Part shown: positions 1-32,000 of the stretch, piece by piece | Numbering within the stretch: the stretch's first letter is position 1 | Layout: every line of letters starts with the position of its first letter | From: Formosa sp. Hel1_33_131 | GTDB taxonomy: Bacteria > Bacteroidota > Bacteroidia > Flavobacteriales > Flavobacteriaceae | NCBI RefSeq assembly: GCF_001735745.1 | Contig: NZ_CP017260.1 | Span: 840,001 to 872,000 of the forward strand | Length of the DNA: 32,000 nucleotides | Direction of reading: 5' to 3' | Translations under genes and position numbers: made by a program | Notes under the pieces: model-generated | The model's database searches: none | The model's input: the letters and a program-made list of their open reading frames with translations, nothing else | What the model was told of the DNA's origin: nothing

Positions 1-1707
1 CTTTTTGAACGGGTGAAATCCGTTTACAACACCAAAGCATCACTTTCATTAACCGAAGAGCAAAAAACACTTTTAGATAAAAAATACAAAGGTTTTTCTA
101 GAAATGGTGCCAACCTCAACGCCGATCAAAAAGAAATTTTGCGCGTGATTGACAAAGAGCAAAGCCAACTCCAACTCACCTTTGGTGAAAATATTTTAGC
201 AGAAACCAACCGCTATGAACTTCTAATTACGGAAGTGTCGGATTTAGAGGGACTGCCAGAAGGCGCGATTGAAGCTGCCAAGCAAATGGCAGAAGAAAAA
301 GATAAAAAAGGATGGTTACTCACCCTCGATTATCCCAGCTATGTGCCTTTTATGACCTACGCAAAAAATAGAAACTTAAGAAAACAACTTGCCCTTGCCT
401 TTGGTCAAAAAGGATTCCAAAATGATAATTTAGACAACCAAGACATTGTTTTAAAAATTACACAATTACGTTACAAAAGAGCTCAACTTTTAGGATATGA
501 AACCCATGCGCATTTTGTGTTAGAAGAGCGGATGGCTAAAACCCCTGAAACGGTGCGCACTTTTTTAGAAGACCTTTTGGAAAAAGCACAGCCGGCAGCC
601 AAAAAAGAGTTTGAAGAACTGGAAAATTTCGCCAAAAATTTAGACAACATTGATCGTTTAGAAAAATGGGACAGTGCCTATTACTCTGAAAAATTAAAGC
701 AAGAACGCTTCAACTTTGATGACGAACAACTGAAGCCTTACTTCAAATTAGAAAATGTGATTGAAGGGGCTTTTACAGTCGCACAAAAATTATTTGGATT
801 ACAGTTTGTACAAACGGACACTATTGACACCTATCACAAAGATGTGATGACCTATAAAGTAGAAGATTCAAAACAAAATTTAGTCGCCATTTTTTATGCA
901 GATTTTTTCCCGAGAGCAGGGAAACGCAATGGCGCTTGGATGACCTCCTATAAATCTCAATATGTAAAAAACACTAAAAACGAAAGACCTCACGTATCTA
1001 TCGTTTGTAATTTCACAAAACCGACTTCGACAAAACCATCTTTACTCACCTTTAACGAAGTGACGACACTGTTCCATGAATTTGGACACGCCCTTCACGG
1101 AATGTTAGCAGACACCATATATCCGAGTTTATCCGGCACTAGTGTAGCATGGGATTTTGTAGAATTGCCGAGTCAAATCATGGAAAATTGGTGTTATGAA
1201 AAAGAGGCCTTGGCGCTCTTTGCTAAGCACTATAAAACGGGCGAGAGCATCCCTATGGAACTTATTGATAAGATCAAGGCGGCTTCAACATTTCAACAAG
1301 GAATGCAAACCTTAAGACAGTTGAGTTTTGGCTTATTAGACATGAGCTGGCACGGAGTTGATCCAACCGAAATAACGAATGTAAAGCAGCATGAAACCGC
1401 AGCGTTCCTAGAAACGCAGTTGTTTCCAGATGTGGCAGAAAATTGCATGTCAACAGCTTTTGCACATATCTTTCAAGGGGGATACTCCTCAGGATATTAC
1501 AGCTACAAATGGGCAGAAGTTTTAGATGCCGATGCCTTTGAATATTTTAAAGAAAATGATCTTTTTGATCCTGAAATTGCAGCCGCTTTCAAAACACATG
1601 TATTGAGTAAAGGTGGAACGCAAGACCCTTTAGAATTGTATGTAAAATTTCGTGGTCAGAAACCAAAAGCAGAAGCCTTGCTAAAACGGTCAGGTCTTTT
1701 GAATTAG
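1..1707 (+). CDS. dcp: M3-family zinc metallopeptidase (peptidyl-dipeptidase Dcp / oligopeptidase A-like), 5' end outside window
   Basis: The frame is open from base 1, so the track start at 13 is an internal GTG. HEFGHALH zinc motif and the C-terminal GGYSSGYYSYKWAEVLDADAF block are typical of M3 peptidases. Confidence 0.85.
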   Translation, partial: LFERVKSVYNTKASLSLTEEQKTLLDKKYKGFSRNGANLNADQKEILRVIDKEQSQLQLTFGENILAETNRYELLITEVSDLEGLPEGAIEAAKQMAEEKDKKGWLLTLDYPSYVPFMTYAKNRNLRKQLALAFGQKGFQNDNLDNQDIVLKITQLRYKRAQLLGYETHAHFVLEERMAKTPETVRTFLEDLLEKAQPAAKKEFEELENFAKNLDNIDRLEKWDSAYYSEKLKQERFNFDDEQLKPYFKLENVIEGAFTVAQKLFGLQFVQTDTIDTYHKDVMTYKVEDSKQNLVAIFYADFFPRAGKRNGAWMTSYKSQYVKNTKNERPHVSIVCNFTKPTSTKPSLLTFNEVTTLFHEFGHALHGMLADTIYPSLSGTSVAWDFVELPSQIMENWCYEKEALALFAKHYKTGESIPMELIDKIKAASTFQQGMQTLRQLSFGLLDMSWHGVDPTEITNVKQHETAAFLETQLFPDVAENCMSTAFAHIFQGGYSSGYYSYKWAEVLDADAFEYFKENDLFDPEIAAAFKTHVLSKGGTQDPLELYVKFRGQKPKAEALLKRSGLLN

Positions 1708-2523
1708 GGTCAAAACAACCACAAAAATAAGCACTAGAATCGGAACAGATTCCACCCAAAAAGCGGTGTAATAGCGGCTTTTTTTCTTGGTGCTTTTCGC
1801 TAAAAACACTGCCAATAGAGCGACTGAGGAAATCAATATTAAAAAATTATTTTGGTTAAATTCATGTTTGAAAAACTCTAGCAAAATCGTATCTCCCAAC
1901 ATGGCATAGCCAATAATTTTAGTGTATGGAATTCCAATTTTTTGTGGAATAGTGGATAGATGAAGTTGGTCTGTATCCAAATCGCGAATCTCAAAAGGAA
2001 GCATCAGTATAATGACAATAAACGTGCGCTGCACCCCCAAAATCCAATGATCAAAAACGAATGTTTGTTGGGACTCTAAAACAGGTAATACCACCGTAGC
2101 CATCGCCCAAACCAATGCAATAATATAAATTTTAACCCCTCCAATAGACCTTAAGTTTTTAGGTGTTTTGACACCCATTGGAATCGCATATAAAAAAGTA
2201 ATCAACCCCAAAATTACAAAGAGAATTTGACTGCTTAGCTGAAGTAGAAAAAAAATAGATGCAAATCCGATCAAACTCAACACAGACACCAATTGAATGT
2301 ATTTTAATTTGGTGGTAAGAGAGCGGTAATAAAACTTTGTAAGCCCAAAATACTTGACAAAATTATACCCTGCAACAGAAGCGAAAAAAACAGCAGTATA
2401 AAAATTTATAGAGATCTCTAAACCCAACTCACACGCCGTTAAAATGCAAAATGAAAGCACGGCGAGTGCCACATGCATACTGCTATTTATATAGAAATCT
2501 AGGAAGCGTTTGAACAAAGTCAT
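1690..2523 (-). CDS. polytopic membrane protein, family not recognised (UbiA-like prenyltransferase is only a weak guess)
   Basis: 277 aa, hydrophobic throughout with at least 7 helix-length segments. Asp-rich loop EIRDLDTDQ. The 3' end overlaps the dcp 3' end by 18 nt (convergent). Confidence 0.6.
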   Translation of the reverse strand: MTLFKRFLDFYINSSMHVALAVLSFCILTACELGLEISINFYTAVFFASVAGYNFVKYFGLTKFYYRSLTTKLKYIQLVSVLSLIGFASIFFLLQLSSQILFVILGLITFLYAIPMGVKTPKNLRSIGGVKIYIIALVWAMATVVLPVLESQQTFVFDHWILGVQRTFIVIILMLPFEIRDLDTDQLHLSTIPQKIGIPYTKIIGYAMLGDTILLEFFKHEFNQNNFLILISSVALLAVFLAKSTKKKSRYYTAFWVESVPILVLIFVVVLTLIQKT

Positions 2524-2609
2524 GGCACAAAAATAGGCAAACTGTTAATAACCCTTTTATTTGTTTGATAACTTTCATTTTAAGTGATTTAAAACCTTTT
2601 TAAATTCCT

Positions 2610-2617
2610 TAGTTTTG
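2610..2617 (+). promoter_or_regulatory. candidate -7 promoter box (TAnnTTTG) upstream of gcvP
   Basis: TAGTTTTG lies 25 nt upstream of the ATG at 2642. Sequence match only. Confidence 0.25.
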
Positions 2618-2641
2618 TTCTTTATTTAAGATCCCTACAAG

Positions 2642-5494
2642 ATGAAAACAGATGTATTTGCCCTAAGACATATTGGACCAAGAGAAGCACACTGTAACGA
2701 AATGTTACAGGTTGTTGGTGCAACTTCTATTGAAGCATTGATCAGCGAAACCGTTCCTGATAACATTCGACTTCAGTCGCCTCTAAATTTGGAAGCGCCT
2801 TTAAGTGAGCAAGAATACCTTGAACACATTCATCAACTGGCTTCGAAAAATAAGGTTTTTAAATCTTATATTGGAATGGGCTACTACCCTTCCAACCTTC
2901 CTGCGGTGATTCAACGAAATATTTTAGAAAATCCAGGATGGTACACGGCTTATACGCCTTACCAAGCTGAGATTGCTCAAGGCCGTTTAGAAGCATTATT
3001 GAATTACCAAACCATGATTTCTGACTTGACGGGAATGGAACTCGCCAATGCCTCTTTATTGGATGAAAGTACAGCTGCTGCCGAAGCCATGGCTCTGTTG
3101 TTTGCAGTGCGTCCAAAGCCACAAGCAAAAGCAGGGACTGTAAAGTTTTTTGTTTCTGACGAGGTATTGCCTCAAACGCTCTCCGTCTTAAAAACACGCG
3201 CAACTCCAATTGGAATTGAATTGGTGTTAGGTGCTGTTGACGATTTTGATTTTTCATCCGAATTTTTTGGTGCATTGCTTCAATACCCTGGGAAATCAGG
3301 GGTCATTATGGAATTGCAGCCTTTTATTTCTAAGGCGAATGAAAACGATATAAAAGTAGCCGTTGCAGCAGATATCCTTAGCTTGGTTGCTTTAGAAGCT
3401 CCAGGTAAATTTGGTGCAGATGTGGTGGTGGGAACCACACAACGTTTTGGAATTCCTATGGGGTATGGTGGACCACACGCCGCCTATTTTGCCACAAAAG
3501 AAGCGTATAAACGTTTTATCCCCGGAAGAATTATAGGGGTCACCAAAGATATGGATGGCAATCGTGCCATGCGAATGGCGCTTCAAACCCGCGAACAACA
3601 CATCAAAAGAGACCGAGCTACTTCCAATATCTGTACTGCACAAGTATTGCTTGCCGTCATGGCAGGAATGTATGCCGTATATCACGGACCTAAAGGCCTG
3701 AAATATATTGCGAATAAAGTTCATAATACAGCTACCACATTAGCAGATGCTTTGGAGAATTTAGAATTTAACTTAGTGCACAACTCCTTTTTTGACACCA
3801 TTCAAGTTAGGATTCCTGAGAACATAGATCTTAAAACTAAAGCAGAACAAAAAGAAGTTAATTTTTATTACCCCGATGCAACAACCGTTTCTATCTCAAT
3901 CAATGAAACAACCACACTTTCAGATCTTAATCTGATACTCTCCATTTTTGCAGAGGTTTACAGCAAAGAAACAACTCAAATTGAAACACTGAGTTCAAAC
4001 ATAAGAATTCCAGAAGCGGCACAACGTCATTCTGATTTCATGACAAATGTGATTTTTAACAGTCACCATTCAGAAACGGAATTGATGCGTTATATAAAAC
4101 GTTTGGAACGCAAAGATTTATCTTTAAATTTCTCTATGATTTCATTGGGATCTTGTACAATGAAACTCAATGCTGCTGTAGAAATGTTGCCTTTGAGCTG
4201 GCCAAATTGGGGGAATATCCACCCATTTGCCCCACTAAATCAAGTGGAAGGCTACCGAACCATGCTCGCCAAACTCGAAGAACAACTCACCGAGATTACA
4301 GGATTTGCAGGGACGTCCCTTCAACCCAATTCTGGAGCCCAAGGAGAATTTGCTGGACTGATGGTGATCAGAGCTTATCATAAATCGAGAGGCGATGCAC
4401 ACCGAAAAATCTGCATCATTCCATCGTCTGCACACGGAACCAATCCCGCAAGTGCTGTGATGGCAGGAATGAAAGTCGTCGTGACAAAATCATCTGAAAA
4501 CGGAAATATTGATGTAGAGGATTTAAGAGAAAAAGCAACGCTTCATAAAGATAATTTAGCCGCTTTGATGGTCACGTATCCATCAACCCACGGGGTGTAT
4601 GAATCTGCGATTAAAGAAATTACTCAAATCATTCACGATAATGGTGGACAGGTTTATATGGATGGTGCCAATATGAATGCGCAAGTAGGTTTGACGAATC
4701 CTGGGAATATTGGTGCCGATGTATGCCATTTGAACCTTCATAAAACCTTTGCCATTCCACATGGTGGTGGCGGTCCTGGAGTTGGTCCCATCTGTGTTGC
4801 CAAACAATTAACACCCTTTTTACCCGGAAATCCATTGATTGAAACGGGAGGAACAGACGCCATTGACTCCATTTCTGGAGCCCCCTTTGGATCGTCCTTA
4901 GCCTGTTTGATTTCTTATGGATACATCAAAATGTTAGGTGCTAAAGGATTGACCGATTCTACGGAAATTGCCATCCTAAATGCCAACTATATCAAAGAAC
5001 GGCTTCAGGGACATTACGATACTTTATACTCTGGTGAACGCGGACGTGCAGCTCACGAAATGATTATTGATTGTCGTGATTTTAAAGCCAACGGTATTGA
5101 AGTGGTGGACATCGCCAAACGACTTATGGACTTCGGATTTCATGCGCCTACAGTATCTTTTCCAGTTGCTGGCACTATGATGATTGAGCCTACAGAAAGT
5201 GAAGGCAAAGCGGAAATGGATCGTTTTTGTGACGCTATGATTGCCATTAGAAAAGAGATTGAAGCAGCGAGTAAAGACCAGCCCAACAATCCCCTAAAAA
5301 ATGCACCGCACACACAAGAAATGCTCACCAAGGATGTTTGGGAATTTCCTTACAGCAGAGCCGTTGCCGCATTCCCATTAAATTATATAAAAGAAGATAA
5401 ATTTTGGCCGTCTGTCCGTCGTGTAGATGACGCTTATGGCGATCGAAATTTAATATGTACATGTGCGCCAATTGAGGCATATGAAGAAGCTTAA
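2642..5494 (+). CDS. gcvP: glycine dehydrogenase (decarboxylating), glycine cleavage P protein
   Basis: 950 aa single-chain P protein. N-terminus FALRHIGP; PLP-lysine region CHLNLHKTFAIPHGGGGPG; full-length colinear family resemblance. Confidence 0.97.
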   Translation: MKTDVFALRHIGPREAHCNEMLQVVGATSIEALISETVPDNIRLQSPLNLEAPLSEQEYLEHIHQLASKNKVFKSYIGMGYYPSNLPAVIQRNILENPGWYTAYTPYQAEIAQGRLEALLNYQTMISDLTGMELANASLLDESTAAAEAMALLFAVRPKPQAKAGTVKFFVSDEVLPQTLSVLKTRATPIGIELVLGAVDDFDFSSEFFGALLQYPGKSGVIMELQPFISKANENDIKVAVAADILSLVALEAPGKFGADVVVGTTQRFGIPMGYGGPHAAYFATKEAYKRFIPGRIIGVTKDMDGNRAMRMALQTREQHIKRDRATSNICTAQVLLAVMAGMYAVYHGPKGLKYIANKVHNTATTLADALENLEFNLVHNSFFDTIQVRIPENIDLKTKAEQKEVNFYYPDATTVSISINETTTLSDLNLILSIFAEVYSKETTQIETLSSNIRIPEAAQRHSDFMTNVIFNSHHSETELMRYIKRLERKDLSLNFSMISLGSCTMKLNAAVEMLPLSWPNWGNIHPFAPLNQVEGYRTMLAKLEEQLTEITGFAGTSLQPNSGAQGEFAGLMVIRAYHKSRGDAHRKICIIPSSAHGTNPASAVMAGMKVVVTKSSENGNIDVEDLREKATLHKDNLAALMVTYPSTHGVYESAIKEITQIIHDNGGQVYMDGANMNAQVGLTNPGNIGADVCHLNLHKTFAIPHGGGGPGVGPICVAKQLTPFLPGNPLIETGGTDAIDSISGAPFGSSLACLISYGYIKMLGAKGLTDSTEIAILNANYIKERLQGHYDTLYSGERGRAAHEMIIDCRDFKANGIEVVDIAKRLMDFGFHAPTVSFPVAGTMMIEPTESEGKAEMDRFCDAMIAIRKEIEAASKDQPNNPLKNAPHTQEMLTKDVWEFPYSRAVAAFPLNYIKEDKFWPSVRRVDDAYGDRNLICTCAPIEAYEEA

Positions 5495-5504
5495 TACACA
5501 CCTT

Positions 5505-6563
5505 ATGAATATCAGAATTACAGGAGTCGGGAGTTACATTCCAAAAATAGTACAGAAAAATGAGGCATTTAAAGACCATTCATTTTTAAACATTGATGGA
5601 TCTGAAATCCACTCCTCTAATGAGGTCATTGTAGAGAAATTTAAAGCCATCACCGGTATTTCCGAACGCCGCTATGCAGAAGACCATCTAACGGCTTCTG
5701 ACCTTGGAGCGTTGGCCGCTGAAAAAGCCATTGCAGATGCAGGCATTGACCCAGAAACCTTGGACTACATCATACTTGCGCATAATTTTGGAGATGTCAA
5801 ATCGGGTTCCATTCAAAGTGATATTTTACCCTGTTTAGCGGCGCGTGTCAAAAACAGTTTAAAAATAAAAAATCCAAAATGTGTGGCTTATGATATTCTT
5901 TTTGGATGTCCGGGTTGGATTGAAGGCGTCATTCAAGCGCAAGCTTTTATCAAAGCGGGGATGGCAAAACGATGCTTGGTCATCGGCGCAGAAACACTCT
6001 CAAGAGTGGTCGATCCACACGACCGGGATTCTATGATTTATTCAGATGGCGCAGGTGCTACGATCATCGAATTAGCAGAAGAAGACGGCGGAATATTATC
6101 TCATGAATCGGCTTCTTACACACATGACGAAGTGTATCATTTATTCTTCGGTTGTTCAAATAACAAGTCCTTAGAAGATGGCAACCGTTTCATAAAAATG
6201 TACGGTCGTAAAATTTATGAATTCGCTTTATCAAATGTTCCTGCCGCCATGAAAACCTGTTTGGACAACAGTGGTATGGACATCAAGGATGTGAAGAAAA
6301 TATTGATTCACCAAGCAAATGAAAAAATGGACGAGGCGATTGTAAATCGTTTCTATAGACTTTATAAAACCCCTGTTCCAGAAGGCATCATGCCGATGAG
6401 TATTCATAAATTAGGAAACAGTTCGGTCGCAACGGTGCCGACCTTATTGGACCTCATCAAAAGTGGTCAAATGGAAGGACACGAACTTAATAAAGGAGAT
6501 ATTGTTATATTTGCTAGCGTCGGTGCAGGAATGCACATCAACGCTATCACTTATAAATACTAA
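5505..6563 (+). CDS. 3-oxoacyl-ACP synthase III (KAS III / FabH-like) family protein
   Basis: Start moved to the ATG at 5505 (MNIRITGVGSYIP); the track start at 5463 would overlap the gcvP 3' end. Catalytic-triad contexts are FGCPGW (Cys), IHQAN (His) and GNSSVATVP (Asn). Confidence 0.85.
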   Translation: MNIRITGVGSYIPKIVQKNEAFKDHSFLNIDGSEIHSSNEVIVEKFKAITGISERRYAEDHLTASDLGALAAEKAIADAGIDPETLDYIILAHNFGDVKSGSIQSDILPCLAARVKNSLKIKNPKCVAYDILFGCPGWIEGVIQAQAFIKAGMAKRCLVIGAETLSRVVDPHDRDSMIYSDGAGATIIELAEEDGGILSHESASYTHDEVYHLFFGCSNNKSLEDGNRFIKMYGRKIYEFALSNVPAAMKTCLDNSGMDIKDVKKILIHQANEKMDEAIVNRFYRLYKTPVPEGIMPMSIHKLGNSSVATVPTLLDLIKSGQMEGHELNKGDIVIFASVGAGMHINAITYKY

Positions 6564-6564
6564 T

Positions 6565-7086
6565 ATGTACGCCAATAATTTTCCTAAGAAACGCTACAAG
6601 CACACGCTCGATTTTCTTAAACAACACATAGCACCAACAGAAACCATTTTGGATTTAGGGGTTGAAAACCCATTGTCTGAACTTCTGAAAACGGAAGGCT
6701 ATACAGTGAGTAATACTTCTGGGGAAGATTTGGATGTCAATACGAACACACTCGAAACGGATACTTCCGATGTGGTGACCGCCTTTGAAATTTTTGAACA
6801 TTTAGTATCGCCTTTTACAGTTTTAAAAAATATCAAGGCAGAAAAATTAGTCGCCAGTATTCCACTCCGATTGTGGTTTGCAACTGCCTACCGCAGTAAA
6901 ACCGATCCGAGAGACCGTCATTTTCATGAGTTTGAATCTTGGCAGTTTGACTGGTTGTTAGAAAAAGCTGGCTGGAAAATTATCGCGACGGAAAAATGGA
7001 CCAACCCCACCAAGAAAATTGGATTTCGACCTTTACTCCGTTGGTTTACACCTCGATATTATATTGTTTACGCTGAAAGAATTTGA
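6565..7086 (+). CDS. putative class I SAM-dependent methyltransferase
   Basis: Start moved to the ATG at 6565, 1 nt after the KAS III stop; the track start at 6463 lies inside the KAS III gene. ILDLGVENP (degenerate motif I) and AFEIFEHL motifs. Family assignment is tentative. Confidence 0.55.
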   Translation: MYANNFPKKRYKHTLDFLKQHIAPTETILDLGVENPLSELLKTEGYTVSNTSGEDLDVNTNTLETDTSDVVTAFEIFEHLVSPFTVLKNIKAEKLVASIPLRLWFATAYRSKTDPRDRHFHEFESWQFDWLLEKAGWKIIATEKWTNPTKKIGFRPLLRWFTPRYYIVYAERI

Positions 7087-7940
7087 AGTTTTACATCGTC
7101 ATACCGGCCCATAATGAAGCTGATTTTATTGGTAAAACCCTCCAATCGCTTATAAACCAAAGTTTATGCCCTGCCAAAATTGTGGTGGTGGACGACAACT
7201 CAACAGATGACACAGCGGCCATTGTAACTAATTTATCCAAACAACACCCTTGGATTTCGTTGGTTTCAAACACCTCATCGGAAGCACACTTACCCGGTGA
7301 GAAAATCATCAATGCTTTTTATAAAGGGTATGACTCATTGGATTCAGAATACGATGTCATTTGTAAATTCGATGCAGATGTGATATTCCCTGAAAATTAT
7401 TTAGAAACCCTCGCAAAGCATTACCAAAAAAATTCGCATTTGGGCATGGTCGCAGGGCATTGTTATATAGAACAAAATGGAATTTGGGTGTTGGAAGATC
7501 TAACTTCCAAAGATCACATTCGAGGAGGACTGAAAGCCTATAGAAAAGCGTGTTTTTCAGATATTGGAGGCCTCAAAAAATCGATGGGTTGGGACACCAT
7601 TGATGAATTGTTGGCACTTTACTACAACTGGGAGTTTGAAACGGACGCCTCTTTGCACGTAAAACATCTCAAACCAACAGGAGCTAATTATAACAAAAGT
7701 GCTAAACATTTGCAGGGAACTGCTCTGTATAAAATGCGCTACGGATTTACTTTGGCGTTTTTATCCGCTCTCAAATTAGCTTACAAAAAACGACGCATCC
7801 ATCTTTTTTGGGATTATATCGCAGGGTATATTAAAGCAGCTAATCAGAAAGAACCTTTTTTGATTGATGCAGATCAAGGGGCTTTTGTAAGAGGGTATCG
7901 CTGGAAAAATATCAAACGAAAGTTTAAGCTTCTACGCTAA
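7083..7940 (+). CDS. family 2 glycosyltransferase
   Basis: VIPAHNE, VVVDDNSTDDT and FDADV (DxD) motifs. Apparent TTG start overlaps the upstream stop (TTGA), and no in-frame ATG lies near the conserved N-terminus. Confidence 0.85.
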   Translation: MKFYIVIPAHNEADFIGKTLQSLINQSLCPAKIVVVDDNSTDDTAAIVTNLSKQHPWISLVSNTSSEAHLPGEKIINAFYKGYDSLDSEYDVICKFDADVIFPENYLETLAKHYQKNSHLGMVAGHCYIEQNGIWVLEDLTSKDHIRGGLKAYRKACFSDIGGLKKSMGWDTIDELLALYYNWEFETDASLHVKHLKPTGANYNKSAKHLQGTALYKMRYGFTLAFLSALKLAYKKRRIHLFWDYIAGYIKAANQKEPFLIDADQGAFVRGYRWKNIKRKFKLLR

Positions 7941-8982
7941 CCATCCAATTCAATTCGTCGGGGAGTGTTCCAATTCGAACGCCGTTAATCGTATCCAAAA
8001 CCAATTGTCCCACAGGACTTGTATCAGACACATGAATCAAGGTATCTTTATATCCAATTTCTTGAATCATTGCAATACCAACGGCCGTGCCTGATCCAAA
8101 TGCTTCTTCTAATTCACCGTTGCTAGAGGCTTCAATCACCTCATCAATCGTAATGGGACGTTCAACCACTTCATAGCCTTTATGACGTAAAAAATCAATG
8201 ACACTCATACGTGTAATGCCTGCTAAAATCGAGCCATCTAAAGAAGGGGTGACAAATGCGCCATTAATCTTAAAAAAAATGTTCATGGTTCCTACTTCTT
8301 GAATGTACTTAAATTCGTTGGCATCTAACCAAAGTACTTGGTCAAATCCTTTGGATTTAGCAATTTCAGTAGGAAGCACGGCAGCGGCATAATTTCCTGC
8401 TGCTTTGGCTTCTCCTGTCCCGCCATGTGCTGCACGGATATAAGTGGTCTCCGCATACAAACGGACGCGGTTGGTGTAGATAGGCTTCGATGGGGATGCC
8501 ATCACAATAAATTTATAAGAATTGGCAGCGCGCATCCCAATAAAGGCTTCATCGGCAAACATAAAAGGACGCAGATACAAGGCGCTTCCTTCGTGTGGTG
8601 GAATCCATTTTTGATCTAGATGCACCAATTGTTTCAAGGCATCTACAAACAGTGTTTCAGAAAACTCAGGCATCCCCAAACGGCGGGCACTAAAATTAAG
8701 ACGTTCGGCATTTTTTTCGGGACGAAATAATAAGGGTGCTCCTGTAGTACCGAGTGTTGCTTTCATGCCTTCAAATAAGGCCTGTCCATAATGCAATGCC
8801 ATACAGGCGGGATGCATTGGAATCACTTCCATTGGGGTGATTCTGGGGTTTTCCCATTGTCCGTCTTTATAGTCACACACAAACATATGATCTGTAAACG
8901 TACGCCCTAAGGCGATCGTATCAAAATCAAGCGTATCGACTTTTGACTCCTTAACTGTGGTGATTGAAATTGTATTTGACAT
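7924..8982 (-). CDS. ilvE: branched-chain amino acid aminotransferase (class IV)
   Basis: 352 aa. ALHYGQALFEGMKA and GTGEAKAAGNYAA blocks are typical of IlvE. The 3' end overlaps the GT2 3' end by 17 nt. Confidence 0.9.
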   Translation of the reverse strand: MSNTISITTVKESKVDTLDFDTIALGRTFTDHMFVCDYKDGQWENPRITPMEVIPMHPACMALHYGQALFEGMKATLGTTGAPLLFRPEKNAERLNFSARRLGMPEFSETLFVDALKQLVHLDQKWIPPHEGSALYLRPFMFADEAFIGMRAANSYKFIVMASPSKPIYTNRVRLYAETTYIRAAHGGTGEAKAAGNYAAAVLPTEIAKSKGFDQVLWLDANEFKYIQEVGTMNIFFKINGAFVTPSLDGSILAGITRMSVIDFLRHKGYEVVERPITIDEVIEASSNGELEEAFGSGTAVGIAMIQEIGYKDTLIHVSDTSPVGQLVLDTINGVRIGTLPDELNWMVSVEA

Positions 8983-9020
8983 GGATTTGATGCGTTTTAA
9001 AATGAGGTTAAACTATGAAC

Positions 9021-9773
9021 TTATTTATACTTTTTTAATTGTGTTTTTGTAAAATCACTTAACACCAAGCGACCACTTACGGAGGCGCGTTCGTTTAATA
9101 ATTCACCCCAATGTTCGGTACCTTCCCAAAAAGTTTTTTTTAATTTTTGAAGGGCCTCCGGATTGTATGCGCACAGTTGTGCTGCTAGCAAACTTACTTC
9201 GGTATCTAAAGCACCTATGGAAGGACAAACTTTCATGAACAATCCTTTTTCCTGCGCCCATTGCGCCGAGAAAAATCTAGAAGCTTCCAAACTTAATTGA
9301 GACATGGCACTCAATCCTATTTTACGGGTGACTGCGGGTTCAATCACAAATGGACCAATACCAATAGTGAGTTCACTTAGTTTTATTTCTGAATGGGTCG
9401 TTGCCATACAATAATCGGTTGCTGCTGCCAATCCAACTCCACCGCCAACTGCTTTTCCTTGCACACGACCAATTGTGATTTTAGGACAGTTACGAAGGGC
9501 ATTAATCACATTGGCAAAGCCTTCAAAGAATTCCGCTCCTTGGTGGGGGTTTGAAATTGCAATCAATTCTTCAAAACTTGCACCTGCACAAAAGGTGCGA
9601 TCACCTCCACTTTTAAGAACAATCACTGCAACGGATGGATCTGCACCGGCCGTTTCGATTAATTCCATAAGCCTTGCTAACATTTCTGATGGCAAAGCAT
9701 TGTGAGGCGGGTTATAAAATTCAATATAACCGACTTTATTTTCGACCTTTAAGTGTACGTAAGAAGTTGACAT
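9021..9773 (-). CDS. enoyl-CoA hydratase/isomerase (crotonase) family protein
   Basis: 250 aa. FCAGASFEE oxyanion-hole segment and GKAVGGGVGLAAATD block. Confidence 0.85.
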   Translation of the reverse strand: MSTSYVHLKVENKVGYIEFYNPPHNALPSEMLARLMELIETAGADPSVAVIVLKSGGDRTFCAGASFEELIAISNPHQGAEFFEGFANVINALRNCPKITIGRVQGKAVGGGVGLAAATDYCMATTHSEIKLSELTIGIGPFVIEPAVTRKIGLSAMSQLSLEASRFFSAQWAQEKGLFMKVCPSIGALDTEVSLLAAQLCAYNPEALQKLKKTFWEGTEHWGELLNERASVSGRLVLSDFTKTQLKKYK

Positions 9774-9807
9774 ATTCGCTGAATTTGTTTAGGCTAATAT
9801 ACTAGAA

Positions 9808-9835
9808 TTTTAGGGTTTTATCTATCTCCCTAAAA
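9808..9835 (-). terminator. possible weak intrinsic terminator hairpin at the 3' end of the alaS-GSCFA unit
   Basis: Perfect 8-nt inverted repeat TTTTAGGG (9808-9815) / CCCTAAAA (9828-9835) with a 12-nt loop. It overlaps the GSCFA stop codon. The stem is AT-rich, so it is weak. Confidence 0.3.
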
Positions 9836-10777
9836 CTTCATAAATGGAAACCGAGACTCTAAGGCTTGCGCCTTCTTAGTTAAAGTTGATAAAAATAACT
9901 TATGCTCTGTTGCGGATGGGTTAAATGGTTTGTGAGCAAGACCTTTTTGTAGTTGATTCACGTCTTGCATTATGGGAGTTGCCTCCGCGTCTATCCAAAT
10001 GGATTGAAATTTTTTCCAAATATAATTGATGGCGATAGGATTCGGATGTACCATGTCTTCTTTGTAAAAGCGGTAATCTCGAAGCTCGTCCATTAGCAAC
10101 TCATAGGAAGGGAAGTAATGTGTATTTTTAGATGGGTTGATCACAGAATGAAGTGCCGCCATCAGATGAGCTTTACTTTGATTGTTTTCTACAAAACCGT
10201 CTTTGAGGTGTCGAACGGGAGAAATTGAAAACACTAATGACACATGAGGGTGAAACGATTTTAGTGTTGAAATAATAGATTCAAAAGTATCTTGAAGTTG
10301 ATCGACGCTTAAAATAGATTTTTTAAATTCTTTTTGAGGTTGTTTATGACAGTTTGCTACAGTGGTTTTTGACTCAATGTGTTCATAAATCCATGCTGTT
10401 CCAAAAGTTAGAATGACATGCGACGCACTTTTTAATTGGTTTTGAGTTAATTTCAAAGCCGTATTTAATCGCTCTAAAATTTCAGCTTGAGACGTTGAAT
10501 TCAATCGCGAATGCGCTCGAAAGCTTTGCCAACAGCCGTTACTAAAAAAAACATCGTTTTCAGTGTAAGGAGTATTTTGATGTGCCCTCGTAAGTAAATC
10601 TAAAATCGCAACAGGATGAAACAACACACCTAAGGGATTCACCTCATTTTGAAATTTATAATAGGAAAACTTCTCCGCTATATTTTCAGCGAAACAGGAT
10701 CCCAACAAAACCAATTTTGAATGGTAATCAATGGCGGATGCTTGTTTCTCTAGAGGGAGTTGCGTTTGAAGTTTCAC
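9830..10777 (-). CDS. GSCFA domain-containing protein
   Basis: Literal LLGSCFAENI motif near the N-terminus. 315 aa. Starts 9 nt downstream of the alaS stop, so probably co-transcribed. Confidence 0.8.
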   Translation of the reverse strand: MKLQTQLPLEKQASAIDYHSKLVLLGSCFAENIAEKFSYYKFQNEVNPLGVLFHPVAILDLLTRAHQNTPYTENDVFFSNGCWQSFRAHSRLNSTSQAEILERLNTALKLTQNQLKSASHVILTFGTAWIYEHIESKTTVANCHKQPQKEFKKSILSVDQLQDTFESIISTLKSFHPHVSLVFSISPVRHLKDGFVENNQSKAHLMAALHSVINPSKNTHYFPSYELLMDELRDYRFYKEDMVHPNPIAINYIWKKFQSIWIDAEATPIMQDVNQLQKGLAHKPFNPSATEHKLFLSTLTKKAQALESRFPFMKF

Positions 10778-10786
10778 CTGCTTAGA

Positions 10787-13399
10787 TTATAGGATGTAGG
10801 ATTTGGCTTTTTCTAAAGCCTCAGGAAGTCCCGCTGGGTTCTTTCCTCCTGCAGTTGCATAAAACGGTTGTCCGCCGCCGCCGCCTTGAATGTATTTTCC
10901 AAGTTCGCGCACAATGGTGCCTGCATTCAGCCCTTTAGACGTTACCAATCCTTTTGAAACATAACAAGACAACAAGGCTTTTCCTTGGTTTTCTGTACCA
11001 AAAATCAAGACGCAATTATCAAACTCCTGCCCTATTTCAAATGACAAATCTTTGATGCCTGTAGCGTCTAAATCTACCAATTTCGCTAAAAACTGAATCC
11101 CATTGATCGTTTCTATTTCATCTTTTAAATTTCCTTTCATAGACGCTGCCTTGTCTTTCAAAAGGGATTCAATTTGTTTTTTGAGTTTAGAATTTTCAGA
11201 TTTTAAATCGCCCAAAGATTTAACGGGATCACTCGAATTGTTAAGTGCTAATTTGATTTGATCAAAGCTTGCATTACTTCGAACATAAAATTCTTTTGCA
11301 GCATCATTAGTGATGGCTTCAATACGACGAATTCCAGAGGCTACAGCTCCTTCGGATTTGATTTTAAAATGCCATATATCTGCGGTATTTTTAACATGGG
11401 TTCCTCCACATAATTCGATCGAATTCCCAAAACGAATGGTGCGAACTACATCGCCATATTTTTCACCAAAAAGTGCCATGGCACCTTCGGAAACTGCTTG
11501 TTCCATTGGTACTGCACGACGTTCTTCTAAATCTAATTTTCCTTCAATTCGGGCATTCACAAAACTTTCAATATCTTTTAATTCCTCAGTCGTTATTTTT
11601 GCAAAATGAGAAAAATCAAATCGCAGATATTTCGAATGCACTGCCGATCCTTTTTGTTCCACATGTGTTCCTAAAACTTCTCTCAAAGCCTGGTGTAGTA
11701 AATGAGTTGCTGTATGGTTACATTCGGTACGGAATCGTTGATTTGTATCCACCACTGCCGTAAACGTATCTGTAAGGTTTTTAGGTAAATGCTTTGCGAT
11801 ATGAATGGCTACATTGTTTTCTTTCTTGGTATCAAGAATATAAACAACATCTCCGTTCGCGGCTTCTAAATAGCCTTTATCTCCAACCTGTCCACCACTT
11901 TCTGAGTAGAACGGCGTGAGATTAAATACTAACTGGTATTGTTCGCCATCTTTCACAGAGGTTACTTTTCTGTATTTTGTGAGTTTAACGGAGGTTTTTA
12001 ATACATCATAGCCTACAAATTCTTGTACATCATCGTCTAGGAGGACGGTCCAATCTTCCGTAGAAACTTCACTCGCTGCTCTGGAACGGGTTTTTTGTTT
12101 TTGAAGTTCTTCTTCAAAACCAACCGTATCCAAGGTCCTATTTTTTTCACTCAGAATCAGTGCAGTTAAATCTACAGGAAACCCATAAGTATCGTACAAT
12201 TCAAAGGCTTTATCGCCAGAAACATGCGCGCCTTTGGTGGTTTCTATAATACGGTCTAACAATACCAACCCTTGGTCAAGCGTTCTTAAAAAAGATGCTT
12301 CCTCTTCTTTAATCACGTTTTGTATTAATTGTTTTTGAGCCAAAAGTTCTGGGAAAACGGTTCCCATTTGTTTGGTTAATACGGAAACCAAACGGTACAT
12401 AAATGGCTCTTTAAGGTCCAAAAATGTAAACCCATAACGGACGGCACGTCTCAAGATTCTACGAATCACATAACCTGCTCCAGTATTGCTTGGTAATTGT
12501 CCATCTGCGATTGAAAAAGCAACTGCTCTGACATGGTCAGAAATCACACGAATGGCAATATCTTGTTTGAGTTGTTTTCCGTAATCATTTCCAGAAATGG
12601 TTTCAATCTCTCGAATAATAGGAGTAAAAACATCGGTGTCATAATTGGACGTTACATTTTGAAGCACCATACAAAGGCGTTCAAAACCCATCCCTGTATC
12701 GATATGTTTATGAGGCAACGGTTCTAAACTTCCGTTTGCTTTACGGTTAAATTCCATAAAAACGAGGTTCCAAATCTCTACCACTTGAGGATGGTCTTTA
12801 TTGATTAATTCTTGACCTGGAGTTTTCGCTTTTTCTTCTTTAGAACGAATGTCCACATGAATTTCGCTACAAGGTCCACAAGGCCCTTGTTCGCCCATTT
12901 CCCAAAAATTATCGTTTTTGTTTCCCATCAAAATACGATCCTCAGGAATCAATGCTTTCCATAAATCGTAGGCTTCAGAATCAAGCGTAGTGCCATCGTC
13001 TTTACTGCCTTCAAATACGGTCACGTACAGAATTTCTTTATCTATTTTATAGACCTCGGTCAATAATTCCCACGCCCATTCTATGGCTTCTTTTTTGAAA
13101 TAATCTCCAAAACTCCAGTTTCCTAACATTTCAAAAAGAGTGTGGTGGTAGGTGTCATACCCCACTTCTTCCAAATCATTGTGTTTTCCTGAAACTCTTA
13201 AACATTTTTGAGTGTCGGTAATTCGATTCTTTGGTGGAGTTCCTTGCCCGAGAAAAAATGCTTTGAATGGTGCCATCCCCGAATTGACAAATAACAGAGA
13301 AGGATCGTCTTTAACGACCATTGGTGCCGATTGTAAAACCTGGTGTTTTTTGGATTCAAAAAAGGCTAAAAATTGAGATCTTATATCTTGAGATTTCAT
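10787..13399 (-). CDS. alaS: alanine--tRNA ligase
   Basis: 870 aa. [18 protein letters not shown], the editing-domain HTATHLL...CGGTHV zinc site, and a C-terminal [14 protein letters not shown] (DHHA1) block. Confidence 0.97.
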
Positions 13400-13451
13400 G
13401 CAAAAATGTTAAGCTTAGTGTAATAATTTGTTTTTAATTCGAAACAATTTA

Positions 13452-13459
13452 TATATTTG
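13452..13459 (+). promoter_or_regulatory. candidate Bacteroidota -7 promoter box (TAnnTTTG) upstream of the M23 peptidase operon
   Basis: TATATTTG matches the TAnnTTTG consensus, 69 nt upstream of the ATG at 13528. Sequence match only. Confidence 0.25.
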
Positions 13460-13527
13460 TTCAAAAGGTCTTCTTTATTTAATTTAAAGACGGTCTATTA
13501 TCCAACAAAAATAGAACTTTTTAGGCA

Positions 13528-14499
13528 ATGTCTAATGTAAAATATTATTACGATCCCGAAACGCTTACGTATCGTCAGATCATTCGAAAAAAAAGAACGA
13601 CTTTTAAGCGCTCAATAGTGTTTTTATTGGCGGCTAGTATTGTTGGTTTTTTATTCGTTTTAGTTGGGGCCCAATATTTTGAATCTCCGAGAGAAAAAGC
13701 GCTAAATAGAGAGTTTAAAAATCTAGATTTCCACTACAATCTTCTCAATAAAAAAATGGAAGAAGTGGAAGCTGTTTTAACAAATATTGAAGATAGGGAT
13801 AACGCCATTTACCGGCTTTATTTTGAAGCCAATCCCATTCCGGAAGCCCAACGCAAGCAAGGACTCGGTGGCGTTAACCGCTACAAAAAATACGATGGCT
13901 TCAATAATTCGGAGTTAATCATCGATGCAAACAAACGTATTGACATCCTTCAAAAACGAATCATTGTTCAGTCCAAATCCCTTGATGAGATCACAGAGTT
14001 GGCAAAAGATAAAGAAAGTTTTTTGGCTAAAATTCCTGCCATTCAACCGATCAAAAATGAAGACTTGACTCGCATGGCTTCTGGCTATGGGTATCGAAGT
14101 GATCCGTTTACAAAGGTGCGTAAATTTCATTATGGAATGGATTTTACGGCCCCACGAGGGACGCCTATCTATGCGACAGGTGATGGCGTGATTAAACGTG
14201 CAGACGGCCGCTCTTCTGGCTATGGGCGTCATATCCGAATTGATCATGGCTATGGGTATCTAAGTTTGTATGCACACCTTTATAAATACAATGTCAAAAG
14301 AGGTCAGAAAGTAAAACGAGGCGACCTGATTGGTTATGTGGGAAGTACGGGGCGCTCCCAAGCACCCCACTTGCATTATGAAGTTTTTAAGGATAAGAAA
14401 CGAATCAATCCTATTAATTTTTATTATGGAAATCTGAGTCCAGAAGAATTTAATACGTTACTGGCCATTGCATCGCTTGAAAATCAATCCTTAGATTAA
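13528..14499 (+). CDS. M23 (LytM-type) family peptidase with N-terminal membrane anchor
   Basis: HYGMDF (HxxxD) and APHLHYEV (HxH) zinc motifs. TM segment SIVFLLAASIVGFLFVLVGA. Confidence 0.85.
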   Translation: MSNVKYYYDPETLTYRQIIRKKRTTFKRSIVFLLAASIVGFLFVLVGAQYFESPREKALNREFKNLDFHYNLLNKKMEEVEAVLTNIEDRDNAIYRLYFEANPIPEAQRKQGLGGVNRYKKYDGFNNSELIIDANKRIDILQKRIIVQSKSLDEITELAKDKESFLAKIPAIQPIKNEDLTRMASGYGYRSDPFTKVRKFHYGMDFTAPRGTPIYATGDGVIKRADGRSSGYGRHIRIDHGYGYLSLYAHLYKYNVKRGQKVKRGDLIGYVGSTGRSQAPHLHYEVFKDKKRINPINFYYGNLSPEEFNTLLAIASLENQSLD

Positions 14500-14828
14500 T
14501 GCATTTAGACCTTCCTACAAAACGCTATTATAGTATTGGAGAAATTGCGAAAGCATTTGACGTGAATGCTTCTTTGATTCGGTTTTGGGATAAAGAGTTT
14601 GAGGCTCTTAAACCTAAAAAGAATGCGAAAGGCAACCGTCGGTTTACGCCGGAGGATGTTCAAAATTTGAAATTAATTTTCAATTTGGTGAAAGAACGTG
14701 GCTACACGCTTGAAGGTGCTAAAACGTATCTGAAAGAACAAGATCAAAAATCACTTGATAATTTTGAGATTATCACGAAATTAGAGCACGTGAAGAATGA
14801 ATTGCTAAAAATAAAAAATCAACTCTAA
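14499..14828 (+). CDS. MerR family transcriptional regulator
   Basis: N-terminal HTH YSIGEIAKAFDVNASLIRFWDKEF. The ATG overlaps the upstream TAA (TAATG). Confidence 0.8.
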   Translation: MHLDLPTKRYYSIGEIAKAFDVNASLIRFWDKEFEALKPKKNAKGNRRFTPEDVQNLKLIFNLVKERGYTLEGAKTYLKEQDQKSLDNFEIITKLEHVKNELLKIKNQL

Positions 14829-14841
14829 GAATCTACCTATT

Positions 14842-15441
14842 ATGAAAAAATGGTTCATCCCTTTAATAATTATTGCTTTAATCGTCTATGGAATTTATAA
14901 CCGGGCGGTTGGATTCAATAATACGGCCGTAGAATATGAAGCAACTGCAAAAACTGCCTGGTCTAACGTGGAAAGCTCTTACCAACGACGAAACGATTTG
15001 ATTGGAAACCTTGTTAAAACAGTTCAAGGTGCTGCCGATTTTGAAAGAAATACGCTTACAGAAGTTATCGAGGCACGTGCCAAAGCTACTTCTGTTACCA
15101 TTGATCCAACAAACATTACACCCGAAAATTTAGCAGCCTTTCAGCAAGCGCAAAGCGGACTTAGTGGAGCGTTGTCTAAGCTATTGGTGACTGTAGAACG
15201 CTATCCAGAATTGAAAGCGAATCAAAACTTTTTAGACTTACAAAATCAGTTGGAAGGGACGGAAAACAGAATTAATGTGGCCAGAGATCGGTTTAACGAA
15301 TCTGTAAACACCTATGATATTTTCACTAAAAAATTCCCCAACTCCGTCTTAGCCGGTTGGTTCGGGTTTGATGAAATGGCACGATACAAAGCGAATGCGG
15401 GTTCTGAAAATGCACCAGATATTGACTTCGATTTTAACTAA
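14842..15441 (+). CDS. lemA: LemA family protein
   Basis: N-terminal TM segment followed by the VERYPELKANQNFLDLQNQLEGTENRI block characteristic of LemA. Confidence 0.9.
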   Translation: MKKWFIPLIIIALIVYGIYNRAVGFNNTAVEYEATAKTAWSNVESSYQRRNDLIGNLVKTVQGAADFERNTLTEVIEARAKATSVTIDPTNITPENLAAFQQAQSGLSGALSKLLVTVERYPELKANQNFLDLQNQLEGTENRINVARDRFNESVNTYDIFTKKFPNSVLAGWFGFDEMARYKANAGSENAPDIDFDFN

Positions 15442-15887
15442 TGGCTGCTCTAGAAAATTTCTTAAGTACTGAGGAAGAAAATCAAATTGTCGAATCCATT
15501 CGCCAAGCAGAACAAAATACGTCTGGTGAGATTCGTGTGCACATCGAAAATAGCACTTCTTTATCTATTGAAGAACGTGCCAAAGAGGTGTTTCATCATT
15601 TAAAAATGGACCGCACCAAACTTCAAAATGGGGTTCTTATTTACATTGCGGTTGCGAATCATCAATTTGGGATTTTTGGAGATAAAGGTATCGATACAAA
15701 AGTAAATTCAACGTTTTGGGATGATACCCGAGATGTGATGGGTAATTTATTTAAAGACGGTCAATTTAAAGAGGGAATTGTACAAGGAATTCAGACGGCA
15801 AGTAAAGCACTTGAAGTTTACTTTCCTTGGGAATCAAACGATACTAATGAATTATCGGATTCAATTTCAAAAGGCTCAGATTTATGA
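15441..15887 (+). CDS. TPM domain-containing protein (cytoplasmic-type)
   Basis: 148 aa. SGEIRVHIE and NGVLIYIAVANHQFGIFGDKGI blocks. Start overlaps the lemA stop. Sits in the usual LemA-TPM-TPM gene order. Confidence 0.8.
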   Translation: MAALENFLSTEEENQIVESIRQAEQNTSGEIRVHIENSTSLSIEERAKEVFHHLKMDRTKLQNGVLIYIAVANHQFGIFGDKGIDTKVNSTFWDDTRDVMGNLFKDGQFKEGIVQGIQTASKALEVYFPWESNDTNELSDSISKGSDL

Positions 15888-16681
15888 ACATACGATTTCA
15901 AAAAAGCAGATCGCTAGTAGTGGTGGTACTGATGTTTATCTCAGTCCTAGCACATGCACAATATAGCATTCCCGCGAAACCTACGATTCAAACGAGTGTA
16001 TATGATTACAGCAACCTTTTAAGCGCGCAAGAAGCTTCTAATTTAGAGCAAAAGCTTATTCGTTATTCTGACAGTACTTCCACTCAAATTGTAGTGGCAA
16101 TTATAGATTCTACTGAAGGGGAATACATCAACTATCTGGCAACCAATTGGGCACAAGAATGGGGTATTGGAGATGCAAAAAAAGATAATGGCGTTTTTAT
16201 TTTATTAGCCAAAAACGATCGAAAAATAAATATCAGTACTGGTTACGGAGTGGAGCATTTGCTGACCGATAAAATGTGTAGCCGAGTCATTCAAGAATCT
16301 ATCATTCCTTTTTTTAAGAAAAACGATTACTATGGCGGCTTAGAGGCTGGGAGTTCACAGGTTTTTAAAGTCTTAACAGGTGAATTTAAATCAAGTCCTC
16401 AGGTGCGTCAAAAAGGAATTAAATTTGAAACTATTCTGTTTCTAATTTTCATCTTCTTTATCGTTATAATTATCTTATCAAAATCTAAAAAAAACAACGG
16501 CAACAACAGTGGCGGCAACCATCGAACAACCAGTCTCCTGGACGTCATCCTACTGAGTAGTTTGGGTCGTGGCAGTTTCAGTGGTGGCTCTAGTTCCGGC
16601 GGCAACTTTGGAAGTGGCGGTTTTGGCGGTGGCTTCGGCGGCGGCGGTTTCGGTGGTGGTGGTGCTTCAGGAGGTTGGTAA
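15884..16681 (+). CDS. TPM domain-containing protein (YgcG-like: signal peptide, TM segment and Gly-rich tail)
   Basis: Signal peptide ending AHAQ, STQIVVAII TPM core, a TM segment, and the C-terminal GGFGGGFGGGGFGGGGASGGW tail. 4-nt overlap with the previous gene. Confidence 0.8.
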   Translation: MNIRFQKSRSLVVVVLMFISVLAHAQYSIPAKPTIQTSVYDYSNLLSAQEASNLEQKLIRYSDSTSTQIVVAIIDSTEGEYINYLATNWAQEWGIGDAKKDNGVFILLAKNDRKINISTGYGVEHLLTDKMCSRVIQESIIPFFKKNDYYGGLEAGSSQVFKVLTGEFKSSPQVRQKGIKFETILFLIFIFFIVIIILSKSKKNNGNNSGGNHRTTSLLDVILLSSLGRGSFSGGSSSGGNFGSGGFGGGFGGGGFGGGGASGGW

Positions 16682-16683
16682 CC

Positions 16684-17988
16684 CTACTTCTTACGCATAT
16701 AGATTGTAATCGGCACGCCCTTAAAATCATACAAAGCTCTTAGTTTATTTTCTAAAAATCGTTTGTAAGGCTCCTTTACGTATTGTGGTAAATTACAGAA
16801 AAATGCAAATTGCGGCTGCGGCGTTGGCAGCTGCATAATGTATTTTATTTTCACAAATTTACCTTTCAATGCTGGTGGTGGATTGTTTTCGATAATAGGT
16901 AACAAATCATCATTCAGCACACTTGTTTTAAGACGCTTGGTACGGTTTTTATAGACTTCCAAAGCGGTTTCCATAGCTTTGTAAATACGCTGTTTTGAGA
17001 GCGCGGATATAAACACAATAGGCACATCTGTAAAAGGTTGTATTTGTTCTCGAATGTGTGTTTCAAATGCTTTGGTGGTTTTGGTATCTTTCTCAACTAA
17101 ATCCCATTTATTCACTAAAATTACAATTCCTTTATGGTTGCGTTGTGCGAGCCAAAAAATATTTTGAACTTGTCCATCAAACCCACGTTGGGCATCACAG
17201 ACCAATAGACATACATCCGCATGTTCAATGGCACGGACGGAGCGCATGACCGAATAAAATTCTAAATCTTCCTTCACCTTCGCTTTTCGACGAATTCCAG
17301 CCGTATCGACTAGGTTAAACTCAAACCCAAATCGGTTGTATTTTGTATCGATTGAATCACGAGTGGTTCCAGCAATATCGGTCACAATATAACGATCTTC
17401 ACCAATCAATGCATTGATAAAAGAAGATTTGCCCGCATTGGGACGTCCTACCACTGCAAAACGTGGTAAGGTGACTTCTTCTACTTCTTCTACTTCTGGC
17501 AAGGCTTTGACTAAGGCATCTAGCAAATCACCGGTACCACTTCCATTGATGCTAGCAATGGTAAAAAATTCTCCTAGTCCTAAGGCATAAAACTCAACTG
17601 CATCTTGCTCACGCATGGCGTTATCGACCTTATTGATGACTAAAAAAACTGGTTTTTTAACTTTTCTAAGCAATTTTGCAACATCTTCATCCATGCCAGT
17701 TACACCTGATTCTACATCGACCATAAAAATAATGGCATCTGCTTCTTCAATGGCTAACTCAACTTGTTTATCGATTTCGGCTTCAAATACATCGTCACTT
17801 CCAAGAACATATCCGCCCGTATCAATTAACGAAAATTCTTTCCCATTCCAATCACTCTTACCATAGTGACGGTCACGAGTGACACCACTTACGGCATCTA
17901 CAATGGCTTCTCGCCTTTGGATCAACCTATTAAAAAAGGTGGATTTCCCAACATTTGGACGTCCTACTATCGCTACAATATTGCTCAT
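16684..17988 (-). CDS. der: ribosome biogenesis GTPase Der (EngA)
   Basis: Two tandem G domains (GRPNVGKST and [10 protein letters not shown]-loops, each with DTGG/DTAG and NKVD/NKWD) plus a KH-like C-terminus. Start placed at the Met of [17 protein letters not shown]; the track start at 18009 adds 7 aa. Confidence 0.95.
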
Positions 17989-18104
17989 ATGCTTATAAAA
18001 TTGCTGCAAAAATAGGAAATATCCTTTTGGTAAGCTCTTTTTTATGGAAGTTTAAAAAATATATAAATACAATTTAATATCTTTCCAATTCCCTAAAATC
18101 CGTT

Positions 18105-18605
18105 ATGATGCAAATTAGTAACAAAATTGTCTTAAGACCGCGTTTTTCATTGGACCTCAACGCAGCAAAAAACCAAGTTTTAGAAGCGTTTGAAGAATCA
18201 AAAAAGAATCAAAATGCTATCAAAATAAACATCTTAGATGCCCATGTGTTTTTAAAAATTCATTCGGCAGAACAACACTTTTGGTCGCCCCAACTCCATT
18301 TAGAAGTTTTAGAAACCACCCAAACCTGCTGTACGGTCAAAGGTTTATTTGGCCCCAGCCCTACGGTTTGGACGCTGTTTATGTTTTTTCATTTTGTGAC
18401 GGGTAGTTTGTTTTTGGGCTTTGGAGTTTGGACGTATTCCAGCTGGTCATTGGGCACTCCTTTTATAGCTCCACTGCTTTTGATGTTTCTGATGGTGGTT
18501 GTGTGGATTTCCTTATACCTTAGCGGACGCCTCGGTAAACAAAAAGGACACACACAAATGCACGAATTACATGATTTTATGAGCACCGTTTTGAAAGCGT
18601 TATAA
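18105..18605 (+). CDS. hypothetical membrane protein (soluble N-terminal ~85 aa plus two C-terminal TM helices)
   Basis: ORF with two hydrophobic segments, WTLFMFFHFVTGSLFLGFGVW and FIAPLLLMFLMVVVWISLYL. No family recognised. Confidence 0.5.
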   Translation: MMQISNKIVLRPRFSLDLNAAKNQVLEAFEESKKNQNAIKINILDAHVFLKIHSAEQHFWSPQLHLEVLETTQTCCTVKGLFGPSPTVWTLFMFFHFVTGSLFLGFGVWTYSSWSLGTPFIAPLLLMFLMVVVWISLYLSGRLGKQKGHTQMHELHDFMSTVLKAL

Positions 18606-18625
18606 AAACCTTTATATTTGGCATT

Positions 18626-18705
18626 GATTTTGACCTCAAATCTAAATCTACATAACCAATTAAACTCTTAGTATAAGCTATTATTTATTGTAAATAACAT
18701 TGAAC
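18626..18705 (+). repeat. degenerate left-half copy (R0) of the island intergenic repeat
   Basis: GATTTTGA..AAACTCTTAGTATAAGCTAT..ACATTGAAC resembles the GATTTTGAAACTATTGTATAAGTTTATACATTGAAC of R4, with insertions. The similarity is weak. Confidence 0.3.
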
Positions 18706-18786
18706 TTTTGCCCGATGTCTTTCCTTTATTGGAGATAATCAGCAATTAACTTTCAATATAACCCGTTATATAGCACATTTAAACAA

Positions 18787-19428
18787 ATGACAACACAATT
18801 AGAAAACATTATAAGCTACATTGGAATTAGCTTGGGAGTACTTGGAGCAATCGGTGCATTGTTTTGGTTCATCAAAACAGTAACCTCTAAAAAAGTGAAA
18901 CTTTTTAATTTAGAAATTGAGAGAAATTTAGTTGATGAAGAAAACTATTCCGAAATCATTGACTCCATAAAAAAAGAGGGCAGCAAGAACATTAAACCTG
19001 GGGTTGAACAACTTGTTAAATACTATATACAAATTTCAGAGCAAACAAAAATTAGTTTTTGGTTTGGTATTATTTTTGCCTTTTTCGGATTCTCTATTTT
19101 ACTCATTATAATATTCTCTAATACATATATGAATCCCTCTAAAATTACTATTTTATTGATTTCTACTGCAATTATTGAAGGGGTTGCTATGTTGTTTTTT
19201 TCAAGGTCAAACAAAGCTCGAAAAGAAATGGGAACATTTTTTAGTAAGTTACGTAAAGACAGACAACAAGGTATTAGTAGGGAATTAGTAGAATCCATTG
19301 AGGGCTCAATACTTAAAGATACCTTAAAAATTCAACTCGCCTTATATTACTCGGGAATACAGAATGACACTTCTTCCATTAATGAAGCGATACAAAGTGC
19401 TATTAAAAAAACTTTAAAGAATAAATAA
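18787..19428 (+). CDS. 3-TM membrane protein; the C-terminal 2-TM module resembles TRADD-N-associated / SLATT-like conflict-system membrane domains (tentative)
   Basis: 213 aa. N-terminal TM helix, a charged linker, then YYIQISEQTKISFWFGIIFAFFGFSILLIIIF ... ILLISTAIIEGVAMLFFSRSNKARKEM. The pattern is recalled from that family and has not been searched. Confidence 0.55.
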   Translation: MTTQLENIISYIGISLGVLGAIGALFWFIKTVTSKKVKLFNLEIERNLVDEENYSEIIDSIKKEGSKNIKPGVEQLVKYYIQISEQTKISFWFGIIFAFFGFSILLIIIFSNTYMNPSKITILLISTAIIEGVAMLFFSRSNKARKEMGTFFSKLRKDRQQGISRELVESIEGSILKDTLKIQLALYYSGIQNDTSSINEAIQSAIKKTLKNK

Positions 19429-19440
19429 AATAGGAGTGAC

Positions 19441-19580
19441 TTTTTATAAGTACTGTCTTAAGAATGCAAATCGCTTAACTCATATTTTAGACCCCAAGTC
19501 GTAATCTTCACAAGCAATAGAACCGAACGAAAGTGATTTTTTATAGTTAAGGGGGCAATTACAAGTAGTGTGAATGCTGA
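19441..19580 (+). repeat. island intergenic repeat, copy R1 (near full length, diverged)
   Basis: Aligns to R4 at about 80 percent over ATTTTAGACCCC..AATCTTCA..AATAGAACCGAACGAAAGTGATT..AGTTAAGGGGGCA..ACAAGTAGTGTGAATGCTGA. Starts 13 nt after the stop at 19428 and ends 40 nt before the start at 19621. Confidence 0.75.
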
Positions 19581-19620
19581 TTTCTAATTTAGAAAAGTAA
19601 ATAGTAAAAATATAGCAAAC

Positions 19621-20163
19621 GTGAAAAAGGGATTAATTGTTTTTTTAATAGTGCCAGTGCTAATGGCTACCCAGTGTGAAGATGACATAGAATGCACTTC
19701 AGAAACACTTATAAAAACAAAACAAAACTTGCTTACTATTGAGAATTCACAAACTACTTATCAGGTTGGGGATGTACTGTGGATAAAATCCGATTTGGAT
19801 AGAAATATTAATTTCGACACTCCAAATGAAACTATTGACTTATTTGATTACAGCGAATTAATTTTCAAATTTAACTTTGACAGGATATCGATATATAATT
19901 CTGAAATGTATTTGTGTGTTAATGAAGATACGATTGAAATAGTAAAAGGCGAATTGTTGAATTGCAATCAATTTAGTTATGAAAGAAGTGATACAAATTT
20001 TCAATCAAATATTGGGATAAAACTTCTAGAGGCTGGCGAATATAGAATGAAAATCTCTGAAATCTCATCAAATGAACATTCCGACTGTAGTAAAGATGGT
20101 ATCGTAATACTGACTTCGTTCAGCAATAATGACAATGAATGGGTTACCTTTCTAGTGCAATAA
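19621..20163 (+). CDS. hypothetical secreted protein or lipoprotein
   Basis: GTG start. N-terminal signal-like MKKGLIVFLIVPVLMATQC. No family recognised. Confidence 0.5.
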   Translation: MKKGLIVFLIVPVLMATQCEDDIECTSETLIKTKQNLLTIENSQTTYQVGDVLWIKSDLDRNINFDTPNETIDLFDYSELIFKFNFDRISIYNSEMYLCVNEDTIEIVKGELLNCNQFSYERSDTNFQSNIGIKLLEAGEYRMKISEISSNEHSDCSKDGIVILTSFSNNDNEWVTFLVQ

Positions 20164-20199
20164 AAATAATTTTGAAAACAGAAAAACAAAATCAAACTT

Positions 20200-20742
20200 A
20201 TGAAATATTTAAAATACACCCTTGGAGTTTTAGCAATCTTGGTTATTGGGTTTTTACTTACAGGATTGATCAAAAATGAATTATCTTATAATTGCGAAAT
20301 AATGGTCGACAGGTCATTAACTGAATCCTGGGCTGTGAGTCAGGACGAAGGTAAAATGGCAGACTGGTTAGATGGATTTCAAAAAATTGAATATGTGAGC
20401 GGATCACCTGGAACTGTAGGTGCAGTATCAGATGTATATTTTACTAATGATGGACAGGAAATGACCATTCGAGAAACCATTACTGAAATCGTTCCAAACC
20501 AATCTGTATCAATGACGTTTACATCTGACTTTATGGATATGGATTACAAACTCACGATGAAGTCTATTAATGGAAAAACAAAAATAAGCACAAGCACAAC
20601 ATGCATTGGAAATGGAATGTTTTCAAAGTCCTTATTAGCTGTGATGGGAAATTCCATCAAAGATCAAGAAGAAACAAACCTTTCTAATCTTAAGAAAACT
20701 ATTGAAGAAAATTCAAAAAATTATTCACTTATTGAAAACTAG
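20200..20742 (+). CDS. SRPBCC (START/Bet v1-like) superfamily protein with N-terminal TM anchor
   Basis: 180 aa. TM segment LGVLAILVIGFLLTGLI followed by a C-terminal region resembling polyketide-cyclase/AHSA1-type SRPBCC proteins (ESWAVSQDEGKMADWL, VGAVSDVYF). From recollection. Confidence 0.6.
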   Translation: MKYLKYTLGVLAILVIGFLLTGLIKNELSYNCEIMVDRSLTESWAVSQDEGKMADWLDGFQKIEYVSGSPGTVGAVSDVYFTNDGQEMTIRETITEIVPNQSVSMTFTSDFMDMDYKLTMKSINGKTKISTSTTCIGNGMFSKSLLAVMGNSIKDQEETNLSNLKKTIEENSKNYSLIEN

Positions 20743-20952
20743 TTTCATCTAACTTAAGACGTATTTAGTTCTTTGAAAACGACAAAAAACAGTGGGCTAA
20801 TATTGATTTTTATGGTTTTTGGATGTAAATCCGAAAGGAGTTTAAATGGAAATTATTCCCGCGTCGCTGCATAAATCCTTTCGTGTGGCAACGTTATTAA
20901 AGTTATGTTATAAACTGGAAAAACAATATGAGTAGAAATTATCAATTCTATA

Positions 20953-21010
20953 AACCAGAAGATTATTTTACAGTTAAGGGGGCACTAGTATAAGCAAGGC
21001 ACTTATGCTA
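20953..21010 (+). repeat. island intergenic repeat, right-half copy (R2)
   Basis: AACCAGAAGATTATTTTACAGTTAAGGGGGCA matches the AACCGAACGAAAGTGATTTTTTATAGTTAAGGGGGCA of R1. A left-end-like CTTAAGAC..TTTGAAAAC lies at 20753-20790. Confidence 0.6.
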
Positions 21011-21106
21011 AAAGAGGAGGGGTATTGAGAAATTTCTGATTATATATAATGTAAAAAAAATCTATTTTCAATTAGCCTTTATTTAAAAACCGTTAAATTT
21101 GTGAAA

Positions 21107-21694
21107 ATGGACGTCAAGAATCTTTACATAATTGCTGGATGTAACGGAGCAGGAAAAACAACAGCTTCATACACTATACTCCCTGAAATAATTGAATGTA
21201 AGGAGTTTGTAAATGCCGATGAAATAGCGAAGGGACTCTCGCCGTTTCAACCAGACAAAGTGTCTTTTGAGGCTGGAAGAATAATGATTAACAGAATCAA
21301 TGAACTTATAAAAGAAAATCAAAGCTTTGCTTTTGAGACGACATTATCGACTAGAAGTTATAAGCACAAGGTTTTAAAAGCAAAAAAACAAGGGTACAAC
21401 ATTACATTATTGTTCTTTTGGTTAAACAATATAGAATTGGCAAAAGAACGTGTGAAAACAAGAGTATTGGAAGGAGGGCATAATATTCCCGAAAACGCAA
21501 TTGAAAGAAGATATTTTAAAGGAATATATAATTTATTTGATATATTCATTCCTATAGTTGATGGGGTATTAATTTTCGACAATTCTTTTGGAAGACACGA
21601 ATTGATTGCACAGAAATTTATAGAAGAAGACCTACTGGTTTTTGACAAAAATAAATTTAACAAACTAAAAGGTATCTATGACAGCAAAGGATAA
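21107..21694 (+). CDS. zeta-toxin-like P-loop kinase/ATPase (COG4185-type)
   Basis: Walker A GCNGAGKTT five residues after MDVKNLYIIA. Length and the ERVKTRVLEGGHNIPENAIERRY block are typical of zeta-like/AAA ATPases. The start could also be the GTG at 21101. Confidence 0.8.
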   Translation: MDVKNLYIIAGCNGAGKTTASYTILPEIIECKEFVNADEIAKGLSPFQPDKVSFEAGRIMINRINELIKENQSFAFETTLSTRSYKHKVLKAKKQGYNITLLFFWLNNIELAKERVKTRVLEGGHNIPENAIERRYFKGIYNLFDIFIPIVDGVLIFDNSFGRHELIAQKFIEEDLLVFDKNKFNKLKGIYDSKG

Positions 21695-21830
21695 ACAAAT
21701 AGAATTAAGAGACAACGTTTTAAAAGGACTTGAAAAAGTTTACGAAAAACTTCTTGAATTCAAAAAAGAAAAAAACAGTGAATTAGTAATTATGGAAGGG
21801 GATAAAATTGTGAAAATCAAGCCCAAATAA
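21678..21830 (+). CDS. 50-aa ORF overlapping the zeta-like gene 3' end; candidate cognate antitoxin or partner
   Basis: Hand-translated as MTAKDKQIELRDNVLKGLEKVYEKLLEFKKEKNSELVIMEGDKIVKIKPK. It is below the 60-aa track cutoff. The ATG lies 17 nt inside the toxin gene in another frame. No homology check was possible. Confidence 0.4.
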   Translation: MTAKDKQIELRDNVLKGLEKVYEKLLEFKKEKNSELVIMEGDKIVKIKPK

Positions 21831-21895
21831 TCACTATCTCTAACAACGGTAATCGTTGCACAAGTACTCAAAAGATAAAACTTAGCTAGTTTAAT

Positions 21896-22030
21896 AAACC
21901 CTATTTTGAAACTCTTGTAAAAGTTTATACATTGAACCAAGATTTAGACCCCCAAATCGCAATCTTCACAACTAATCGTTTAGTAAGGAGGGATGTTATT
22001 TCAAAAAGCAATAGACGCAAGTAGGGATAC
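21896..22030 (+). repeat. island intergenic repeat, copy R3 (left 70 nt near-identical to R4, right half rearranged or deleted)
   Basis: 21903-21971 matches 27074-27142 at 66 of 69 positions by manual alignment. The right part keeps only TAGTAAGGAGGGA and GCAATAGACGCAAGTAGGGATAC similarity. Confidence 0.75.
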
Positions 22031-22071
22031 TTGGCCAGTTGGTGGTGTTTTGTTGATCTTCTAAAAATAAG

Positions 22072-22878
22072 ATGTTGAAAAAAATAGTATTATTTAGTCT
22101 CGCATTGACAGTGCTCAACTCTTGTGGAGCTCGAAGAATATATACAAGTGCTAGTTATGGTTCTTTAAAATCCTATACAGAAAAACCTATTAACAACGGG
22201 GAGAAAGAAACAGCAACCTACATTTCGGGATCGTTTAGCAATCCTAAACACCCACAACACAATGAGGATGCTGATAAAGTAACTGCCGGAAATTTCTCTA
22301 TTTACAGAGCAACAACCGATAAACGATTGAATTATTACTATGGATTGGGAGGAGGATTCGGAAGGTATCAATTTAAAAGCGACTTAACTGACTCCGATAA
22401 TTCAACACGATATATTGATAAAAATGATGCATTAAATTTTTACAACATTAATTTAAAAACAGGAATTAACTTTACAAAAACTTGGGAACGGTTTGAATAT
22501 AGTATTATTGGTTTAGAATTTATTTACGTGAACGAATTTGGCCCTTACATTGATAAATTAAACGATTTACCTGAAATATCAGATGTAGTTGTACTAGGCA
22601 AGAAATCCATTTTTGCTTTTAATTTAAACACTGAAATTACGTTCAGAATAAATAAAAATAACAATATTGGGTATGGAATATTTTTTGGAAGTGTTTTGTT
22701 TTTAGATCGCCAAGAAACCCAAAATAAAAGCGCTTCCTACAATGGCTTTATTTTAAAATACAATTACAAAGATTTCACAATTAGTTTGATGAATGAACAT
22801 AGTGCTGGCTCGATAAATTCAACTCAATTTGGACTTACATATAAACTATTTAGTAAATCGAAAGTGATTGAAGAGTAA
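22072..22878 (+). CDS. hypothetical lipoprotein, possibly beta-barrel-like
   Basis: Lipobox-like LTVLNSC after a signal peptide. Alternating aromatic/Gly-rich segments (YYYGLGGGFGRYQF, FGLTYKLF). No family recognised. Confidence 0.55.
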   Translation: MLKKIVLFSLALTVLNSCGARRIYTSASYGSLKSYTEKPINNGEKETATYISGSFSNPKHPQHNEDADKVTAGNFSIYRATTDKRLNYYYGLGGGFGRYQFKSDLTDSDNSTRYIDKNDALNFYNINLKTGINFTKTWERFEYSIIGLEFIYVNEFGPYIDKLNDLPEISDVVVLGKKSIFAFNLNTEITFRINKNNNIGYGIFFGSVLFLDRQETQNKSASYNGFILKYNYKDFTISLMNEHSAGSINSTQFGLTYKLFSKSKVIEE

Positions 22879-22955
22879 AGAAGAACTTGATGATTAGAGG
22901 AATGCCAGTATCAAAACATATAAAATAAATAGAAAATCAATAAAACCCAAATCAC

Positions 22956-23804
22956 ATGAAAAAATCAATCAACACATCAGTAGTGCTTTTGCTAATGTTC
23001 AGCTTCACCATTGGACACGCACAATCTTGGTTCGGCAAAAAAGTTGTTGGCAATGGAAATGTCACCACAAAAACGGTTTCGACTGGAGATTATGATCACA
23101 TCAAAAGTGTAGGTTCTGCAGACATCCATCTCATAAAAGGAACAGAAGGTTCAATCGCAGTCACAACAGATGAAAATCTACACGCGTACCTCGATATTAA
23201 AGTAGAAAACAATACTTTAATTATAAAAATAAAAGACAACATTAACCTAAAAACTAAAAAAGGGTTTCACATTAGCGTTCCCTTTGAAAAGCTTTCAAAA
23301 GTGACCTTAACAGGGTCTGGAGACATGGACTCAAAAGACCCCATTACAACCGATGAATTCAAAGTATCAATGAGTGGATCAGGCGACGTTGTTTTAGATG
23401 TGAATGCCTCTAAAGTTAAAACAGAGATCACAGGGTCTGGAACTATTTCGCTCTCTGGCACCTACGGCAACCTCAAGCTGGATTTAACAGGCAGTGGCAA
23501 TTTTGTTGGAACTGGAATGACCTCACAAAGCACCGAAGTTAAGATTGCAGGCTCTGGAAATGCGAAGATTTCAGGGACCACCTCAACGTTAGAAATCGAA
23601 GTGATCGGTAGTGGAAGCTTTAAAGGCTTGGAGTTGGGTTCTAATGACACTGACGTCAAAGTTGCAGGATCCGGACAGGCAAAAGTGGTTGCGAATGAAT
23701 CTTTAAAAGCGAGCGTTAACGGCTCTGGCACGATTGTTTATAAAGGCAATCCAGAAAATGTAAACAGTAAAACAAATGGTTCTGGAAAAATAAAAAGGCA
23801 TTAG
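22956..23804 (+). CDS. DUF2807 / head-GIN-domain protein (putative beta-helical surface protein)
   Basis: Signal peptide ending GHAQ, then nine periodic GSG(D/T/N/S/Q/K) repeats about 20 aa apart (TGSGDM, SGSGDV, TGSGTI, TGSGNF, AGSGNA, IGSGSF, AGSGQA, NGSGTI, NGSGKI). Confidence 0.8.
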   Translation: MKKSINTSVVLLLMFSFTIGHAQSWFGKKVVGNGNVTTKTVSTGDYDHIKSVGSADIHLIKGTEGSIAVTTDENLHAYLDIKVENNTLIIKIKDNINLKTKKGFHISVPFEKLSKVTLTGSGDMDSKDPITTDEFKVSMSGSGDVVLDVNASKVKTEITGSGTISLSGTYGNLKLDLTGSGNFVGTGMTSQSTEVKIAGSGNAKISGTTSTLEIEVIGSGSFKGLELGSNDTDVKVAGSGQAKVVANESLKASVNGSGTIVYKGNPENVNSKTNGSGKIKRH

Positions 23805-24550
23805 GATTACTAACTTAGTTAAAAGAAAAATGGGTGATGAAAAACTGAGTAATGGAATATCGTTTTAAATTAAGATCTAAAAACAGAACAGACACAAAAT
23901 ATACATAGCCAAAACACACAAAGTAAAATAGCTGGAGTACTACAGTTTGGGAGTATTTTACACTCGTTCTCAGCCCTAAAAACAAAACATTCATTATGAA
24001 CTACAAACATTTCTATATCATGGATGATTTAAAGTTAAATAGTAATAGTTTTGACAATGAAGACAAAATAGTAAACAAAATTATTTTCCCAAAAAGAAAA
24101 ACTTGTCATAAAACGGCGTTTTTTTATTGGCAATGATCCTGTTTTCACTCTCGTTTGTTACCCCTAAAAACATTCGAGGACAAAACTATAACTAATTGAC
24201 AGTCATACCTAAATCATTTTTAAAAAGGCCAAGAAATGGAAGCTTGAATACTGTTTAATAGCAACTTATTCCGTAAACCCCTCTTTAACTGGTCTTTATA
24301 TTTTGTTTAAACATTTTAACTATTTGTTAATTTATTGATTGTCAGGTTTTTAATTTGGTTAATTTTTTTATTATAAAATATTAATTACCTACCTACCAGG
24401 CACTTAACCTTTTTAAGTAGTTGGAATATTTATAGTTTTAGGTATTTGTTCTGAAATTTCGAGTAAACTTCAATATTTTACTATATATTTAACTAATTAT
24501 GAGTCCTATATAAGAAATCACCCCATTGTAAACGCCCTAAATTTTAAATT

Positions 24551-27043
24551 ATGAAACCTACCTCTATTCTTGTTTTTTTTGCAACAATTTTATTTACCAC
24601 TAACTTATTTTGCCAAACTACATATAACTCCCAGTATATAGTTAATATGGAGAATGATCTTGATCTTGGCATAAAATATGACTTTACCACCACCAACACC
24701 CTTCAGCAATCATTCCGTTTGAATATGGATGATGTTAATGCGAATGAGGCTAGAATATCACATTTGTTCTTATATACCTATTTTTGGCCTGGTTCTGGTG
24801 TAGTGGTTACATTAAATTTTTATGAAGGAGATATAGGGAACCTTGGTCCTCTTATTCATACCCAAGATCTTATTAATGAAACATTAGACGTAAGAATAGG
24901 TTTTGTTTCTCCAGAAGGAAGTAATACGGTGCCAGGAGTATATCCTTTAACTCAAAATATTACATTGAAAACAAACAAAAGCTATGTTGTGGAATTTGTA
25001 TTGCCAAATAATGGTATTAACGACTATGGTATATATACAACTGAAACTAATCTAGGAACTTGTAATGTTGGTAATAGAGATTTATGGTTTAAATTATTCG
25101 GGGAAGTAGGATCTGCTACAAATACTACAATTAATATTACCAAAGAAAGTGACTTGGGATATCAACTTGATACATATTCCAATTTTTTTGCTGATAAATT
25201 ACTGAATAAATACGAACCAGAAAATTTATGGATAAAGACTCCATTAGCTGGTACCCTTACCTATATTTCATCAGATGATTCTATTGTTAAACCAACTTTA
25301 AATAGTCAACAAGTTGGCATAAAAGATAATATTGAGTTAATGGGGCTTTCTGTTGGAGAAGCAATCATTTATGTTTTGCATCAAAATGATACTATAAGCC
25401 ACTTTAATGTAAAAGTAACAGATAAGAAAATTATTAACACATCCTATCAATACTTTAAATATCCAGGTGAATCTAATCATAGTTTATTATCCGTATTTGG
25501 AGGAGTTAGTGAAAAAATTAGTGAGATTTATGAATCCGTAAATGTTCATATAGAATTTACAGATCAAGGGGTTATTGAATATGAATGGGATTTAAATGGT
25601 GATGGCTATAGTTGGACACCAACTGGCATAGAAACAAACACAACGATGGATCAGACTCCAAACGCCACTAACTTTTTCACAAACTTTGTACTCTTGAGGC
25701 AAAATAAAAATGATTCTTATGTTGGAGGGAGTAATGGAGGAGGAACATCTAGAGGACTTGGTAAAAAGGATGCTCCGCCTAGGTATGGACTTGTTACCAT
25801 ACATTTATTTGATAATGAGTCAAACTTAGGCAATACATTGGCTCATGAGATAGGGCACAATTTTGGTTTATCCCATTATTCTCGTTATAATAGCAATAGT
25901 ATTCCTGTTCCTTATGATAATTTTAATCTCATGAAAACTTCGCGTACTTATCAATTAATTTATGGTTTTCAATGGGATGTAATACACAAAACTATAAACT
26001 ATAGAGAAAGCCTAGGAGAAACTTATGATACAAGAGCCAATGCTGTTTTTAATAATTTCAATGATCAAACTTTTGTCTTCGGTGAGCCAAATACTGATGC
26101 TCAAATTAACGCAAGTACAAACTCTGATTCTGAAATTACATACAAGTTAACTTCTAGTGACACAAATGTAATAAGTATTAATAATAACGGACAAATAACT
26201 GTTTTAGGAGAAGGGGAAGCTGAAGTTACTGCATATGTATATGCCACAAATAATTATTTGGCCCATTCAGAAAGCATCATCATTTCGATAGGTGGTCCAA
26301 CTTATTGTTCATCACAAGGGAATAATCCCACAGAAGAATACATCTATAGAGTTCAACTAAATACAATAGATAATGCTTCAGGTACACCAAGTGGATATAC
26401 TGATTATACTGCAATTTCAACTGATTTACAACAAGGTGAGCAGTATGTAATTACTATTACACCACGTTGGACTGGTTATGTATATCATGAAGCCTATGCC
26501 GCTTGGATTGACTACAATAATGACGGAGATTTTGAGGACACAGGAGAATTAGTATTCATGAAATACCCAACAGCAAGCAACATTGTTAATGGAAAATTTA
26601 CAATTCCTTACTATGCGCATCTAGGTTCAACAAGAATTCGGGTTTCAATGAAATACGGATGGATACCAAATTCTTGTGAATCTTTTACTTATGGAGAAGT
26701 TGAAGACTATACAGTAAACATCATTCCGCAACAGCATTTTTGGTTTTGGTCTCGATCAAATGAAAATATTGATATCTCAAAAGAAGATGACAAAACAATA
26801 GAAGGTGACCCTTCAGATGGTATTGTTGTATATCCAAATCCAGCAGTAGATCGTTTAATAGTTAAATTTGATGGAGCGAGAATGAAGGATTATAGAATTA
26901 CGAATTTAAAGGGACAAACAGTGATGTCTGGAACTTTAGATAGTAGTCATAAGATTGATGTGAGTAAATTATCAAGTGAGCTTTATATCATTGAATTTGC
27001 AGTTGATGAAAAGATAATAACTCAAAAATTTATTAAGCTATAG
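24551..27043 (+). CDS. secreted multidomain metzincin metalloprotease with Big_2-like, GEVED and T9SS C-terminal sorting domains
   Basis: Signal peptide. HEIGHNFGLSH (HExxHxxGxxH) at 25844-25876. Two Ig-like segments (LTYISSDDSIV.., ITYKLTSSDTNVISINNNGQITVLGEGEAEVTAYV). YGEVEDYTVNI GEVED motif. C-terminal VVYPNPAVDRLIV...IITQKFIKL Por/T9SS sorting domain. Confidence 0.85.
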   Translation: MKPTSILVFFATILFTTNLFCQTTYNSQYIVNMENDLDLGIKYDFTTTNTLQQSFRLNMDDVNANEARISHLFLYTYFWPGSGVVVTLNFYEGDIGNLGPLIHTQDLINETLDVRIGFVSPEGSNTVPGVYPLTQNITLKTNKSYVVEFVLPNNGINDYGIYTTETNLGTCNVGNRDLWFKLFGEVGSATNTTINITKESDLGYQLDTYSNFFADKLLNKYEPENLWIKTPLAGTLTYISSDDSIVKPTLNSQQVGIKDNIELMGLSVGEAIIYVLHQNDTISHFNVKVTDKKIINTSYQYFKYPGESNHSLLSVFGGVSEKISEIYESVNVHIEFTDQGVIEYEWDLNGDGYSWTPTGIETNTTMDQTPNATNFFTNFVLLRQNKNDSYVGGSNGGGTSRGLGKKDAPPRYGLVTIHLFDNESNLGNTLAHEIGHNFGLSHYSRYNSNSIPVPYDNFNLMKTSRTYQLIYGFQWDVIHKTINYRESLGETYDTRANAVFNNFNDQTFVFGEPNTDAQINASTNSDSEITYKLTSSDTNVISINNNGQITVLGEGEAEVTAYVYATNNYLAHSESIIISIGGPTYCSSQGNNPTEEYIYRVQLNTIDNASGTPSGYTDYTAISTDLQQGEQYVITITPRWTGYVYHEAYAAWIDYNNDGDFEDTGELVFMKYPTASNIVNGKFTIPYYAHLGSTRIRVSMKYGWIPNSCESFTYGEVEDYTVNIIPQQHFWFWSRSNENIDISKEDDKTIEGDPSDGIVVYPNPAVDRLIVKFDGARMKDYRITNLKGQTVMSGTLDSSHKIDVSKLSSELYIIEFAVDEKIITQKFIKL

Positions 27044-27073
27044 TGTAACTAATCATATGATTTCAAGATCGCG

Positions 27074-27213
27074 ATTTTGAAACTATTGTATAAGTTTATA
27101 CATTGAACCAAGATTTAGACCCCCAAATCGCAATCTTCATAATCAATAGAATCGAACGAAAGCGATTATTTTAGAGTTAAGGGTGCTGGTACAAACGTAG
27201 TGTTTGCACTGAA
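27074..27213 (+). repeat. island intergenic repeat, copy R4 (best-preserved full copy)
   Basis: Contains all blocks shared with R1, R2, R3 and R5: ATTTTGAAACT..TGTATAAGTTTATACATTGAACC..TTTAGACCCCCAAATCGCAATCTTCA..AATAGAATCGAACGAAAGCGATT..AGTTAAGGGTGC..ACAAACGTAGTGTTTGCACTGA. Ends 14 nt before the ATG at 27228. Confidence 0.8.
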
Positions 27214-27227
27214 ATGAGCTGTAGATA

Positions 27228-27650
27228 ATGACCGACGAAGATTTAAATAAATTCATTGAAAAAGTTGAACAAAATTGTTCGGAATCTGAAGCATATTTTA
27301 ATTCTGAATTCAACACTGACTTTGGAATTGCTAAAGGAAATAAATTCGGACTATTACTTTACGCTAAAGAATTTTTAAAAGCGGCTAGAGAAATTGACAA
27401 AAGGAAATTTGAACAGGGAGATATGGAAGTGTACAATCCTGACTTTAAATGGATAAAGGGAATTGACAGTAATCCATTTAGGTATATAAAAATCACCAAG
27501 AAGCTGCTTAAAGAAATTAATCCTGAGAACCAATTAGAAAAGGAAAATTGGAAAAACAAACTTTATAGTATTGGATGTGGAACAGCTGTTGTTTTTGCTC
27601 TAATTTTAACATTTGTGGGGTTGGTTACTTTTTTGAAATGGATGTTTTAA
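27228..27650 (+). CDS. hypothetical tail-anchored membrane protein
   Basis: 140 aa. Charged soluble N-terminal region and a single C-terminal TM segment GCGTAVVFALILTFVGLVTFL. No family recognised. Confidence 0.5.
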   Translation: MTDEDLNKFIEKVEQNCSESEAYFNSEFNTDFGIAKGNKFGLLLYAKEFLKAAREIDKRKFEQGDMEVYNPDFKWIKGIDSNPFRYIKITKKLLKEINPENQLEKENWKNKLYSIGCGTAVVFALILTFVGLVTFLKWMF

Positions 27651-27703
27651 AATAAAATTTTCTAAATTGTATGTTTAAAACACGTAACTAATTAAATAAA
27701 AAA

Positions 27704-28564
27704 ATGAAGAACTTAATCATAATATTTACAATACTAGCCTTTGGAAATGTTTACCCCCAAACTGATGAAAATGGAAATCCTGTTTTTAATTCAATCATTA
27801 CAAACGAACAAGCATTTGAGAAATTTAATTTAATTTCTAATTATTACACGCTTGAAAACAATATTACAAACAAGAATTCATCAGTTTATATTTCTAAAAA
27901 ACCTTCTCTTAACGAAATTGAAAAATCTGCTACGGAATTACCTTCTGACTTTTTTATTATAACTAAAAATCAACAAATATCTAATATGATTTTAATAGTT
28001 AACGAACCACAAATGACTTTTGTTGTTATAAATATGACGTCTAACAAACAATCTGAATACGATTTTAGACTTAGAGGCGATATAACAGAAAACCGTGCGA
28101 ATGAAATCATTAAAGCTAAATATGATCCTAATGCTAAAATCAAAAAAGGGGAACTGTATTTCAATAATAAAAAATTTAAAATCATCCCCAACGAAGATCT
28201 TAACAAAGCAGTTTTGTCATTAATAAATAGAAAGGGAATAAGTGAAACTAATCCTTCAGAAATAAAAATTCCATTTCAGGAAGAATTGAAAAATATAATA
28301 TTAATTGAAACAAAAAAAGGAGGGCAACTTGATTACTTTACTGAAATAAAAGGAAAAGAGAATGACGCAATACAAATTAAACCCAGAGTATTCAGTACAA
28401 AATTAGGAATTGCTCTTTATAAATGGGGGCGTGCAACATTTGAAAATGGCGTAAATACATTGGAGGATTCTTATAAAATTTATGAAGAATTCAAAGGGCG
28501 GGATTTAAACCAAAAAGAAAAAGATTACATCAAGCTTGGGTTTAATAAAGAACTGGAGAAATAA
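27704..28564 (+). CDS. hypothetical secreted protein
   Basis: 286 aa. Signal peptide MKNLIIIFTILAFGNVYPQ. Lys/Asn/Glu-rich. No family recognised. Confidence 0.55.
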   Translation: MKNLIIIFTILAFGNVYPQTDENGNPVFNSIITNEQAFEKFNLISNYYTLENNITNKNSSVYISKKPSLNEIEKSATELPSDFFIITKNQQISNMILIVNEPQMTFVVINMTSNKQSEYDFRLRGDITENRANEIIKAKYDPNAKIKKGELYFNNKKFKIIPNEDLNKAVLSLINRKGISETNPSEIKIPFQEELKNIILIETKKGGQLDYFTEIKGKENDAIQIKPRVFSTKLGIALYKWGRATFENGVNTLEDSYKIYEEFKGRDLNQKEKDYIKLGFNKELEK

Positions 28565-28570
28565 CTGATA

Positions 28571-28609
28571 TCTTAAGACCCATTTTGAAACTACTTTAAA
28601 AATTTGTGT
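28571..28609 (+). repeat. island intergenic repeat, left-end-only copy (R5)
   Basis: TCTTAAGACCCATTTTGAAACTACTTTAAAAATTTGTGT matches the AAACCCTATTTTGAAACTCTTGTAAAAGTTTATAC of R3. Similarity stops where the TA promoter/operator region begins. Confidence 0.5.
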
Positions 28610-28610
28610 T

Positions 28611-28643
28611 TTACGTAATTAATATTTAATTTTACACGTGTAA
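28611..28643 (+). promoter_or_regulatory. two palindromes sharing TTAC/GTAA half-sites; candidate autoregulatory operator of the DUF6364-PIN module
   Basis: TTACGTAA (28611-28618) is a perfect 8-bp palindrome and TTACACGTGTAA (28632-28643) is a perfect 12-bp palindrome. They lie 10-42 nt upstream of the ATG at 28653. Confidence 0.4.
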
Positions 28644-28652
28644 CACTATGAT

Positions 28653-28898
28653 ATGGACACCAAATTAACGCTTAACGTAGATAAAACCATCATTGAAAAG
28701 GCAAAAGTATATGCTAAATCTCATAAGGTGAGTTTGTCTCATTTGATAGAATCTTATTTAGCTGCAATAGTTTCGAAAAGCAGTAAGAGAATTGAAATCA
28801 CACCCCTAGTAGAAAGTCTGAGTGGGGTGATTGATTTAGAACCAAATTTTGATTTCAAAGAAGATTACACAAATTTCTTAATTGAAAAATACAAATGA
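28653..28898 (+). CDS. DUF6364-family antitoxin (type II TA, PIN partner)
   Basis: 81 aa. The N-terminal TLNVDKTIIEKAKVYAKSHKVSLSHLIESYL pattern is recalled from the Bacteroidota DUF6364 family. A 4-nt ATGA overlap links it to the downstream PIN gene. Confidence 0.75.
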   Translation: MDTKLTLNVDKTIIEKAKVYAKSHKVSLSHLIESYLAAIVSKSSKRIEITPLVESLSGVIDLEPNFDFKEDYTNFLIEKYK

Positions 28899-29311
28899 GT
28901 AAATTATTTATTGACACAAATATTGTCTTGGATTTGCTTTCAAAACGAACACCATTTTACGAGAGTGCTGCTCAGATATTCTCGTTTGCAGATAACCATA
29001 AACTGAAGTTATCCGTGAGCGCTCTTACCTTTGCAAATACAAACTACATTTTATCCAAACTTAAGTCCGTAAAGGAAGCACGAGAAATCTTAAGAAGATT
29101 TAAGGTCCTTGTTAAAGTCTTGCCTCTTAATGATAAAATTGTTGATCTTGCCTTAAATGACGAGGCATTCAAGGATTTTGAAGACGGGCTTCAGTATTAC
29201 ACGGCTCTAGAGGTTAAACAAAATATTATCATTACACGAGATTTAAAAGGCTTTAAAAATGCTAAAATCCCAGTGATGACTGCAGAGGAATATTTGATTT
29301 CTATCACATAG
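28895..29311 (+). CDS. vapC: PIN-domain ribonuclease toxin (VapC-like)
   Basis: 138 aa. N-terminal LFIDTNIVLD acidic residue, mid DFEDGLQ and C-terminal IITRD acidic positions, consistent with the PIN catalytic set. Confidence 0.85.
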   Translation: MSKLFIDTNIVLDLLSKRTPFYESAAQIFSFADNHKLKLSVSALTFANTNYILSKLKSVKEAREILRRFKVLVKVLPLNDKIVDLALNDEAFKDFEDGLQYYTALEVKQNIIITRDLKGFKNAKIPVMTAEEYLISIT

Positions 29312-29337
29312 CTCGCTAGTGGGTAAAAATCTGTTTT

Positions 29338-30219
29338 TTAAGAATTATTATACCCAAAACGCTTCAGTTGGTTTTGGTTGGAACGCCAGTTTTTATTCAC
29401 TTTCACATACAATTCTAAGTGCACTTGTTTGCCAAAAAATTTCTCTAAATCTTTTCTAGCCTCCACGCCTACACGTTTAAGAGCGATTCCCTTATGACCA
29501 ATCACAATCCCTTTTTGTGTTTCGCGCTCTACCATAATCACAGAACGCATGCGGATGATGTCTTCCTCTTCAAAAAACTCTTCGGTATCCACCTCCACCG
29601 CATAAGGAATCTCTTTCTTATAATGGATCAAAATCTTTTCACGGATTTTTTCATTCACAAAAAACCGTTCGGGTTTGTCCGTCAATTGATCTTTCGGATA
29701 ATAGGCGGGTGATTCTGGCAATAACTCCAAAATACGGTCAAACACATTTTTTACATTAAAACCTTCCAGTGCTGAGATCGCAATAAATTCTGCATTCGGA
29801 ACTTTCTGTTGCCATAGCTGCGCTTGGGCTTCCAATTGTTCTTGGTTAGAAGTATCAATTTTATTTAACAGCAATAAAACGGGTTTCTTAGAAGCCGTAA
29901 TTCTATTAAAAAAAGCTTCATCCTTTAACTCTCTTTCGCCAATTTCAACCATATAAATTAAAATATCGGCATCTTCAAAAGCAGACTTCACAAAGTCCAT
30001 CATTGAACTTTGCAATTCATAGGCAGGCTTAATAATCCCAGGCGTATCCGAAAGAATCACCTGAAAATCATCGCCATTCACAATCCCTAAAATTCGGTGG
30101 CGCGTTGTTTGCGCCTTCGATGTAATAATGGATAATTTTTCGCCTACAAAGGCATTCATCAAGGTTGATTTTCCGACGTTGGGATTTCCGATGATATTAA
30201 CAAAACCTGCTTTGTGCAT
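29338..30219 (-). CDS. era: GTPase Era
   Basis: GNPNVGKST P-loop, DTPG, NKID, and a C-terminal KH domain (VIMVERETQKGIVIGHKGIALKRVG). Confidence 0.95.
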   Translation of the reverse strand: MHKAGFVNIIGNPNVGKSTLMNAFVGEKLSIITSKAQTTRHRILGIVNGDDFQVILSDTPGIIKPAYELQSSMMDFVKSAFEDADILIYMVEIGERELKDEAFFNRITASKKPVLLLLNKIDTSNQEQLEAQAQLWQQKVPNAEFIAISALEGFNVKNVFDRILELLPESPAYYPKDQLTDKPERFFVNEKIREKILIHYKKEIPYAVEVDTEEFFEEEDIIRMRSVIMVERETQKGIVIGHKGIALKRVGVEARKDLEKFFGKQVHLELYVKVNKNWRSNQNQLKRFGYNNS

Positions 30220-30279
30220 TTACTTTTAAATTTCCACAAAGTTACAACCTTCCTTTTAGACTATCTAAGAATTAAATAC

Positions 30280-31293
30280 TTAAGAACTTTGGGAGTCGCG
30301 CATAAAATCTTCGGCTTTGTCCACCATGGCACTGCTGCCACAAATGAACGGCACCCGTTGATGCAACTCTGTTGGAGTGATGTCCATAATTCTTGAAAAT
30401 CCATCACTGGCTTTACCATTGGCTTGCTCGGCGATGAACGCCATTGGATTACACTCATAAAGCAAGCGTAATTTTCCATTGGGGTTTTTGGAACTTGTGG
30501 GGTATAAGTAAATCCCACCTTTGATCATATTTCGATGAAAATCGGACACCAACGATCCTATATACCGCGAGGTATAAGGACGGTCTCCCTCTTCCATTTG
30601 ACAATATTTAAGATAATTTTTAATGCCCTGTGGAAAGTGAATATAATTCCCTTCATTAACCGAGTAAATTGTGCCATGCTCCGGAAACTGCATTCGCGGA
30701 TGCGACAAATAAAACGTCCCAATTGCGGGGTTAAGAGTAAACCCATTGACCCCATCGCCCGTGGTGTACACCAACATTGTAGAAGTACCATAAATAATAT
30801 AACCTGCCGCTACTTGTTCGCTTCCTTTTTGTAAAAAATCCTCTTCTTGAACAGGGGTTCCTACAGGCGTCACACGTCGGTAAATAGAGAAAATTGTTCC
30901 CACAGATACATTTACATCAATATTGGACGACCCATCTAAAGGGTCCATCAATACGATGTATTTATTTTGATGATTTTGATCGTTGCTGTTAATCGCAATA
31001 AAACTGTCTTCCTCTTCACTTGCAATGCCACACACGATGTTTCGATTGACAAGGGTTTGAATAAATTTCTCATTGGCATATACATCCAATTTTTGTTGGT
31101 CCTCTCCTTGCACATTGGTATCGCCAGCAGTGCCTAAAATATCGACTAATCCAGCTTTATTTACCTCGTAATTGACCACCTTAGCAGCCAGTCGGATGGA
31201 GTTGATCAGTCGTGATAATTCGCCAGAAGTGTATTTGAAAGAGGATTGGTGTTCTATTATAAATTCGCCTAGAGTTTGGTGTTTTTGGGACAT
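30280..31293 (-). CDS. fbp: class 1 fructose-1,6-bisphosphatase
   Basis: 337 aa. [22 protein letters not shown] metal-binding signature and the [15 protein letters not shown] block. Confidence 0.95.
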
Positions 31294-31385
31294 TCGAGTC
31301 TAATGTTTTTACAAATATCTGAATTTTTAGACAACTACAACGTTTTCGTTGCTATTTTATTAGATAATTTTAAAACGCTTTTGAG

Positions 31386-31393
31386 TATCTTTG
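31386..31393 (+). promoter_or_regulatory. candidate -7 promoter box (TAnnTTTG) for the GNAT / aspartate kinase unit
   Basis: TATCTTTG lies 19 nt upstream of the ATG at 31412. Sequence match only. Confidence 0.25.
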
Positions 31394-31411
31394 AATTTGC
31401 AAATACAAACA

Positions 31412-31894
31412 ATGAACTATCACATTAGAAAAGCAGTAACAAGCGATATGAAACAAGTTTTAGACTTGATTACAGAACTCGCCATTTTTGAAAAAGAACC
31501 CGATGCCGTTGAAGTCACAGAAGCGGACTTAATCGCCAAAGGATTTGGAGACAGTCCCGAGTTTGATTGTTTTGTGGCAGAATCCGATCAAAAAGTAATT
31601 GGGATTGCGTTGGTTTATACCCGGTTTTCAACATGGAAAGGCACCGTGTTGCACTTAGAAGATTTGATTGTTTCGGAAAGCGTACGGGGTCACGGCGTTG
31701 GATCGGCTCTCTTAGATCAAGTGATTATTTATGGAAATGAAAAAGGCGTCAAGCGCGTCTGTTGGGAAGTCATTGATTGGAATACCCCAGCCATTGATTT
31801 TTATGAGCACAAGGGCGCCCGTGTGATGCGCGACTGGAATGTTGTGCAGTTAGACGCTCAAGGAATTAAAAATTATATCTCAAACATAAACTGA
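31412..31894 (+). CDS. GNAT family N-acetyltransferase
   Basis: Start placed at the ATG at 31412 (MNYHIRKA); the track start at 31391 is a TTG. VRGHGVGSALL acetyl-CoA-binding motif (R/QxxGxG/A). Confidence 0.85.
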   Translation: MNYHIRKAVTSDMKQVLDLITELAIFEKEPDAVEVTEADLIAKGFGDSPEFDCFVAESDQKVIGIALVYTRFSTWKGTVLHLEDLIVSESVRGHGVGSALLDQVIIYGNEKGVKRVCWEVIDWNTPAIDFYEHKGARVMRDWNVVQLDAQGIKNYISNIN

Positions 31895-32000
31895 TGCAGT
31901 TATTTAAATTTGGTGGTGCTTCCGTAAAGGATGCAGAAGGAGTCAAAAATTTAGCCCATGTCTTATCGACTGTTGGCTACAGCAATACACTGATTGTGGT
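31894..32000 (+). CDS. lysC: aspartate kinase, 5' fragment running off the window
   Basis: The ATG overlaps the GNAT stop (TGATG). Translates to MQLFKFGGASVKDAEGVKNLAHVLSTVGYSNTLIV, the aspartokinase N-terminal KFGGxS motif. Confidence 0.7.
   Translation, partial: MQLFKFGGASVKDAEGVKNLAHVLSTVGYSNTLIV

What the first reader, a model, noticed from the sequence alone, without database searches (positions are those of the whole stretch)
19441..27213. Co-oriented ~140-bp intergenic repeat family divides the island into cassette-like units
Three near-full copies exist: R1 19441-19580, R3 21896-22030 and R4 27074-27213. R3 and R4 match at 66 of 69 aligned positions (21903-21971 vs 27074-27142) although they are noncoding and 5 kb apart. 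R1 matches R4 at roughly 80 percent across the right ~100 nt. Partial copies are R2 (20953-21010), R5 (28571-28609) and a degenerate R0 (18626-18705). All copies are in the same orientation as the genes. Each starts 10-70 nt after a stop codon and ends 14-90 nt before the next start, and I saw none in the housekeeping flanks. They delimit these units: 18787-19428, 19621-20742, 21107-21830 (TA), 22072-27043, 27228-28564 and 28653-29311 (TA). There are three competing explanations: (a) attC-like recombination sites of an integrase-less cassette array (CALIN or sedentary-integron remnant), (b) a portable terminator-plus-promoter junction module, or (c) a REP/MITE-like element that happens to be clustered here. 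TA modules inside cassette arrays are an established feature of chromosomal integrons.
Basis: seen in the sequence. Interest (0 to 1): 0.85.

Follow-up and report, generated by a model that had tools for sequence, protein, structure and literature searches.

The report
Repeat-bounded gene cassettes, not integron sites
The intergenic repeats are real and do mark places where marine Formosa strains gain, lose and swap small gene units, but they are leftover copies of a neighbouring gene's tail plus its downstream spacer, not integron attC recombination sites.

Summary
R1, R3 and R4, and the partial copies R0, R2 and R5, are real, co-oriented and confined to an island of about 10.7 kb between der plus a conserved 166-aa membrane-protein gene ("memb") and era.

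The repeat has three parts. Block A copies the last 15 or so codons of memb. Block B is a roughly 30-nt core that is 85-94% conserved. Block C is a variable spacer.

About 60 related metagenome and genome loci show:
- an empty site in one relative (memb, 28 nt, era);
- at least 10 different island versions;
- one strain pair that differs by exactly unit 4 plus one repeat copy;
- units in a different order in different lineages.

So the units behave like cassettes. The attC reading fails: the copies form no hairpin, their sequence rather than their structure is conserved, their right edges vary, and no recombinase gene appears in any sampled locus. The REP/MITE and terminator-promoter readings also lack support.

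My best reading (about 0.5) is that DNA inserted repeatedly at memb's 3' end. Each insertion pushed the old gene tail and its neighbouring unit downstream. General homologous recombination between the stranded copies then shuffles units. The main rival (about 0.25) is an unlinked site-specific recombinase acting on the B core. I rate this moderately interesting: a new variant of known displacement or accretion islands.

The parts
16684..18009 (-). der/engA, the conserved left flank of the hotspot
   Evidence: Pfam MMR_HSR1 x2 plus KH_dom-like. The protein is 100% identical in L001 and L011.
18105..18605 (+). Conserved 166-aa membrane-protein gene ("memb"). Its last 15 or so codons are the source of repeat block A.
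   Evidence: 740 homologues, those carrying a source name coming from Flavobacteriaceae genera; no Pfam hit. The gene lies next to der in every locus. The C-terminal tail differs between lineages.
18572..18786 (+). R0: the memb 3' end plus a diverged B0/C0 spacer. It stays attached to unit 1 in other genomes.
   Evidence: nhmmer match at 18572-18660. The same R0-type copy precedes unit 1 in L014. In L007 it is a pseudo-end with no memb gene upstream.
18787..19428 (+). Unit 1: a 213-aa protein with a TRADD-N-associated two-transmembrane domain
   Evidence: Pfam PF20712. Homologues of 76-79% identity lie in different array positions in L007 and L014.
19431..19620 (+). R1: degenerate A, B core at 19483-19515, and C with a hairpin
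   Evidence: nhmmer E = 1.9e-37.
19621..20742 (+). Unit 2: two 180-aa genes, the second SRPBCC/Polyketide_cyc2
   Evidence: In L011/L014 this unit is replaced by a 5.8-kb phosphate-uptake unit.
20900..21106 (+). R2: a decayed copy. The clear part is C-right plus the hairpin, 20953-21030.
   Evidence: L011/L014 carry a full A+B+C copy at this junction that is 99% identical from 20961 rightwards.
21101..21830 (+). Unit 3: a zeta-toxin-like P-loop kinase plus an overlapping 50-aa ORF
   Evidence: Pfam Zeta_toxin 2.6e-9. That this is a toxin-antitoxin pair is plausible but was not tested.
21887..22072 (+). R3: A + B (core at 21941-21971) + a C' variant
   Evidence: nhmmer E = 4.6e-44. The point where the window and the L003-type strains diverge lies just after ...AATCGCAATCTT.
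22072..27043 (+). Unit 4: lipoprotein (22072-22878), DUF2807 (22956-23804), 746 nt with no convincing ORF, and a T9SS-secreted GEVED metalloprotease (24551-27043)
   Evidence: Pfam. The whole unit is present in L019 and absent in the L003 type. DUF2807 is the only gene in the L001 island.
27058..27231 (+). R4: a full copy, A + B (core at 27112-27142) + C + hairpin. Block A still reads YDFKIAILKLLYKFIH-stop in frame.
   Evidence: nhmmer E = 2.6e-47. For comparison, the L001 gene end reads NDFMSTILKLFKKFVH-stop.
27228..28564 (+). Unit 5: two genes of unknown function (140 and 286 aa)
   Evidence: Always found together with units 4 and 6.
28566..28605 (+). R5: block A only, cut off after AAAAATTT. 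It travels with unit 6.
   Evidence: The same truncated A precedes DUF6364 in L051, and a degenerate one does so in L052, each with a different left neighbour.
28653..29311 (+). Unit 6: a DUF6364 antitoxin-like gene plus a PIN-domain gene
   Evidence: Pfam 9.4e-26 and 7.3e-15.
29312..29337 (.). Remnant of the native memb-era spacer (AAAATCTGTTTTT)
   Evidence: It matches the 28-nt spacer of the empty site in L059.
29338..30219 (-). era, the conserved right flank. All island versions diverge at its stop codon.
   Evidence: Pfam MMR_HSR1 plus KH_2.

Best explanation
The gap between memb and era is a strain-variable insertion hotspot in a clade of marine Flavobacteriaceae related to Formosa. One relative has only 28 nt in this gap.

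The 170-190-nt "repeat" is not a mobile element and not a hairpin site. It is a copy of the last 15 or so codons of memb (block A) plus the spacer that follows it (blocks B and C).

Inferred mechanism:
1. Incoming DNA recombines using memb, or an existing repeat copy, as its stretch of homology.
2. It inserts next to that copy and pushes the resident gene tail, together with the unit to its right, downstream. This builds a co-oriented string of pseudo-3' ends between units.
3. The stranded copies then serve as portable homology for general (RecA-type) recombination and gene conversion. This deletes, re-inserts, replaces and reorders units and moves them between lineages.

Shown here: the origin of the repeat, the empty site, the indel of one unit plus one repeat copy, the reordering, and transfer between lineages. 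Inferred: that the recombination is homologous or homology-anchored rather than catalysed by a dedicated recombinase.
For: **Origin of the repeat**
- In L001 the stop codon of memb lies inside block A, and A+B+C fills the whole spacer up to the next gene.
- Pseudo-copies align to the last 30-75 nt of true memb alleles.
- R4 keeps the reading frame and the stop codon.
- In L052 a ParE toxin-antitoxin unit is flanked by a 78-nt duplication of the memb 3' end at 87% identity. The displaced copy is the one followed by B and C.

**Empty site.** L059 has der, memb, 28 nt, then era.

**Repeat copies travel with the unit on their right**
- The R0-type copy goes with unit 1 in the window and L014. In L007 it is a pseudo-end lying behind a phosphate-uptake unit.
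- The truncated A goes with unit 6 in the window, L051 and L052, with three different left neighbours.

**Recombination at copies**
- The single L003 copy equals the left part of L019 R3 joined to the right part of L019 R4'. The two strains differ by unit 4 plus one repeat copy.
- L019 R3 and R4' are 100% identical over 88 nt, including a patch where the orthologous window R3 differs. This looks like gene conversion.

**Ordinary homologous exchange at the locus**
- L011 imported the phosphate unit from an L014-like donor, with the left crossover inside the unit 1 gene.
- The unit's proteins are 99-100% identical between these lineages, while the flanking proteins are only about 79% identical.

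**No recombinase and no mobile-element source**
- No recombinase or integrase family appears among the called genes of the loci fetched with gene calls (L002-L006, L017-L060).
- The core is absent from IMG/VR, and the full R4 copy has no match in phage or plasmid collections.

**Precedent.** Serial displacement that leaves orphaned 3' fragments is described for T6SS and Rhs arrays, with homology-facilitated illegitimate recombination proposed as the mechanism (PMC5361080).
Against: - The B core is far better conserved (85-94%) than its surroundings. It also occurs inside unrelated repeat modules (L010, L012) and at a second locus (L016). This would fit a protein-recognised site.
- Homology-anchored illegitimate insertion is rare wherever it has been measured (PMC5361080), yet at least 15 different units occur in a narrow clade.
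- Many pseudo-ends share changes not seen in any sampled memb allele (ATGATTTCAARA instead of ATGATTTTATGA). They may therefore be copies of one pseudo-end rather than independently displaced tails.
- No copy sits at the era end of any array.
- Several junctions carry no repeat at all.
- I have no evidence on competence or on recA dependence.
Confidence: 0.5

Rival explanations
1. The repeat, specifically the B core, is the attachment site of a site-specific recombinase encoded elsewhere in the genome. The units are integrase-less cassettes that are excised as circles and integrated in trans. The logic would be that of an integron, but with a linear, non-hairpin site.
For: - Conservation peaks sharply on the roughly 30-nt core.
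- The core is shared by otherwise unrelated repeat modules that also sit between small co-oriented genes in L010 and L012.
- A repeat-flanked unit lies at a second locus, between pirin and trpS in L016.
- One strain pair shows a clean indel of one unit plus one copy.
- There are many different units in a narrow clade.
- The left edges of several copies cluster near AATTACATGATTT.
Against: - No recombinase gene lies within 10 kb of the gene used for the look-up in any sampled locus.
- The core has no convincing inverted arms; GATTT/AAATC is only 5 bp and is lost in R1.
- Several junctions carry only block A (R5, L051) or no copy at all.
- The right edges of the copies vary.
- There is no copy at the era end.
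- Patchy mosaic differences between copies look like gene conversion.
- The core is absent from viral, phage and plasmid collections.
Confidence: 0.25
2. The copies are a functional RNA or regulatory leader (a 5' UTR element, a processing site or a small RNA) that has been duplicated because each unit needs it.
For: - RNAalifold proposes a helix formed by CCCC/GGGG plus AAUCGC/GCGAUU.
- All seven one-sided changes in that helix keep a G-U pair on the + strand.
- Every type-C copy has a hairpin with a different stem sequence just upstream of the next start codon.
Against: - There are no compensatory changes, and the score equals every shuffle.
- The consensus folding energy is only -4.9 kcal/mol.
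- The window and five related loci (L007, L010, L012, L015, L016) have no Rfam match of any significance; the single hit at E up to 1 is a far sub-threshold one in L010 away from the repeat.
- No terminator or -7 box lies in the copies.
- This reading does not explain why block A is a pseudo-3' end of memb, or why the copies are confined to this locus.
Confidence: 0.08
3. The copies are attC sites of an integrase-less integron cassette array (a CALIN or a sedentary integron remnant).
For: - The copies are co-oriented and intergenic, the units are small, and toxin-antitoxin modules are present.
- R1 contains GCTTAAC ... GTTAAGG (R''/R'-like), 7 bp arms 64 nt apart.
- Units vary between strains at the repeats.
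Against: - Single-strand folds are no better than shuffles on either strand: -4.5 to -12.9 kcal/mol for about 145 nt, z from -1.2 to +2.1.
- There is no L''/L' pairing.
- R3 and R4 have TTGAAC in place of R'', and the C' copies have GTTATTT.
- Sequence is conserved, not structure.
- Block A is a gene fragment.
- No intI was found in any sampled locus.
- As of 2022, complete integrons were known in only one member of the Bacteroidetes, Salinibacter ruber M1 (PMC9024848).
Confidence: 0.02
4. The copies are a REP or MITE-like dispersed repeat that happens to cluster here.
For: Copies of the core occur in three other contexts: L010, L012 and L016.
Against: - The core has one hit in 185,579 representative genomes.
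- 7 of the 10 metagenome contigs are this same locus.
- There are no copies in the 10-kb flanks of 20 related loci (L017-L036).
- All copies have one orientation.
- There are no terminal inverted repeats.
- The copies include a gene fragment.
Confidence: 0.03

Closest known systems
C-terminal / 3'-end displacement arrays: Rhs orphan C-terminal modules and Vibrio cholerae T6SS effector-immunity arrays (Jackson 2009; Kirchberger 2017, PMC5361080)
   Same: - A conserved upstream gene has a tail that differs between strains.
- Downstream lies a co-oriented string of modules, each preceded by an orphaned fragment of that gene's 3' region.
- No integrase is present.
- The proposed mechanism is a homologous anchor plus an illegitimate join, followed by homologous recombination between the fragments.
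   Different: - The anchor gene here is a small housekeeping-like membrane protein, not a toxin.
- Cargo is miscellaneous: toxin-antitoxin pairs, a secreted protease, phosphate uptake, Fic, hydrolases.
- The stranded unit also includes about 130 nt of non-coding spacer with a highly conserved 30-nt core.
Accretion islands at the 3' end of a tRNA or protein gene: tycheposon islands in Prochlorococcus (bioRxiv 10.1101/2020.12.28.424599), additive flexible genomic islands of Alteromonas (PMC3698932), and SCC composite islands at rlmH (the last from my own knowledge)
   Same: - The target is a conserved gene's 3' end.
- Tandem elements are separated by partial direct copies of that 3' end.
- Newer insertions push older ones inward.
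- Degenerate remnants are present.
- Relatives have an empty site.
   Different: - Those islands contain integrase-bearing elements and short att cores (about 15-40 nt).
- Here no integrase was found in any version.
- The repeats here are 170-190 nt with variable right edges, and some junctions lack them.
Chromosomal integron cassette arrays / CALIN (IntegronFinder, PMC4889954 and PMC9024848)
   Same: Small co-oriented units separated by a recurring intergenic element; toxin-antitoxin modules; unit-level variation between strains.
   Different: - The element is not an imperfect palindrome, and its sequence, not its structure, is conserved.
- It is derived from a neighbouring gene.
- Its boundaries are not at a G/TT core.
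- There is no intI.

Membership tests
integron attC / CALIN | The site is an imperfect palindrome whose single strand folds into a hairpin with paired R''/R' and L''/L' boxes | tested here: not met
   DNA folds of R1, R2, R3 and R4 on both strands give z from -1.23 to +2.07 against shuffles. The inverted-repeat search finds only a 7-bp CTTAACT/AGTTAAG pair in R1 and nothing comparable in R3 or R4.
integron attC / CALIN | R'' = RYYYAAC and R' = GTTRRRY at the two ends, with the cassette boundary inside R' | tested here: not met
   Only R1 fits loosely (GCTTAAC ... GTTAAGG). R3 and R4 have TTGAAC, and the C' copies have GTTATTT. Unit-specific sequence starts after A, after B, after C' or after C plus the hairpin in different copies.
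integron attC / CALIN | Sites differ in sequence but share a structure | tested here: not met
   The opposite holds: core identity is 85-94% across 11 copies with no supported structure.
integron attC / CALIN | An integron integrase (intI) next to the array or elsewhere in the genome | tested here: inconclusive
   No recombinase family appears among the called genes of the loci fetched with gene calls (L002-L006, L017-L060), which extend up to 10 kb on each side of the gene used for the look-up. A whole genome could not be scanned.
integron attC / CALIN | A significant score with the IntegronFinder attC covariance model | not testable with these tools
   The model is not in Rfam. An Rfam scan of the window gave no hit at E up to 1.
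REP / MITE-like dispersed repeat | Many copies dispersed over the genome, in both orientations | tested here: not met
   1 hit in 185,579 representative genomes. 10 metagenome contigs, 7 of them at this locus. No copy in the flanks of 20 related loci (L017-L036). All copies are co-oriented.
REP / MITE-like dispersed repeat | Terminal inverted repeats or a palindromic unit | tested here: not met
att-site accretion island (integrative elements at a gene's 3' end) | Direct repeats that are partial copies of the target gene's 3' end flank the inserted units | tested here: met
att-site accretion island (integrative elements at a gene's 3' end) | An empty target site in related genomes | tested here: met
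   L059: memb stop codon, 28 nt, era stop codon.
att-site accretion island (integrative elements at a gene's 3' end) | At least some elements in the island carry an integrase | tested here: not met
   None in the 10 or more island versions sampled.
att-site accretion island (integrative elements at a gene's 3' end) | A short, fixed crossover core shared by all junctions | tested here: inconclusive
   The informative breakpoints fall within the roughly 60-88-nt stretch that is identical between copies, so they cannot be placed precisely. Some junctions lack B, or lack any copy.
3'-end (C-terminal) displacement array | A conserved upstream gene whose extreme 3' end differs between strains | tested here: met
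   memb tails read ...VLKAL...ILKLFKKFVH...VLKVF...VLKTVGQ and ...VIKTN in the window, L001, L027/L051, L052 and L059.
3'-end (C-terminal) displacement array | Each downstream module is preceded by an orphaned, co-oriented fragment of that 3' end, and the fragment stays with the module to its right | tested here: met
   Unit 1 with the R0-type copy. Unit 6 with the truncated A in three lineages. This does not hold at every junction.
3'-end (C-terminal) displacement array | The main gene is a polymorphic toxin and the modules are toxin tips or immunity genes | tested here: not met
   memb has no Pfam domain. Cargo is heterogeneous.
portable terminator-promoter junction | An intrinsic terminator and a Bacteroidetes promoter (-33 TTG, -7 TAnnTTTG) inside the repeat | tested here: not met
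   No terminator-like site in any copy. No TAnnTTTG in R1, R3 or R4. These are motif-level tests only.

The most novel reading that the evidence does not exclude
The roughly 30-nt B core (GATTTAGACCCCCAAATCGCAATCTTCA) is the recombination site of an unlinked, so far unidentified recombinase. That enzyme would excise and integrate integrase-less gene cassettes at linear, non-hairpin sites. This would give marine Flavobacteriia an integron-like gene-capture system at the memb-era gap and at a few other loci, in a phylum where true integrons are almost unknown.
Probability: 0.2. Interest if true: 0.8.

Novelty: new variant of a known kind. Interest (0 to 1): 0.5.

Why it matters
Formosa and its relatives are abundant degraders of algal-bloom material, and their populations differ by small sets of genes. 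This locus gives a concrete view, resolved to the sequence, of how such differences arise.

A 28-nt gap between two converging core genes has become an array of up to 12 genes. Unit-by-unit gain, loss, reordering and transfer between lineages are all visible in co-occurring strains, with no integrase in sight.

If general recombination on stranded gene-tail copies is enough to run a cassette-like array, then integron-like population behaviour does not need integron machinery. If instead the conserved core turns out to be a recombinase site, this would be a new cassette system.

There is also a practical lesson. Co-oriented intergenic repeats next to toxin-antitoxin modules should not be read as attC sites without a structure test.

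Tried and rejected
- **Rfam.** Scans of the window and of five related loci found nothing significant.
- **tRNA or tmRNA target.** None is present.
- **attC.** Rejected on folding, lack of a palindrome and boundary behaviour.
- **Terminator plus promoter.** Consensus scans and a TAnnTTTG search found nothing inside the copies.
- **RNA helix between B and C.** It is geometrically possible, but there are no compensatory changes and the score equals all shuffles.
- **Phage, plasmid or viral attP.** The core has no match in IMG/VR, and the full R4 copy has no match in INPHARED phages or PLSDB plasmids.
- **Defence island.** PADLOC gave only weak hits.
- **"The repeat is the native memb-DUF2807 spacer."** I held this idea until the empty site in L059 showed that even DUF2807 and blocks B and C are insertions.
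- **Fixed crossover point.** I tried to locate one from haplotype comparisons. Every informative breakpoint falls inside sequence that is identical between copies, so it cannot be resolved.
- **Left edges of pseudo-ends.** I compared them to separate random joins from a fixed site. They cluster, but the copies are related by descent, so the result is not decisive.

Full report
**Setting.** The window comes from a member of the Flavobacteriaceae. One gene has a T9SS sorting domain, and the closest named relative is an uncultured Formosa MAG.

- on the left, der/engA (16684-18009, - strand) and a conserved 166-aa membrane-protein gene, called "memb" here (18105-18605, + strand);
- on the right, era (29338-30219, - strand).

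G+C falls from about 40% in the flanks to about 30% inside the region.

- R3 and R4 differ at 3 of 69 positions over 21903-21971 and 27074-27142.
- A 28-nt core is identical in both. Shuffles of the window gave 0 matches.
- Blocks shared by R1/R2/R4 and by R3/R4/R5 are likewise far beyond chance.
- A profile built from four copies finds only R0, R1, R3 and R4 in the 32 kb. It finds nothing in the roughly 10-kb core flanks of 20 related loci (L017-L036).
- Independent assemblies reproduce the junctions. L039 covers 21745-29494 at 99.99% and L019 covers 18850-27137 at 99.7%.

**Anatomy of the repeat.** It is modular.
- Block A: ...ATGATTTCAnnA....ATTTTGAAACTnTTnnAAAAGTTTnTACATTGAAC.
- Block B: GATTTAGACCCCCAAATCGCAATCTTCA.
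- Block C: either type C (...GAAAGCGATTATTTTAnAGTTAAGGGGGC followed by a short hairpin) or a diverged type C'.
- R4 is A+B+C, R3 is A+B+C', and R1 is degenerate A plus B plus C. R2 is a decayed copy with a clear right end of C. R5 is block A only. R0 is a diverged A0+B0+C0.
- Across 11 distinct copies, identity peaks at 85-94% on B and falls to 40-60% within 40 nt on either side.

**Where the repeat comes from.** In the Formosa MAG (L001) the gap contains only memb, one repeat copy, a DUF2807 gene and era.
- In L001 block A is the real 3' end of memb. The stop codon is the TGA inside CATTGAAC.
- R0 in the window likewise starts inside memb.
- Pseudo-copies align to the last 30-75 nt of true memb alleles.
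- R4 still reads YDFKIAILKLLYKFIH-stop in frame. The L001 gene end reads NDFMSTILKLFKKFVH-stop.
- memb is a core gene: it has 740 homologues, those carrying a source name coming from Flavobacteriaceae genera.
- A relative with 70% memb identity (L059) has the empty site: memb stop, 28 nt, era stop. Part of that spacer (AAAATCTGTTTTT) survives at 29312-29337.

So the whole island, including blocks B and C, is inserted material.

**Cassette-like behaviour is real.** About 60 loci were recovered by a pattern scan and by exact-protein look-ups. They show at least ten versions of the gap:

| Version | Content between memb and era |
|---|---|
| L059 | empty (28 nt) |
| L001 type | DUF2807 only |
| L027 type | a 134-aa gene plus an AlbA_2/HATPase gene |
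| L054 | Fic |
| L003 type | units 1-3 plus three other genes |
| L019 | units 1-4 plus those three genes |
| window | units 1-6 |
| L011/L014 | unit 1, a 5.8-kb phosphate-uptake unit on the opposite strand, a full repeat, unit 3 |
| L007 | phosphate unit, R0-type pseudo-end, unit 1, repeat, lipoprotein + DUF2807, repeat, epimerase |
| L051 and L052 | further arrays |

Key comparisons:
- The single copy in L003 equals the left part of L019 R3 joined to the right part of L019 R4'. The two strains differ by exactly unit 4 (5 kb) plus one repeat copy.
- The window and the L003 type diverge inside R3, just after AATCGCAATCTT.
- The phosphate unit's proteins are 99-100% identical between two lineages whose flanking proteins are only about 79% identical. 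The left crossover of that import lies inside the unit 1 gene.

**Copies travel with the unit on their right.**
- The R0-type copy precedes unit 1 both when it is the live end of memb (window, L014) and when it is a pseudo-end stranded behind the phosphate unit, with no memb gene upstream (L007).
- A block A cut at AAAARTTTG precedes the DUF6364-PIN unit in the window and L051. A degenerate one precedes it in L052. The three have three different left neighbours.
- In L052 a ParE toxin-antitoxin unit sits between the live memb end and a 78-nt duplicate of it (87% identical). The duplicate is the copy that carries B and C.

This is the signature of insertion next to the gene's tail, with the previous tail and its neighbour displaced downstream.

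**Why it is not attC.**
- Single-strand DNA folds of R1-R4 on both strands are no better than shuffles: -4.5 to -12.9 kcal/mol, z from -1.2 to +2.1.
- The only R''/R'-like pair is a 7-bp CTTAACT/AGTTAAG in R1, with an unpaired 64-nt interior.
- R3 and R4 have TTGAAC at that position, and the C' copies have GTTATTT.
- Sequence is conserved, not structure.
- Unit-specific sequence begins after A, after B, after C' or after C plus the hairpin, depending on the copy.
- No recombinase family appears among the called genes of any locus.
- As of 2022, complete integrons were known in only one member of the Bacteroidetes (PMC9024848).
- The IntegronFinder model itself could not be run.

**Why it is not REP/MITE and not a terminator-promoter cassette.**
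- The core pattern occurs once in 185,579 representative genomes.
- It occurs in 10 metagenome contigs, seven of them at this locus.
- No terminator-like hairpin with a T-run and no Bacteroidetes -7 box lies in any copy.
- A possible RNA helix between B and C has only one-sided G-U changes, no compensatory change, and a score equal to every shuffle.
- The window and five related loci (L007, L010, L012, L015, L016) have no Rfam match of any significance; the single hit at E up to 1 is a far sub-threshold one in L010 away from the repeat.

**Mechanism.** The following points are shown:
- the repeat is a gene tail plus spacer;
- an empty site exists;
- units are gained or lost together with one copy;
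- units are reordered and move between lineages;
- ordinary homologous crossovers occur in the flanking genes.

L019 R3 and R4' are identical over 88 nt, including a patch where the orthologous window R3 differs. That is what gene conversion between copies looks like.

From this I infer two steps (confidence 0.5):
1. The array grows by insertion anchored on memb or on an existing copy, which displaces older tails.
2. General homologous recombination between the stranded copies then shuffles the units.

This is the logic proposed for Rhs and T6SS "displacement" arrays (PMC5361080). It also resembles accretion at tRNA genes in tycheposon islands, but here there is no integrase.

**What this does not explain.**
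- The sharp conservation of the B core.
- Its presence inside unrelated repeat modules between small genes in L010 and L012.
- A repeat-flanked pirin unit at a second locus, L016.
- The absence of a copy at the era end of every array.
- Junctions with no copy at all.
- How a new gene first becomes attached to a copy.

These points keep alive the rival reading that the core is the site of an unlinked recombinase (0.25). That would be the most novel outcome. The core is absent from IMG/VR, and the full R4 copy has no match in phage or plasmid collections.

**Verdict.** The cassette-like reading is correct at the level of behaviour. The attC, REP/MITE and terminator-promoter interpretations are not supported. 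The feature is best filed as a new variant of displacement or accretion islands. Interest is moderate (0.5).

Noticed in passing
window 14842-16681: LemA plus two TPM-domain genes are absent in many near-identical strains (L002, L017, L018, L020, L021, L029, L030, L032, L034). In those strains der is followed directly by the MerR gene. This is a second presence/absence polymorphism, on the other side of der.
   Followed up: no
window 23805-24550: 746 nt with no convincing ORF lie between DUF2807 and the T9SS metalloprotease. L001 and L007 diverge from the window right after the DUF2807 stop codon. The protease and this spacer were therefore joined to DUF2807 without a repeat copy.
   Followed up: partly
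window 27065-27077 vs 27125-27137: In R4 (and the R4' copies of L019 and L022, which share this left part), AAGATCGCGATTT in block A is a 12-of-13 inverted copy of the B core, 47 nt upstream of it. It is absent from the copies at other junctions.
   Followed up: no
window 19555-19577, 20986-21010, 27190-27207; also L001, L007 and L015 copies: Each type-C copy carries a 5-9-bp hairpin just after GTTAAGGGGGC, upstream of the next start codon. The stem sequence differs from copy to copy and no T-run follows. I did not test this formally for covariation.
   Followed up: partly
L010 1-7218 (Ga0115569_10007938); L012 2269-2313: This is an unrelated flavobacterial contig. Small co-oriented genes are each preceded by other repeats of about 200 nt (1852-2049, 3775-3972, 4936-5133, and part of one at 5759-5826). 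All of these end in ...TAGCRCGGCGTT just before the gene-specific sequence begins. There are also two copies of a 250-nt module that contains the B core. There is no Rfam match. It may be a separate cassette-like array.
   Followed up: partly
L016 2889-2985 and 4600-4670: A second locus: acyltransferase, a B0-type copy, a 209-aa gene, pirin, an A+B copy (including the memb pseudo-end), then trpS. So a repeat-flanked unit also exists outside the der-era gap.
   Followed up: partly
L052 12553-12580 and 14739-14766: Junctions in this more distant array carry a different short repeat, GCAGCAGGGGAATCATATTTTAACC, next to CAAAGTC/GACTTTG hairpins.
   Followed up: no
window 18105-18605 and homologues P0008, P0030, P0047 and others: NCBI records name homologues of this 166-aa membrane protein "GTP-binding protein", although it has no Pfam domain. 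The name was probably carried over from the neighbouring der gene.
   Followed up: no
L038-L046 (strains with the window's island version): The metalloprotease gene is called as 830 aa in some assemblies and 798 aa in others. A 46-aa ORF in the upstream spacer is called on opposite strands in different assemblies. Many contigs end inside R3 or R4, consistent with co-existing island versions breaking the assemblies.
   Followed up: no

Follow-up and report, generated by a model that had tools for sequence, protein, structure and literature searches.

Two heptamers resembling the boxes of integron attC sites enclose an imperfect hairpin at positions 27102-27182 of the DNA analysed here, a stretch of 32,000 nucleotides from the chromosome of Formosa sp. 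Hel1_33_131 to which we refer as the window. Related sequences recur at other places in the same window. This arrangement raises the question whether the locus is the recombination site of an integron-like cassette system, a structured element within a transcribed RNA, or something different from both. A preceding sequence-only reading had leaned toward a transcribed + strand element, either a terminator or a UTR structure, and away from a classical attC site.

The repeat unit and the island that carries it

Repeat searches combined with MAFFT alignments and nhmmer place 27102-27182 in the middle of a ~150-190 nt + strand repeat unit, of which the 32 kb window holds five to six copies (R0 to R5). 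All of them are intergenic, all lie on the + strand, and each is positioned 5' of a gene module. Copy R0 (18590-18680) precedes a gene for a 213-aa protein and has a degenerate core; R1 (19440-19590) precedes the genes for a 180-aa protein and an SRPBCC protein. Copy R2 (20930-21010), located 5' of a zeta-toxin gene, combines a degenerate left half with an intact right half (GATTATTTTACAGTTAAGGGGG and the hairpin). Copy R3 (21890-22030) precedes a 268-aa gene; its left 87 nt are 87% identical to R4, and its right part represents another leader variant ('a'). R4 itself (27056-27215) lies 5' of a 140-aa gene, and R5 (28574-28605), of which only the promoter-proximal part ATTTTGAAAC at the left end of the unit is present, lies 5' of a DUF6364-PIN toxin-antitoxin pair. 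The homology between R1 and R4 that had been seen to extend past both boxes was recovered by the repeat search and the alignment, as were the replacement of GTTAAGG by GTAAGG in R3 and the lack of the GCGATT right arm in this copy. When metagenomic contigs are taken together with the window, a same-strand open reading frame is found downstream of all copies, of which there are at least 15.

The unit has no coding potential; stop codons occur in all frames, indels (CCCC versus CCCCC) distinguish the copies, and only its left edge is the relic of the end of a reading frame. An origin from a tRNA or tmRNA was rejected, as ARAGORN found nothing and a GTTCGATTC-like string on the - strand lacks a T-arm stem. 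An exact-pattern scan for both boxes among species-representative genomes yielded only two chance matches, one in an archaeon and one in a member of the Desulfobacterales. A pattern scan of metagenomes gave 12 matches, among them diverged copies of the unit; two of the matches (L035 and L045) were discarded as chance occurrences in GC-rich coding sequence.

The copies reside in a ~11.2 kb region (18067-29320) between der (16684-18009, - strand) and era (29338-30219, - strand), all of whose genes are carried on the + strand. In relatives with an Era protein 94-97% identical to that of the window, the gap between era and der measures only 130-190 bp, and one relative carries a 1 kb mini-island between the two genes. 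As era and der are adjacent in these relatives, the region 18067-29320 must be regarded as an inserted island. Neither a repeat copy, nor a remnant of one, nor an attB-like copy was found in the era-der gaps of related species. The GC content of the island is 30-35%, as compared with 37-42% in its flanks. Read from left to right, the island consists of a 166-aa membrane protein; R0 and a 213-aa CyanoTRADDas_TM protein; R1 with the 180-aa and SRPBCC proteins; R2 with the zeta toxin and a 50-aa open reading frame; R3 with the 268-aa protein, a DUF2807 protein and an 830-aa secreted GEVED protease; R4 with the 140-aa and a 286-aa protein; and finally R5 with the DUF6364-PIN pair. One island gene encodes a T9SS Por_Secre_tail domain. 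The Era protein of the window is 91-98% identical to those of Formosa and Winogradskyella relatives.

The left part of the R4 unit contains a predicted Bacteroidetes-type promoter (27076-27106, + strand), in which a -33 element TTTG (27076-27079) is followed, after a spacer of 19 nt, by the -7 box TACATTGA (27099-27106). The attC-like left box ATTGAAC (27102-27108) overlaps this -7 box and coincides with its 3' part. The arrangement TTTG-N19-TACATTGA is present in R3, R4, L034a, L039, L043 and L036 with invariant boxes, and the spacer varies at 11 of its 19 positions in an alignment of eight distinct copies. R0 and its ortholog L034c possess, in the same register, the canonical TTTG-N19-TATATTTG (18590-18593 and 18613-18620 in R0). 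These sequences conform to the layout of Bacteroidetes sigmaA-type promoters (-33 TTTG or TTG, ~19 nt, -7 TAnnTTTG). In the window, the start codons of housekeeping genes (gcvP, der, era and others) are preceded by TAnnTTTG at a distance of 25-32 nt. In Flavobacterium psychrophilum, the -7 box reads TAnnTTTG, or one base shorter TAnnTTGY (SM5), and is located at -12 to -5 (PMC9723704). The box TACATTGA, found in most copies, lacks one T of the sigmaA consensus and is close to the SM5 form, from which it departs by ending in A instead of Y. When scanned for sigma-70 promoters, R3 and R4 likewise gave TTGAAA-16-TACATT and R0 gave TTGAAA-16-TATATT; an ECF-sigma-like promoter (TGAAAC ... CGT) was rejected, as the 20-22 nt spacings do not fit, and no promoter box can be recognised in R1 where the alignment would place it. 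Collectively, a promoter function of the unit is well supported by its sequence.

Judged by the position of the -7 box, transcription would start near 27111, giving the 140-aa gene a predicted 5' leader of ~117 nt (27111-27227, + strand). This is about five times the median length of flavobacterial 5' UTRs, which amounts to 24 nt in F. psychrophilum (PMC9723704). The most conserved part of the predicted leader is the core GATTTAGACCCCCAAATCGCAATCTTCATAATCAAT (27112-27147), common to 14 distinct copies that include those at unrelated loci (trpS, alpha/beta hydrolase, aquaporin). The general layout of the leader is GAUUUAGACCCCCAAAUCGCAAUCUUCA...GAAAGCGAUU...GUUAAGGG, and a variable hairpin follows at a distance of 25-40 nt from the start codon. 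Of the two kinds of transcribed element that had been envisaged at the outset, the UTR element is partly supported by the analysis: with a predicted promoter directly upstream, same-strand reading frames downstream and pairing on the + strand, the element most likely lies in a + strand 5' UTR. The terminator, to which we return below, has failed.

Exchange of modules at the repeat copies

Contigs that encode exactly the Era, the 140-aa or the 213-aa protein of the window were retrieved from North Sea and other marine metagenomes, and they allow a comparison of strains at this site. At least five different architectures lie between identical der and era genes, with empty sites in relatives, which is the pattern that defines an additive island. 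The common type (L003 and others) has the order zeta toxin, 50 aa, repeat, 97 aa, 118 aa, 252 aa and era. Contig L005 has zeta toxin, repeat, 268 aa, DUF2807, 830 aa, repeat, 97 aa, 118 aa, 252 aa and era, and the window instead continues after the second repeat with 140 aa, 286 aa, R5 and the toxin-antitoxin pair. In contigs of the L003 type, the left part of R3 is joined directly to the 97-aa module, and in L005 the left part of R4 is joined to the same module; L003 equals L005 less the DNA between two direct copies. Further arrangements are found in sister species, with 213 aa, copy, 268 aa, DUF2807, copy and epimerase in L034, and der, 171 aa, copy, DUF2807 and era in L036 and eight similar contigs. 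A replacement is seen in L039 and L042: between the 213-aa gene and the zeta toxin, these contigs have a 5.9 kb module for phosphate uptake, encoded on the opposite strand, and after it a full copy that is joined to R2's right half. In L039, this module takes the place of R1 and two genes. Its right junction lies inside R2, the right half of which is joined to a full left half, and its left end lies directly after the stop codon of the 213-aa gene, outside any copy.

At these junctions, the DNA left of ATTTTGAAAC goes with the upstream gene and the DNA right of AATCTT with the downstream gene, and the ~65 nt in between are shared across the junctions. The copy 5' of the 268-aa gene (R3) occurs in the population in four alleles, 'a' with C, 'a' with A, a c/a hybrid (L005) and 'c', which points to conversion tracts of different lengths. 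The copies hence mark the breakpoints of module deletion, addition and replacement, and they exchange sequence by gene conversion. The unit probably mediates the shuffling of modules through homologous recombination and gene conversion. The off-copy left junction in L039 indicates that homologous recombination between copies is the main process and not the sole one, and the junctions close to the genes, near start codons, call for illegitimate or unknown events.

The left edge of R4 (27059-27106, + strand) provides a view into the origin of the unit. It includes an AT-rich inverted repeat (27061-27069 and 27074-27082) and derives, as a relic, from the 3' end of the 166-aa coding sequence: it reads DFKIAILKLL..., has no start codon, and aligns with the C-terminus of the 166-aa protein at R0 (..HDFMSTVLKAL, followed by the stop codon). 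Relic frames like that of R4 occur in L034a, L043 and L044, and in the sister species represented by L036 the left-edge stretch is the real 3' end of a 171-aa open reading frame. With homology to a gene's 3' end at its left edge, the unit looks like a repeatedly duplicated segment and not like an element with termini of its own.

Taking these observations together, we put the probability at roughly 60% that 27102-27182 is the centre of a repeated promoter/leader unit, one copy of which stands before each module of the island, that the unit acts as a recombination hotspot, and that the island, present in a marine population of Formosa/Winogradskyella-like Flavobacteriaceae, was acquired horizontally. 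The unit would have arisen by repeated duplication of a segment comprising the 3' end of the 166-aa gene, the promoter and the leader. Each copy would supply a promoter and a long leader to the module located downstream, and the direct repeats, with near identity over 65-120 nt, would allow RecA-type homologous recombination to shuffle modules with no need for a dedicated integrase. Such recombination could take place within the chromosome, or with incoming or excised DNA that bears a copy.

Alternative readings of the element

A mere role as a recombination substrate does not explain the strong conservation of the leader core. It is conceivable, and we regard it as a possibility of modest weight, that the leader is a structured cis-regulatory RNA of the + strand, in which a helix P1 encloses a stem P2 and is followed by a hairpin P3, with recombination as a side effect. 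Such an RNA would control the stability, elongation or translation of the accessory modules, and this explanation refines the promoter/leader reading rather than excluding it. The predicted leader length and the invariance of the unpaired stretches AAUCUUCA and GAAAG are in keeping with such a function.

For an assessment of the structure, seven distinct full leaders were aligned and their base pairs counted. The stem noticed originally, P2 (27125-27167, + strand), is formed by AAATCGC (27125-27131) and GCGATT (27162-27167) around a 30-nt loop. It is pairable in all 42 cells of the alignment, and thus in seven of seven diverged full copies; of its six pairs, three show variation, which is confined to one side, gives G·U in every case and includes no double change. 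The sequence-only reading had derived its preference for a + strand RNA from three differences between the arms of R1 and R4. These are indeed transitions that yield G·U on the + strand and A·C on the - strand. The argument built on them is weak: P2 retains full pairability by way of G·U, but it involves only about three independent transitions (p ~0.06-0.13) and no compensatory double change. Furthermore, the left arm AARTCGY and the flanking AATCTTCA are kept in six copies without a right arm (R0, L034c, L044, L038a, L038b and L040), so that pairing cannot be the main reason for their conservation. What is conserved thus appears to be something kept at the sequence level, on RNA or DNA.

The two other helices are P1, in which the G-run of the right attC-like box GTTAAGGG (27176-27183, + strand) can pair with a C-run at 27120-27124, and P3 (27189-27209, + strand), a hairpin of GTACAAAC - GTAGT - GTTTGCAC that lies outside the segment bounded by the two boxes. 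The pairs of P1, a helix predicted by RNAalifold, are almost invariant and are for this reason uninformative. In P3, three pairs are changed on both sides across five copies (U-A/C-G/U·G, C-G/U-A and A-U/G·U/G-C), and these compensatory changes speak for a structured RNA. RNAalifold recovers P1, P2 and P3 unprompted and prefers the + strand, with consensus fold energies of -8.8 kcal/mol for the + and -4.7 kcal/mol for the - strand, but its covariation term is about zero for the seven sequences. The covariation check proposed earlier turned out to be only suggestive, as the score of the whole structure was matched in 33 of 500 shuffles with these seven sequences. Single-sequence RNA folds of the + strand are no better than those of shuffled sequences (z = +0.45 for R4 and +0.68 for R1; the - strand gave -2.38 and +1.27, respectively). 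Rfam likewise argues against a known structured RNA, with no matches at gathering score across the whole window and none overlapping any copy at E values up to 10. Moreover, the genes downstream of the copies have no common function, comprising toxin-antitoxin pairs, lipoproteins, an epimerase, TrpRS, a hydrolase and an aquaporin.

An unlikely explanation, in our view, is that the unit represents a non-autonomous mobile element of the MITE or Correia type, which transposes into intergenic regions and carries an outward promoter. Such an element would account for the predicted promoter and for the presence of related cores at unrelated flavobacterial loci: L038 and L040 have them 5' of alpha/beta hydrolase and aquaporin genes and L044 has one 5' of trpS, in each case with a -7-like box at the same distance. 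However, the trpS-linked copy is not a solo insertion. It resides within a 2.1 kb insertion that relatives lack. Besides two leader-related copies, this insertion contains a 209-aa gene and a pirin gene, and a direct duplication of ~75 nt from the native trpS promoter region flanks it; L044 is thus a second case of an insertion bracketed by duplicated promoter DNA. Terminal inverted repeats are not conserved, the pair TGATTTCA/TGAAATGA being present in R4 and L034a only, and the repeat search of the window found no inverted pairs at the copies. In addition, the relic of a gene 3' end at the left edge points to segmental duplication instead of transposition, no full-length parent, no transposase and no precise solo insertion with target-site duplications was seen, and BLAST searches of plasmid and phage collections and scans of viral contigs with the unit returned nothing.

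Less probable still is that the hairpin and the T-rich run make up an intrinsic terminator, or a 3' UTR element, belonging to the upstream gene. The copies are situated also 3' of + strand genes, GCGATT is followed by ATTTTA, and the inverted repeat at the left edge (27061-27082) is AT-rich, all of which might suggest a terminator. A scan of positions 18000-29400, however, detected only two terminator-like sites (5.0±2.4 expected), none of them inside a repeat copy; no copy combines a hairpin with a T-tract, and the T-rich run after the stem, pointed out in the sequence-only reading, makes no terminator-like site. The loop of P2 measures 30 nt and the stem has just three G-C pairs. The right part of a copy travels with the downstream and not with the upstream gene, the last gene of the island is not followed by a copy, and the L039 copy lies between divergent genes. 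An alternative hairpin in R4 (AATCG/CGATT followed by ATTTT) was rejected as a terminator because it is not conserved in the other copies.

The least probable reading takes the copies for attC-like sites that fold as single-stranded DNA and serve a site-specific cassette system, integron-type or other, be it an attC cluster without integrase or the target of a new recombinase. The array is integron-like in outline, with small genes on one strand, toxin-antitoxin pairs and a repeat between modules. The motifs that had attracted attention are all present as described: GCTTAAC (19473-19479), AAGTCGT (19496-19502), GTGATTT (19533-19539) and GTTAAGG (19546-19552) in R1, and in R4 ATTGAAC and GTTAAGG (27176-27182) together with the two stem arms and their loop. 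In R1, the RYYYAAC box and a GTTAAGG complementary to it at six of seven positions are 80 bp apart, and the pairing in R4 is weaker (four of seven). GCTTAAC of R1 fits RYYYAAC, but ATTGAAC is RYYRAAC and GTTAAGG ends in R, not Y, so that only one of the four boxes fits the attC consensus (R'' RYYYAAC, R' GTTRRRY). Conservation of the boxes did not extend to further copies, where the homologous positions read ATTAGAC, GTAATGG and GAGAAAG. The + strand of the window contains nine instances of RYYYAAC followed 40-130 nt later by a heptamer with at least six of seven complementary positions, as compared with 6.1±2.6 in shuffled sequences; attC-like box pairs are consequently no commoner here than by chance. 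This result cautions against a search for attC sites by eye, as RYYYAAC/GTTRRRY pairs arise by chance in AT-rich genomes.

When both strands of R1 and R4 were folded as DNA, in line with the check suggested by the sequence-only reading, an attC-type stem was absent from either strand (z between -1.15 and +1.51); neither formed a continuous R/L-box stem with extrahelical bases. The inner stem of R4 is off-centre, 16 nt away from the left and 8 nt away from the right box. In attC sites, the structure is conserved and the sequence is highly variable between cassettes (PMC9024848). The repeat presents the opposite pattern, a weak structure and a highly conserved sequence, with a mean column identity of 81% over 123 columns in seven copies from at least four populations. 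Instead of coinciding with the G/TT of an R' box, junctions between strains are scattered to the left of the GTT box; they map either to the interval from the promoter to AATCTT or to GCGATT, and mosaic conversion tracts accompany them. Neither the open reading frames of the 32 kb window nor the flanks of the strain contigs encode an integrase or recombinase domain, and the only complete integron of the Bacteroidetes that the IntegronFinder 2.0 paper singles out is that of Salinibacter ruber M1 (PMC9024848). With boxes at chance level, no stem and no integrase in the window, the early preference against a classical attC site has been borne out: none of the testable attC features is present, and the attC flavour of the locus appears to be a coincidence.

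Relation to known systems and biological meaning

Like integron attC arrays and CALINs, the repeats divide accessory modules of the same orientation, toxin-antitoxin pairs among them, and the module content varies between strains. Integron cassettes are mostly promoterless, whereas the repeat described here is located 5' of its gene and bears the predicted promoter of that gene. The two also differ in that the repeat conserves sequence rather than structure and lacks an R/L stem with extrahelical bases, that its boxes are at chance level, that its junctions are off the G/TT, and that IntI is missing.

Neisseria intergenic mosaic and Correia elements, and the 'minimal mobile elements' of these bacteria, offer a parallel, as they are intergenic repeats that bear promoters and provide homology for the exchange of gene cassettes between conserved flanking genes. 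Correia elements carry promoters, as the flavobacterial unit is predicted to do. The sequences are unrelated, however, and terminal inverted repeats as well as DNA-uptake and dRS3-type sites are lacking in the flavobacterial unit.

The unit also resembles the putative mobile promoters of Matus-Garcia, Nijveen and van Passel (2012), a term for upstream regions of one genome that share 80% identity or more along 50 nt or more although the genes behind them are not homologous (PMC3575422). With 87% identity over 87 nt, R3 and R4 fall within this definition, given that they lie 5' of the unrelated 268-aa and 140-aa genes. Their near-identity lies within -182 to -81 of the ATG, related copies exist in genera-level relatives, and Rfam matches are lacking, all of which are shared features. 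In contrast to the putative mobile promoters, the copies described here are clustered in one island, coincide with breakpoints in the population and retain the relic of a coding 3' end; the relic and the breakpoints point to a concrete origin by segmental duplication and to a role in recombination. The additive flexible genomic islands of Alteromonas macleodii are similar in having a fixed chromosomal site and a strain-variable number of cassettes, and those described rely on tRNA-targeting integrases, integrons or mobilizable islands (PMC3698932). In the Formosa island, by contrast, neither a recombinase nor a tRNA is seen, and the internal repeats are copies of a promoter and leader.

It is tempting to go one step further, albeit tentatively, and to consider the unit as part of an integrase-free cassette system of the Flavobacteriaceae. 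A conserved promoter-leader 'adapter' might then travel with the accessory modules and provide for their expression, and homologous recombination at hotspots, the era-der site among them, may serve to capture the modules, to excise them as circles and to reshuffle them. The core GAUUUAGACCCC-AARUCGYAAUCUUCA, with the P1, P2 and P3 folds, might in such a system be an undescribed regulatory RNA or a protein-binding site that coordinates the accessory gene pool.

The accessory genes of an abundant, bloom-associated marine flavobacterium vary at a single hotspot with no visible mobile-element machinery. Direct repeats that double as promoter and leader would offer an expression signal and, at the same time, the homology for the gain, loss and swapping of modules. 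If the leader is regulatory, it would represent a new RNA or operator motif tied to horizontally acquired genes of the Flavobacteriaceae.

Variation in and beside the der-era island

The island that separates der from era is accompanied by a second presence/absence polymorphism directly adjoining it. Between MerR and der, the window carries a LemA gene and two TPM_phosphatase genes (14842-16681), a segment that also occurs in the metagenome contigs L009, L056, L058 and L061. Many strain contigs that are identical in other respects (L003, L054, L055, L062) lack these genes, and there MerR directly adjoins der.

Within the island, a contig of the same species as the window (L039) lacks the repeat copy R1 and both 180-aa genes; their place is taken by a 5.9 kb module encoded on the opposite strand (L039:5926-11760). 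Judged by sequence reading and not by Pfam, its products are a 767-aa PiT-like, a 396-aa porin-like and a 585-aa Na/Pi-cotransporter-like protein; the 585-aa gene adjoins the island of the sister species contig L034 as well. Smaller differences are frameshift or length variants inside modules: the 286-aa gene downstream of R4 (window 27704-28564) is present as two ORFs of 103 and 176 aa in several strain contigs (listed for this variation: L016, L018, L021, L022), and in L006 the gene of the alternative module that is 118 aa long elsewhere has 171 aa.

In a relative whose Era protein is 96% identical, only a mini-island of about 1 kb lies between era and der (L026/L027:10883-11853). The start of its ORF resembles that of the window's 213-aa gene (MVTQLENI.SFIGISLG) and the remainder is a methyltransferase fragment; it is therefore a chimeric remnant.

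Repeat copies at other loci and at contig ends

A 2.1 kb insertion separates an acyltransferase gene from trpS in the metagenome contig L044 from a related flavobacterium (L044:2730-4880), and is missing in the relatives L065/L066. Besides genes for a 209-aa protein and a pirin, the insertion contains one R0-like leader and one R4-like copy. On both sides it is bracketed by a directly repeated stretch of about 75 nt from the native trpS promoter and 5' UTR; the left one of these two repeats has lost its -7 box.

A separate repeat family (L038:1-260, L038:3480-3700, L040:2230-2400) has only the core TTAGACCCCAAGTCGTAATCTTCA..CCAATAGACCAAAAGTAA in common with the window unit. Upstream of the core, its members share a conserved sequence peculiar to this family, ATTACARCTAACTG..ACATARTGTTAAA; downstream lies a GTYCCC/GGGAC hairpin. 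The genes that follow the copies encode an alpha/beta hydrolase and an aquaporin.

Short-read assemblies break at the repeat: many contigs (L014-L022, L058, L059) begin or end within 50-250 nt of R2, R3 or era. Such breaks would be expected if several architectures coexisted in one sample.

Conflict-system-type cargo of the window island

The 830-aa GEVED/T9SS protease gene is preceded by a 750-bp intergenic region (window 23805-24550) in which no repeat copy is present; a 46-aa ORF lies inside this region, called on either strand depending on the contig. Two toxin-antitoxin-like pairs are encoded by the island, alongside a CyanoTRADDas_TM protein: in one, a 50-aa ORF overlaps the zeta toxin gene (window 21101-21850); the other combines a PIN toxin and its DUF6364 antitoxin (window 28653-29311). 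Collectively, these genes constitute conflict-system-type cargo of the island.
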